Shown: in pieces, positions 1 to 32,000 of the stretch | Layout of the letters: each line of letters begins with the position of its first letter | Numbering within the stretch: the first letter of the stretch is position 1 | Origin: Xylanibacter ruminicola 23 | GTDB taxonomy: Bacteria > Bacteroidota > Bacteroidia > Bacteroidales > Bacteroidaceae | Reading direction: 5' to 3' | DNA length: 32,000 bases | Assembly (NCBI RefSeq): GCF_000025925.1 | Contig: NC_014033.1 | Coordinates: forward strand, 420,001-452,000 | The notes under the pieces: model-generated | Database searches by the model: none | What the model saw: the letters and a program-made list of their open reading frames with translations, nothing else | Told to the model about the DNA's origin: nothing | Program-made: the position numbers and the translations under genes

Positions 1-1
1 T

Positions 2-205
2 GTCATCAAGGACAAGGAAGCTGCCAGTCGTTTCTTTGAACAGTGTGATGGTCATGCGAGGTCCAGAATCCGTAAATACTTAGACCGCCAGGAGAAGAGT
101 ATTCAGGAGTTACTTGTCAAATGGACCACTTCGCCCGAAGACTGCTGGTACAAGATGCTTGAGAGCGAAGGCATACCCCTTATGATGCCTATAAAGGATT
201 CATAA
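2..205 (+). CDS. 3' end of an unidentified protein-coding gene (5' part outside the window)
   Basis: Frame 2 is open from the window edge to TAA at 203-205 (...KMLESEGIPLMMPIKDS*). It is followed by repeat A and a hairpin. Confidence 0.5.
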   Translation, partial: VIKDKEAASRFFEQCDGHARSRIRKYLDRQEKSIQELLVKWTTSPEDCWYKMLESEGIPLMMPIKDS

Positions 206-236
206 TCAGATTTCTACAGCATGAGGTGTAATACCC

Positions 237-272
237 CCTTCCTGTACATGTGAATTAATGAATGTAGAATAA
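237..272 (+). repeat. Copy A of a ~36-bp direct repeat (CCTTCCTGTACATGTGAATtAATGAATgTAGAATAA)
   Basis: Near-identical copies occur in the same orientation at 6307-6344 and 26340-26376. A partial inverted copy lies at 26199-26216. Confidence 0.85.
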
Positions 273-304
273 TTCCCCTCAAATCCATGGTGGTTTGAGG
301 GGAA
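273..304 (+). terminator. Hairpin (11-bp stem TTCCCCTCAAA/TTTGAGGGGAA, 10-nt loop), copy 1 of a repeated hairpin element
   Basis: The stem is perfect. The same stem recurs at 3156-3189 with the loop approximately reverse-complemented, so that copy is inverted. Confidence 0.6.
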
Positions 305-340
305 ATTTCTGTTTTGTACATGCTCTCCAATAAAAAACTC

Positions 341-395
341 AAAAAAAGTTGCTCATATATGTTAGATATTCCATTTCTCGTGTGCTATATATATG
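341..395 (+). repeat. Cassette-leader repeat R1 (AAAAAGTTGC...GTTAGATATTCCATTTCTCGTGTGCTATAT)
   Basis: The core 361-390 matches 2311-2340 at 29 of 30 positions and matches 4363-4393 loosely. Each copy lies 60-95 nt upstream of a plus-strand start codon. Confidence 0.85.
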
Positions 396-453
396 AACGC
401 CGGTTCAAACAGCGATTTTAAATTCACATTATTAATATATAAATTTAGATTAT

Positions 454-2214
454 ATGGAAGCAAGAACCATTTCAATTAACGGAGTCATTCAGCGAAACAC
501 TTTGTTGCGTATCCCTTATTTCCAGCGTCGTTACGTTTGGGGTGAGGAAGACTGGAAACGCTTTGCTATCGACATGGAGTCGACTCTCGACAGCGACCGC
601 TGCTATTTCCTTGGTGCCATCATCCTCAAGGAGGAGCCTGTAACCATGGCTGACCGTCGTAATGGCATCGCCAAGCGCCAGTTAGTCATCGATGGACAGC
701 AGCGTCTTACTACTCTGAGCATCTTCATGAAGGTTCTTCACATGATGATTGGTAAGAACGATGATTTCGCAAATCAGTTCCTTCAGGCCGACGCCGTGAA
801 GTCGCCTGTCATCATCCACAGCTGCGATGATATGCCTCAGTTCAGCAACATCATGCATCTCGATGTCCCCAATGAATTGCAGGCCGACAGCAATATCGTA
901 AATGCGTACAACTACTTCCGTACATATCTCGAAGGTCGTCGTGCCGCTGGTGTTAACCTCAACGACTTGCTGAACACTATCAATGCCTGTGTTACTTTCG
1001 TTTCTATCTCTCTGACTCGTGACGACGACGAGCAGCAGATATTCGACACCATCAACTCTCTTGGCGTGCCCCTTACTACGGGCGACCTCATGAAGAACTT
1101 CCTCTACGAAGCTGCCGACGAGGCTGCCTATCGAGATAGCTGGCGCCCGATGTTCGATGTCGACGAGGCCCGTAAGTTCTGGGATGCTGATGCCTCTGCT
1201 GCTCATCATAGCAAGTCAAAGGATAATGCTACTATCGAGCGCTTCTTCCACGCATTCGTTCGCCTGAAGATGTGGGATTTCAAGGACCGTCTTACCGAGG
1301 CACAGCGCAAAAGCTTCGTCAAAGCCGAGAATATCTTCTCTACCTGCAAGGCATTTGTCGGTGAGTTCGGCATGGATAAGCAGCAGTTAGCCAAGGAGAT
1401 ACTCGAATACGCTAAGCTGTTTAAGGACAATCTCAATGAGGATATCCTCGATACCCGCATTCCTCAGCATGCTGGCATCAAGCGCATCTCGTGCATCATC
1501 AATACCACCAAGAACTACGTTGTTCTGCCTTATGTACTCTATGTACTCCACGAGGTGGCCGATGAGGCTGAGCGCAACAAGATATTCGATTATCTCGAAA
1601 CCTACCTTGTTCGCCGAATCATTACCAAGAATCCTAACAAGGACTATTTTGGCCTCTTCTCTGAGTACCTTATCTGCCAGAAGACTGTAACTTACGATGC
1701 GCTCAAGGCATACATCGAGGATAAGGATGATAGCAAGAACCTGGCCATGCCTTCAGATGCTCGTATCCGACTCGCTCTTAACAACAATAAGTTCGATGAG
1801 CAGTACGCACGCCTGATACTCTATCTGTTTGAGACGAAGCTTACCAAGACTTCTGACAACATGATGACTGGCGGTATTTCGGCCTACTATGCCGAGTCGT
1901 TCATGCCTCGCCCTTGCCTGACAGCCAATCCCAACTGGGCTACGCATACCGACCCTGCCGATGAGGAAAATCGTCGTCAGCTGATAGGTACTATTGGCAA
2001 CTACTTCCTGCTTAATATCTGTACCGAGAAGGGTTTGAAGAAGTATCATAATGAAGGTTTTGCTGCTAAGCTTACTGTGTTGAAGAAGTTCAGTCGCAAT
2101 ATCCGTAGCGGACACATTCTCGACTCTCTGCGTAATTGGGACGAGCTGGCCATCACTAATCGCAACAACACCTTTGCCACAGGTTTCTGCAAAACCATCT
2201 GGTCTCTTGATTAA
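454..2214 (+). CDS. DUF262 (ParB-like NTPase/nuclease) protein with a DUF1524-like C-terminal region; GmrSD-type restriction-like protein
   Basis: The N-terminus reads IPYFQRRYVWGEEDW and VIDGQQRLTTL (DGQQR signature). The C-terminus reads AESFMPRP...IGNYFLLN, which resembles the EHxxP...GNLxLL His-Me finger region but has Ser where the His is expected. Confidence 0.8.
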   Translation: MEARTISINGVIQRNTLLRIPYFQRRYVWGEEDWKRFAIDMESTLDSDRCYFLGAIILKEEPVTMADRRNGIAKRQLVIDGQQRLTTLSIFMKVLHMMIGKNDDFANQFLQADAVKSPVIIHSCDDMPQFSNIMHLDVPNELQADSNIVNAYNYFRTYLEGRRAAGVNLNDLLNTINACVTFVSISLTRDDDEQQIFDTINSLGVPLTTGDLMKNFLYEAADEAAYRDSWRPMFDVDEARKFWDADASAAHHSKSKDNATIERFFHAFVRLKMWDFKDRLTEAQRKSFVKAENIFSTCKAFVGEFGMDKQQLAKEILEYAKLFKDNLNEDILDTRIPQHAGIKRISCIINTTKNYVVLPYVLYVLHEVADEAERNKIFDYLETYLVRRIITKNPNKDYFGLFSEYLICQKTVTYDALKAYIEDKDDSKNLAMPSDARIRLALNNNKFDEQYARLILYLFETKLTKTSDNMMTGGISAYYAESFMPRPCLTANPNWATHTDPADEENRRQLIGTIGNYFLLNICTEKGLKKYHNEGFAAKLTVLKKFSRNIRSGHILDSLRNWDELAITNRNNTFATGFCKTIWSLD

Positions 2215-2245
2215 CATTGTTTCCATAATAAAGTTTAGGCGATTT

Positions 2246-2280
2246 TGTGCAGCCAGCTGTGAAGCCCGCTGCACATTTTT
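2246..2280 (+). terminator. Putative intrinsic terminator of the DUF262 gene
   Basis: An 8-bp stem TGTGCAGC/GCTGCACA (2246-2253 and 2268-2275) is followed by TTTTT at 2276-2280. Confidence 0.5.
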
Positions 2281-2345
2281 CCAAGAAAATGAAAAAAGTA
2301 GCTATGGAGTGTTAGATATTCCATTTCTCGTGTACTATATTATTG
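2281..2345 (+). repeat. Cassette-leader repeat R2
   Basis: CCAAGAAAATGAAAAAAGTAGC...GTTAGATATTCCATTTCTCGTGTACTATAT. This is near-identical to R1 and shares the CCAAGAAAA(A)T prefix with R3. Confidence 0.85.
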
Positions 2346-2385
2346 AGAGTTAGTTTTTAACAAGTTATTCTTTTAATTTTAAGTT

Positions 2386-3126
2386 ATGAACATAGAAAAG
2401 AAATTACCCAGACCCAGTGTAGAGAAACTGAATGAATTTGATGAACTATGCAAGCAAACGCATGCCACCGACCTTAGCAGCGAGCAGTATCAGAGTCTGA
2501 TTGACCAGGTGAACGACATCATTGTTTCGTACGATTTGAGCAACTATGTGTTCGAAAATCCTGCCACAGGCAAGAAGGGCGTGAAAAACCCTGCGGGTGT
2601 GGTGCTTGTTCCTGCCGATTACGATGAGTTCAATTTCGTAGGCGACCACAATATTTTCACTGTGTCTCATATTGCTGCCAAGAGGGGTGGTAAGTATGGT
2701 GTTGTGACTACCGACGGCACAGGCAAGGCGCTTTGTGACTTCCGCTTTGACTATCTGCAGTGGTATCCCTACGCAGGACTTTATCTGGCACGTTGGGACG
2801 GTGTCGAAGGAAAATTTGGAATGGTCAACAAGGATGGTAAGGTGTTTATTCCTAACGTGTTGACCAAGCTCTATGATCCATGGAACGACTTCATGCTCCT
2901 TGAGAGCGATGGAAAATTTGGTGGTCTTGATATCAGTACATTCTTCTTTGTAATGCCCGAGTACGACAATATTGATGCAGAACCTGACGAACTCGTTGTT
3001 TTCCACAAAGGCGGCGTCGAAGGCTACATTGTTGAGGAGACTGGCGAATTTATTACCAAGGAACAGTATGAAGACGATGAGCAATATGTCGATGCTTACG
3101 TTTACAATACGTATGTTAACCTCTAA
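2386..3126 (+). CDS. WG-repeat (KWG-like beta-repeat) protein
   Basis: The motif G-K-[YF]-G-x-[VL]-x(2)-D-G recurs: GKYGVVTTDGTG, GKFGMVNKDGKV, GKFGGLDIS, GVEGYIVEETGE. There is an acidic C-terminal tail and no signal peptide is evident. Confidence 0.7.
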   Translation: MNIEKKLPRPSVEKLNEFDELCKQTHATDLSSEQYQSLIDQVNDIIVSYDLSNYVFENPATGKKGVKNPAGVVLVPADYDEFNFVGDHNIFTVSHIAAKRGGKYGVVTTDGTGKALCDFRFDYLQWYPYAGLYLARWDGVEGKFGMVNKDGKVFIPNVLTKLYDPWNDFMLLESDGKFGGLDISTFFFVMPEYDNIDAEPDELVVFHKGGVEGYIVEETGEFITKEQYEDDEQYVDAYVYNTYVNL

Positions 3127-3155
3127 AATGACGGACAGATTGTTAGATAATAGAT

Positions 3156-3189
3156 TTTCCCCTCAAATCACCAAGGATTTGAGGGGAAA
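3156..3189 (-). terminator. Repeated hairpin element, copy 2 (inverted relative to 273-304), between convergent genes
   Basis: The stem is identical (TTCCCCTCAAA/TTTGAGGGGAA). It sits between the WG-repeat stop (3126) and the Macro-TIR stop (3193). Confidence 0.6.
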
Positions 3190-3192
3190 TGC

Positions 3193-4323
3193 TTACTGTG
3201 TTCGTAGGATATAGTCTAGACTTGTTTTCAGTTCTTTTTCAAATTCCGGTTGAATTGAATAATCAATCTGATTAACATTTACCAAATCCATGCGTAGTCC
3301 ATCACCGAATGGTGAATGGTCTAACATAATAGGAATGATATTTTTCTTGCATGTTATTGCATATTTTACTTCATTCTTAACATAAACGGATTTATTGGCT
3401 TGCTCAGAAGACATAAAGATAACCACTCTGGTGTTTTCGATGGCTTTTTCTATTACTTCTTTAAAATCATAACTACTGAATATTCCATTTTTGTCAATCC
3501 ATGTTTTAATACCCCATTTTTCAATAAGGTCTTTTACCGCAAAGGCTTTTTCAGATTCTTCACGCTTATAGCTGATAAAAACTTCGTGATCAGGGTTCTT
3601 ATAATAGGCTAGGTCTTCTTGTGACAGTTCGATAGGTTTCCTATCATACTCAACAGAATTGTTTTCTTGTTCCTTTATGAAATTGGCAATTGCAGATTTA
3701 AAAGCAAATATTTCAAAGATGTCAAATGCACTCATATCAAGTATGCTATAGATATAAACTTCCACTTCAATAGGTCGGTTTGTTTTTTGCAGTTGATTGA
3801 ATAACTCATCAGCCATTATTTCAACTACTGTTTTATACGGCATATGTGCAGAACCTGAACCAATAATGGGGAAAGCTATGGAACTAATCTGTAGGGCATG
3901 TACTAACTGGAAACATCTGTCAATACAACTTCTCACAATGTTATTAACTTTATCAGCATTTGGAACGTTTAATCCAGCCCAAGTTTCACTCAGATATTTG
4001 TCATCAATAGTAAGACAATGGAAAATGTGTTTCTGACTAAGCTCGCCAGCACATGAAACAACAACATTCCCGATTGTCGCAGGTAGTTGTTTCTGGGCAT
4101 CTTCTTGAATATTTTTGCCACCAGCGTGACTTATGGCCATTGAAACACCCCCACTCATAGTTAAAAGGGTATCATCGCTACTGACAATAACTTCAGATGT
4201 AGATTTTGTGATATCGCCAAACTTAATTGTTACAGAAGATGCATTGTATTTGTATGTACGACTTTCCTTTTCCATCTTTCTATTATCTTGATATTTTTTC
4301 CCGCAAATATACACCTTTTCCAT
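3193..4323 (-). CDS. Macro domain - TIR domain fusion protein
   Basis: The N-terminal half matches a macro fold pattern: IKFGDITKSTSEVIVSSDDTLLTMSGGVSMAISHAGG ... HIFHC ... SIAFPIIGSGSAHMP. The C-terminal half matches bacterial TIR: VFISYKREESEKAF...GIKTWIDK...VVIFMSSEQANKSVYVKNEVKYA...IIPIMLD, including the candidate catalytic Glu. The start is ambiguous among 4356, 4323 and 4275. I trimmed it to 4323 because 4331-4395 is the conserved intergenic repeat R3. Confidence 0.75.
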   Translation of the reverse strand: MEKVYICGKKYQDNRKMEKESRTYKYNASSVTIKFGDITKSTSEVIVSSDDTLLTMSGGVSMAISHAGGKNIQEDAQKQLPATIGNVVVSCAGELSQKHIFHCLTIDDKYLSETWAGLNVPNADKVNNIVRSCIDRCFQLVHALQISSIAFPIIGSGSAHMPYKTVVEIMADELFNQLQKTNRPIEVEVYIYSILDMSAFDIFEIFAFKSAIANFIKEQENNSVEYDRKPIELSQEDLAYYKNPDHEVFISYKREESEKAFAVKDLIEKWGIKTWIDKNGIFSSYDFKEVIEKAIENTRVVIFMSSEQANKSVYVKNEVKYAITCKKNIIPIMLDHSPFGDGLRMDLVNVNQIDYSIQPEFEKELKTSLDYILRTQ

Positions 4324-4330
4324 CTTTTTT

Positions 4331-4395
4331 CCAAGAAAAATCGGAAAAAGTTGCAATAATGTGTTAGATTATCCCCTTTTCGTGTACCAATATAG
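4331..4395 (+). repeat. Cassette-leader repeat R3 (diverged copy)
   Basis: CCAAGAAAAATCGGAAAAAGTTGCA...GTTAGATTATCCCCTTTTCGTGTACCAATAT. It lies in the divergent intergenic region between the Macro-TIR gene and the gene at 4421. Confidence 0.75.
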
Positions 4396-4420
4396 TATAG
4401 AGTGTTAATTAAATAACGTA

Positions 4421-5383
4421 ATGCGTATGATAGTAGATACAATGACCGACCTCGAATTGCTGTATGAGGTAAGAAAAGATTATGAAGAGTTCAGCGCTTA
4501 TTGGTTTACTTTGTGTCATAACCCTGTATATAAGAAACGAATGAAGTGGGGTAGACCAAAAGATGGCAAATTTGTCATTCGAATCAACGAATGGAAGTCT
4601 GCTAGAGGAAACCTGTACAATTTTGTTATTACGATGTCAGGTTGGAATGATTTTAAGAAAGGTAAATTCGAAACGTCTACTACAACATTCTTTAAGCGTA
4701 ATAAGGCTCTGAATGCTATCAGGTTGATGTTTTATCAGAATGACGTGCCTGGTATTGAGATTTTTACCTCTCATTTTATCGATAGGTATAATCTGCGTTT
4801 CCTTCATCAGCCATACCTTTCTCGTAAAGCAGCCTTGCAGCTATATCTGGATAATAACCATAAAACTGTCATCACGAGCTTCCGCTCCCCCAAATACGAT
4901 TGTAATGTGATGGCAGCCGCTACCGAAGGTTATTCATTGGGTAAATTCGAAAATGACATCTTGTTGCATAAGACGTTTGTTTCTCGCGATATGCTCTATG
5001 GCAACCAGTTCGCTGATGCTGATCTTCTTGACGAAGTTTTTGCCGACTCTCATGATGGCCCAAAATCTAACATATTCACTCTTGTTGATGACTTCTCAGC
5101 CTTGTTAAACAAAGAAAAGACCGTCCCTACGATTGCTGAATTTGATCAATTTTTTGAGTTGGCTTCAAAGTACAAAGCCAAATTGGAGGATTTGGAGTAT
5201 GAAGGCAAGGAGTTCGACTTGGAATCACAGGAACTGCAGAATCAGTTTTTGTTGATGTGTGCAGGTATCGATTGGTCTAAGGGCCAGGCAAAAGATGAGG
5301 ATGGCAATCTGATTAATTTCCCTATGATGAAGCAATTGTCTATGATTCTGGGAGCCAATAACAACCTTTGGGGCAACCAGTAA
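4421..5383 (+). CDS. Hypothetical protein (320 aa), no recognisable motif
   Basis: Long ORF preceded by repeat R3 and divergent from the Macro-TIR gene. The start could be 4421, 4427 or 4442. Confidence 0.7.
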   Translation: MRMIVDTMTDLELLYEVRKDYEEFSAYWFTLCHNPVYKKRMKWGRPKDGKFVIRINEWKSARGNLYNFVITMSGWNDFKKGKFETSTTTFFKRNKALNAIRLMFYQNDVPGIEIFTSHFIDRYNLRFLHQPYLSRKAALQLYLDNNHKTVITSFRSPKYDCNVMAAATEGYSLGKFENDILLHKTFVSRDMLYGNQFADADLLDEVFADSHDGPKSNIFTLVDDFSALLNKEKTVPTIAEFDQFFELASKYKAKLEDLEYEGKEFDLESQELQNQFLLMCAGIDWSKGQAKDEDGNLINFPMMKQLSMILGANNNLWGNQ

Positions 5384-5461
5384 TGCATCCGCTGCAGATT
5401 AATGTGCTCAAATGTACATGGGGCTTGATGGAGCGTACATAATCGCCAGACGCAAAAAATA

Positions 5462-5806
5462 TCAGATTAACTCCAGAGACTCAATGGTGTCATCAATAAT
5501 CTCATAACGACTTATCCCTTCTTTGAGCTTTTCAAGGGCCCCTTCCAAGATTCCACGATGAATTCCATCTAAATCAAGCTCCTCATCTTCTTCATGCTCT
5601 TGTTCTACCACCTGATCCACAGTGAGTTTTCCATCCAGTAAGGCTTCAATGCGAGCCCACTTGATGCTATTTCTGATTCTTGCCCTTGCTACTATCGCTG
5701 CGTCATACTCCCCCGGATTCATATCAAGCGTAGCTGATGGATGCAACTTGTTGAGCTCCTGCTCAAATTTCTCACGAGTGCACAATGCTAATTCTTCTAA
5801 TTTCAT
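5462..5806 (-). CDS. Hypothetical small acidic protein (114 aa)
   Basis: ORF with an acidic central stretch (EQEHEEDEELDLD), convergent with the gene at 4421-5383. Confidence 0.55.
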   Translation of the reverse strand: MKLEELALCTREKFEQELNKLHPSATLDMNPGEYDAAIVARARIRNSIKWARIEALLDGKLTVDQVVEQEHEEDEELDLDGIHRGILEGALEKLKEGISRYEIIDDTIESLELI

Positions 5807-5888
5807 GATTCTTTTTGTTTTGGGGTTCTACTATTTCTAAAATCCATGCTTAAAGATACATTATTAAGTTATATGATTGTTGTTTTTT

Positions 5889-5922
5889 ATATCTATAACA
5901 CCAGGCAGAATGTTATAGATAT
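5889..5922. promoter_or_regulatory. 12-bp perfect inverted repeat (ATATCTATAACA / TGTTATAGATAT) in a divergent intergenic region; candidate operator
   Basis: The arms are 5889-5900 and 5911-5922, separated by a 10-nt spacer. It lies between the divergent starts at 5806 (-) and 6032 (+). Confidence 0.4.
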
Positions 5923-5965
5923 GTAAATTAAGAGTCTGGTCAGCATAATTATACCTTTAATTTTT

Positions 5966-5996
5966 TTTGATGTTTGTGAGAATTTGCCTATATTTG
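5966..5996 (+). promoter_or_regulatory. Bacteroidetes-type promoter (-33 TTTG, -7 TATATTTG)
   Basis: TTTG at 5966-5969 and TAnnTTTG (TATATTTG) at 5989-5996 are 19 nt apart, about 35 nt upstream of the ATG at 6032. Confidence 0.6.
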
Positions 5997-6031
5997 CAGC
6001 ACGATATGTAACTTAAAACCCTTTGAAAGTT

Positions 6032-6304
6032 ATGGCACGATGTCCTAAAACTGCAGCCGAGGCCTTTAAACGTTTAGACCGCAGGCTTACAAAACAAGAG
6101 AAACAGCAGATAGCTGAAGCCGAAGATGTGGTTGAGTTCCACTTTGGCCTTGGTATGTGGATTCGAAACTATTGGATCTATACTGGCGAGAGCGAGAATC
6201 TCGAGTCGCTTCTTAAAGATTTGGGCGAACCAGAGTTTCTGATTGGCGATATGGCTTCATCTGCCATTCTCGACGCATATCAGAAACATCTGAGAGGAAA
6301 GTGA
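6032..6304 (+). CDS. Small hypothetical protein (90 aa from ATG 6032) with an HFGLGMWIRN motif; possibly DUF6794-like (unverified recollection)
   Basis: The ORF track begins at TTG 6023 and the first ATG is at 6032. The gene sits directly downstream of the promoter above. Its stop codon lies just upstream of repeat B and falls within the similarity that extends about 10 nt upstream of the repeat. Confidence 0.55.
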   Translation: MARCPKTAAEAFKRLDRRLTKQEKQQIAEAEDVVEFHFGLGMWIRNYWIYTGESENLESLLKDLGEPEFLIGDMASSAILDAYQKHLRGK

Positions 6305-6306
6305 TA

Positions 6307-6344
6307 CCTTTCCTGTACATATGAATAAATGAATAGTTGAATAG
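6307..6344 (+). repeat. Copy B of the ~36-bp direct repeat (CCTTTCCTGTACATATGAATAAATGAATAGTTGAATAG)
   Basis: It aligns with copy A (237-272) and copy C (26340-26376). Similarity to A extends about 10 nt upstream (GTGATACC). Confidence 0.85.
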
Positions 6345-6394
6345 TTTTCAAGAAAAATAGCTTATTCAAGAAGAACTTAATAAAAGAGAAATGT

Positions 6395-8407
6395 ATGCCA
6401 ATATTAGAAAAAAACTGTAAATGGATATTTGGGCACCAAGACGACGTGAATGTTAAGGGACCTAATAATTCCACAATGATGTCTTTCAAGGATGATAATT
6501 TCCATTCCTTAGTAAGAGAATCCATCCAGAACTCTTTGGATGCTGTTGACGACAAAAACCAACCAGTTAATGTTTCATTTACTTTGAGACAATTTGATGG
6601 AATGGAGTATCCTTCGTTCTTTGATTTATACAAGCATATACAAGGATGTTTAGACAAGTTCCCTGTACAGGGAGAACCTCTTTACAGGCCTATGCTACGT
6701 TATTTTGCCTCATCACGATTGAATCAGAGTATTAATTATTTGAAAATTACTGATTCCAATACTAAAGGTATGGAATACGATAAAAAAAATGATAATTCTG
6801 GATTCAATAGATTTATAGCTGAAGGTGTCGCTCAAGATGCGGAAGGGGCAGGTGGAGCATTTGGATTTGGCAAGAATGCATTTTGGTCTTTATCACCAAT
6901 TAGTACGGTCTTCGTCTCTTCTCAAGCAAAGAATGGGGAGGCTTGTTTCGCTGGAATATCAAAATTGTGTACGCATGTTGTTGATGGAGAACTGTTACTT
7001 CCTTATGGAAAATATACATCAAATGGAGAAGTCGTTCTGACAAAGAAAGAAGATATTCCAGAAACCTTCACACCAAAGGCTACTGGAACGTCTGTATTTG
7101 TATTAGGAATTGATTCGGTAGATGAAGATGCTTTAATTAAGGCGGTTCTTCGAAATTTCTGGATGGCCATCTATAAAAAACAACTCACCGTAAAGGTTGA
7201 ACAGAAAGTAATAGATAGTGACCATCTGGAAGATCTTATGTGTCATTATTTTGATGAAGAAAATCCGAATCTCGATAAGAATTACGAATACAATCCCAGA
7301 GTATTCTATGAGATTGTTAGAAATGCAGAAAAAAGTGTTGATGGTTATAAAATCATCGAAGAACCTGTTCTGATGGATGGCAAGAACTGCGTGTCTAAGC
7401 TATATATTCATCTGAAGAATGATGCACAAGGTCAGGTCGTCTTCATGCGAAGTCAGATGATGACTATTTTTACAGAGCGAAGAAAGTGCAAAGGAGCTGA
7501 AGGTGTGTTCGTTTGTGATTCGGAAGATGGCAACAGGTTCTTAAGAGAACTAGAAGATTATACTCATAGTTCATGGTCAAGAAAAAACTATGGTGCAAGA
7601 AACCATACTAACCTAATCGTGGCATCTCGTGCACTTAAGGCAATTGACACTTTCATCCTAGATTCTGTTGCGAAGGAATTACAGCAGGGAGCGCAGGAGA
7701 CTGAGCAGGTGGCAGGTCTTGATAAGATTCTGACTATCCTGACTCCAAAGGGTGTTGATGACGAATCCAAGAAAGACGATATTGTTGATTTGGAGAATTA
7801 TAAGGACAAACCCAATCCCCCCAAAAAAGATAAGAAAGAAAAGCCGAAAACGATTCGTCAGCCCCGTCAGACTAAAGCAAAATTCGATCCACAAGGACGT
7901 CTGCGTTCGAATAGTGGAGGCAGAAGGAAGGTACGCCCTATAAAACCTGGTCCTGTGAAACCTGGATCACTAAAAGGTAAATCAATCGAATCTACAGATG
8001 GCAAAATGGGTATTTATGCAGTACCTATAGATGTAAGCTATCGCACTTGGAGTGAAGAAGACGGCAATGGTACTGTTTGGCATGTAGTCCGTTTGTTCTC
8101 TGATAAGGATATTGATAACGCGTTGGTTCAGCTTTATGCCGTCGACGAAGAAGGAAAGAAGATGGGTTTGAATATTATTGATGCCGGAGAGTATGATGTG
8201 CGCCCGGGTGAAGAATTCGTCGATTCTACTGATTTTGATGATTCTGAAACTGATTCCGAATCTACTACAAAGCAGGTAAACAACGCAATCTCCGGTGTTT
8301 CAATTCAAGCTAATATACCAAAAACGATTAAGGTGCGTTTTAATTCTAGTTTAAAATACTCACTAAGTATTGATACCGATAAAATAGAAGATAGCGATGA
8401 AGATTAA
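6395..8407 (+). CDS. GHKL-superfamily (Hsp90/MORC/HATPase_c_3-like) ATPase with a K/P-rich linker and an uncharacterised C-terminal domain
   Basis: N-box: RESIQNSLDA (E42, N46, D49). G1-like: ITDSNTKGM. G2-like: GAGGAFGFGKNAFW. A basic low-complexity linker (KDKPNPPKKDKKEKPKTIRQPRQTKAK...RRKVRPIKPGPVKPGSLKGK) spans about 7786-7980. The C-terminal domain ends in an acidic stretch (DSTDFDDSETDSES). Confidence 0.75.
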   Translation: MPILEKNCKWIFGHQDDVNVKGPNNSTMMSFKDDNFHSLVRESIQNSLDAVDDKNQPVNVSFTLRQFDGMEYPSFFDLYKHIQGCLDKFPVQGEPLYRPMLRYFASSRLNQSINYLKITDSNTKGMEYDKKNDNSGFNRFIAEGVAQDAEGAGGAFGFGKNAFWSLSPISTVFVSSQAKNGEACFAGISKLCTHVVDGELLLPYGKYTSNGEVVLTKKEDIPETFTPKATGTSVFVLGIDSVDEDALIKAVLRNFWMAIYKKQLTVKVEQKVIDSDHLEDLMCHYFDEENPNLDKNYEYNPRVFYEIVRNAEKSVDGYKIIEEPVLMDGKNCVSKLYIHLKNDAQGQVVFMRSQMMTIFTERRKCKGAEGVFVCDSEDGNRFLRELEDYTHSSWSRKNYGARNHTNLIVASRALKAIDTFILDSVAKELQQGAQETEQVAGLDKILTILTPKGVDDESKKDDIVDLENYKDKPNPPKKDKKEKPKTIRQPRQTKAKFDPQGRLRSNSGGRRKVRPIKPGPVKPGSLKGKSIESTDGKMGIYAVPIDVSYRTWSEEDGNGTVWHVVRLFSDKDIDNALVQLYAVDEEGKKMGLNIIDAGEYDVRPGEEFVDSTDFDDSETDSESTTKQVNNAISGVSIQANIPKTIKVRFNSSLKYSLSIDTDKIEDSDED

Positions 8408-9263
8408 TAGTTCTTTTCCCCATCCAGTATTAGGGGTTAATAAAGGTGTTATGCCAGATCTTGAGGACGATGCGTTGCAGCTTGTCTCGATAGATGAAAC
8501 TTCCGATACATATGTATATAATTTTGCATTAAAGCAAAATAATGACCAGATTACGCAGTATATAACAGAGAAGCGTGCTAAGTATGTATGCGAGGTTGAT
8601 TGTGTTAGGACTTTTTATAAGGACACGTTTTCTTATGAAACTTCTGATATCAAAGTCGAAATTAAGAAAGCAAATGTTACAGGTCATGTTGATTTCTATT
8701 TTTATATAGTAACCAAGTTTGGACTTCCTGCTTATACAAATAGGTTTAATGACGACTATCGTGATCCTGACACAGGCGCGATGCCTTCGTTTAAGTTGGA
8801 TACCGGAGCTGTTCTCGCTGCGTTTGGGAAATATAGCGACGACGTAAATACTCGTTTTAATAACAAGCCCGACCTGAAATCATTCATACAGGTAGTTAAA
8901 CGTCAAGATACTGAGAAGAATGTTGATATCACGTTGACTAACGATACCATCAACATAGAGCTACCTGTGGATATGTTTACCGACTTCGTTGCATTTAACC
9001 AGGATCAGTATAGAGGCATTTTCTACACATCTTTGATTTTTAATGCTCTTGTAAAAGGCATTTTGAATCTTGAAAAGAAAGAAGACTCTACATGGGCTGA
9101 TAGTATTAAGGCTATGGTCGAGGCGAGTCCTGATAAATACAAAGGCTTGTCATTAGATGAACCAACTGATGCTGTTGATATTGCAACTATTATGCTATCA
9201 AATATAGCATATGGGTCACCTTACGATTTGTTATTTAAGTGTATTAATGAACTCCAAGTATAA
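8397..9263 (+). CDS. Hypothetical protein (288 aa), second gene of the GHKL operon
   Basis: The ATG at 8397 overlaps the upstream stop (8405-8407) by 11 nt. I recognise no motif. Confidence 0.7.
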   Translation: MKINSSFPHPVLGVNKGVMPDLEDDALQLVSIDETSDTYVYNFALKQNNDQITQYITEKRAKYVCEVDCVRTFYKDTFSYETSDIKVEIKKANVTGHVDFYFYIVTKFGLPAYTNRFNDDYRDPDTGAMPSFKLDTGAVLAAFGKYSDDVNTRFNNKPDLKSFIQVVKRQDTEKNVDITLTNDTINIELPVDMFTDFVAFNQDQYRGIFYTSLIFNALVKGILNLEKKEDSTWADSIKAMVEASPDKYKGLSLDEPTDAVDIATIMLSNIAYGSPYDLLFKCINELQV

Positions 9264-9274
9264 CAGGAATAGAT

Positions 9275-10081
9275 ATGGAATTACAAAGAATTTTTACACC
9301 AGAATATGTCAATCAGTTGGTAAACGACATAAATCCCGATAACTATAAAGGCGATATTGCTATTTATAATGCCAATGAAGTTAGGCGCTTAAAGGGAGTA
9401 GAGAAGCCAGATGGGTTATTGGAGAAAATGCTGAATGCTGCTGATGAATATGAAGCAGCTATACATCTGTACGAGGCATATAAAAGCATCAGTCCAGTTG
9501 TTGCTGCCAGCCGCTCGTTCTGGATATATCTTACGCATGTTGATTTGTTTAAGTATGTTAAGCGCGAATGGCCCTATTTGGAGATTTACGAGGTAGATCA
9601 TAAATTCAGAAAACAGAAAAGGGGTGATAAACGTTCAGAAACAGATATGAAAAAATATATTCTCGATCATTGGATGATTTCCCCTAATGGTTTAATGAGA
9701 ACTTCATTGATGAATCTGTGGTGGTCTGTATATCTTACTGTCGATGAGTCATTGGGTGATGACCATAAATACGATCTTACGAAGGTATTCTTCAGTAATA
9801 ACGGTATGCGTACTCGAAGATTGGGAACAGGTCATCTTGGCCGCAATAAAGAAGCTCTTAAGGGTATACTTACTTTTATGAAAGACAATCCTGATGTTTT
9901 CGAAAGTGGTTTGGAGAATCGTATGATTTGGATAACTCGCCATTTTAATCTAATTGGCGGTACAAAGCCTTTGGCAAATCTACCTTACACTTTCTTTAAG
10001 CGCGAACTTGAAAAGAATCGTGATCTTTTGAAGGGTATTAGCAAACGAGAAGATGTGATGGGACCAAATGCTATTATCTAG
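9275..10081 (+). CDS. Hypothetical protein (268 aa), third gene of the GHKL operon
   Basis: It starts 11 nt after the upstream stop. The protein is W-rich and basic with no recognised motif. It is followed by a hairpin at 10084-10116. Confidence 0.7.
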   Translation: MELQRIFTPEYVNQLVNDINPDNYKGDIAIYNANEVRRLKGVEKPDGLLEKMLNAADEYEAAIHLYEAYKSISPVVAASRSFWIYLTHVDLFKYVKREWPYLEIYEVDHKFRKQKRGDKRSETDMKKYILDHWMISPNGLMRTSLMNLWWSVYLTVDESLGDDHKYDLTKVFFSNNGMRTRRLGTGHLGRNKEALKGILTFMKDNPDVFESGLENRMIWITRHFNLIGGTKPLANLPYTFFKRELEKNRDLLKGISKREDVMGPNAII

Positions 10082-10083
10082 TA

Positions 10084-10116
10084 AATAAGCGTCGGGATAT
10101 TGTCCTGACGCTTATT
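10084..10116. terminator. Bidirectional hairpin terminator (AATAAGCGTC...GACGCTTATT)
   Basis: A 10-bp perfect stem (10084-10093 and 10107-10116) carries extra inner pairs. It sits between the stop at 10081 (+) and the reconstructed pre-insertion vsr stop at 10115-10117 (-). Confidence 0.6.
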
Positions 10117-10180
10117 ACTTATTTGTCATTTCTTCGGCTGCTTTTAGCATCGGGAAATCCTCTTCATGCTGATATCGCTG

Positions 10181-10262
10181 TATCGGTACCAAGTGTAACA
10201 CTGTAATCGGTACCATGCTAGCGCTGCAATCGGTACCGTCCGTATCGCTGCAAACGGTACCA
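10181..10262. repeat. IS21 subterminal repeat array, istB-proximal end (4 copies, 23-24-bp period)
   Basis: GGTACC cores lie at 10185, 10209, 10232 and 10256 within (A/T)ATCGGTACC contexts. Confidence 0.8.
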
Positions 10263-10298
10263 TGATCATCGGCTCTGCCTAACTGGGTGCAAAGATAA

Positions 10299-11030
10299 TT
10301 ATTTTTTCTTTTTCTGACGCATAGAATCACCTTTTAATTCAATTTTATTCGCATTTGACACCAATCTGTCCATGATGGCATCGGCCAGAGTGGGATCTCC
10401 TATGTAGTCATACCATTTATTAATAGGCAGCTGAGAGACGATGATAACGGACTTCCTCTCATACCTTTCTTCTAGTATCTGCAGCATGGCCAGACGTGTG
10501 TTGGTGTCCATTGGTTGCAGTCCAAAGTCATCGAGTATAAGCAGGTCGTTCCGCTCAAGTGAAGTGATCATTTTCAGGAAGGTACCATCGAGCTTGCTGA
10601 GTGCCACCTTCTCTACGAAGCTGTTCATATTGAGGTAAGCCGTCCTGTATCCTAACATACAAGCCTGGCGCCCTAAGGCGCAGGCAATAAAAGATTTTCC
10701 ACATCCGCACTTGCCCTGTATGAGCAAGTTCTCATGGCGACGTATAAAGGAGCAGTCTGCAAATGCTGCAAGATCGTCCTTCGTAAAGTTACGGTCCGTG
10801 CCGCAGATAACGTCCTCTATCAGTGCGGTATATCTTAATCGACTAGTCTTGAGATACATCTCTGTCTTGCGGTTCCTTCTGTCCTGAGCTTCTGCCTCTG
10901 CCAGCCTGGCTATAGTTGCTTCCATTGCTGGGCGGTTCTGTACTGGCAGACTGAGGATTGACTCAAAAGCATCTGCCATGCCCTTGAGTTTGAGTTCTCT
11001 GAGTTGTATAACGGTTTCTTGTGAGTTCAT
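10299..11030 (-). CDS. istB: IS21-family helper ATPase IstB
   Basis: Walker A reads LIQGKCGCGKSF and Walker B reads LLILDDFG. It lies immediately downstream of istA. Confidence 0.9.
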   Translation of the reverse strand: MNSQETVIQLRELKLKGMADAFESILSLPVQNRPAMEATIARLAEAEAQDRRNRKTEMYLKTSRLRYTALIEDVICGTDRNFTKDDLAAFADCSFIRRHENLLIQGKCGCGKSFIACALGRQACMLGYRTAYLNMNSFVEKVALSKLDGTFLKMITSLERNDLLILDDFGLQPMDTNTRLAMLQILEERYERKSVIIVSQLPINKWYDYIGDPTLADAIMDRLVSNANKIELKGDSMRQKKKK

Positions 11031-11046
11031 AATTATAATTTTGATG

Positions 11047-12600
11047 TTAGATATTAAATGCTTCTGCTCCCCTTACGTAGTCGTTCTGGGGCATCTGTGA
11101 TACAGGTTCCTGATCGCCTGCCATGTCGAGGTTCTTCTCCAGGATATTCTTTATCATCGTATAGTTGACAGACCTATATCCAGCAAGCCTTTTGCAAGCA
11201 TTCTCAAGTCTTATACTGCCATATCTGCGATTCAGACTGAGTACGCCATGACATGAGCCATAATTCTGCTCTACATGTCTGCTACGCTTAAGAATCGCCT
11301 CCATAGCCTGTCTTGTATAAGGCCCGATTTCTTCCGACTTTTCCAGGAAGTAGGCTGCATTGCACGCCTTTGTACGCATGTATTCCAGATGCTCGGGAGG
11401 CATATCTTCATCATGGGTAAAGGGATCCTTGATGCCATAACGGTCGTGCGTACTGATACGTGTATTGCCAGCGTAGACCTCCACAGTGTCGATATCCCAT
11501 ACGACGGTAAGATGTTGTCCTACATACTGATATGGCACGCTATATTTACGGCCTGCCACTTGTACATGATAGTTACCTGACAGCTTGACCTCTTTGCGAT
11601 AACGGAAGCGGAAAGGAGTATCAGGCAGTTCTCCAAGAGATGGTTTCTCTTCTGCCTCAAAAATGTCAAAACGACTTCTGCCTGTAACTTTCGATGGTTT
11701 TGAGTTAAAATCATCCAGCAGTTCTGAAATACGGCTGTTCATGCTGTTCAGGTCACTGATAACCTCATCATGAAGAGGCGCATAGATAGCGTTGTAGATT
11801 TTCCTGACTGCACCTTCTACAGAGCCTTTATCGCGAGGTTTCCTTACGCGACACGCTTCAAGCGTTGTGTCGTAGTATGCAGCCCATTCTAGCGCAGCGT
11901 CAGTGAAAACAGGTTCGTAACGGTCGTTCTTCTTTACCCATTGCTTCATGTTGTCACTCTTGGCTCTGCGCACTGTCCCTCCAAAATAGCTGAAGGCATC
12001 AGATAAACCTCCAAAGAAATACTCCATAGAGGCGTCAGGAAGTGCCTTTGCATAAGCCATTCCACTGAAAGGAAGCGTGCAGACTAACACCACTACGCTG
12101 GTGATTTCGCCTGTCAGAGGGTCTGTTAGCCACAAGGCATCACCAGCAAAGTCAATCTGCATCTCTTCACCAGGCATATAGGTGTTATGAAAACTCAAGT
12201 TGTGGGCATACTGATAGTCACGGATAGCTTTCTTAAACTGAGTGTAACCATAGCCGTCGGGATGTTCACGCTTATAGTTCTCATGGAGATGCTGTATGGT
12301 CAGATAGCGGTTATGGGCCAGATCTGACACATAATCAGGAATCAGACCATCGAGGACAATTCTGGCATCAGATGGTGCTGATTCGGGTCTTGTTGACTTG
12401 AGGAACGACTCAAGGTCGACCTCGTTCATGCGGCCTCCATCTGCATACGACAGATGTCTTTCATCAGCCGCCTTCTTGTACTTGGCAAGTACGCCACGTC
12501 CCATGTGCAGTTGTCCACAGATTTCGCGGTGTGGGATGCTTGCCGCCAGCATTTGAAATGCTCTTTTTAACTTGCTCATTGTTACATTTTGGTTTGCCAT
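11047..12600 (-). CDS. istA: IS21-family transposase IstA (HTH + DDE)
   Basis: 517 aa. The N-terminal HTH-like region reads SIPHREICGQLHMGRGVLAKY and the central integrase-core region reads MQIDFAGD. Gene order and size are typical of IS21. Confidence 0.9.
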   Translation of the reverse strand: MANQNVTMSKLKRAFQMLAASIPHREICGQLHMGRGVLAKYKKAADERHLSYADGGRMNEVDLESFLKSTRPESAPSDARIVLDGLIPDYVSDLAHNRYLTIQHLHENYKREHPDGYGYTQFKKAIRDYQYAHNLSFHNTYMPGEEMQIDFAGDALWLTDPLTGEITSVVVLVCTLPFSGMAYAKALPDASMEYFFGGLSDAFSYFGGTVRRAKSDNMKQWVKKNDRYEPVFTDAALEWAAYYDTTLEACRVRKPRDKGSVEGAVRKIYNAIYAPLHDEVISDLNSMNSRISELLDDFNSKPSKVTGRSRFDIFEAEEKPSLGELPDTPFRFRYRKEVKLSGNYHVQVAGRKYSVPYQYVGQHLTVVWDIDTVEVYAGNTRISTHDRYGIKDPFTHDEDMPPEHLEYMRTKACNAAYFLEKSEEIGPYTRQAMEAILKRSRHVEQNYGSCHGVLSLNRRYGSIRLENACKRLAGYRSVNYTMIKNILEKNLDMAGDQEPVSQMPQNDYVRGAEAFNI

Positions 12601-12676
12601 ATCTCGCTAAAGGTTTTGTATTTCCTTCGGCAAAGATAGTAATTAAACTTCAATGGCAGAACCGAAATGAACTTTT

Positions 12677-12830
12677 GGTACCGATTCGAGCGCTACAGCG
12701 GTACCGATTGGTGCGCTACGCTGGTACCGTTTGGAGTGCTATGATGGTACCGATTCAAGCGCTGCGGTGGTACCGATACAAGCGCTGCGGTGGTACCGAT
12801 ACAAGCGCTATGATGGTACCGTTTCGCCGA
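12677..12830. repeat. IS21 subterminal repeat array, istA-proximal end (7 copies, exact 23-bp period)
   Basis: GGTACC cores lie at 12677, 12700, 12723, 12746, 12769, 12792 and 12815. Each is followed by GAT or GTT and a GCGCT-containing spacer. Confidence 0.85.
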
Positions 12831-13344
12831 TATTATCATCTTCATCTATTTTTGGGTAGGGGCGTGTAGTTATTCTATGATCCTGAAGCCAAATGTGGTT
12901 AAGTGTGAATGCAATGGATTCTATGGTCTTCTCTCGCTTCTTTGGGGATAACTCACATTCCCATACTGTGATGCAATGCCATCCCATTTTTGCCAGTTCG
13001 CGTTGTTCCTCCTTGTCTCGTTCTTTGTTCCTTCTGATTTTCGCCACCCAAAACTCTCTATTCGTGTTTGGGATCCTACAACATGCACTATCTGTTATTA
13101 ACTCATCTCTATTGGTTTGTAGCAATGCCACATGGTGCCCATGCCAGAAGCAGCCGTTTACAAAGATGCAAGTACGATACTTTCTTAGTACAAGGTCGGG
13201 ATGACCAGGCAACCGCTTATGGTTCAGCCTGTATCTGAATCCTCGTTTCCATAGCCCACGTCGCACAACCATCTCTGGCTTCGTATCCTTCGAGCGGATT
13301 GCTGCCATATTCTGATGGCGTTGTTGAAGTGAGAGGTGATCCAT
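12808..13344 (-). CDS. vsr: Very-short-patch repair endonuclease (Vsr), with its 3' end replaced by the IS21 terminus
   Basis: Motifs: RSKDTKPEMVVRRGLWKRGFRYRL, LPGHPDLVL, IFVNGCFWHGH. The last 10 codons (DDNIGETVPS*) are read from IS sequence. Joining the flanks across the TSD restores ...KIDEEDFPMLKAAEEMTNK* in frame, ending at 10115. Confidence 0.85.
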   Translation of the reverse strand: MDHLSLQQRHQNMAAIRSKDTKPEMVVRRGLWKRGFRYRLNHKRLPGHPDLVLRKYRTCIFVNGCFWHGHHVALLQTNRDELITDSACCRIPNTNREFWVAKIRRNKERDKEEQRELAKMGWHCITVWECELSPKKREKTIESIAFTLNHIWLQDHRITTRPYPKIDEDDNIGETVPS

Positions 13345-13351
13345 ACAGATT

Positions 13352-15670
13352 CTATGCTTCTATCAGTTCTTTACCCTTTTTGAAGATAGGGGTTCCATAC
13401 CATTTCTCTTCCCAACCTTCTTCCAGTGTGCCTTCTTTACGTCTTTTCTCCATTTCTTCTATTCTGGCTGCCTCAATGATCTTCCTTAAATTAATTGGCT
13501 TGAAGTTACGTGGCATCTTCTTTATATTGTATACCACATAGTTTCCATCAGGATTGTTGTAACTAATCTTTCTCATATACTCTTCGCCACGTAGGTTATG
13601 GCCGTCAATACGATAAACCTCATACGAAGAATAATCTGTTCCAATCTCATATAATAATAGGTATTTTGCTGAAACAACATCTGGATCAACTTTCTTCACC
13701 ATACCGCTACGCTGAGACTTGTTACTATTTCTGCGGATGTTATACATCATATTTTGATGAATCCAATCCTGCTGGTTCTTATCTTTACGCCAACCTCCAA
13801 TCAGGAACACTTCATTTGCAACATTCTCAAATTCTATAAATTCATTAGTGGATGAGGTGGCACTATCCAGTTCAACCTCCAACTGGTATAATTTGTTTAA
13901 TTCGTCTGTAGGATTGGTATTCAGAGTATAGTGGCGTATGATAAAGTCCTGACTCAATTCTGCTAATAGCCTATGATTGTCCTCATAGAATTTCGCATTG
14001 TCTTCTATCCCAACATACATGAATTTCTCGTCGCTGTAAGGACGGAACACCTTGCCTATACTACTACGAAAATGCTTCTCAATAGCCCTATGCATTCCGT
14101 CAAGTGTCCGCTCGTCATTCTTGCCTTCGTCAGTATCGACCTTTGGCTTTAGCTGAAGTGAAAAGAAAGCATAATCATTCTTCAAGAATGATAATACATT
14201 CTCTCTGAATTTCTCCTTTGTTCTTTCCTTAAATTCTTTTTTCAGACCTTCGTTACTTTGTGCGTAAAGTGACAAGACAAAGAGGAAATTGATGTCGTAG
14301 TGTTGCAAAAGAAGAGTGTCTCTATCAAATAGGCGATTCTCAAAATGTCTTATGCTCTTTATCTCATCCCTTGCCTGAAGCTTATCCTCATAATACTCGC
14401 GATCCTCTTCTTTCTCGCTAATACGTGCCGAGATAAAGAAATTGGGCGTTATGCTGTATCCGTCAGTATCTTCATCCCTATAAATAAGATACGTCTTACC
14501 TATATTCTTACGTCGACCTTGTGCATCTTTCTCGTCCTCAAGGAATAAAGATAAATTATGTTGTATTACATTTCTTGCATACGTATATTGCTTGTATTCA
14601 GAATATTCTGCTACAGGCGCACCAATACCGTAATATTTTGAGTCACCAATATAGTATATTTTGTTCTTGTTAATCAAACCTTGGTATGCATATATATGGT
14701 CAACTCTCTTGCCGTCTTCCTGTGCTTTCAAGTCTCCAATGTCAAGTCCCTTATCTGATAGCAACTCATCAACCATAGACTCGAACACAATATGATAGTC
14801 TGTCACAATAAGGAAATCTTTATATTGTTTGTCGCTATGAATGCTTGTCGCCCTTTCAAAGAAATTATTACAAAGATTCCATAACTGGAGATCTTTGTCT
14901 GAGAAGTACTTGTATCGTATCTGTTTTAAACGAACTTCTCCATAATAATCTATCCAGTTTTCAAACTCCACATCAGTTAACAGTTCATAGTTGTAATTCA
15001 CTGTCACCTCAAATCCGAACACTCTCTTCATGTAGTTCAAGATGGAGTAGAATATTACCAACAGTTCTTCATCAAAGTTTACTTGTCTTTTCTTGTTTAC
15101 AAGGTCAAGATATATTGGAGTACCGTCTTGTATTATAGCATTTTCACGGCTTACGGTCTTTGTCCAATTTATCTTGTTCATTCCACTATGCATGTTCTTC
15201 ACTATAAAGGTGAAGTAATCAGGATTTTCTTCTTGGAACTTCTGCAAAGAAAGCATAATGTCCAAATAGGTGTTCGACACCTTGTCGCCTTGCATGCCAA
15301 CGGCACTGATGTCCTTCATCTTTACGATACCTGAGTCGGGATTCAACCTCACAAACTCTTTTAATCCCCGATATAACCAGACAGTAAACTTGTATAGGAA
15401 CTGATAGTCGCTTGTACCATACTCTGTGTTTTCCTGCAACTTCTCTACATCCACCACATCATTAGGGTTGTACCTGCCAAATAGCAATCCATTCTCGCTG
15501 AGTACGACTTTAGGTAGGAAGAATACACAATCACCAAGTTGTGCGCTATAGTAATAGCCCACATAGTTCTTGCTTTTCGTGCCATCCCTCCACGTCAAGT
15601 CGCCCATTAGTCGTCCAAGCGAGTCAATTGCTTTGGGACTGTAGTGATAACCCTCTATCAGTAGTTTCAT
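13352..15670 (-). CDS. McrC-like / LlaJI R2-type restriction endonuclease subunit (772 aa)
   Basis: It overlaps the stop of the upstream McrB-like gene by 4 nt (ATGA). A PD-(D/E)xK-like segment reads YYIGDSKYY. It is much larger than E. coli McrC as I recall it. Confidence 0.7.
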   Translation of the reverse strand: MKLLIEGYHYSPKAIDSLGRLMGDLTWRDGTKSKNYVGYYYSAQLGDCVFFLPKVVLSENGLLFGRYNPNDVVDVEKLQENTEYGTSDYQFLYKFTVWLYRGLKEFVRLNPDSGIVKMKDISAVGMQGDKVSNTYLDIMLSLQKFQEENPDYFTFIVKNMHSGMNKINWTKTVSRENAIIQDGTPIYLDLVNKKRQVNFDEELLVIFYSILNYMKRVFGFEVTVNYNYELLTDVEFENWIDYYGEVRLKQIRYKYFSDKDLQLWNLCNNFFERATSIHSDKQYKDFLIVTDYHIVFESMVDELLSDKGLDIGDLKAQEDGKRVDHIYAYQGLINKNKIYYIGDSKYYGIGAPVAEYSEYKQYTYARNVIQHNLSLFLEDEKDAQGRRKNIGKTYLIYRDEDTDGYSITPNFFISARISEKEEDREYYEDKLQARDEIKSIRHFENRLFDRDTLLLQHYDINFLFVLSLYAQSNEGLKKEFKERTKEKFRENVLSFLKNDYAFFSLQLKPKVDTDEGKNDERTLDGMHRAIEKHFRSSIGKVFRPYSDEKFMYVGIEDNAKFYEDNHRLLAELSQDFIIRHYTLNTNPTDELNKLYQLEVELDSATSSTNEFIEFENVANEVFLIGGWRKDKNQQDWIHQNMMYNIRRNSNKSQRSGMVKKVDPDVVSAKYLLLYEIGTDYSSYEVYRIDGHNLRGEEYMRKISYNNPDGNYVVYNIKKMPRNFKPINLRKIIEAARIEEMEKRRKEGTLEEGWEEKWYGTPIFKKGKELIEA

Positions 15671-18102
15671 GCCTGAGTCTCGTTGTTGCTGTTTTGTTCT
15701 TCGTTTACATCTTTGTTTTCGTTATCGGCTTTAGTCTTTGGGGCCTTCGCCATAACGTTCTTAACAAAAACACTCATAGTATCCACATTCACTGATCCGT
15801 CATCATTGTAAAAACTTTTAAACGTAATCTTTTCAGTTTTTCCATCTTTGTCTTTCTTGTCGAATATCTCAGACTTGAACCCGTAGACTTTAAACACATC
15901 ATTCCACAAATAGAATACCACCTTGTTGACAAACGTTTCTTTCTTTACCACACCATCTTGAGCCTTACAGAAGAAGAATCCCAATTTCTTGTCCTCGCTG
16001 TGTGTTGTAATATCAACGACCTCATTAATACCTTGTATGAAGGCCCACCAAGAGTTGTCTCCAAGTCCTTCTATCTGCCAATTCATTAGGTCGCCATTTT
16101 TGTCCTTGCCCTGAGCTATTGGCGTATACACCCAATCCCAACGGCGCTTGAATGCTGAATCAATGGGGAACAAACTTTGGTCGCTGGTGTTCATTGTTGC
16201 CCATATATAGAAGTTTGGTGGAAATAGTAGTACACGACCTTCTTGTACATCTTCAGAAAGCGTCTTACCATAGTTACTTGTATACTCAATTACACCATCA
16301 ATATCAATATCTTTAGATAACATGAATTCTCCTTCCTCGTTGAATGCTGTTTTAATGGCATCACGCAAATCAGAATCTGCCTCAATGGGATAAACGGAGA
16401 ATCCGTTGTCAGCACGATCTAGGAGTTGGAAGATGTCGCCGAAAATCTGAGCGCAGTTCCCACGATTTATTTCCTCAATAACCAAGAACTGAGGATCAAT
16501 TTGTTCATTCGCATCATCATTAATTACAGGAGTACCCCCTTCTTCTATTATTTGTTTAAGTTTTTCCCATGCTTCATCAAAATCTTTACTGTATCCCTTT
16601 AGAATACCTATGAGTGTACTTTCTAATTTTGAAACCTTTGTTTCATCTGACTCATAAAACTTACGTTGCAGAGTTGCTCTCTTTTTGCCTCGTGCTTCAA
16701 CATTAATAGTTAACGTCTCATTATCATCAGTAACACCTTTGATAATATATGTCTGCGTCTTTTGAACTACGACACGTCTTTTTTCATTAACAGCTGAGAC
16801 AAGTATTTCCCAACCATGCTCAAAACTATTCTCAGAGCAATCTGCAATTTTATTTACTATCCAATTAGCTATAGCATGTTGGACAGATTTTCCTGTTTGA
16901 GGCCCTGTTGGCAAGCCAAATATACCGTTGTTCCATAGATTGGGCCATTCTTTCAATACTAAAGACTTGGGAAACTGGAATTCTCTTGATAATATTAACT
17001 CATAATCACCTACAGAGTTAATAACATAACGACCATTGTCTGTGTTAAATTCACGAATTGTAGAAGTACTTACTATCGAACAACCATCCGAATATTTTTT
17101 CCATGCACCAAGATATGCTTTAAGGAATGCTTGTTTAACAAACTGATATGTAATTATGGGCTCCTCAATAGGCTTCCCGTTTTCAGTCAATGGGCCTTGC
17201 GCACCATAAACTCTACCTTTCCCAATAGATGGCTTATATGCTCCTACAAATGTTGAATAGTCACTGTCGGGATGAAATGTAGTTCGGACAACCGCCTTAC
17301 CTTCAGTCTGTTTGCTTATTTCATGGGACTTTCCGGTTCCAGGGGCACCATAGAAAATTTGTTGTAAGGGCACTTCTTTTGTGAGCAAAAATTGGGGAGT
17401 AACAATGTGAGGTGCATTCTTTACAACGTTCATTGCTTTTTCAATATCACCAATATGCAATTCGTCTCTATTTCTCATATACCACAAAAAATATTCAGGT
17501 TTAAACAATAATAAATTAAATGAATTACTAGCAGTAAATTTTTTTTCATGAAGATAAATCCCCTTGATATAAGCTTCCCTTGCATTTTCTCCATATGTTT
17601 GGAAAACCGAAGTCGGGCTGATCTTCTCGGTTTCTGATTTACATAACACTTCTGCAGGCATTCCTGCAAAAAGAACATTTTTGCAATTCTTGTCTTGCTT
17701 ATATATTCCAATACAATAACATTCTAAATTCTTTAATTCACCATTTGCATCTCGAAAATTTGTGGCAGCTTTGTATCTTGCAAGATCAGTACTCCAAGAG
17801 GTTCCTGGAGTAAGCTGTGTGCGTAGTTCGTCATCATGAGATCTGCCAGCACCGCCCTCATAAAGAATAAAGGTATACACAAAGAAGGTGTTTTTACTAA
17901 ACTCGTCGCTAGCAAATCTTCCTTTTAAAAGTGCATCTGTTCTTGATCCTTTGCCTTTCTTAGACAAGACTTCAAATTTGAAAAGGCGCGGGAAGTGTTT
18001 CTCCATTTGAAAAAGGAACTCTTCGTCTGCATTGTAGTCAGTAAAAGGTTTACCTTCTATCAATGGATAATCTGAACTATATGTGTTAACTATCTTGGGC
18101 AT
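15667..18102 (-). CDS. McrB-like AAA+ GTPase / LlaJI R1-type restriction subunit (811 aa)
   Basis: Walker A is GAPGTGKS (aa 252-259). Other motifs: TTFHPDSDYSTFVGAYKP, Walker B/McrB signature FLVIEEINRGN (aa 539-549), ATMNTSDQS, AFKRRWDW. Confidence 0.85.
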   Translation of the reverse strand: MPKIVNTYSSDYPLIEGKPFTDYNADEEFLFQMEKHFPRLFKFEVLSKKGKGSRTDALLKGRFASDEFSKNTFFVYTFILYEGGAGRSHDDELRTQLTPGTSWSTDLARYKAATNFRDANGELKNLECYCIGIYKQDKNCKNVLFAGMPAEVLCKSETEKISPTSVFQTYGENAREAYIKGIYLHEKKFTASNSFNLLLFKPEYFLWYMRNRDELHIGDIEKAMNVVKNAPHIVTPQFLLTKEVPLQQIFYGAPGTGKSHEISKQTEGKAVVRTTFHPDSDYSTFVGAYKPSIGKGRVYGAQGPLTENGKPIEEPIITYQFVKQAFLKAYLGAWKKYSDGCSIVSTSTIREFNTDNGRYVINSVGDYELILSREFQFPKSLVLKEWPNLWNNGIFGLPTGPQTGKSVQHAIANWIVNKIADCSENSFEHGWEILVSAVNEKRRVVVQKTQTYIIKGVTDDNETLTINVEARGKKRATLQRKFYESDETKVSKLESTLIGILKGYSKDFDEAWEKLKQIIEEGGTPVINDDANEQIDPQFLVIEEINRGNCAQIFGDIFQLLDRADNGFSVYPIEADSDLRDAIKTAFNEEGEFMLSKDIDIDGVIEYTSNYGKTLSEDVQEGRVLLFPPNFYIWATMNTSDQSLFPIDSAFKRRWDWVYTPIAQGKDKNGDLMNWQIEGLGDNSWWAFIQGINEVVDITTHSEDKKLGFFFCKAQDGVVKKETFVNKVVFYLWNDVFKVYGFKSEIFDKKDKDGKTEKITFKSFYNDDGSVNVDTMSVFVKNVMAKAPKTKADNENKDVNEEQNSNNETQA

Positions 18103-18108
18103 TATGCA

Positions 18109-19137
18109 TTACTTAAAATATTCATTTTTAATCTGTTTTGCAACAACCTCAACTAAAACTGGAGGAACAGCATTGCCAATCAACCTCCATTGATCAGAGA
18201 ATTTGCCTAAGAATACATAATCGTCAGGAAAAGATTGAATCCTTTGGATTTCTTGTATTCTTAGGAAACGATTTTTCCAATGAAACGGTCCCATATTATT
18301 TGAAAAACTTGCCTGAATAGTCCATGAAGGCTTTTCTGGTGATAATTTTAAAAGGAAAGACCAATATCTTGACCTCCATTTGAAAATGGGTTCAGGATAA
18401 CCACGTTCTTTTGTAAAAAAGAGATAATTGTCACCGGGAGGGACAAGTTTCAACAATTCTTTGTGTTTTGAACCTGCCTGTTTATCTTTATCTTCAGGAA
18501 GATCAAAATCAATGTTTCCAATAACATCACCGCAAGTTACCCATTTCTTGTGAGTTTCATCACCTAACTCAGAATGGGTTTCCTCTGGGAAGATGAAATC
18601 TGGCATATCTTTACGTACGCCAACACATATAAAACGTTGCCTTATTTGGGGTACGCCGTAATTTGCTGCGTTGACCACACGATATACAATCTTATAGCCA
18701 AGCCTTTGGGATTCACTTTGTACCATCTCTAAAGCCGCCTGATGTGGTTTGTAAACAAACCCTGCAACATTCTCAAAGAAGAAGAATTTTGGTTTTAATT
18801 CTTCCAAAGCTCTAAAATAATTGCTTACAGTTAAGAATCCGCTTTCATCTTCAAGACCGCGTTTCTTGTCTGTTCTATAGAATCTGGACTTCGAAAATGG
18901 AGGACATGGAGGGCCTCCAACTAATCCGTCAATATCTCCGTACTTCTTCTTAATCTCTTTAAAATCGACATCGGCTATACTTGCACATACGACCTCTGCA
19001 TCAGGATAATTCGCTTTAAAACTATCGCACGCATTCTGCCAATTGTCATTGGCAAATACAGTTTGAAATCCTGCGTGACTGAAGCCTGTGTCAATACCAC
19101 CAACGCCAGAGAATATGCTAACTATTTTGGGTTTCAT
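18109..19137 (-). CDS. DNA (cytosine-5) methyltransferase (342 aa)
   Basis: Motif I IFSGVGGIDTGF, motif IV GGPPCPPFS, motif VI FFFENVAGF, motif VIII QIRQRF, motif X GNAVPP. Confidence 0.9.
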   Translation of the reverse strand: MKPKIVSIFSGVGGIDTGFSHAGFQTVFANDNWQNACDSFKANYPDAEVVCASIADVDFKEIKKKYGDIDGLVGGPPCPPFSKSRFYRTDKKRGLEDESGFLTVSNYFRALEELKPKFFFFENVAGFVYKPHQAALEMVQSESQRLGYKIVYRVVNAANYGVPQIRQRFICVGVRKDMPDFIFPEETHSELGDETHKKWVTCGDVIGNIDFDLPEDKDKQAGSKHKELLKLVPPGDNYLFFTKERGYPEPIFKWRSRYWSFLLKLSPEKPSWTIQASFSNNMGPFHWKNRFLRIQEIQRIQSFPDDYVFLGKFSDQWRLIGNAVPPVLVEVVAKQIKNEYFK

Positions 19138-20321
19138 TATATAAACTTAATTAGATGTTCAACAAACTTTTCGCCTAAGAGGGAAGGTACAGCATTACCA
19201 ATCTGTTTCTGAATAATTCTCCTTGATCCCACGAACTTGTAGTCCATTGGGAAGGTTTGAATAGCAGCAACTTCTTGTGCCCTTAATCTTCTATTATTCC
19301 AGTGGAAAGGGCCGACCCACGGTCCTGGTTGTGCAGCTATTGTCCATGAGGGCTGCAAAGGATGTAGTTTTAACAAGAAATTCCAGAAACGCTTATTCGC
19401 AACAAATTTTGGATTAGGATAGTTGTCCCTAGCAGACAACGCAATATAATTGTGTCCTGGTGGTATCTCAGAAAGTTCATAGTCGTATGTCTTACCTTCT
19501 GTTGACTCTTCATTTTCTGATAACTCTGGCTTATCAAATCTGCCTATCCAATCCAAAACACTAACTTTCTCAACCTCCTCCGGTGCCAATTTAGTTGGTT
19601 GCCCGCTAATAGGTTTTTTACTTGCAAGGAATAATACCCTTTTCCTTTTTTGTGGTATTCCGTATTCTAAAGCATTAGCGAGTATCCGAACAAAATGATA
19701 TCCCATACGAGTAATCTTTTCCTCGATATAATCAACTGCTGCCTTATTCGTCGGATGAAGAATGCTTTCAACATTCTCCAACAAGAAACCATCAGGCCGT
19801 ATTTCCTCTATTATACGTAAATACTCACCAACCATATTTCTTTCATCATCAACGGCTTTTCTCTTTTCATTTGTAATCCAATAGCCTGCTTTAGAAAATG
19901 GCTGGCAAGGCGGCCCACCTACTATTATTAACTTATCTGGATTTGAACTGCGAAGCAAAGCGGAGTAATCTTTTCCAGATACGTTACGTATATCAGCACA
20001 ATTATGTTCTGCAAATTTAAAGAATTCATTTGCCTTAACTGTTTCGACTGTAGCTGGCTCGAAATCAAGTGTTGATATAATTCTTGCTCCAGCCATTTGG
20101 GTACCAATATCCAACCCACCACAACCGGAAAAGAAAGAAATAGCCTGTACTTTTGATTCGGCCAATTTTTCTATCATAGGTTTACACAGATAATTTCGAT
20201 CCGTGTAATTCAGAGTGAACCCCACATTATCTTGTTGACAATTGCCTAAAGAGTTCACAAAAACATCATACTGATGTGGACAAATATTAGAGAGATATTT
20301 CTTTTCAAGTATATATTTCAT
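19137..20321 (-). CDS. DNA (cytosine-5) methyltransferase (394 aa)
   Basis: Motif I FFSGCGGLDIG, motif IV GGPPCQPFS, motif VI LLENVESI, motif VIII QKRKRV, motif X GNAVPS. Its stop overlaps the next start (TAATG). Confidence 0.9.
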   Translation of the reverse strand: MKYILEKKYLSNICPHQYDVFVNSLGNCQQDNVGFTLNYTDRNYLCKPMIEKLAESKVQAISFFSGCGGLDIGTQMAGARIISTLDFEPATVETVKANEFFKFAEHNCADIRNVSGKDYSALLRSSNPDKLIIVGGPPCQPFSKAGYWITNEKRKAVDDERNMVGEYLRIIEEIRPDGFLLENVESILHPTNKAAVDYIEEKITRMGYHFVRILANALEYGIPQKRKRVLFLASKKPISGQPTKLAPEEVEKVSVLDWIGRFDKPELSENEESTEGKTYDYELSEIPPGHNYIALSARDNYPNPKFVANKRFWNFLLKLHPLQPSWTIAAQPGPWVGPFHWNNRRLRAQEVAAIQTFPMDYKFVGSRRIIQKQIGNAVPSLLGEKFVEHLIKFI

Positions 20322-20416
20322 TTTTTCTTATGCGGAAAGTTTATTGGCTTTATTCATACAATTTGGACATTCCTATTACATGTATTGTCCATTTATGTAT
20401 TGCCATATTCATTGAT

Positions 20417-20695
20417 TTAATCTAAGAATAGCCAACTATTTGCAATGTCGCTTATTTTGTCGCAGTCGGACTCTGTTTTGCCATCATTTCCTGTGCGCAC
20501 TAAATCCTTAAGTGGGTACAACTCAGTGGTCTTCCCAACCTTAATCTTCTCTTTAGAATCAGCCTTAATTGTGATTTTTCCACAACGGCGCCCAATAGCG
20601 AGGACATCATCATCGTTATACGGCTGCTTGACGTAATCGTCAACAATATCAGTTATGCGCAACTCAAGTGCGCGTATGTCCAATATGCTACTCAT
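20417..20695 (-). CDS. Hypothetical small protein (92 aa) upstream of, and co-oriented with, the methyltransferase genes
   Basis: The ORF is preceded by a -7-like box TACCTTTG (plus-strand 20724-20731). No HTH is evident. Confidence 0.5.
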   Translation of the reverse strand: MSSILDIRALELRITDIVDDYVKQPYNDDDVLAIGRRCGKITIKADSKEKIKVGKTTELYPLKDLVRTGNDGKTESDCDKISDIANSWLFLD

Positions 20696-20910
20696 ATTTT
20701 TAGTTCTCTTGATTAATCAGCCACAAAGGTACGAAAAAAAAAAGAGAATATTGCGGGTTATGCGAGATTTTATACATAATTTAATAAAAGTTTCTCCGGT
20801 GGCTAACATCAAGTGTTCTGCAGAAACCTCTCTACATACTCCGTGGCATGATTCTTCATATTATTGCCTTCCTGTATTTTTGTGTGCTCGGTCAGACCGA
20901 TGAAAATGCA

Positions 20911-21306
20911 TTATTTCGGCAGCCATTCCTTGGGAATCTTGCATTTGCAGTCGCTAAAAGGATCTATTTCAATGGAATCACCGTACATGTCGAATACTTT
21001 ATCGAAGTCGGCTTCGCGGTAGTCTTCGATATCGTCTTCGTCGAGCTTGATATCGTTGCCATAATTATTCATGCCGTCGATGAGCAGTTCAAGGAATAAT
21101 GGGTGGAAGATGGCATCCCAAAATTTGTCATACAGTTCTGGGGTTTCATCGGATAGGAGTGGCAATAGGCTTTCGTCAGCTCTTTCTGCGTTGTTGGCTA
21201 TTACCTCCTTTATTTGGGTTGCTTCTTCGTCGGTGAAATCTGCCTCGACCTCAATGTTTTTGTCGCTGTAGGTCAGTGGTATTACTACTTGAAATTTGTA
21301 CTTCAT
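20911..21306 (-). CDS. Hypothetical, strongly acidic protein (131 aa)
   Basis: By my count roughly a quarter of residues are D or E, against about 13 K or R. It is preceded by a -7 box TATCTTTG (plus-strand 21343-21350). Confidence 0.55.
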   Translation of the reverse strand: MKYKFQVVIPLTYSDKNIEVEADFTDEEATQIKEVIANNAERADESLLPLLSDETPELYDKFWDAIFHPLFLELLIDGMNNYGNDIKLDEDDIEDYREADFDKVFDMYGDSIEIDPFSDCKCKIPKEWLPK

Positions 21307-21394
21307 TATAGTAAGATATTTATGTTACTAGTAATCTGCCCACAAAGATAGGGAAATATTTCAAAATAACGAAACAATCCCTTGAAATTTTGAT

Positions 21395-21435
21395 AAAAAA
21401 AACAGGCTGATATCCGGGTTAGGGATATCAGCCTG
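21395..21435 (-). terminator. Rho-independent terminator of the gene at 21442-21855
   Basis: A 13-bp perfect stem CAGGCTGATATCC/GGATATCAGCCTG (21403-21415 and 21423-21435) is followed on the minus strand by T8 (21395-21402). It coincides with the compositional boundary. Confidence 0.8.
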
Positions 21436-21441
21436 ATTGAG

Positions 21442-21855
21442 TTATAGCATCCGCCAGGCGCGGAGGAGGGGGATGGGGTCGCGACAGTTGGGACCGTTTT
21501 CCTGGATGGCCATGGCGGCGGCGAGCAGTAGCCAGTTGGCGGGGTGCTGCTGCGGATCGCCCAGGTCGTCGTCGGGGCCTATGCCGGTGGTGGCGGATAC
21601 ATTGCTGATATAGGCCTCGGTGTTGTTCTCGGTGGGCGGCGCCCATTTCTCTACTATCTTGCGGATAGTGTAAAGGCGGTACTTGTGGTAGTAAGTGCGC
21701 GTTAGCAGCACAAGGGCGGCACGCCAGCCATACTCCATTTGTTTAAACTGACAGAATGCCACATCTGTCTGTTGGGCGCTGAGGCCCTTCCACTGGTCAG
21801 CTGAGCGACGGATGTTGAGTGGATTACAATTTCTAATTCCTCGAGACATGTACAT
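21442..21855 (-). CDS. Conserved hypothetical protein with an N-terminal RNCNPLNIR motif (resembles the RNNNPGNIR motif of some phage or virion-associated proteins; unverified)
   Basis: 137-aa ORF in the GC-rich block with a terminator downstream. The alternative start is the third codon (21849). Confidence 0.55.
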   Translation of the reverse strand: MYMSRGIRNCNPLNIRRSADQWKGLSAQQTDVAFCQFKQMEYGWRAALVLLTRTYYHKYRLYTIRKIVEKWAPPTENNTEAYISNVSATTGIGPDDDLGDPQQHPANWLLLAAAMAIQENGPNCRDPIPLLRAWRML

Positions 21856-21882
21856 TAAAGATTAAAGATTAAACATTTTTTT
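21856..21882 (-). repeat. Tandem 7-nt repeat (AATGTTT/AATCTTT, about 4 units on the minus strand) abutting a start codon
   Basis: The minus strand reads AATGTTT AATCTTT AATCTTT AATGTAC ATG. The same heptad array occurs at 29611-29653. Confidence 0.7.
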
Positions 21883-21899
21883 GCAAAGCGAGCGAAACA

Positions 21900-24347
21900 T
21901 TAGGGTAATTCCGCTAATACCTTGCGGTAGGTGTGGGTGTCGACGTGCTCGATGATGCCATCGGCCAGCAGGCGATTGATGTTACGCGAGGCGGTGGGCT
22001 GCGAACAGCCGAATACCTCGATGACATGTTTGGCCTTGAACTGCTCGGGCAACTGGCGATAGCACTCGTCGTAACGGGTGGTGCGGCGACGAACCACAAA
22101 CTCCTTGTCCTGGTCGGCAAAATAGTGGAATGCCATCTCGCCGAAAAAGAACTGCTGACTGCGGTACTGTATCTCCATCACCATGCGGCAGAATCGGCGG
22201 TCCATGTCGTCCATCGTCAGTGTGCGGTTCTGTTCCCATTCCTCCCAATGGCGCATCACGATAAAAGGCAGGGTGATGCCGATGCCGTAATAGGGTATGC
22301 GCTTTAGCAGCATGCGGTCGGCCTTGTCGTGGTTAAACTCGGCTATCTCCATGTGCTCGGTCTGCCACTCGTAGGTTTCGTCGTTCAGCGGTTCGATGGG
22401 TATCTCGCCTGCCACCTTGTCCAGTCGGTAGGCCCACATCTTCAGCGTTTCGTCGGAGCCCTCGATCACTTCCTGATGGCGCTTGGCTTTGCCGCGGTCG
22501 GGCAGGGGAATAACTGCCAGTCGACTACTCATGCCGGTACCAAAGTTGCGCTGGTTTACCTTGCGATGCAGGGCATAGGGTGTGCCGGTGTAGATGAAGT
22601 TCCAGTACACATTAAACATGCCGCTGATGCTCTCCTGGTTGGCATACATCTGTCCGTCCTCCTCGTTGTGAAAGGCCTTCAGCTCCATAATCTCGCGATC
22701 CTTCCAATCGCCACCTTTGTTGTTCTTGTTCACGTTGTCGAGCTCGGAATCGAACGACAGCATGTGCAGGTTTATCGGCTGGCCTTGGATGATTTCCTTG
22801 GCGGCCAGCATGTGGCGGATAAACTCGCCAGTGGCGGTTCGGGCGGGGTGCACACGTATGCCTACTTCGGGCTTTTTGAGTGCCTCGGCCTTCTGCGCCT
22901 TGGTGCTGGTGGTGCGCTCGGTTCGGCTCTCCTTATAACGGTTCAGAGCGTCGGTCATGCACTGGTCGGCCTGTATGATAGGGTCGGCTATCAGCTTGTA
23001 GAACTCCTCGATCATGTGCTTACCCGCACCTGGATCGCCAATGATGAAGATGCAGTAGTTGAGTCGGCGCATAATCTTGGGGTCGAACCAGAAGTGGTAC
23101 CACGCGCGGGTCATCAGCGTGCCGAAGAGAGCGCCCGACGAGAAGAGTACTGCGGGCAGTTTATGTGGATGCAGGTTAACAAACAGCTCCTTCATACAGG
23201 GGTAGTACTGGGCCATCTCGCGCAACTCGTCGGCCCATTTGTCCAGCGGCAACTGATCATAGATGTCGGCATCTGAATTTAGAATTGAGATTTTAGAATT
23301 TAGAGGTTCTACTATCGCCTGCATCTCTTTTGAGATTTTGGGTAGCCAGGGCTGACCTTTCTTGGCGGCCTGACTCTCCTGGGCTTTCAGATAGGTGGCG
23401 GCATCGGATACGGTGCGCTCTACGTCCTCGCCACGTTCGCGGATGATGGCCTGCACCCAGGGCTGTGCCTTTAATACCGACAGCACCAGACTTTGGTCGC
23501 GGTCTAACATAATGAGTAGGTCGCGTGCCAGCAGGATGCTGGATTCGTGGCGCGATACGCCCTCGCTGGCAAAATGCTGCTGGCTCCACTTGTCGACAAT
23601 CTCCATTACCTGCATGCCGTTGTAATTATCTTGCAACGGACCACAGGACTCTATGATTTTTTTCTCCGAGCCTAAATTATCCTTTTTCGTAGCCTGCGAC
23701 TGACCGTCTCGATATAGAGCATCAAATCGCGCAGAAAATGTTTCATCTTCATAGGTAAACAGTTTTTCTTCGTTAATATAAATAATGTCATCGGCGGTGG
23801 TCATGAAGGCCCCTCGGCTACCGTCCTTGCACGATTCATCGAGGGGAAGGCCCAGCTTGCGCGAAAAGTCGAGCTGGTTGTCGATGAGGTTGCCGATGGC
23901 TGGATCGGCGGTGAACACCGGTTTCAAGCCATGGCCAGATGGCGTGATGTAAACCAGCACGATGCGGGCCTTATCTTCGGGCGAGAGGCGCTCGTAGGCT
24001 TCGGCCCAAATCTTTCGAACGTCGCCCTGCAGATGGTCGTAGTCGGCCACCACCAGTCCGTTCAGGTGTACATGACTCTGACTGCGCCACATCGCCGTTT
24101 CCTTTCGCTTCTCGCCCGTGCGTTTGTTCTCCAGTTCCTTCTCCCATTCCTCAAAGGTGCCCACAAATATCATCAGCGCCAGCTGCTTTTTCTTGTCGGC
24201 ATAGGTCTTCTCGTCGCCGTTCTGGAGTGCCTGTCGGGCTTCGGTTACCAGTTGTATTGTTTGTGGTGCGCGGCAGTAAGCCCAGAACACCTCGGGTGTA
24301 ATCAGTCGCGTTCGCGAGTCAGTAAGTTGTTGTTGATAACTAAACAT
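21900..24347 (-). CDS. VirE/DUF3987-type primase-helicase-like replication protein (815 aa)
   Basis: P-loop reads IFIIGDPGAGKH. The architecture (long N-terminal domain, central NTPase, C-terminal region RNINRLLADGIIEH resembling a wHTH) matches my recollection of Bacteroidales VirE/DUF3987 proteins. Confidence 0.6.
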   Translation of the reverse strand: MFSYQQQLTDSRTRLITPEVFWAYCRAPQTIQLVTEARQALQNGDEKTYADKKKQLALMIFVGTFEEWEKELENKRTGEKRKETAMWRSQSHVHLNGLVVADYDHLQGDVRKIWAEAYERLSPEDKARIVLVYITPSGHGLKPVFTADPAIGNLIDNQLDFSRKLGLPLDESCKDGSRGAFMTTADDIIYINEEKLFTYEDETFSARFDALYRDGQSQATKKDNLGSEKKIIESCGPLQDNYNGMQVMEIVDKWSQQHFASEGVSRHESSILLARDLLIMLDRDQSLVLSVLKAQPWVQAIIRERGEDVERTVSDAATYLKAQESQAAKKGQPWLPKISKEMQAIVEPLNSKISILNSDADIYDQLPLDKWADELREMAQYYPCMKELFVNLHPHKLPAVLFSSGALFGTLMTRAWYHFWFDPKIMRRLNYCIFIIGDPGAGKHMIEEFYKLIADPIIQADQCMTDALNRYKESRTERTTSTKAQKAEALKKPEVGIRVHPARTATGEFIRHMLAAKEIIQGQPINLHMLSFDSELDNVNKNNKGGDWKDREIMELKAFHNEEDGQMYANQESISGMFNVYWNFIYTGTPYALHRKVNQRNFGTGMSSRLAVIPLPDRGKAKRHQEVIEGSDETLKMWAYRLDKVAGEIPIEPLNDETYEWQTEHMEIAEFNHDKADRMLLKRIPYYGIGITLPFIVMRHWEEWEQNRTLTMDDMDRRFCRMVMEIQYRSQQFFFGEMAFHYFADQDKEFVVRRRTTRYDECYRQLPEQFKAKHVIEVFGCSQPTASRNINRLLADGIIEHVDTHTYRKVLAELP

Positions 24348-24829
24348 TTATAAATTTCGCTGGTTAAATTAAACAAATCTCTTCTTGCCTCAAGCATGTT
24401 CTGGGTGTTGAATGCCATCCATGCCGTCAGCTTTCTCTCTTTTTCCTCGAAACATACCTTCAGGTTGTCCTGATTTAACAGAAACTCGCTGTTGGGCAGC
24501 TCGGGGGTGGCGATAGTAATGTCCTTGGTGAGTTTGGCCAGTTCCTTCTGGAAATAGGCAGCCTTGTCGGGCACGTTGTCGGGACATTTTAGTTCGATGC
24601 ATGTAAGTGGGTTCTTGCCCGTGGTGTCGTATCGTTTGGACCGGCCCACCTTCTTAACGTTGGTTTGTGCAGGCTGGCCACGTTCCTGGGGCGTAACCTC
24701 GATCGAGTCGTCGTCGAAAACGCGGGTGTTCGACTTGAAACTACGAATGCACTTTCTGCGTGGAGCTGTGGATGGCTGCTCCTCGGCCTTCTTGATTTCT
24801 TCCATAATTTCTAAATACTCTAAAGTCAT
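24302..24829 (-). CDS. Hypothetical protein (175 aa)
   Basis: The ORF starts 41-72 nt downstream of an exact Bacteroidetes promoter. Its 3' end overlaps the start of the next gene by 46 nt. Confidence 0.55.
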   Translation of the reverse strand: MTLEYLEIMEEIKKAEEQPSTAPRRKCIRSFKSNTRVFDDDSIEVTPQERGQPAQTNVKKVGRSKRYDTTGKNPLTCIELKCPDNVPDKAAYFQKELAKLTKDITIATPELPNSEFLLNQDNLKVCFEEKERKLTAWMAFNTQNMLEARRDLFNLTSEIYKCLVINNNLLTRERD

Positions 24830-24869
24830 TTTAAATTTGATGTTTGTTGCGAAATCCGGATTGCGAGTG

Positions 24870-24901
24870 CAAAAGTAGAGTCCAACTATCCAACTGCCAA
24901 A
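24870..24901 (-). promoter_or_regulatory. Bacteroidetes-type promoter (-33 TTTG, -7 TACTTTTG) on the minus strand
   Basis: On the plus strand, CAAAAGTA lies at 24870-24877 and CAAA at 24898-24901, with a 20-nt spacer. Confidence 0.6.
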
Positions 24902-24970
24902 ACTTTTTTGGCGGCAGCCGGTTGGTTGGCGTGTAGAATTGCTGTGGTTTGCGTGTGTTTATCGCCGTAT

Positions 24971-25013
24971 CAGAAAAAACAAAAAAAAATAGCTTCCCCC
25001 AATCGGGAGAAGC
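24971..25013 (-). terminator. Rho-independent terminator of the gene at 25038-26093
   Basis: A hairpin at 24992-25013 (9-bp stem with one mismatch) is followed on the minus strand by a long T-run (24981-24989, then more). Confidence 0.7.
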
Positions 25014-25037
25014 CAGTTGGACAGAATTGGGATGCGG

Positions 25038-26093
25038 TTAATTGGATTCTACGTGGGCTAACACCCATTCCAGGTAGGGCTGCTCGCGCTTCATGCCCAT
25101 GTAGGTGGCGTAGCACTCGGTCTTTACCTTGAAGTCGTGACGTATACGGATGGTTCGTGCCAGCTTGGGCTTGCTGCATTTAAATACACCTGCGCTGATG
25201 AGGCAGCCTGCCACCAGGGCCGGTATCTTGATGCGTTTCTTGCTGTTGGCCCAGTCTTCGGCAATCTTCCTGCCATGCTCTGAGGCCATCAGATTGTCAA
25301 CAAACTGCTCTATCCACTGGGCGTTGTACTTTTGCTTGTTGCTTACCAATGCCAATACTTCTGTCTGGGTGAGGATGCTCTTGATAATCTTGGCGGGCGC
25401 AAAAGCGTTGAACGGCTCAGGCTGCAGACGGTACTTGTTGATAATCGTCTGCAGCCTGGGGTTCTGCGCCACCAGGTCGGCATTCACCATGTCGAGTGTC
25501 GCATCGAGTTCGAACATAGCCCTGGCGTCCTCGTACGAGAAAGCTTTTATGTGCTTCATTGCATACTTACCGAACTTTTGGCGATCTATCATGATGATGT
25601 CGCCCTCTTTAATCAAGTAGCGCTTAAGTTTTGCCAACTCTTTCTTAAGGTTATCGTCGAGCTTTTCTTCGCACGATATCCATTGGGTAATCTCGTCGTC
25701 GTTGATTTCATTAACCTCATAGTTGAATGCATCCTCGTCGTACTTCATAATGTCGCGCTTAAGCACATCAAATATCACCTGCAAACGCTTATGCTTTAGC
25801 ATTTGGGGTGTCATGCAGCACAGGTCGCTTTTCCACTTGTTGTAGCTGTTAATGACTTCGGGGTCGGTTAGTAGCGGCTTTAATAGCTGATACAACTGCT
25901 GGTAGTCGATCTGTCCGCCCGAATTGTGAACCATCTCGGAGGTCTTAAGGATGGATAGCGATATGAGCATACTCTTTTGAAATAACTCCTGCATGTCGGA
26001 TGGTACGAGGTCCATGACATGATTCACTGGGTTGATTGTTGCAGATAATGTATCGATTATCTGCCTGAATGATAAGCTGTTTCTGTTGTCCAT
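25038..26093 (-). CDS. Hypothetical protein (351 aa)
   Basis: Long ORF with its own promoter and terminator. On the plus strand the -7 box CAAAGATA is at 26141-26148 and the -33 CAAA is at 26169-26172. Confidence 0.65.
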   Translation of the reverse strand: MDNRNSLSFRQIIDTLSATINPVNHVMDLVPSDMQELFQKSMLISLSILKTSEMVHNSGGQIDYQQLYQLLKPLLTDPEVINSYNKWKSDLCCMTPQMLKHKRLQVIFDVLKRDIMKYDEDAFNYEVNEINDDEITQWISCEEKLDDNLKKELAKLKRYLIKEGDIIMIDRQKFGKYAMKHIKAFSYEDARAMFELDATLDMVNADLVAQNPRLQTIINKYRLQPEPFNAFAPAKIIKSILTQTEVLALVSNKQKYNAQWIEQFVDNLMASEHGRKIAEDWANSKKRIKIPALVAGCLISAGVFKCSKPKLARTIRIRHDFKVKTECYATYMGMKREQPYLEWVLAHVESN

Positions 26094-26140
26094 AATTTTT
26101 ATGAATATTATTTATTTTAGGTTTATTCGTCAATGTAGTG

Positions 26141-26172
26141 CAAAGATAATGGAAAAATTGCAATTACGCAAA
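26141..26172 (-). promoter_or_regulatory. Bacteroidetes-type promoter (-33 TTTG, -7 TATCTTTG) on the minus strand
   Basis: Exact TAnnTTTG and TTTG are separated by 20 nt, about 48 nt upstream of the ATG at 26093. Confidence 0.6.
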
Positions 26173-26274
26173 TTTTTCGGGAAATAAAAAATATTCAGTT
26201 ATTCATTTATTCACATAGACGGGAATGCTTTTGCGTGAAAACGACTTGCCATTGCCTTAGTAGTATGTTAATAC

Positions 26275-26314
26275 TATATTATATAATTATATTATAATAT
26301 AATTATATAATATA
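26275..26314. repeat. 40-nt perfect, purely A/T palindrome
   Basis: TATATTATATAATTATATTA|TAATATAATTATATAATATA. I checked it base by base; symmetry breaks at the 26274/26315 pair. Confidence 0.9.
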
Positions 26315-26339
26315 AATATATATTTGAGAAAACTGAAAA

Positions 26340-26376
26340 CCTTCCTGTACATGTGAATAAATGAATAGTGAATAAA
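26340..26376 (+). repeat. Copy C of the ~36-bp direct repeat (CCTTCCTGTACATGTGAATAAATGAATAGTGAATAAA)
   Basis: It aligns with copies A and B. An inverted partial copy (TTATTCATTTATTCACAT, 26199-26216) lies on the other side of the AT palindrome. Confidence 0.85.
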
Positions 26377-26399
26377 ACCAGCTCTCCGTCACGATCGAC

Positions 26400-26456
26400 G
26401 AAACGTAACTTCTGACAGCCGAAAACGTAACTTCGGGGAGCCAGAAGTTACGTTTC
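26400..26456. promoter_or_regulatory. Three ACGTAACTTC-containing repeats (two direct, one inverted); the outer pair forms a perfect 15-bp inverted repeat
   Basis: GAAACGTAACTTCTG at 26400-26414, GAAAACGTAACTTCGG at 26421-26436, CAGAAGTTACGTTTC at 26442-26456. Confidence 0.75.
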
Positions 26457-26519
26457 TGTATTTTCGAGTATATATACTATAAGAACTTACAAAATCGCGT
26501 ATAAAAACTTGCTAAAATG

Positions 26520-26551
26520 TTTGGCGGTTTCAGAATTTTTTTGTATCTTTG
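26520..26551 (+). promoter_or_regulatory. Bacteroidetes-type promoter (-33 TTTG, -7 TATCTTTG) for the HU-like gene
   Basis: TTTG at 26520-26523 and TATCTTTG at 26544-26551 are 20 nt apart. The implied 5' UTR to the ATG at 26640 is about 80 nt. Confidence 0.65.
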
Positions 26552-26639
26552 CAGAGTAAATCAGATATGAAACGCACACACGGGAAGCGGCTGCCCGATG
26601 TAGTCAGTCGCACTTAAGTCTAATTAATACACACACATT

Positions 26640-27191
26640 ATGGCAAAAGTATTTTATCTGTTGAAGCAGAACAAGGTGAAGAACTCGAAGGTGAATGGCA
26701 AGTGGTTCGCCCATCAGAAGACTATCGAGACCTTGAACACCCGCAAGTTGGCGAACCACATTAGTGAGCACGGCTCTATCTACACCCCAGACGTGGTGTT
26801 TGGCGTGCTGGAGAAGTTCCGCAGCTGTCTGCTGGAGATGCTGCTTAATTCGAAGCGTGTGAAGATCGACGGTCTGGGTATCTTCTTCACCACCCTGGAG
26901 AATACCGAGGGCGGTGCCGAGAGCAAGGACAAGTTCCTGCCTCAGAAGAACCTGAAGGGATTGCACATCCGATTCCTGCCCGATTCGAGCACCGAGACCG
27001 ACATCTCGAGTCGTGAGTTCATCAAGAAGGCTGAGTTTGTAAATGCCGAGACGTTTGCCGGCACTATGGACGACGAGAATCCTTCGTCGGGCTCAGGTAG
27101 CGGCAGCCAGAGTGGTAGCGGCAATACCGGTGGAAACACTGGTGGCGGCAATACCGGCGGCGGAGGAAGTCACGAGCCTATCGGAGACTAA
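26640..27191 (+). CDS. Bacteroidales HU-family (histone-like) DNA-binding protein with a G/S/N/T-rich C-terminal tail
   Basis: The body reads ...KVNGKWFAHQKTIETLNTRKLANHISEHGSIYTPDVVFGVLEKF...VKIDGLGIF. The tail reads SSGSGSGSQSGSGNTGGNTGGGNTGGGGS. Confidence 0.75.
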   Translation: MAKVFYLLKQNKVKNSKVNGKWFAHQKTIETLNTRKLANHISEHGSIYTPDVVFGVLEKFRSCLLEMLLNSKRVKIDGLGIFFTTLENTEGGAESKDKFLPQKNLKGLHIRFLPDSSTETDISSREFIKKAEFVNAETFAGTMDDENPSSGSGSGSQSGSGNTGGNTGGGNTGGGGSHEPIGD

Positions 27192-27252
27192 GGGCTTGGG
27201 GCTTAGGCCCCAGCCCAACCTTAGAATGTAAAAATTGAAAAATGTAAGAATT

Positions 27253-27354
27253 ATGAGTAAGAAGGAAACCTTAAAGTTTATCGTGCAGATCATAGCATCT
27301 GTGGCTACGGCCATTGTTACCGCACTGGGAGCGACCAGCTGCATGGGAGCATAA
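27253..27354 (+). CDS. 33-codon small hydrophobic protein, 'smalltalk'-type ORF (not in the ORF track)
   Basis: MSKKETLKFIVQIIASVATAIVTALGATSCMGA*. Its position directly after an HU-like gene matches my recollection of the Bacteroidetes smalltalk family. A terminator follows. Confidence 0.55.
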   Translation: MSKKETLKFIVQIIASVATAIVTALGATSCMGA

Positions 27355-27376
27355 CCACCGCCTGGCCAATTAAGTA

Positions 27377-27410
27377 AGCACCCTGCTTCATTTTACTGAG
27401 GCAGGGTGCT
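27377..27410. terminator. Hairpin terminator between convergent genes
   Basis: A 10-bp perfect stem AGCACCCTGC/GCAGGGTGCT has a 14-nt loop and is followed by TTT. Confidence 0.65.
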
Positions 27411-27426
27411 TTGGCTATAATTGGAT

Positions 27427-28533
27427 TTATGTGTTTTCGACTACGCAGACGCGGCCGGATTGGCGCATCCAGGATTCGTGCTCTTTCAACTCCCTCTCGG
27501 AGCGGAGTACCCAGCAAAGGGGCGTGCGTATGGTGGCGGGTACCTTTGGCGGGGGCGCATAGCCATCGGTGTAGATAAGCGCACCATCGTATTCGGGATG
27601 CTTGGCCACAAAGTCGATAAAGGGCTGGAAAAGGGTGCCGCCGCGGCCGGTAACCTTGACGTTCTCGGAGGCTTTGACCAGGGTTTGCACTTCGCCCAGT
27701 TTCACGTCGAACTGCACCACATCAATCTGCTTGATGCCGTATTTGAAAAAACGGTTGATGGTGGAGTAGAAATTGCGCAGATCGGTCTTGGTGATGCTGC
27801 CACTGCAATCCACACCGATAAGCATGTGCGTGCAGAAATCGTAGCGACTGCCCATGGCATCGAATCCAAAGCGGCGGTTGGGGCGCATGCGTGTAAGCTT
27901 GCGCTTCTCGCTCAGGATGGAGGCGCGGAACCCAGCCAGTATCTTACGATAGTCGACACGTGCCTTGGTAGAGGCAATGATCTGGTCGACCAGATGGCCA
28001 GGCATCGATCCCCATGACTTGACATTGTTGATGACCTGGTCGACCTGGGCCGCCATCAGCTCGTCCTGCTGCCAGTTGGCTGCGAGATCGGAATCTGCGT
28101 CGGACTCTCCGGCCTGGCCTTGCTCACCCTTAGGCAGGAGCTGTTGTATGCTACGGGCATAAAACTCGTAGTGCTTCTGGGAGGGCAGCTCGAAGTCGAC
28201 AGGCTTTACCATCTCGAAAAAATGGAGACGGTAGTTGTCGGTTATGACACAGTTGCTGCCTAATGCCCTGGCCGTGGTGCTGCAGCCGTCGGGCTGGCGG
28301 TCGTAGGGGTGCTTGAGCAGGATACGGATCACCTCTACACGGAGGCGCTCCTCGAGTTCCTTGTCGCTGGTGTGGAAACACAGCAAGGGGTTGAACTCGA
28401 TAACGCCTCTGCCCACACGGGCGATGCACTTCATCTCGCGGTTCTCGACCACACGATGGGTGCAGAATGCTAAGAACAGCGGCTCGTCGCTGAGAAACCA
28501 GCGCTGGGCGATTCTGGCTATTCGTTCTTTCAT
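27427..28533 (-). CDS. VWA-like protein of the DUF2201 type (degenerate metallopeptidase-like N-terminal domain + VWA-like C-terminal domain)
   Basis: The N-terminus reads WFLSDEPLFLAF...VGRGVIEFNP...EVIRILLKHPYDR, and no HExxH is present. The MIDAS-like motif reads LIGVDCSGSI. Its start overlaps the upstream stop by 4 nt (ATGA). Confidence 0.65.
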   Translation of the reverse strand: MKERIARIAQRWFLSDEPLFLAFCTHRVVENREMKCIARVGRGVIEFNPLLCFHTSDKELEERLRVEVIRILLKHPYDRQPDGCSTTARALGSNCVITDNYRLHFFEMVKPVDFELPSQKHYEFYARSIQQLLPKGEQGQAGESDADSDLAANWQQDELMAAQVDQVINNVKSWGSMPGHLVDQIIASTKARVDYRKILAGFRASILSEKRKLTRMRPNRRFGFDAMGSRYDFCTHMLIGVDCSGSITKTDLRNFYSTINRFFKYGIKQIDVVQFDVKLGEVQTLVKASENVKVTGRGGTLFQPFIDFVAKHPEYDGALIYTDGYAPPPKVPATIRTPLCWVLRSERELKEHESWMRQSGRVCVVENT

Positions 28534-29609
28534 AGTGCTTCTACATAATCGTTTAACGTGTTGTACACCTTGGGGGCATTGATTACCATAAATGAGGCGG
28601 CCCTGATGTAGGTGTCCTTCTCAAAGATGGTGGTAAAGTTGGCAAGTGCCTCGCTGTTATTGCTGAGAAAATCGATGTACTTACCGAGGTTCTCGGCCAC
28701 GGTTTTCTTCTCGTTCTTCTTGAGTTCGGCATTTTCGAGGAAACGGAACACCGACTCGTTGAGGATGGCAAACTCGTGCAGCTGGTACTTCTCGACGGTC
28801 TTGATGGTCTTGTCGTACTTAAGCAGGAGGTCCTTGCCCGTGATGGCATTATGCTGCAGGGCACTCTGAATGAAGGCTGCTGCTGCGCCTACACCCACGA
28901 TGCCGGCGATGATGCGCTTGTGGATGTCGGTGATGGTGTCTACCTTGTGAATCACGTCGGATACATGCTTCCAGGCGCGGCGATCGGCGGTCTTGTCGAG
29001 TCCCTTGTATTCTCGGTTGTTGCCGTCGAGCCAGGTGGGGTTGTCCTGAATGAAATCTACTACACGGTCGTCGAGATGCTCGCTCACAGCCCAGTTGAGC
29101 CATTCCTCGACGGTGGGCTTGAACTCGTAGATGTTGAAACGGCTTACGAGTGCTGGATCGAGGTCGGTGAGCAGGTATTCGTCGCCATCGTTAACGGCCG
29201 ATATCACGTAGCTGCCTTTGGGCAGGGCCTTGCCTGCCAGCTTGCGATTCAGGGTGAGGTCCATCACCGTCTGGAGTATCTCTGGACGGGCGCGGTTCAA
29301 CTCGTCGAGGAAGAGCACAATGGGCTTCCCGTCCTGTGGGAACCAGTAGGGTGGGGTGAAGTCGGTGCGCGAGGTAGCCTTGCCGTTGGCATCGATCTGC
29401 TCTACCTTCGAGGGTATGCCGATGATGTCGCCCGGGTCGGCCATCTGTCCGAGAAACAGGGTTACTACTTTCATGCCCTTGCTATTGAAATAGCTGGTGA
29501 GGATTTCGGACTTACCGATGCCGTGCTTGCCCACGAGCATGATGTTCTGGGTTGAGGGGGTGAGCTCTAAGGTTTGCTTGAGCTCGGAGATATTAATCAT
29601 TACTGACAT
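28530..29609 (-). CDS. MoxR/AAA_5-type AAA+ ATPase
   Basis: Walker A reads LVGKHGIGKSE. Walker B plus the MoxR signature reads IVLFLDELNRARPEILQTVMDLTLNRKL. Confidence 0.8.
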   Translation of the reverse strand: MSVMINISELKQTLELTPSTQNIMLVGKHGIGKSEILTSYFNSKGMKVVTLFLGQMADPGDIIGIPSKVEQIDANGKATSRTDFTPPYWFPQDGKPIVLFLDELNRARPEILQTVMDLTLNRKLAGKALPKGSYVISAVNDGDEYLLTDLDPALVSRFNIYEFKPTVEEWLNWAVSEHLDDRVVDFIQDNPTWLDGNNREYKGLDKTADRRAWKHVSDVIHKVDTITDIHKRIIAGIVGVGAAAAFIQSALQHNAITGKDLLLKYDKTIKTVEKYQLHEFAILNESVFRFLENAELKKNEKKTVAENLGKYIDFLSNNSEALANFTTIFEKDTYIRAASFMVINAPKVYNTLNDYVEAL

Positions 29610-29610
29610 A

Positions 29611-29653
29611 GTACTACATTAAACATTAAACATTAAAGATTAAACATTAAAGA
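29611..29653 (-). repeat. Tandem 7-nt repeat (AATCTTT/AATGTTT, 6 units on the minus strand) filling an intercistronic spacer
   Basis: The minus strand reads AATCTTT AATGTTT AATCTTT AATGTTT AATGTTT AATGTAG. It lies between the stop at 29654 and the start at 29609. Confidence 0.8.
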
Positions 29654-30382
29654 TTATTTCTTGTGGTGGATGAAGAAGTTCTTGATGCTGCTTTTGCGAT
29701 GAACGTCGAGGAGCAGTTTCAGACTCTCAATCTGCTGGGGGAGCTGCTTTTTGTACGATCCCCACCAGGCATAGATGTACACACCGAGGGTGGTGTTGGG
29801 AATATGCACCATGATTTTGGCACGGCGCTTCTGCTCTACGACAACATACTTGAGCTTAGGGTAGTCCTTCATGGCATCGGCGAATATGGCACGGATGCCG
29901 AGGAATGCCATATGATCGATCTTGAGCTTCTTGTAGGCTGTCTGCAATTCTACATCCCAATCGTTCATGTAATCGGCCAACCTCTGCTTCTGGCGTATCA
30001 TCCACAGGGCGATATCCTCGGCGCGGTATGACTTGAGGAACATCACGGTGTGGTTCTTGTCGTTGATGGTAAGCTGCATGGACGAGTGTACCTTCTCGGC
30101 GTAGAGGGTGCAGGCAGGCGAGAGCTTGACTATCAGTCGCGGACTGGGGTACTTGCTACTTGCCAGCTCCAGCTTGATGTCGGAATCGCTGATGGTACCG
30201 TTGCCCATCAGGTGTATACGCACTTCGGCGGGCAAGGGTACTTTGGTGATGAACGGTTGCTCGGGGCCCAGGTCGTTCATCATGCGCATCTTGAGGTAGA
30301 GGTCAAGAGCATAGTCGTTGCTCCTGCCTTCCTCCACTAATTTGGCGATGCTGTTACTAATCTGTACTTTGGTGTATTGCAT
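29654..30382 (-). CDS. Hypothetical protein (242 aa from ATG 30382)
   Basis: The ORF-track N-terminus (to 30550) is a low-complexity S/T/P/A read-through that overlaps the upstream AAA+ gene. MQYTKVQISN starts 8 nt after that gene's stop. Confidence 0.6.
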   Translation of the reverse strand: MQYTKVQISNSIAKLVEEGRSNDYALDLYLKMRMMNDLGPEQPFITKVPLPAEVRIHLMGNGTISDSDIKLELASSKYPSPRLIVKLSPACTLYAEKVHSSMQLTINDKNHTVMFLKSYRAEDIALWMIRQKQRLADYMNDWDVELQTAYKKLKIDHMAFLGIRAIFADAMKDYPKLKYVVVEQKRRAKIMVHIPNTTLGVYIYAWWGSYKKQLPQQIESLKLLLDVHRKSSIKNFFIHHKK

Positions 30383-30389
30383 AACTTTA

Positions 30390-32000
30390 TCAATAGTTTG
30401 TCGACCCTGGCAGGGAGAAGCCGGCGATGCGGTGGCGCGATTTGTTGTTGGCGAGTTGCTCGGCGCGGCAGTAGTCTTCCAGCTGCTCGAGTGTGGCGTA
30501 CTGGCCCGAGAGGATGTAGTCGACCGTGCGCTTGCGGGCGATGTTCTCAATCTGTCCGCCTGAGAAGTCGAAGTGCGAGGCCAGCTGCTGGGCGTCGTGG
30601 TCGCTCAGGTCCTTCAGCATCGAGCGCCATATCTTGCTCTTCACGGTGGTGTCGGGCTTGTGGAACTCAACCTTGTAGAGGAATCGGCGCTCGAAGGCGC
30701 TGTCGAGGTTGCTGGTGAGGTTGGTGGTGGCGATGAGTATGCCGTCCAGGTCCTCAATCTCCTGAAGGATGATGTTCTGCATGGCGTTGTCCATCTTGTC
30801 GACAGAGTGCTCGATGTTCTCGGTGCGCTTGTTGATGAGCGCATCGGCCTCGTTGAAGAACAGGATGGGCTGTACCTCGCTGTTCTGGCATATCTCGCGG
30901 TAGCGGGCAAACACGGCCTTGATGTTCTTCTCGCTCTCGCCTACGAACTTATCGCGCATGCCGGCGATGTCTACCTGCATGAGGTTGCGACCCGTCTGAC
31001 GGGCTATCTGCAGCACGGTCTCGGTCTTGCCGGTACCAGGGCCTCCGTAGAACAGACAGGCAAAGCCCTTGCGCATGCCCTGCTCCTCCAGACGCTGCTG
31101 GATGCTGGGGAAGTTGTCGATGCTGAGCAGACTGGTGAGTCGCTCAATCTGCTGCTGCTCGCTGTCGTTGAAGAACAGCTCCTTGGCCTTGATGCTATCG
31201 TGGCTCTTAAGCATGCGGTTGTAGCTGTTTTGATAGCGGCGGCACTTGCTGTGACTGGGCTTGTAGGCCGACAGCAGCTCCTGCTTGGCCTTGAGGGTTA
31301 GCTTGTACTGCTCGTTGTCGGCCATGCCGTCGCGGCACTTGTACTCGATGTAGCCGGCTTGTATGAGGGGGTGGATGCCCTCGCGCAGGTTCTGGCGCAG
31401 GAAGTTGCAATCAAAATCCTCGGGGTACAGGTCGCTAATGGTTTCCATGGTGAGGCCCTCGCCGTCGCTGCCCTCCCACTGGGCATAGTCGAACACAATC
31501 ATGAGCAGCAGCGACTGCACGTGGATATCGTCGAAGCGCAGCACCTCGTGGCAGAGGGGCAGGTGAGGATTGGCCTTGCACAGCTCAACCATCCACTCCT
31601 CGTCGTCGCGGAACTCAGTGTGGCGGTCGTTCAGGCCCTTGGAGATATGGCTCTCGAGTTTGTCGACGAACTGCTGCTCGGTAAGTCCGTCGATCTTCTC
31701 GGGAACGAACACCTGATTATGGCGCAGGGCGGTGATAAGGCCGCGAGCCAGTGCGAAGCCTTCGAAGAAACCACCTATCTCGTGGGTGCCACGGCGTACG
31801 AACCAGCGCTTGCGCACCATCTCCTCGATTTCGTCGGTGTAGGTCATCATCTGCAGGCGCGAGCAGTTCAGGTAGTTGCCCATCTTCTTCCACGACAGGG
31901 GTTCGCCAGCCTCGATGAGCATGGCCAGTACTACTATCTGGATATCGTTGATGCCCAGCTCGCCGCGCAGGAAAGCCAGGGGATTCTTAATCGACTCCCA
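30390..32000 (-). CDS. Classical-clade AAA+ ATPase with a long N-terminal region; probably 5'-truncated by the window edge
   Basis: Walker A reads FYGGPGTGKTE. The Walker B region reads PILFFNEADAL, with Asn where Asp is usual. VGESEKNIKAVF is typical of classical AAA. The reading frame stays open upstream of Met 31922 to position 32000. Confidence 0.75.
   Translation of the reverse strand, partial: WESIKNPLAFLRGELGINDIQIVVLAMLIEAGEPLSWKKMGNYLNCSRLQMMTYTDEIEEMVRKRWFVRRGTHEIGGFFEGFALARGLITALRHNQVFVPEKIDGLTEQQFVDKLESHISKGLNDRHTEFRDDEEWMVELCKANPHLPLCHEVLRFDDIHVQSLLLMIVFDYAQWEGSDGEGLTMETISDLYPEDFDCNFLRQNLREGIHPLIQAGYIEYKCRDGMADNEQYKLTLKAKQELLSAYKPSHSKCRRYQNSYNRMLKSHDSIKAKELFFNDSEQQQIERLTSLLSIDNFPSIQQRLEEQGMRKGFACLFYGGPGTGKTETVLQIARQTGRNLMQVDIAGMRDKFVGESEKNIKAVFARYREICQNSEVQPILFFNEADALINKRTENIEHSVDKMDNAMQNIILQEIEDLDGILIATTNLTSNLDSAFERRFLYKVEFHKPDTTVKSKIWRSMLKDLSDHDAQQLASHFDFSGGQIENIARKRTVDYILSGQYATLEQLEDYCRAEQLANNKSRHRIAGFSLPGSTNY

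Follow-up and report, generated by a model that had tools for sequence, protein, structure and literature searches.

The DNA analysed here, a 32,000-nucleotide stretch of the Xylanibacter ruminicola 23 genome (GCF_000025925.1, NC_014033.1:420001-452000; hereafter the window), carries a series of gene cassettes headed by copies of one repeat of 65-90 bp, three of which (R1, R2 and R3) lie in the window, with a fourth (R0) in its flank (Table 1). The cassette genes of the window encode proteins of 246-670 aa on both strands, and island ORFs have GC contents between 0.31 and 0.55. A Pfam search gave no family for the 246-aa protein, which an earlier note on this DNA had described as a WG-repeat protein. 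The Macro-TIR gene probably starts at 4275, not at 4323 or 4356, because the start of its homologue in a related locus, L010, corresponds to 4275. Across the loci, the cargo headed by the motif includes GmrSD, RmuC, HD and DUF2130 genes, and further island genes encode Mrr-like, TIR, SprT-like and WG-repeat proteins and PD-T4-6-like kinases.

Table 1. Features of the cassette array, in window coordinates unless another locus is named
Feature	Position	Strand	Remarks
Motif copy R0	L004 5706-5771 = window -3841 to -3776		fourth copy; 3.8 kb left of window
Second small repeat (CCTTCCTGTACATGTGAATwAATGAAT)	236..263	+	family D10, 89% identity; just before T1 hairpin
Terminator hairpin, family T1 (TTCCCCTCAAATC..GATTTGAGGGGAA)	273..305	+	after 409-aa gene; -20.2 kcal/mol, z -4.2
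Motif copy R1	331..399	+	nhmmer match 333-399, E 2.8e-16; repeat family D1; before GmrSD/DUF262 gene
GmrSD-type (DUF262/DUF1524) restriction endonuclease gene	454..2214	+	Pfam GmrSD_N 1.2e-34, GmrSD_C; PADLOC matches
Terminator hairpin, family T2 (GTGCAGC..GCTGCAC + T-run)	2247..2274	+	after GmrSD; -18 kcal/mol, z -4.1
Motif copy R2	2281..2349	+	nhmmer match 2283-2348, E 9e-17; before 246-aa gene
246-aa protein gene	2386..3126	+	no family match
Terminator hairpin, family T1 inverted	3156..3189	-	Macro-TIR gene 3' end; -22 kcal/mol, z -5.1
Macro-TIR gene	3193..4275	-	Pfam Macro 7.6e-16, TIR_2 3.8e-17
Canonical Bacteroidetes-type promoter TTGG-N19-TATATTTG for Macro-TIR	4304..4334	-	abuts R3; promoter-scan match 4334-4306
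Motif copy R3	4333..4396	+	nhmmer match 4334-4396, E 5.1e-17; before 320-aa gene, divergent intergenic region
320-aa protein gene	4421..5383	+	no family found

All three copies in the window lie on one strand, as the earlier note had described, with repeat units at 342-390 (R1), 2292-2340 (R2) and 4344-4392 (R3). R2 is 84% and R3 67% identical to R1, and a 23-nt core (GTTAGATATTCCATTTCTCGTGT) is exactly the same in R1 and R2, the number of matches expected from 100 shuffles being zero. The distances from GTTAGA to the ATG (93, 75 and 58 nt, respectively) were in line with the 60-95 nt claimed previously. The shared repeat is real, but the consensus as first written fits R3, which reads GTTAGAT-TATCCCC, only inexactly, and a fragment (TGTTAGATAA) at 3141-3150 that had been taken for a piece of the repeat did not give a significant match (nhmmer E=4.2). 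What had been suspected as a further copy upstream of the gene at 6395 proved not to be one.

Profile searches detected the motif in seven independent island contigs from X. ruminicola and metagenomes, with four copies in L004 (window and flank), three in L006, eight in L009, four in L010, two in L012, three in L013 and three in L022, a strain 93-97% identical to L004. This spread shows that the repeat is not a local duplication, and in the island-contig sequence searched no copy preceded a housekeeping gene, as a generic housekeeping promoter would. Every copy is followed either by a start codon, 58-93 nt on, or by an ORF-less leader. Alignment of 23 distinct copies (further ones were detected) revealed a fixed order of conserved blocks, namely AAAAAAGTTGC, N7, TGTTAGA, wTTCCACTTTTCGTGTaC and a TAtaTaTG-like box, with freely variable bases in between, indicating selection rather than recent copying. 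The invariance of TGTTAGA is partly built in because TGTTAGA was part of the metagenome search pattern; weaker copies found by profile only retain it too. The bases that follow are less constant, GTTAGAA variants existing beside GTTAGAT. The spacer is conserved as strongly as the putative hexamers; such conservation would be odd in a simple promoter, and the spacer may be an operator.

Comparison of the motif with the surrounding genes placed it where a promoter would be expected. In 17 cases GTTAGA precedes the ATG by 58-93 nt (median 79), which puts the TAtaTaTG box 32-67 nt before it, while canonical -7 boxes lie mostly at -13 to -66. TAnnTTTG occurred within 130 nt of none of the 17 motif-headed ORFs vs 27 of 62 others (Fisher p = 3.5e-4), and a sequence scan agreed with the earlier observation that the repeat itself contains no TTTG/TAnnTTTG pair. 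R0 and R3 occupy divergent intergenic regions (168 and ~98 nt, respectively), and the neighbour of R0 has a minus-strand promoter, TTTG-N19-TATATTTG, in the same arrangement as the one beside R3, so that plus-strand transcription at both sites must start within the motif. Together, its position, its mutual exclusion with canonical promoters and its conservation from genome to genome indicate a promoter module, in agreement with the previous suggestion that one regulatory site may be shared by several defence cassettes. On the basis of position, the A-tract and GTTGC would resemble an UP element; after seven variable bases, the invariant TGTTAGA would lie at -33/-35, followed by a conserved spacer of ~19 nt and the degenerate TAtaTaTG box at -7/-10. 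The transcription start would then fall a few bases on, close to GAGAG, and 5' UTRs would be some 25-60 nt long.

At their other end, the cassettes are bounded by two families of terminator hairpins. Among the seven loci scanned, T1 has ten copies, spread over four loci (L004, L006, L009 and L022), and T2 has eight, six of which precede the motif at a fixed distance of 30-39 nt; the T2 copy in the window sits 37 nt before the GTTAGA of R2. The hairpins at 273-305 and 3156-3189, reported earlier to have matching stems in opposite orientation, were indeed 94% complementary, and both are terminator-like, on opposite strands. The accompanying claim that a hairpin precedes each repeat held for R1 and R2 but not for R3, which has none, the hairpin at 3156-3189 being the Macro-TIR gene's own terminator, 1.1 kb from R3. 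Other copies of the second small repeat (D10) lie at 6307-6334 and at L004 1981-2010.

Strain and species comparisons revealed that homology often breaks at these constant elements. For homology blocks of at least 250 bp, 35 of 99 ends fell within -60 to +90 of the motif anchor, a zone that makes up 4% of the sequence. Between L004 and L022, one block ends at the 3' end of R0, after which a LigT-like gene is replaced by two other genes, and a second runs from a T1 hairpin to the middle of the hairpin at 3156-3189, ending at window position 3169, so that the swaps anticipated by the earlier note are bounded exactly by the motif 3' edge and the terminator hairpins; the 246-aa gene is kept together with R2 in L022. 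Homology to L012 ends at 2348, the 3' edge of R2, and homology to L010 at 4423, in the start codon. The block from motif through gene for the 320-aa protein is 75% identical to L006 15800-16835 and begins at the motif 5' edge, the L006 homologue (319 aa) having its own motif copy, and the GmrSD homologues in L010 and L012 are likewise headed by the motif. Breakpoints were scattered over both motif edges, terminator hairpins and even start codons. We propose that a cassette consists of motif, leader, ORF(s) and one of the two reused terminator hairpins, and that recombination in or beside the constant modules would swap, delete or add cassettes, the modules acting as homology arms because they flank the variable ORFs. 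Cassette exchange by flanking homology is familiar from the minimal mobile elements of Neisseria and from defence hotspots between conserved core genes. As in these systems, variable genes lie between constant sequences and no dedicated recombinase is required; in contrast, the constant flanks of the island are expression signals of 35-90 bp repeated within one island rather than core genes.

Every long array (12-22 kb of sequence) encodes a σ70-family protein, of one type (type 1) in L004, L006 and L022 and of another (type 2) in L009 and L013. In L004 the σ gene (7768-8484) accompanies four motif copies in 8.2 kb, and the pairing of a σ gene with a motif array recurs in L006, L009, L013 and L022. 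The σ operon is itself motif-headed in L004, L009, L013 and L022, and the L006 σ gene has a normal TATATTTG promoter instead. No σ gene was seen in the sequence examined of L010 and L012, and the profile search found no clear motif array in the phage-like contig L008, whose σ is 56% identical. Type 1 forms a small family, the nearest relatives beyond it being Bacteroidetes RpoD (~30% identity). Its members retain region 1.2 and an RpoD/RpoS-like region 2 but lack region 3 where aligned, and DNA-contact residues are altered, with MMIRKY instead of WWIRQ in region 2.3/2.4 and PKSR instead of TRER in region 4.2. From this co-occurrence, the island σ70-family factor without region 3 is most likely the one that reads the motif. 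However, σ types 1 and 2 share only 21-26% identity and diverge in both region 2.4 and region 4.2, and yet the arrays of both carry a near-identical motif (e.g. L009, type 2, matches L006_17413, type 1). This is a poor fit to a strictly cognate pair of σ factor and promoter, and the σ factors could be cargo.

In Myxococcus xanthus, the ECF σ/anti-σ pair DdvS/DdvA regulates two CBASS loci and a type III-B CRISPR-Cas locus (PMC11506125). Like that system, the one described here places a σ70-family gene within a defence island, where several defence units have the same type of putative promoter and, we propose, depend on it. Unlike the ECF factor DdvS, the island σ is RpoD-derived, with regions 1.2, 2 and 4 and without region 3; no anti-σ partner was found at the island, and copies of the putative promoter head many cassettes of one gene each, which are exchanged from strain to strain. 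Two other promoter classes were tried and rejected. Relative to the σ54 promoter (TGGCAC-N5-TTGC), the motif (TtCCAC-TTTTC-GTGTAC) lacks the GG at -24 and the GC at -12, and true TGGCAC-N5-TTGCA boxes were found only in phage-like relatives. For an ECF promoter (GAAC-like -35 and CGT-like -10, 16-17 nt apart), the conserved CGTGT follows GTTAGA by only 12 nt and there is no GAAC-like element.

With somewhat better than even confidence, we favour the view that the motif is a portable, non-standard promoter, probably read by the island σ, that replaces the usual Bacteroidetes promoter before independently transcribed defence or conflict genes in an island of rumen Xylanibacter/Prevotella and doubles as a recombination junction. 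An unlikely but credible alternative is a weak σA promoter combined with an operator, in which TTAG and TAtaTaTG would be degenerate -33 and -7 elements, the invariant extra blocks (AAAAAAGTTGC, TGTTAGA and CCACTTTTCG) would be bound by a common repressor or activator, switching the whole island on or off, and the island σ factors would be cargo. The geometry of TTAG, ~20 nt and TAnnTnTG matches that of the Bacteroidetes σA promoter (-33 TTTG and -7 TAnnTTTG, 19-21 nt apart), the TA-rich -7-like box is as far from start codons as canonical boxes are, and the equal conservation of spacer and putative hexamers also suits an operator. In addition, motif variants do not sort by σ type, and of the four σ-bearing contexts examined closely, three have the σ genes 3' of the motif. 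What tells against a σA promoter is that the -7 TTTG is never intact, perfect TAnnTTTG occurring in none of the 23 aligned copies though present at neighbouring genes. The motif also differs from the canonical σA promoter in having an invariant TGTTAGA at the predicted -33 and an extra conserved spacer and upstream block. As for the operator, no DNA-binding regulator is common to the arrays, protein clustering having yielded no HTH family and no family in more than three of six loci, and alignment and fold prediction showed neither the dyad nor the clear direct repeats typical of operators in the conserved blocks.

We regard it as highly improbable that the motif is a site-specific recombination site, either an integron attC/attI site or a rAID-1 intergenic repeat, served by a tyrosine recombinase encoded elsewhere, although GTTAGAT fits the integron core GTTRRRY and the motif coincides with cassette boundaries. 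As in integron arrays, unrelated genes of strain-variable content are separated by a repeat; rAID-1 arrays, which carry acquired interbacterial defence genes in Bacteroidales and combine a recombinase with conserved intergenic motifs (Ross et al. 2019, 10.1101/471110; PMC12247911), likewise resemble the island in carrying acquired protective genes with repeated motifs between them and in showing signs that genes turn over actively. The linked recombinase that the earlier note had suggested might lie outside the window was looked for in the loci examined without success: no tyrosine or serine recombinase was found among the scanned ORFs of the 32-kb window, L004, L006, L009, L010, L012, L013 and L022, and the sole transposase belonged to an IS21 element (rve/IstB). 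There is thus no IntI with attI and Pc beside the array and no XerD-like recombinase within the 10-20 kb examined around each array, a span that did not always reach the ends of the metagenomic arrays. The motif lacks dyad symmetry, including the attC palindrome (R''-L''...L'-R'), and a conserved fold, and the GTTAGAA variants violate GTTRRRY. Its position is 5' of ORFs, as far from them as a promoter and also in divergent regions, and it supplies a predicted promoter, whereas integron cassettes are promoterless with the repeat at the 3' end, and the scattered breakpoints are those expected of homologous recombination rather than of one fixed crossover point. The proposal of exchange at the repeat therefore holds as a description of where breakpoints fall but not in its integron-like version. 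The genes of rAID-1 arrays are co-oriented, typically of about 100-300 codons and at most 41% GC, and their cargo is type VI secretion immunity proteins; many island genes are longer, lie on both strands and have 31-55% GC, and encode nucleases, TIR proteins and kinases of anti-phage type. Finally, a search of 185,579 species representatives with an 18-base pattern hit none from Bacteroidales, whereas rAID-1 reportedly occurs in over half of the genomes of this order. Least probable of all is a role as RNA transcribed from upstream, be it a small RNA or a conserved 5' leader such as an attenuator or antitermination site. This reading would draw on the many copies 30-39 nt after a terminator hairpin, on the leader subtypes 3' of the motif that several copies have in common, and on three ORF-less units of motif and leader in L009, two of them terminator-ended, which would be small-RNA genes. 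RNAalifold on the 23 aligned copies gave no consensus structure, no predicted pairs and no covariation, however; single copies were no more stably folded than shuffled sequences (z -0.1 to -1.6), and Rfam at gathering thresholds had no match in the whole window. No plus-strand transcription unit lies upstream of R0 or R3, and the ORF-less units resemble deletion scars, their ends matching the 5' leader and 3' terminator of the GmrSD cassette. Without a conserved RNA fold or dyad, and with no tyrosine recombinase in any locus, the motif appears to be neither an RNA leader nor an attC site.

Under the portable-promoter reading, the motif together with the reused terminator hairpins most likely provides a fixed frame within which cassettes are swapped between strains. 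With R0 heading the σ operon, the island σ would promote its own expression by positive feedback along with that of a co-regulated set of defence genes.

The three repeats that the earlier note had placed in one family were recovered as such by a repeat search (family D1; copies R1, R2 and R3), and their 23-nt core, GTTAGATATTCCATTTCTCGTGT, is identical between R1 and R2 and occurred in none of 100 shuffles. The two hairpins described as having identical stems in opposite orientation were likewise confirmed, with folding energies of -20 and -22 kcal/mol (z -4.2 and -5.1). A separate hairpin, GTGCAGC..GCTGCAC followed by a T-run, lies upstream of R2 (-18 kcal/mol, z -4.1). The proposal that each repeat follows a hairpin holds for R1 and R2 and fails for R3, which borders on the start of the Macro-TIR gene, on the minus strand, and on that gene's canonical promoter, TTGG-N19-TATATTTG. 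The fragment TGTTAGATAA at 3141-3150, also taken for a piece of the repeat, was not significant in a profile search, and the region before the gene at 6395 was rejected on alignment as an additional copy.

In the flanking sequence there is a fourth copy, R0; it lies 3.8 kb to the left of the window, in locus L004, the window plus its left flank (L004 position = window position + 9547). R0 occupies the divergent region between a gene for an 877-aa Ser/Thr kinase and an operon encoding a 2',5'-RNA-ligase-like protein, PARG, NADAR, a σ70-family protein and a 409-aa protein, the last of which ends within the window. A third small repeat, CCTTCCTGTACATGTGAATwAATGAAT, was observed three times just after stop codons, twice directly before a hairpin of terminator family T1, and may form part of an extended terminator module.

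Coordinates of features of the island and of related loci
Feature	Sequence	Position	Strand
Motif copy R0	L004	5706-5771	
Motif copy R1	Window	342-390	
Motif copy R2	Window	2292-2340	
Motif copy R3	Window	4344-4392	
Hairpin before R1	Window	273-305	plus
Hairpin with identical stem	Window	3189-3156	minus
Hairpin upstream of R2	Window	2247-2274	
Macro-TIR canonical promoter	Window	4304-4334	minus
3' end of 409-aa gene	Window	2-205	
Small repeat	Window	236-263; 6307-6334	
Small repeat	L004	1981-2010	
Island σ (238 aa)	L004	7768-8484	
877-aa kinase	L004	3000-5633	minus
877-aa kinase counterpart	L006	11227-13857	
PDC-M33A/B/C	Window	6395-10081	
IS21-family element	Window	10299-12600	
Vsr, LlaJI-like, McrB-like, two Dcm	Window	12808-20321	
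Orphan units	L009	567-762; 6515-6734; 10845-10930	
HD-domain gene	L009	2212-2721	
Region compared with the L009 HD-domain gene	L006	15903-17409	
σ54-type boxes	L008	9060-9200; 9940-9970	
σ54-type boxes	L018	~425-530; ~1290	
σ54-type boxes	L019	200-300	
σ54-type boxes	L020	~225-245	

Confinement of the repeat to the window, which the earlier note had named as evidence against its proposal, is not what we found, as copies occur in several genomes and metagenome loci. Across 185,579 species-representative genomes the pattern GTTAGATNNTCCNNTTNTCGTGT matched only three times, always in unrelated phyla, and these matches were judged to be chance; this pattern was too narrow, such that R0 and GTTAGAA variants escape detection. 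Homologues of the island σ led to a second island (L006/L007), in which the σ is 84% and the kinase 59% identical and three variant copies of the motif precede RmuC, a 319-aa gene and a 94-aa gene. Metagenome contigs scanned with an improved pattern derived from seven copies gave seven loci, of which four were real arrays, mostly from one set of assemblies (L009, with eight copies in 14.3 kb; L010, four; L012, two; L013, three), and three were chance matches inside one coding sequence (L011, L014 and L015). The near-identical strain L022 carries three copies. Viral contigs scanned with two motif patterns gave no match, and a plasmid DNA search and a phage protein search returned nothing close. 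In the consensus of 23 distinct aligned copies, AAAAAAGTTGC is nearly invariant and is followed by seven freely varying bases, an invariant TGTTAGA, wTTCCACTTTTCGTGTaC, a TAtaTaTG-like box and GA(A/G)(A/C)G. Because conserved blocks alternate with unconstrained positions, the motif is more readily explained by function than by recent copying. The repeat is real and looks functional, and across these loci and scans it appears to be lineage-restricted.

Several features suggest that the motif substitutes for a normal promoter. In all 17 cases GTTAGA shares the strand of the downstream ORF and precedes the start codon by 58-93 nt (median 79), placing the TA-rich box 32-67 nt upstream of the ATG, within the range of most canonical -7 boxes at the same loci. 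R0 and R3 are in short divergent intergenic regions whose opposite strand bears a textbook TTTG/TTGG-N19-TATATTTG promoter, so that the plus-strand genes would be transcribable only from within the motif. Furthermore, TAnnTTTG was present within 130 nt of none of the 17 motif-headed ORFs versus 27 of 62 other ORFs (Fisher p = 3.5e-4). From these sequence features the identity of the motif as a promoter is well supported, and overall we consider it probable that the motif serves as both a portable promoter and a recombination junction. The motif meets none of the canonical definitions of σA, σ54 or ECF promoters; a σ54 reading was rejected, and a likeness to σ54-type boxes in phage relatives is noted as an observation, with no explanation for it. 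A structural role found little support, in that Rfam gave no match across the whole window, RNAalifold predicted no base pair from the 23 copies, and single copies folded no better than shuffles, each into a different structure. On these grounds an RNA structure or attC-like dyad was rejected, as was a TATAGGG/CCCTATA inverted repeat flanking the core of L009-type copies, which other copies lack.

A candidate for the protein that reads this promoter is encoded 1.1-1.8 kb left of the window. This σ (WP_013063081.1) passed the general σ70 model; regions 1.2 and 2 are present, region 4 is weak and region 3 is missing. Its nearest relative beyond its own small family is Bacteroidetes RpoD (~30% identity). 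In σ70, the WWIRQ residues melt and recognize the -10 element and the TRER residues recognize the -35 element. The island σ has MMIRKY in place of the WWIRQ of σ70/RpoS, changing the near-universal WW of region 2.3 to MM, and PKSR in place of TRER in region 4.2, changes that are unusual for a protein whose closest out-of-family relatives are primary σ factors. Every long array (12-22 kb of sequence) encodes a σ70-family protein, either of type 1 (L004, L006 and L022) or of the divergent type 2 (L009 and L013), and the σ operon is itself headed by the motif in L004, L009, L013 and L022, suggesting a dedicated σ with positive feedback.

Nevertheless, some findings argue against a dedicated σ. 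Types 1 and 2 share only 21-26% identity even though their arrays carry almost the same motif, the σ gene of L006 is under a normal TATATTTG promoter, and the phage-like relatives (L008 and L018-L020) lack such arrays. The conserved spacer could moreover be an operator, as expected if σA transcribed these genes together with a shared regulator, the main rival explanation; no regulator gene common to the arrays was found, and we regard this alternative as unlikely. Dependence of motif transcription on the island σ is plausible from the sequences, although we stop short of calling it probable.

A related-locus search of viral contigs with the σ alignment found distant σ factors only. In the phage-like contigs, the σ homologues (50-56% identical) are preceded by textbook σ54-type boxes, TGGCAC/T-N5-TTGCA, and in L008 and L018 GTTAGAtt lies directly before one such box, in an element ~77% similar to the island motif by hand alignment (GTTAGAttTGGCACgctttATGCACctaatat vs GTTAGATTTATCACTTTTCGTGCACGTAATAT). 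This likeness may hint at a phage origin of the σ-promoter module or may be coincidence.

The 877-aa protein has a C-terminal Ser/Thr kinase domain like those of the PD-T4-6 and mad6 defence kinases. Its gene adjoins the type 1 σ in L004, L006 and L022 and is transcribed divergently from a motif copy; the kinase could serve the σ as a sensor or could act in defence independently. CapK/CapS, in which a HATPase-type anti-σ kinase has a STAS partner (PMC13373217), was considered as a model and rejected, as the island kinase is eukaryote-like and resembles PD-T4-6.

The genes that the motif heads, or that lie interspersed with it, belong to the defence or conflict type. Their products include GmrSD, RmuC, HD, Mrr-like and DUF2130 proteins, Macro-TIR and other TIR proteins, SprT-like and WG-repeat proteins, the enzymes PARG, NADAR and NUDIX, PD-T4-6-like kinases, a STAND/TPR protein and PDC-M33A/B/C; several others belong to no known family. 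PDC-M33A/B/C form a three-gene candidate defence system (E 1e-77, 1e-34 and 1e-17), whose upstream 130 nt lack both the motif and a canonical TAnnTTTG box. Directly after the cassette array is an inserted IS21-family element (IstA, 517 aa; IstB, 243 aa), beside which are further genes for Vsr, LlaJI-like and McrB-like proteins and two Dcm methylases.

Comparison of loci revealed that homology often stops at the constant elements. L010 is homologous to window 334-2281, comprising R1, GmrSD and its terminator, and to 3204-4423, comprising Macro-TIR, the divergent promoters and R3; this second match breaks off at the start codon with which the next gene begins. Homology with L012 (339-2348) breaks at the 3' edge of R2, with a different gene beyond, and that with L006 (4336-5359; R3 and the 320-aa gene) begins at the 5' edge of the motif. 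Homology blocks of at least 250 bp have 99 ends across all loci, and 35 of these fell in the zone from -60 to +90 relative to a motif anchor, which makes up 4% of the sequence; left ends clustered at -27 to -19 or -3 to -1, and right ends near -30, near +21 to +38 and near +60 to +76. The strain comparison that the earlier note had suggested gave the cleanest case of cassette swaps, at R0 and at terminator hairpins, in L022, which is 93-97% identical to the window locus in DNA. There, homology extends to the last bases of R0, beyond which two unrelated genes replace the ligase-like gene, restarts at a terminator hairpin, and ends in the middle of the hairpin at 3156-3189, with different content afterwards. 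Two terminator families recur across loci, T1 (CCCTCAAAT..TTTGAGGG; ten copies counted) and T2 (GTGCAGC..GCTGCAC; eight copies), and six of the eight T2 copies have the motif after them at a set distance of 30-39 nt.

L009 also contains three orphan units in which no ORF follows the motif and its GmrSD-type 5' leader; the first two of them close with a GmrSD-type terminator. These look like deletion scars left by precise loss of the ORF, or alternatively are short non-coding transcription units of ~130-150 nt. The first three codons of the L009 HD-domain gene, ATGATAGTA (MIV), are those with which the 320-aa cassette gene begins, and in L006 an HD gene starting MEI lies downstream of a 319/320-aa-type gene. 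The L009 gene seems to have arisen when an in-frame deletion joined two adjacent cassettes, a sign of ordinary deletion events and not of a single precise, site-specific mechanism. The scatter of breakpoints fits homologous or illegitimate recombination at short constant modules, and the linked recombinase that had been envisaged outside the window was not apparent, as Pfam identified no tyrosine or serine recombinase among the window ORFs examined and eight related loci, the only transposase being that of the IS21 element. Judged from the aligned loci, the swappable unit appears to be a leader and its ORF or ORFs within a constant promoter and constant terminators; in short, a portable non-canonical promoter with reused terminators seems to frame exchangeable defence cassettes.

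Among known systems, the closest in way of working is DdvS/DdvA of Myxococcus, a defence island under a dedicated σ (PMC11506125), and Bacteroidales rAID-1 arrays and integrons resemble the island in array form (10.1101/471110; PMC12247911). In contrast to the loci examined, in which no tyrosine recombinase was found, integrons and rAID-1 both require one, and the palindrome required of attC was not found in the motif. Membership is not established for any of these systems.

We propose, tentatively and with more doubt than confidence, that the island is a recombinase-free plug-and-play cassette system, with a constant frame of one standard promoter module and two standard terminator modules. 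Any defence ORF recombined into this frame by short homology would automatically be wired into one regulon, which a dedicated σ lacking region 3, perhaps phage-derived, would control with positive feedback. The entire arsenal could then be switched on jointly, for example upon infection, and the expression signals themselves would be the mobility determinants. Precedents exist for the concept, but such a plug-and-play frame and a region-3-less σ are unusual.

How the many defence systems of one island are co-regulated, and how single genes turn over without dedicated recombinases, are largely open questions. This locus offers a concrete, testable case in a cultured type strain, Xylanibacter (formerly Prevotella) ruminicola 23: swappable defence genes are accompanied and bounded by a promoter module of 70 bp and by two terminator modules, and a candidate dedicated σ is also encoded. 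Should this be confirmed, the module and the candidate σ may provide a compact orthogonal promoter and σ pair for engineering Bacteroidota and, because several motif-headed genes belong to no known family, the module would be a marker for new defence genes in rumen and gut Prevotellaceae.

What the first reader, a model, noticed from the sequence alone, without database searches (positions are those of the whole stretch)
3193..4323. Single-polypeptide Macro-TIR fusion
Seen: the N-terminal half has the macro-domain pattern (GDIT..., GGV, PIIGSGS) and the C-terminal half has a bacterial TIR pattern that includes the conserved Glu (VKNEVKYA). Where MacroD-type hydrolases have NAAN, this protein has SSDD, so the macro domain may bind rather than hydrolyse. 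Known: in Thoeris systems, TIR proteins make ADP-ribose-derived signals from NAD+. In type II Thoeris a Macro domain on a separate effector senses the signal. Inference: fusing producer-type and sensor-type domains in one protein is not a classical Thoeris layout. It could be a self-regulated NADase, a signal-degrading or proofreading module, or a stand-alone effector. No SIR2/SLOG or TM-Macro partner gene is adjacent.
Basis: partly seen in the sequence, partly recalled or inferred. Interest (0 to 1): 0.72.

Follow-up and report, generated by a model that had tools for sequence, protein, structure and literature searches.

The report
Macro–TIR fusion: putative ligand-gated NADase
A single gene in a Prevotella-group rumen bacterium joins an ADP-ribose-binding Macro domain to an NAD-cleaving TIR domain; it belongs to a widespread, untested family that most likely acts as a one-protein anti-phage switch that destroys NAD+ when the Macro domain binds an ADP-ribose-type ligand.

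Summary
The minus-strand ORF 3193-4323 (probable true start 4275) encodes an N-terminal Macro domain and a C-terminal TIR domain, both well above Pfam thresholds. The TIR Glu (E318) aligns with the catalytic Glu of SPARTA TIR. The MacroD catalytic Asn and Asp are replaced by family-invariant Asp51 and Ser61 (VSSDD...GGVS).

The protein is WP_049769056/ADE82101 of Xylanibacter ruminicola 23. It is annotated only generically and sits in a low-GC defence island (GmrSD, PDC-M33, LlaJI-like R-M, IS21). It is monocistronic.

About 50 species, mostly gut or rumen Bacteroidales, carry full-length homologues. No neighbour is conserved (at most 6 of 49 loci). Other TIR genes are adjacent in 19 of 49 loci and RyR-domain genes in 8 of 49. 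This Macro subfamily is nearly always placed directly N-terminal to TIR or TIR-like domains, and occasionally to a CHAT protease.

Best reading (about 0.4): an ADP-ribose-ligand-gated TIR NADase, analogous to TIR-SAVED, TIR-STING and SIR2-SLOG, and to the Macro sensor of type II Thoeris. It is not a member of any described Thoeris type. Rival: the TIR makes a product that the Macro domain edits.

No paper in the searched library and no PDB entry describes this fusion. I rate it a new variant of a known kind, of moderate interest.

The parts
3193..4323 (-). Macro-TIR gene as annotated by RefSeq (376 aa, WP_049769056.1). The probable real start is ATG 4275 (360 aa, ADE82101.1).
   Evidence: Homologue N-termini. 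DNA homology to L002 is confined to 3200-4286.
3733..4266 (-). Macro domain (residues ~20-197)
   Evidence: Pfam PF01661, E 7e-16. Foldseek target-normalised TM-score ~0.8 to OiMacroD, macroH2A1.1 and PARP14 macrodomains. PDB sequence hits.
4207..4218 (-). GDIT motif (residues 36-39). The Asp aligns with the adenine-N6-binding Asp of macrodomains.
   Evidence: Aligned to GDIT of TTHA0132 and OiMacroD. G36 is found in 103/107 and D/N37 in 99/107 subfamily members.
4141..4185 (-). VSSDD-x6-GGVS (residues 47-61). This is the distal-ribose/catalytic loop 1. D51 replaces the MacroD catalytic Asn and S61 replaces the catalytic Asp.
   Evidence: Translation, alignment. Conservation: D50 101/105, D51 97/105 (7 have N), S61 102/107.
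3847..3873 (-). FPIIGSGSA (residues 151-159), the phosphate-binding loop 2 of the macro fold
   Evidence: Translation. Aligned to P(A/S)ISxGxxG(F/Y)P of PARP14 and OiMacroD. Conservation: P152 106/107, G155 104, G157 104, A159 98.
3589..3732 (-). Inter-domain linker: helix at residues 199-221, then a low-confidence segment at 224-230
   Evidence: AF2 secondary structure and pLDDT. It is variable and has indels in the family alignment.
3196..3588 (-). TIR domain (residues 246-376)
   Evidence: Pfam TIR_2 E 4e-17, ThsB_TIR 2e-7, TIR 1e-6. PDB profile hits to SPARTA TIR-APAZ at ~1e-10 and to SARM1/TIR-1.
3370..3372 (-). Codon of E318, the predicted catalytic glutamate of the TIR NADase (within VKNEVKYA, 3358-3381)
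   Evidence: Translation. Aligned with E77 of 8z92. Invariant in 27/27 homologues and present in 79/84 non-gap subfamily members.
3156..3189 (.). 14-bp-stem hairpin between the convergent stop codons of the Macro-TIR gene and the 246-aa gene. It is a likely bidirectional terminator.
4324..4420 (.). 97-bp divergent intergenic region, the presumed promoter region of the monocistronic Macro-TIR gene (the region extends to 4276 if the start is 4275)
   Evidence: No functional promoter evidence: Bacteroidota promoters are not covered by the sigma-70 scan.

Best explanation
The gene encodes a self-contained abortive-infection effector, an ADP-ribose-ligand-gated TIR NADase.

- The C-terminal TIR domain (catalytic E318) is the killing enzyme that hydrolyses NAD+.
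- The N-terminal Macro domain is a non-MacroD-type binding module. It keeps the adenine, diphosphate and ribose pocket but has lost the MacroD hydrolytic Asn/Asp pair.
- Binding of an ADP-ribose-containing ligand to the Macro domain would drive self-association, which brings TIR domains together so that composite active sites form, as in other TIR NADases. The cell's NAD+ then collapses.
- The source of the ligand is not fixed by a dedicated partner gene. The most likely sources are ADPR or ADPR derivatives released by other TIR/NADase immune proteins in the cell, or ADP-ribosylated molecules generated during phage infection.

What is shown: the domain identities, the residue substitutions and their conservation, the monocistronic single-gene cassette, the defence-island setting and the family-wide architecture. 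What is inferred: ligand binding, oligomerisation, NADase output and the anti-phage role.
For: 1. Both domains are confirmed, and E318 is aligned to the catalytic Glu of a proven NADase TIR. The Glu is kept in 79/84 subfamily members, so the TIR is under selection as an enzyme.
2. The TIR is most similar to NAD+-depleting effector TIRs. In PADLOC, SAVED-TIR scores 7e-11 and SPARTA Aga_TIR 8e-9, ahead of ThsB at 2e-6. In PDB the nearest are SPARTA and SARM1/TIR-1.
3. The Macro pocket motifs are nearly invariant (GD/NI, GGV, FPxIGxGxA, FH). The MacroD catalytic N30 and D40 are replaced by D51 and S61. With the family profile, the best PDB stretch is PARP14 macrodomain 2, a non-catalytic reader.
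4. Precedent: type II Thoeris ThsA Macro domains bind ADPR, IAD or His-ADPR, lack hydrolase activity and oligomerise on ligand binding (PMC11204291; bioRxiv 2024.01.03.573942).
5. Among 107 representatives of this Macro subfamily, the Macro domain is fused to TIR_2 in 64, to TIR-like DUF4062 in 13 and to CHAT protease in 3. Where the domain order was checked, in the 20 sampled proteins, the Macro domain lies directly N-terminal to the TIR, TIR-like or CHAT module (kinase-Macro-TIR, peptidase-Macro-TIR, TIR-Macro-TIR, Macro-CHAT). A Macro-CHAT protein cannot be explained by the Macro domain editing an NAD-derived product of its own partner domain. It fits a sensor that gates interchangeable killer domains, as SAVED and CARF do.
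6. In the window the gene is monocistronic, with convergent and divergent neighbours and a terminator hairpin. Only the ORF itself is shared with the 76%-identical relative. No neighbour cluster recurs in more than 6 of 49 loci.
7. The setting is a defence island: GmrSD, PDC-M33 A/B/C, LlaJI-like R-M with Vsr, IS21 and low GC. The relative L002 sits between a GmrSD gene and an Mrr gene.
8. In relatives the gene is often co-directional with other ADPR-signal-related genes. TIR genes are adjacent in 19 of 49 loci and RyR-domain genes in 8 of 49. RyR-domain proteins bind or cleave 2'/3'cADPR (PMC13232231).
Against: - Nothing was measured. Ligand binding, oligomerisation and NADase activity are all inferences.
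- D50, D51 and S61 are as invariant as catalytic residues would be, so a non-canonical hydrolase cannot be excluded. PARP14 macrodomain 1 and viral Mac1 are active without the MacroD Asp (own knowledge).
- The AF2 model gives no confident inter-domain geometry (pTM 0.56), and oligomers could not be modelled.
- No ligand source is encoded next to the gene in this window. There is no other TIR or RyR gene in the 32 kb.
- In some relatives the same Macro subfamily is attached to effector-associated adaptor domains (EAD1/EAD7) or sits at the C-terminus of AAA_35-WD40 proteins. The Aravind group would read these positions as 'effector' rather than 'sensor'.
- TIR sequence similarity does not reliably separate signal producers from NAD+ depleters.
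Confidence: 0.4

Rival explanations
1. Producer plus editor. On infection the TIR makes an ADPR-derived product (ADPR, a cADPR isomer or an ADPR conjugate). The fused Macro domain is an enzyme with a non-canonical Asp-Asp/Ser active site that trims, hydrolyses or reverses that product. It would act as a built-in off-switch, proofreader or cis-antitoxin, comparable to ring-nuclease activity in CARF effectors or to DarG neutralising DarT.
For: S48, S49, D50, D51, S61 and H102 are invariant or nearly so in the distal-ribose site, as expected for catalysis. The fold and sequence are nearest to MacroD-type hydrolases as well as to readers: OiMacroD is the top Foldseek hit, and TTHA0132 and YmdB also match. 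There is a weak DarG hit in PADLOC (E 1.7e-4). The strict Macro-then-TIR order and tight coupling would also suit a two-step enzyme. Seven subfamily members retain the canonical Asn at position 51.
Against: Both residues needed for MacroD chemistry are replaced. The same Macro subfamily is fused to CHAT proteases and to TIR-like DUF4062 domains, where there is no NAD-derived product of the partner domain to edit. A producer needs a downstream effector, and none is conserved nearby. The TIR resembles depleting effectors more than ThsB.
Confidence: 0.2
2. Dedicated Thoeris-like component that needs genes in trans. Either Macro-TIR is the effector for a specific signal made by ThsB-like TIR proteins (adjacent in many relatives, encoded elsewhere in this genome), or it is itself a ThsB-like sensor/producer whose signal activates an effector encoded elsewhere. 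In both cases it would not work alone.
For: Another TIR gene is immediately adjacent in 19 of 49 loci and within three genes in 23 of 49. 34 of 36 such neighbours are co-directional with short gaps. TIR-Macro-TIR fusions exist (P0071, P0123); a fusion of this kind argues for functional coupling of a second TIR to the Macro-TIR module. RyR-domain genes, which are cADPR binders or cleavers, are frequent neighbours.
Against: About half of the loci have no TIR gene nearby. These include the window and its three closest relatives (L002, L001, L015). The neighbouring TIR proteins are heterogeneous (TIR-WD40, TIR-Sel1, TIR-MORN, kinase-TIR) and do not form one orthologous partner family. They look like independent sensor-effector proteins arrayed together. 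The gene moves as a single-gene cassette.
Confidence: 0.15
3. Not an immune gene. It could be a housekeeping or stress-related NAD+/ADP-ribose metabolism enzyme, or an interbacterial or host-directed TIR toxin with a Macro accessory domain.
For: Old annotations call it an 'Appr-1-p processing enzyme domain protein'. Some bacterial TIR proteins are virulence factors (own knowledge).
Against: It has patchy, horizontally transferred distribution (Bacteroidales plus Lentisphaeria and Kiritimatiellia MAGs). It sits in a low-GC island packed with restriction and candidate defence genes and an IS element. Its contexts vary between close relatives. No secretion-related domain appeared in the Pfam scan, and I saw no obvious N-terminal hydrophobic segment in the translation, though no signal-peptide predictor was run. 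It is absent from the plasmid and phage collections.
Confidence: 0.05

Closest known systems
Type II Thoeris effector (ThsA/ThsC, 2TM-Macro) with its ThsB TIR partner
   Same: A Macro domain lacking MacroD catalytic residues serves as receptor for a TIR-made ADPR derivative (His-ADPR, IAD or ADPR). Ligand binding causes Macro oligomerisation that activates the attached killing module. Both systems involve TIR plus Macro chemistry in a defence context.
   Different: Here the Macro domain is fused to the TIR itself, not to transmembrane helices. The Macro domain belongs to a different subfamily: PF20016 ThsA_Macro scores only 16.4 bits against a cut-off of 25, and it has a VSSDD signature. There is no conserved two-gene operon. 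The predicted killing module is an NADase, not a membrane pore.
Ligand-gated TIR/SIR2 NADase effectors: CBASS TIR-SAVED and TIR-STING, and type I Thoeris ThsA (SIR2-SLOG)
   Same: One polypeptide combines a nucleotide-signal receptor domain with an NAD+-destroying domain, and activation is by ligand-induced oligomerisation or filament formation (discussed in PMC11204291). The best PADLOC hit of the TIR is the SAVED-TIR model.
   Different: The sensor is a Macro domain (ADPR-type ligand) rather than SAVED, STING or SLOG. There is no cyclase or ThsB gene in an operon with it. The domain order is sensor-N, TIR-C.
SPARTA TIR-APAZ and SARM1/TIR-1 TIR domains
   Same: These are the closest solved TIR sequences. 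The catalytic Glu and the surrounding SS...E motif align. Both are NAD+-consuming effectors that need assembly to become active.
   Different: There is no APAZ/pAgo partner and there are no ARM/SAM domains. Identity is low (E about 1e-10 with the family profile).
PARP14/PARP9 macrodomains, macroH2A1.1 and OiMacroD/TTHA0132
   Same: These are the closest macro folds and sequences, with a target-normalised TM-score of about 0.8 and the same adenine and phosphate loops. Multi-macro PARP14-like proteins are among the best hits of the Macro-only search, judged from their lengths and four or five matched stretches.
   Different: NAAN...GGGVD becomes SSDD...GGVS. The domain is fused to TIR, and the context is bacterial defence.
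Single-gene TIR defence proteins such as SpbK
   Same: A stand-alone TIR NADase with a fused sensing domain gives abortive infection (PMC12847820, abstract). There is a weak PADLOC spbK hit (E 0.0025).
   Different: SpbK senses a phage protein through a non-Macro domain. There is no homology outside the TIR.

Membership tests
Macro domain superfamily (PF01661) | Profile match above the gathering score, and a macro alpha/beta/alpha fold | tested here: met
   58.7 bits against 22. Foldseek target-normalised TM-score ~0.8 to 5fud, 1zr3 and 3q6z.
Macro domain superfamily (PF01661) | ADP-ribose pocket motifs: adenine-binding Asp, Gly-rich loop 1 and phosphate loop 2 | tested here: met
   GDIT, GGV and FPIIGSGSA align to the pocket motifs of TTHA0132, OiMacroD and PARP14 and are near-invariant in 107 relatives. 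Actual binding was not measured.
MacroD-type ADP-ribosyl hydrolases / OAADPr deacetylases | Catalytic Asn of NAAN and Asp of GGGVD (N30 and D40 in OiMacroD) | tested here: not met
   N30 is replaced by D51 and D40 by S61. Both replacements are conserved in the family. All NCBIfam MacroD/YmdB equivalogs score far below their cut-offs.
Type II Thoeris ThsA/ThsC (TM-Macro effector) | ThsA_Macro-type domain (PF20016) | tested here: not met
   16.4 bits, below the 25-bit cut-off, and only a partial match. Only 2 of 107 subfamily members touch this model, at E ~5e-4.
Type II Thoeris ThsA/ThsC (TM-Macro effector) | N-terminal transmembrane helices as the killing module | tested here: not met
   No hydrophobic helix is evident in the translation, and the AF2 model shows two soluble domains. 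No dedicated TM predictor was run.
Thoeris systems in general (types I-XI) | Operon of a signal-producing TIR gene with a separate, conserved effector gene | tested here: not met
   The gene is monocistronic in the window. No neighbour cluster occurs in more than 6 of 49 loci. The survey that defined types V-XI excluded stand-alone TIRs. The NCBIfam Thoeris type III ThcB4 model scores 34.6 bits against a cut-off of 220.
Enzymatic TIR domains (NADase/cyclase) | TIR fold profile match | tested here: met
   TIR_2 scores 63.4 bits against 28, and ThsB_TIR and TIR are also above their cut-offs.
Enzymatic TIR domains (NADase/cyclase) | Conserved catalytic glutamate in the alphaC region | tested here: met
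   E318 aligns with E77 of SPARTA TIR-APAZ 8z92. It is invariant in 27/27 and present in 79/84.
Enzymatic TIR domains (NADase/cyclase) | NAD+ cleavage activity, and the nature of the product (ADPR versus a cADPR isomer or conjugate) | not testable with these tools
   This requires enzymology.
CBASS TIR-SAVED / TIR-STING effectors | SAVED or STING receptor domain and an associated CD-NTase | tested here: not met
   Only the TIR part of the PADLOC SAVED-TIR model matches (residues 243-324). No SAVED, STING or cyclase domains occur in the protein or its neighbours.
SPARTA (short pAgo/TIR-APAZ) | APAZ domain and an adjacent short pAgo | tested here: not met
   Matches are limited to the TIR, and there is no pAgo in the window.
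DarTG toxin-antitoxin | DarG-type macro (TARG1-like catalytic Lys) paired with a DarT gene | tested here: not met
   The DarG hit is weak and partial (E 1.7e-4, residues 131-175). No DarT-like neighbour was found.

The most novel reading that the evidence does not exclude
Macro-TIR could be a partner-free 'ADP-ribose alarm amplifier'. Its Macro domain would sense linear ADPR or a close derivative, which is the common breakdown product of every NAD+-cleaving immune enzyme, including its own TIR. In loci that carry a host RyR-domain gene, the product of RyR-type cADPR cleavage would also feed it. Any first NADase event in the cell would then be converted by positive feedback into an all-or-none NAD+ collapse.

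This would explain three observations: the lack of a dedicated partner, the frequent but non-obligatory arrangement beside heterogeneous TIR-sensor and RyR genes, and the strict fusion of the Macro domain to the NADase. A related variant is that the Macro domain reads phage-catalysed ADP-ribosylation and so guards against phage ADP-ribosyltransferases.
Probability: 0.15. Interest if true: 0.8.

Novelty: new variant of a known kind. Interest (0 to 1): 0.55.

Why it matters
- If the Macro domain gates the TIR, this would add ADP-ribose-type ligands and the Macro fold to the sensor domains (SAVED, STING, SLOG, CARF) known to switch on NAD+-depleting effectors. It would also show that TIR-Macro logic can be compressed into one polypeptide that needs no operon partner.
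- The family is large: at least 64 clusters at 50% identity and about 50 species. It is concentrated in gut and rumen Bacteroidales, whose phage defences are poorly studied and which are missed by operon-based Thoeris searches.
- The near-invariant VSSDD/GGVS pocket defines a distinct macrodomain subfamily. Its nearest relatives include the PARP14 and PARP9 macrodomains, which is relevant to the bacterial origin of eukaryotic ADP-ribose readers.
- The recurrent host-encoded RyR-domain neighbours link to the recent finding that phage RyR-domain proteins cleave cADPR signals. They suggest that bacteria also use such proteins on their own side.

Tried and rejected
1. Gene 4421-5383 as a partner: rejected. 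It has no Pfam, PADLOC or NCBIfam hit. It is not homologous to the gene downstream of the 76% relative. It is a singleton among 860 ORFs from 81 loci, and it is divergently transcribed.
2. Gene 2386-3126 (246 aa) as a partner: rejected. It is convergent and separated by a terminator. One homologue exists 3 kb away, in a different arrangement, in L002 only.
3. A conserved Macro-TIR + ~900-aa + ~500-aa TIR module suggested by L004 and L009: rejected. The large proteins are unrelated, and the 500-aa proteins share only their TIR domains.
4. Membership in Thoeris II/III, SPARTA, CBASS or DarTG: each fails a defining feature (see the membership table).
5. Literature searches for 'Macro-TIR' and its variants, Thoeris plus macro, TIR plus macrodomain plus fused, and Pfam accessions found no description of the fusion. 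Burroughs et al. 2015 could not be retrieved, so an earlier in-silico mention there cannot be excluded.
6. Phage and plasmid collections hold no full-length homologue.
7. The context of a Macro-CHAT relative (P0154) was uninformative because the contig is only 2.6 kb.
8. The AF2 model could not be inspected at coordinate level or as an oligomer, so pocket geometry and domain contacts were not assessed.
9. No tRNA marks an island boundary.

Caveats on the neighbourhood statistics: ORFs were called crudely (ATG starts only, longest non-overlapping), and the loci were seeded with two family peptide patterns.
Full report
**1. What is in the sequence**

The finding corresponds to a minus-strand ORF, 3193..4323 (376 aa from the ATG at 4323).

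Pfam places a Macro domain at residues 51-170 (E 7e-16, 58.7 bits against a gathering score of 22). It places a TIR_2 domain at residues 248-364 (E 4e-17, 63.4 bits against 28), with ThsB_TIR and TIR also above threshold.

An AlphaFold2 model built on 27 homologues has mean pLDDT 85. It shows two compact domains joined by a helix (199-221) and a disordered stretch (224-230). The pTM of 0.56 means the relative orientation of the domains is not defined. Foldseek superposes the N-terminal domain on solved macrodomains (OiMacroD, macroH2A1.1, PARP14 MD1-3, TTHA0132) with target-normalised TM-scores of about 0.8.

The likely true start is ATG 4275 (M17), for three reasons:
- Homologues start there.
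- GenBank ADE82101.1 is the 360-aa version.
- DNA homology to a 76%-identical relative ends at 4286.

**2. Identity and setting**

The protein is identical to WP_049769056.1/ADE82101.1 of Xylanibacter (Prevotella) ruminicola 23. It is annotated only as 'TIR domain-containing protein' or 'Appr-1-p processing enzyme domain protein'. No NCBIfam model reaches its cut-off.

The gene is monocistronic:
- The 246-aa gene at 2386-3126 converges on it across a 14-bp-stem hairpin at 3156-3189.
- The 320-aa gene at 4421-5383 diverges from it.

The first 21 kb of the window have 35-40% GC, against 49-58% further on. This stretch holds:
- a GmrSD type IV restriction enzyme (454-2214)
- the PADLOC candidate system PDC-M33 A/B/C (6395-10081)
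- an IS21 element (10299-12600)
- a Vsr / LlaJI-like / AAA / double-Dcm restriction-modification cluster (12808-20321)

This is a defence island.

**3. Active-site reading**

TIR domain. E318 aligns with E77 of SPARTA TIR-APAZ (8z92), inside a shared SS...N/K...V..E motif. That E77 is the catalytic residue is my own knowledge of the SPARTA literature. The Glu is invariant in 27 homologues and present in 79 of 84 aligned subfamily members.

The TIR's nearest characterised relatives are NAD+-consuming effectors:
- PADLOC SAVED-TIR (7e-11) and SPARTA Aga_TIR (8e-9), ahead of ThsB (2e-6)
- SPARTA and SARM1/TIR-1 in PDB

Macro domain. The adenine-binding GD(I/L), the GGV loop, the FH motif and the FPxIGxGxA phosphate loop are nearly invariant. 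The two MacroD catalytic residues are not kept: N30 of OiMacroD is replaced by D51 and D40 by S61 (the mutant names N30A and D40A appear in the PDB titles). In the subfamily, D50 occurs in 101/105, D51 in 97 (7 have N), S61 in 102/107 and H102 in 107/107.

The pocket therefore looks competent for ADP-ribose binding, and it is not a canonical MacroD hydrolase. The invariant acidic pair means a non-canonical activity cannot be ruled out.

**4. The family**

A word-indexed search found 85 clusters at 90% identity. Nearly all are about 360-aa Macro+TIR proteins from rumen and gut metagenomes. A scan of one genome per GTDB species returned 66 loci:
- about 50 full-length genes in Prevotella, Bacteroidaceae, Alistipes, Alloprevotella, Paludibacteraceae and other Bacteroidales
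- single full-length genes in Lentisphaeria and Kiritimatiellia MAGs
- Macro-only matches in cyanobacteria, Chloroflexota, Flammeovirga, Acidobacteriota and a Heimdallarchaeota MAG

An exhaustive HMMER search with the Macro domain alone found 2272 representatives at E<=1e-3, of which 54 are at E<=1e-30. Pfam content of the 107 best non-giant ones:

| Domain | Members |
|---|---|
| TIR_2 | 64 |
| TIR-like DUF4062 | 13 |
| CHAT protease | 3 |
| Kinase, metallopeptidase, FHA, EAD1/EAD7, DUF676 | scattered (FHA 2, the others 1 each) |

In the 20 of these proteins sampled individually, the Macro domain lies directly N-terminal to the TIR, TIR-like or CHAT module, and extra domains are added further N-terminally: kinase-Macro-TIR, peptidase-Macro-TIR, TIR-Macro-TIR, Macro-DUF4062-TIR and Macro-CHAT. 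Cyanobacterial AAA_35(-WD40)-Macro proteins also exist. No PDB chain matches both domains.

**5. Neighbourhoods**

I called ORFs in 81 loci, clustered them by all-against-all BLASTP and examined 49 non-redundant full-length loci.

- No neighbour cluster occurs in more than 6 of 49 loci.
- The window's neighbours are a singleton (4421-5383) and a protein seen in only one other locus in a different arrangement (2386-3126).
- DNA similarity between the window and its 76% relative is confined to the ORF, so the gene behaves as a single-gene cassette.

At the domain level there are two recurrent associations, neither of them in the window:
- Another TIR gene is immediately adjacent in 19 of 49 loci and within three genes in 23 of 49. 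34 of 36 such neighbours are co-directional. Their architectures are heterogeneous: TIR-WD40, TIR-Sel1, TIR-MORN, kinase-TIR and TIR-only.
- RyR-domain genes (PF02026), mostly ~95-100-aa stand-alone proteins just downstream, are adjacent in 8 of 49 loci and within ±8 kb in 14 of 49.

A May 2026 preprint shows that phage RyR-domain proteins cleave or sequester 2'/3'cADPR (PMC13232231). Half of the loci lack any nearby TIR gene, including the window and its three closest relatives.

**6. Mechanism**

I favour a ligand-gated NADase, with confidence of about 0.4. In this model the Macro domain is the receptor for an ADP-ribose-type ligand, and the TIR is the NAD+-destroying output, switched on by ligand-induced self-association. 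The arguments are:
- a conserved enzymatic TIR of the depleting-effector type
- a Macro pocket that is conserved for binding but has lost the MacroD catalytic pair
- the direct precedent of type II Thoeris, where a non-catalytic Macro domain binds His-ADPR, IAD or ADPR and oligomerises to activate its fused killing module
- the fusion of this same Macro subfamily to alternative killer domains such as CHAT, which cannot be explained by the Macro domain editing a partner-domain product
- the stand-alone, mobile, defence-island nature of the gene

What makes the ligand is unknown. The loose clustering with diverse TIR-sensor and RyR genes suggests a common ADPR-type metabolite rather than a private signal.

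Rivals:
- The main rival (0.2) is that the TIR produces something and the Macro domain edits or removes it, using the invariant Asp-Asp/Ser site.
- A trans-dependent Thoeris-like role (0.15) is supported by the adjacent TIR genes and the TIR-Macro-TIR fusions. It is weakened by the many partner-free loci.
- A non-immune role is unlikely (0.05).

**7. Comparison with the known**

Functionally, the closest analogues are:
- TIR-SAVED, TIR-STING and SIR2-SLOG, which combine a sensor with an NADase
- the TM-Macro effector of type II Thoeris, which uses a Macro domain as an ADPR-derivative sensor

As for membership, the protein fails the defining tests for all of the following:
- MacroD hydrolases: the catalytic residues are replaced
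- ThsA_Macro and type II Thoeris: the profile is below cut-off, there are no TM helices and there is no operon
- Thoeris in general: there is no conserved effector or producer partner
- CBASS, SPARTA and DarTG

The systematic survey that defined Thoeris types V-XI removed stand-alone TIR proteins before analysis, which would explain why this family was not covered there. Full-text searches of the held library found no paper describing a Macro-TIR fusion. Burroughs et al. 2015 was not retrievable, so an earlier purely computational mention cannot be excluded.

**8. Verdict**

The fusion is real, non-classical and uncharacterised. However, the 'producer' label for the TIR and the proposed neighbouring partner gene are not supported, and the fusion is a large family rather than an oddity.

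I classify it as a new variant of a known kind, a sensor-gated TIR NADase or Thoeris-like logic in one polypeptide. Interest is 0.55. It is a plausible, testable, widespread candidate single-gene defence system in an under-studied phylum. Its mechanism is inferred only by analogy, and the concept extends known designs rather than overturning them.

Noticed in passing
L015:7780-8082 (also L046:9163-9444, L053:9801-10088, L056:9185-9472, L073:3425-3709, L025:4250-4531): Stand-alone ~95-100-aa RyR-domain (PF02026, 3NRT-like) genes lie directly beside Macro-TIR genes in 8 of 49 relatives and within ±8 kb in 14 of 49. A 2026 preprint shows that phage RyR-domain proteins cleave or sequester 2'/3'cADPR. 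Host-encoded copies next to TIR genes may be self-made buffers or converters of ADPR signals. None is present in the window.
   Followed up: partly
L004, L007, L009, L012, L028, L030, L044, L045 (flanks of the Macro-TIR gene): These loci carry co-directional arrays of several TIR-domain genes with different fused domains (WD40, Sel1/TPR, MORN, FGE-sulfatase, kinase+transglutaminase, TIR-only). They sometimes include NAD synthase, trypsin, kinase and CHAT-TPR genes. These are TIR-paralogue islands typical of Bacteroidales.
   Followed up: partly
L038, L039, L045, L047, L058, L066: A gene set recurs near Macro-TIR in a subset of loci: a ~185-aa protein (cluster c5), an X-RyR protein of ~320 aa (c4), a ~700-800-aa protein with a Slo-like RCK domain (c1/c10) and a ~160-aa protein (c28). 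It may be a separate multigene system.
   Followed up: no
window 6023-10081: A three-gene PADLOC candidate system, PDC-M33 A/B/C (670, 288 and 268 aa; the last is DUF6339), is preceded by a small DUF6794 protein. Its function is unknown.
   Followed up: no
window 454-2214: A GmrSD-family type IV restriction enzyme (GmrSD_N + GmrSD_C). A GmrSD homologue also flanks the 76%-identical Macro-TIR gene in L002, but there the Macro-TIR gene is co-directional with GmrSD, whereas in the window it is on the opposite strand.
   Followed up: partly
window 10299-12600: An IS21-family element (IstB-like ATPase 10299-11030; IstA transposase with rve and Mu-transposase C domains 11047-12600) is inserted between the PDC-M33 and R-M clusters.
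   Followed up: no
window 12808-20321: A restriction-modification cluster on the minus strand: Vsr mismatch endonuclease, a LlaJI-like endonuclease (weak hit), an MTaX1 + AAA_5 (McrB-like) protein and two tandem C5 cytosine methyltransferases.
   Followed up: no
window ~21000-32000: GC content jumps from about 0.37 to 0.49-0.58. The genes here include a BT4734-like primase-type protein (21900-24347), an HU-HIG protein (26640-27191), a DUF2201 vWA-like metallopeptidase with an AAA_5 (MoxR-like) ATPase (27427-29609) and an AAA ATPase (30390-31922). No tRNA gene marks the island border.
   Followed up: no
P0119, P0125, P0142, P0152, P0158, P0171 and others: Very large proteins (1000-3100 aa) with four or five tandem macro stretches rank among the best hits of the bacterial VSSDD-type Macro domain. 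Together with PARP14 and PARP9 being the closest solved structures, this hints at a close evolutionary link between this bacterial conflict-system macro subfamily and macro-PARP-type macrodomains. The organisms and PARP content of these proteins were not checked.
   Followed up: no
L074:3658-7377, L076:3963-8537, L078:6693-8537: Cyanobacterial (Coleofasciculus) STAND-like AAA_35 ATPases carry the same Macro subfamily at their C-terminus, with or without WD40 and GUN4 domains. This is a different deployment of the domain.
   Followed up: no

Follow-up and report, generated by a model that had tools for sequence, protein, structure and literature searches.

A three-gene GHKL-ATPase operon of Xylanibacter ruminicola 23 matches the candidate defence cassette PDC-M33 and lies among DNA-modification genes

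The stretch of DNA considered here (hereafter the window) comprises 32,000 nucleotides of Xylanibacter ruminicola 23 (contig NC_014033.1, positions 420,001 to 452,000), and carries three co-oriented genes on the plus strand, g1, g2 and g3, together with several genes of restriction and defence systems. An initial annotation, made from the sequence without database searches, had described the three genes as a tightly coupled GHKL-ATPase operon ending at a hairpin, and had placed it among a GmrSD-like gene, a Macro-TIR gene and an LlaJI-type restriction-modification (R-M) operon; the open reading frames, the scored hairpin, and the Pfam and PADLOC assignments agree with this description. The features are as follows, in window coordinates.

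454-2214: GmrSD (Pfam, PADLOC)
3193-4356, minus strand: Macro-TIR gene (Pfam, PADLOC)
5989-5996, plus strand: TAnnTTTG, a Bacteroidetes-type -7 promoter motif (TATATTTG), from a regex scan
6023-6304, plus strand: small open reading frame of 93 aa, DUF6794 (Pfam, 9e-17), 90 nt 5' of g1
6395-8407, plus strand: g1, 670 aa
6395-7732, plus strand: g1 N-terminal module (aa 1-446), with GHKL (Bergerat) ATPase, transducer/S5-like domain and long C-terminal helix
7733-7999, plus strand: g1 Lys/Pro-rich basic linker (aa ~447-535), predicted to be disordered
8000-8407, plus strand: g1 C-terminal all-beta domain (aa 536-665), with acidic insertion and tail
8397-9263, plus strand: g2, 288 aa, PDC-M33B (PADLOC, 1e-34)
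9275-10081, plus strand: g3, 268 aa, DUF6339 (Pfam, 1e-37), PDC-M33C (PADLOC, 1e-17)
10084-10116, no strand assigned: hairpin with a 15-bp stem, flanked by g3 on one side and by the former 3' end of the convergent vsr on the other
about 10168-12834, minus strand: IS21 insertion, with istB (10299-11030) and istA (11047-12600) (Pfam IstB_IS21, rve, Mu-transpos_C_2)
12808-20321, minus strand: LlaJI-type R-M operon including vsr, convergent with the triad (Pfam, PADLOC)
12808-13344, minus strand: vsr, its C-terminus altered by the insertion sequence
13352-15670, minus strand: LlaJI-R2-like protein
15667-18102, minus strand: McrB-like AAA_5/MTaX1 protein of the LlaJI-type operon
18109-19137 and 19137-20321, minus strand: C5 methylases of the LlaJI-type operon

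The first two genes of the triad overlap by 11 nt and the last two are separated by 11 nt, while the hairpin behind g3 (dG -23.2 kcal/mol, z = -7.15 against shuffles) is probably a bidirectional terminator common to g3 and vsr. The boundaries of the IS21 insertion were set by alignment to L084, one of two loci (L084/L085) of a 99 %-identical metagenomic relative in which g3, the hairpin and vsr are present without IS21, and the convergence with vsr that had been proposed for the time before the insertion is thereby confirmed. Mapped against L084, the original end of vsr lies at about 10115-10167, and the last ~12 codons of the gene have been replaced by the element. The convergent layout of triad and LlaJI-type operon, without IS21, also occurs in an 83 % relative (L090/L091) and in L056. 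The insertion is context between the triad and the vsr/LlaJI-type operon, and lies outside the system.

By sequence matching, the operon is an instance of a catalogued computational candidate. The PADLOC-DB v2 models PDC-M33A, PDC-M33B and PDC-M33C match g1, g2 and g3 in that order (1e-77, 1e-34 and 1e-17), the first two over the full length of the proteins. PDC-M33 is one of 145 computational phage defence candidates, which were discovered through their location inside BREX, DISARM and type I systems, and its cassette appears under CAS_00129 ("Assign as candidate PDC-M33"), 98 occurrences being recorded in RefSeq (Payne et al. 2024, bioRxiv 10.1101/2024.01.29.577857). Since all three proteins match, the operon already has a name and cannot be called undescribed, as had been proposed, although the name is that of a candidate catalogued with neither annotated domains nor a mechanism or phenotype; the related statement that the triad matches no named system stands only in that none of the experimentally characterised systems shares its gene content. 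The window operon and PDC-M33 form one family with no family-level difference between them, and the present analysis adds to it the GHKL fold, the link to methylases and the coupling to sulfur-binding-domain (SBD) and HNH genes.

The three genes form a conserved unit whose association is far above chance: in 79 of 82 loci the genes keep their order and strand and either overlap or adjoin one another, the other three being cut by contig ends. The triad is carried by about 284 of 185,579 species (0.15 %), nearly all of them Bacteroidota, in a patchy distribution. The expected defence neighbourhood was also found, as in many genomes the triad lies among Mrr, Schlafen, type I, MADS-like, Mokosh-like, GmrSD and Macro-TIR genes and mobile elements.

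The motifs of g1, namely RESIQNSLDA (E42/N46/D49), DSNTKGM (D120/N122/G125/M126), GGAFGFGK (G153-K160) and G231-T232, are kept at >=90 % across 88 homologues. No sequence model recognises g1 as GHKL, Pfam HATPase_c_3 and HATPase_c giving no match even at E<=1, whereas its AlphaFold model (AF2; pLDDT mostly >85 across aa 1-446) matches topo VI-B, Hsp90/GRP94, MORC3/4, GyrB/ParE and MLH1 in Foldseek at E values of 1.5e-8 to 1e-4, with topo VI-B (9o0g_B, E 1.5e-8) at the top. Motif conservation and the predicted fold thus bear out the GHKL assignment, and g1 is a GHKL ATPase of the MutL/MORC type. The basic linker, extra C-terminal domain and acidic tail recognised earlier are likewise seen in sequence and model. 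The linker region (pLDDT <50 at 438-532) varies in sequence among homologues but retains its length and composition, and the C-terminal domain, modelled as strands only, is the variable part of g1, with no position conserved at >=90 % in the 88 homologues and an acidic insertion peculiar to the clade of the window.

Prokaryotic MORC and paraMORC1-5 proteins are GHKL ATPases of R-M operons (Iyer, Abhiman & Aravind 2008, PMC2292703), and the triad resembles them in its GHKL plus S5/transducer-like module, its adjacent cytosine methylases, Vsr and HNH/RE-fold nucleases, and its patchy, laterally mobile distribution. It differs in that g1 is unmatched by the HATPase_c profiles and lacks a fused RE-fold, TIR or HxH C-terminal domain, in that there is no SFII helicase partner, and in its obligate partners g2 and g3, which are absent from that description; in L042 and L043, true paraMORC-like genes stand next to the triad as genes of their own. 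By analogy with MutL, g1 might be an ATP-dependent matchmaker licensing a latent nickase, and genes for Vsr, MutH/Sau3AI-like and HNH proteins are repeatedly found next to the triad. Unlike MutL, however, its sequence contains no C-terminal dimerisation/endonuclease domain and no DQHA(X)2E(X)4E motif, and the triad has no MutS-like partner and a defence-island rather than housekeeping distribution. The validated anti-phage system GHKL-Shedu VcSduA of Vibrio cholerae combines a GHKL ATPase and a clamp-like middle domain with a C-terminal PD-(D/E)xK DUF4263 nuclease in one protein (PMC12137116), whereas g1, in contrast to this and to paraMORC3-type GHKL-nuclease fusions, ends in an all-beta domain without conserved catalytic residues and has two partner genes. 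With topo VI-B it shares the GHKL domain, transducer and long C-terminal helix, but the triad has no topoisomerase VI A subunit: g2 is a beta-sandwich protein, and g3 has no conserved Toprim E/DxD and no obvious 5Y-CAP catalytic set.

Both partner genes had been regarded as unplaceable, which holds for g2 in Pfam but not for g3, a member of DUF6339 (1523 representatives). In the g2 protein, the N-terminal peptide SFPHPVLG is conserved, and the model (AF2, pLDDT 81) shows two beta-sandwich domains with a helical bundle at the C-terminus; sequence searches of Pfam, NCBIfam, PHROGs and PDB returned no match, and its strongest Foldseek matches are weak (PDB, 6e-3, FnIII receptors; BFVD, 2e-3). From its modelled architecture, g2 is probably an adaptor, one of the two roles (effector or adaptor) that the initial annotation had suggested for the partners of a g1 sensor. 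The g3 protein is aromatic-rich, and the residues conserved among its homologues are mainly aromatic. A conservation scan of homologues detected no conserved nuclease or effector signature in g1, g2 or g3. In L052, P0325 and P0367, g3 is fused to an SBD, a phosphorothioate reader, which was assigned by its match to PDB 8H0L (E 1e-29) and its retained sulfur-cavity residues (H-K and P..H), and at other loci a translationally coupled SBD, HNH_2 or SBD-HNH gene directly follows g3.

Cassette edges are enriched in methyltransferase, Vsr, McrBC-like, HNH and SBD genes. A C5 cytosine methyltransferase (Pfam DNA_methylase) lies within 1.2 kb of the triad in 21 of 46 fully flanked loci and 32 of 82 overall, and methylases number 0.22 per kb in the nearest 1 kb versus 0.025 per kb at 2-10 kb, a difference of about nine-fold. 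McrBC/LlaJI-like genes are lacking from 22 methylase-bearing loci, in which the methylase is divergent, upstream in tandem, downstream in tandem or convergent, and at least ten loci hold the triad and a methylase alone (with or without Vsr). Because this adjacency is far above chance, the triad probably works together with neighbouring methyltransferase restriction systems; many of the adjacent methylases have their own restriction enzymes beside them (LlaJI, McrBC-like, Bpu10I, Sau3AI/MutH-like, paraMORC). In a Flavobacteriia clade, g1 identities of 64-84 % accompany methylase identities of 67-93 %, and on these sequence comparisons methylase and triad appear co-inherited. At the level of single genes, g3 tracks the methylase (partial Mantel G3~M5|G1, r=0.52, p=5e-4), whereas g2 does not (G2~M5|G1, r=-0.06, p=0.85), and the g3 signal persists even with the methylase at the opposite end of the cassette (r=0.43, p=0.002). 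Module swaps seen in L009/L001, L054/L062 and L039/L057 point the same way. Part of the covariation could, however, stem from physical linkage and recombination in blocks, and g1 tracks the methylase too in the upstream subset. In the window, the triad may have its functional partner in the LlaJI-type operon. Relatives in the window's clade adjoin four kinds of R-M system (LlaJI-type in the 83 % relative, Bpu10I-type, type III-like, and SNF2 with an Eco57I/MmeI-type methylase), and the window g3 shows no greater similarity to g3 proteins from other LlaJI-linked loci; therefore, a specific match between g3 and methylase is not established for the window.

The reading we prefer, at a probability of roughly 0.45, is that PDC-M33 is an ATP-gated DNA clamp or matchmaker complex forming a defence layer tied to DNA-modification modules. 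In this scheme, g1 would dimerise into an ATP-gated GHKL clamp like those of MutL, MORC and topo VI-B and would grip DNA through its basic disordered linker, while g2 would be a non-enzymatic adaptor whose conserved N-terminal peptide docks onto a partner, and g3 the interface to DNA-modification status, either paired with the neighbouring DNA methyltransferase or bearing a modification-reader domain. The complex would act as an add-on, restriction-like layer, which might use the neighbour's methylation as a self mark, or might license a co-encoded latent nuclease as MutL does MutH and Vsr. We infer both the defence activity of the triad and the identity of its effector. The scheme is weakened by the lack of a conserved effector signature in the three proteins, by the loci with no C5 methylase nearby, by the restriction enzymes that many adjacent methylases already have, and by the unrelated types of the partner methylases in the window's clade.

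A less favoured but still serious account takes the triad for a defence system in its own right, or for one that guards or backs up R-M systems, comparable to PrrC within type I systems. It would sense infection or restriction inhibition and act through an effector activity concealed in g2, in g3 or at the C-terminal domain of g1, and methylation would not be the self mark, so that proximity to methylases would be mere co-localisation or embedding. The route by which the candidates were discovered fits such a role, as do the four unrelated restriction types and the other typical island genes among the neighbours, and roughly half of the loci lack any C5 methylase in the nearest 3 kb; the g3 covariation would likewise follow if a guard bound the methylase. 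On the other hand, the steep local rise in methylase density and the loci with triad and methylase alone speak against simple embedding, the fusion partner of g3 is a DNA-modification reader rather than a protein sensor, and Pfam, Foldseek of g2 and the conservation scan detected no toxin-like or effector domain in the triad.

It is unlikely that the triad is instead a modification-dependent, type IV-like system attacking foreign-modified DNA (phosphorothioate, 5mC or similar), with the modification read by g3, the variable g1 beta domain or accessory SBD modules. The g3-SBD fusions, the coupled SBD and SBD-HNH genes with their retained sulfur cavities, the frequent modification-dependent neighbours (Mrr, McrBC/LlaJI-like, GmrSD), and the "solo" cassettes expected of type IV enzymes favour it, and the conserved aromatic residues of g3 might recall methyl-reader cages. 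ScoMcrA, SprMcrA and Hga-type proteins are phosphorothioate-dependent type IV enzymes with an SBD and a nuclease (PMC10602919, PMC6224610), and some PDC-M33 loci resemble them in the SBD on or right after g3; in those enzymes, however, the SBD is fused straight to the nuclease with no GHKL ATPase, and the window operon, including its g3, has no SBD. Moreover, an active-looking, co-inherited C5 methylase would modify self DNA, a poor fit unless specificities differ, and SBD and C5 methylase share a cassette in L052, L065, L053, L068, L054 and L062.

That the triad is a non-antiviral repair or maintenance accessory of C5-methylase/Vsr modules, a MutL-like matchmaker aiding very-short-patch repair of T:G mismatches or stabilising R-M modules, is very improbable: 12 of 82 loci have Vsr within 1.2 kb, each time together with the methylase, E. 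coli MutL stimulates Vsr (cited in Iyer et al. 2008, PMC2292703), and the g3 covariation would suit a sequence-context-specific repair factor, but the triad is absent beside most natural Dcm-Vsr pairs, half of the triads have no methylase and 70 of 82 no nearby Vsr, and the cassette is patchily spread, in 0.15 % of species, among defence genes and mobile elements.

The DUF6794 open reading frame is outside the conserved core of the triad, being missing from most loci examined, upstream of g1 in the 99 % relatives only and downstream of the triad in L093-95; it is possibly a leader gene. The TAnnTTTG motif, the single match within 5800-6400, is a possible promoter for this gene and the triad, judged by its sequence; TTTG also occurs nearby at 5966 and 5973, and homology between the window and L084 begins at 5993.

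The candidate operon comprises three plus-strand genes, g1, g2 and g3, joined by an 11-nt overlap (g1/g2) and an 11-nt gap (g2/g3) and closed by a hairpin, exactly as the initial annotation had placed them; the neighbours that it listed are likewise all present:

454-2214, GmrSD gene
3193-4356, minus strand, Macro-TIR gene
6395-8407, plus strand, g1, ORF of 670 aa
8397-9263, plus strand, g2, ORF of 288 aa
9275-10081, plus strand, g3, ORF of 268 aa
10084-10116, hairpin 3' of g3, 15-bp stem, dG -23.2 kcal/mol, z = -7.15
10299-12600, minus strand, istA/istB genes of an IS21 element (whole element about 10168-12834)
12808-13344, minus strand, vsr
13352-20321, minus strand, LlaJI-type operon with two C5 methylases

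In a metagenomic relative of 99 % identity, g3, the hairpin and vsr are all present and the insertion sequence is missing, which confirms the view that the operon was convergent with vsr before IS21 arrived. The triad proteins are database entries of Xylanibacter (Prevotella) ruminicola 23 (ADE83064.1/WP_013065050.1, PRU_0354), where they carry the label 'DUF6339 family protein' or are called hypothetical.

The triad had been proposed as an undescribed system, whereas profile models of PADLOC-DB v2 already name all three proteins: PDC-M33A matches g1 (1e-77, residues 8-659 on model positions 3-621 of 627), PDC-M33B matches g2 (1.1e-34) and PDC-M33C matches g3 (1.3e-17), and the gene order and orientation in the window are those of the PDC-M33 definition, A>>B>>C. 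No competing PADLOC family matches g1-g3, nor do the component models of Mza, MADS, Hma or other named GHKL- or methylase-containing systems in PADLOC-DB v2; matches to mad2 and mad5 are confined to neighbouring genes at other loci. The PDCs, 145 untested candidates, were picked out by 'guilt by embedding', the surrounding systems being BREX, DISARM and type I (Payne et al., bioRxiv 10.1101/2024.01.29.577857). Among the cassettes, CAS_00129 (FAM_02818>>FAM_02838>>FAM_01881) has 98 RefSeq occurrences and bears the decision 'Assign as candidate PDC-M33' (Payne et al., Supplementary file 8). A literature search returned no paper mentioning PDC-M33, DUF6339 or the locus tags PRU_0353-0355, and no characterisation, so that the operon, being listed as PDC-M33, is named but uncharacterised; it belongs to a candidate family already catalogued, under the theme of GHKL ATPases in restriction.

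The Bergerat motifs of g1 (E42/N46/D49, D120/N122/G125/M126, G153-K160 and G231) are kept at 90 % or more in 88 homologues, with N replacing the first G of DxGxG in motif II. Its AlphaFold (AF2) model has a pLDDT of 75 overall and mostly above 85 for residues 1-440, and gave 63 fold matches at E<=1e-3, including topo VI-B (1.5e-8), GRP94/Hsp90, MORC3/4, GyrB/ParE and MLH1, with both a Bergerat fold and a transducer domain present. Because the motifs are conserved and the model matches GHKL proteins, g1 is established as a GHKL ATPase, in line with the claim first made for it. At the sequence level, g1 has no match at E<=1 to Pfam HATPase_c or HATPase_c_3 and none in NCBIfam or PHROGs, and neither single-sequence phmmer nor family-profile searches of PDB sequences returned a GHKL chain; the gene represents a very divergent GHKL lineage, invisible to sequence models. 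Beyond a long helix, the model continues with a disordered Lys/Pro-rich linker (about residues 447-535) and an all-beta domain (residues 536-665), in which no position is conserved across the family. The C-terminal 'GIY...YR' was considered as a GIY-YIG nuclease and rejected, given that this domain consists of beta strands only and the family conserves no residue in it.

The initial annotation could place no motif in either partner gene. This holds for g2, which has no match in Pfam, NCBIfam or PHROGs, nor in PDB sequence searches with the single sequence or the family profile. Its predicted structure (pLDDT 81) consists of two beta-sandwiches and a helical bundle, preceded by an invariant N-terminal peptide predicted to be disordered; its fold was left without assignment, since comparison with PDB and BFVD gave only weak FnIII-like matches (E >= 2e-3) and no significant structural relative. 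It does not hold for g3, which matches Pfam DUF6339 at 1e-37, a family with 1523 representatives at 50 % clustering. Its conserved residues are mainly aromatic, D157 being the sole acidic one, and PDB sequence searches, again with single sequence and family profile, found nothing. The segment 'LIGGTKPL' was discarded as a helix-hairpin-helix glycosylase motif (hhalign probability of 0.2 % against E. coli EndoIII, a weak test with one approximate template). Many DUF6339 proteins of 430-490 aa resemble degenerate tandem internal duplications, and at one homologous locus two g3 genes stand in tandem (L054:12887-14434), which together hint that g3 may act as a (pseudo)dimer. The extensions of 32 long DUF6339 proteins contain no Pfam domain, and the N-terminal 328 aa of the 576-581-aa members were rejected as a g2-g3 fusion, the g2 HMM giving no match.

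Several lineages carry a C-terminal extension on g3, which in L052 and in two further DUF6339 proteins (P0325 and P0367) is the N-terminal domain of neighbouring 'x4' proteins. A profile of this domain matches PDB 8H0L 'SBDHga1' at 1.1e-29, and the cavity residues H25-K26 and P76..H79 of 8H0L are retained as APHK and P-x-x-H. [quoted passage not shown] Elsewhere the SBD is encoded by a stand-alone gene translationally coupled to g3 or by an SBD-HNH gene, and in a further form a different N-terminal domain takes its place, fused to HNH_2. Homologues of 8H0L lie at L052:12802-14466, L065:8006-8494, L040:14347-15312(-) and L053:13538-14113, fused to g3, alone after g3 or fused to HNH_2, and a C5 cytosine methyltransferase gene (M5) is often found at the same locus. 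Another C-terminal extension of g3, of 137 aa, was seen at L031:6535-7683, L068:5019-6617 and L072:8644-9480; a second shared module, it has its homologue in the C-terminal domain of a 532-aa REase_II/PDC-S57-like protein, which heads an M5-M5-LlaJI operon in L068.

When each GTDB species was represented by a single genome, a relative of g1 turned up in 284 species, almost all Bacteroidota. HMMs built for g1-g3 were applied to 82 loci, of which 80 come from genomes, one (L001) from a metagenome and one is the window. In 79 of the 82, the three genes overlap or abut in unchanged order and on one strand, and the remaining three are truncated at contig ends; the expected co-occurrence in conserved order is thus observed. 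The most frequent neighbour is M5, Pfam-confirmed within five genes at 40 loci; where both flanks reach 3 kb or more (46 loci), 21 have it no further than 1.2 kb away, and its density falls from 0.22 per kb at less than 1 kb from the cassette to 0.025 per kb at a distance of 2-10 kb. It occurs as divergent M5-Vsr facing h77-g1-g2-g3, as Vsr-M5-h77-triad, as triad-M5, and beside the triad together with McrBC- or LlaJI-like genes, such genes being absent from 22 loci with M5. Vsr, HNH_2 nucleases, Mrr, YhcG, Schlafen, type I systems, MutH/Sau3AI-like enzymes and MADS-like genes are the other repeated neighbours, so that the defence neighbourhood noticed in the window recurs across loci. Within the window's own clade, the triad abuts the LlaJI-type operon (the window's case, shared by an 83 % relative that lacks the insertion sequence), a Bpu10I-type system with a C5 methylase, a pair made up of ResIII and an N6/N4 methylase, and an SNF2 helicase with an Eco57I/MmeI-type methylase.

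Two features of these neighbourhoods may be mentioned separately. The very conserved helical protein h77 (~77 aa, KRxRFEKVAxxRVQKIID...NCSNRNNYEY) is encoded 0-12 nt 5' of g1 in 23 of the 82 loci (for instance L034:9760-9990 and L077:9736-9966), mostly those with a methylase, and is absent from the window. It matches nothing in any family library searched, and it may have a regulatory role or form a fourth subunit; its identification as a classical HTH controller protein was rejected, as h77 has no family match, is not evidently HTH and is missing from the window. At L001 (Hallella absiana), a gene matching PADLOC MkoC of Mokosh at 7e-207 (4418-7462, minus strand) lies upstream of an HTH-triad-M5-McrBC-like cluster, a case of dense defence-gene stacking.

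The relation to the methylase was analysed where a complete methylase gene lies no more than 1.2 kb away (30 loci); there it is co-inherited with the triad. In partial Mantel tests controlled for g1, g3 identity follows methylase identity (r = 0.52, p = 5e-4) and g2 does not (r = -0.06, p = 0.85). The g3 signal stays (r = 0.43, p = 0.002) where the methylase precedes g1, at the opposite end of the cassette from g3; in this subset g1 tracks the methylase too. Mosaic loci agree: in L009, g1 and g2 resemble those of L007 and g3 and the methylase those of L001, while L039 and L057 share g3 (81 %) and the methylase (92 %), with g1 and g2 at only 64-66 %. The pattern is suggestive of a g3 matched to its methylase, and block recombination could contribute to it. 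A specific match of the window's g3 to LlaJI-type methylases was rejected, since g3 proteins at other LlaJI-linked loci are no more similar to it. Since the partner operon is convergent and now parted from the triad by IS21, and g3 has no special likeness to LlaJI-linked g3, the methylase link in the window itself is circumstantial.

Our preferred reading, tentative at a probability of roughly 0.45, is that PDC-M33 forms a DNA-directed complex adding a restriction-like layer to the methyltransferase-based systems that it accompanies. The g1 dimer would serve as an ATP-gated clamp or matchmaker, g2 would bridge g1 and g3, and g3 would tie the complex to DNA-modification status either by way of a matched methyltransferase or by a reader domain added to it. 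This reading is weakest on the effector, as the triad displays no recognisable nuclease signature: no nuclease family was matched by g1-g3 in Pfam, NCBIfam, PADLOC or PDB, no conserved catalytic constellation was seen, and the predicted fold of g2 is not a nuclease fold. The complex might license a co-resident nuclease (compare MutL with MutH and Vsr), act non-nucleolytically, or rely on an activity hidden in g3. About half of the loci have no C5 methylase, and the only methylases in the window are those of the convergent LlaJI-type operon, about 8 kb off. A stand-alone or 'guard' system is rather unlikely though it is the strongest rival. A type IV-like system is improbable; type IV enzymes of the ScoMcrA type link a modification-reader domain to a nuclease, and g1-g3 of the window have neither SBD nor SRA, the SBD being confined to a subset of related loci. 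A repair accessory is very improbable.

Among described systems, MORC/paraMORC ATPases, whose presence in restriction-modification operons alongside cytosine methylases and Vsr was predicted by Iyer et al. (2008, PMC2292703), and the validated GHKL-Shedu VcSduA are of the closest kinds. The architecture of g1 and the methylase/Vsr/HNH context resemble those of MORC/paraMORC; g1 has no HATPase_c_3 match, helicase partner or described C-terminal domain; it does not match the sequence models of MORC/paraMORC or VcSduA, and the obligate partners differ. True paraMORC genes stand as separate neighbours of the triad in L042 and L043. There, a canonical MORC/paraMORC-like GHKL gene (ELIxNAxDA, DNGxGM; L042:1778-3406(-), L043:6094-8196(-)) is translationally coupled to a Vsr-M5 operon divergent from the triad, so that one methylase lies between two different GHKL systems. 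Unlike topo VI, the triad has no Toprim/catalytic-tyrosine A subunit, g2 being built of beta-sandwiches and a helical bundle and g3 keeping only the acidic D157; either gene as a topo VI-A analogue was rejected on the predicted fold of g2 and the conserved residues of g3. Unlike the restriction component of a classical restriction-modification system, g1-g3 contain no recognisable nuclease domain.

To our knowledge, GHKL/MORC-type ATPases have been predicted in restriction systems since 2008 and almost none has been studied. The PDC-M33 entry now has testable content: a putative divergent GHKL clamp, a probable obligate adaptor, and a DUF6339 subunit that co-varies with the cytosine methyltransferase next to it and can be fused to phosphorothioate readers. 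Few defences have been characterised in Bacteroidota, organisms of the gut and rumen. If the triad is a methylation-aware add-on to unrelated restriction systems, a recurrent feature of their defence islands would be explained, DUF6339 (about 1500 representative proteins) would gain a function, and a bacterial model of MORC-like ATPase coupling to DNA modification would be at hand; if it is just another resident of such islands, it remains an ordinary candidate, already catalogued. A bolder and improbable proposal is a nuclease-free MORC-like immune machine, in which g3 would be a new class of reader for the neighbouring methyltransferase's mark or, with SBD add-ons, for phosphorothioate, and the g1 dimer would clamp DNA without the self mark and compact or block it, or deliver it to whichever restriction nuclease is co-resident. 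Such a machine would represent a prokaryotic counterpart of the coupling between MORC and DNA methylation in eukaryotic silencing, and a general 'booster' plugging into unrelated restriction-modification types.

Several minor observations concern the surroundings of the triad. The IS21 element, which splits it from the LlaJI-type operon, is inserted into the 3' end of vsr, replacing the last ~12 codons (FPMLKAAEEMTNK -> NIGETVPS), and its junctions bear a near-perfect 11-bp repeat (ATCCTCTTCAT / ATCATCTTCAT). A small DUF6794 ORF (6023-6304) lies 90 nt 5' of g1, preceded by the sole TAnnTTTG Bacteroidetes promoter motif of the region (5989-5996); in the 73 % relatives L093-L095, DUF6794 recurs on the 3' side of the triad and may therefore be an accessory with loose linkage to it. 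The ORFs 2386-3126, 4421-5383 and 5462-5806(-) (246, 320 and 114 aa), which lie between the genes for GmrSD, Macro-TIR and the triad, have no Pfam or PADLOC match and thus count as further unknowns of the same island. In the LlaJI-type operon, the McrB-like subunit (15667-18102, minus strand) has an N-terminal MTaX1 (methylase-associated X1) domain besides AAA_5, and the R2 subunit matches RE_LlaJI weakly (2e-4, below the Pfam cut-off). Past ~21 kb (~20900-21900), G+C climbs from about 0.37-0.40 to 0.49-0.59, which probably marks the right-hand edge of a low-GC defence island.
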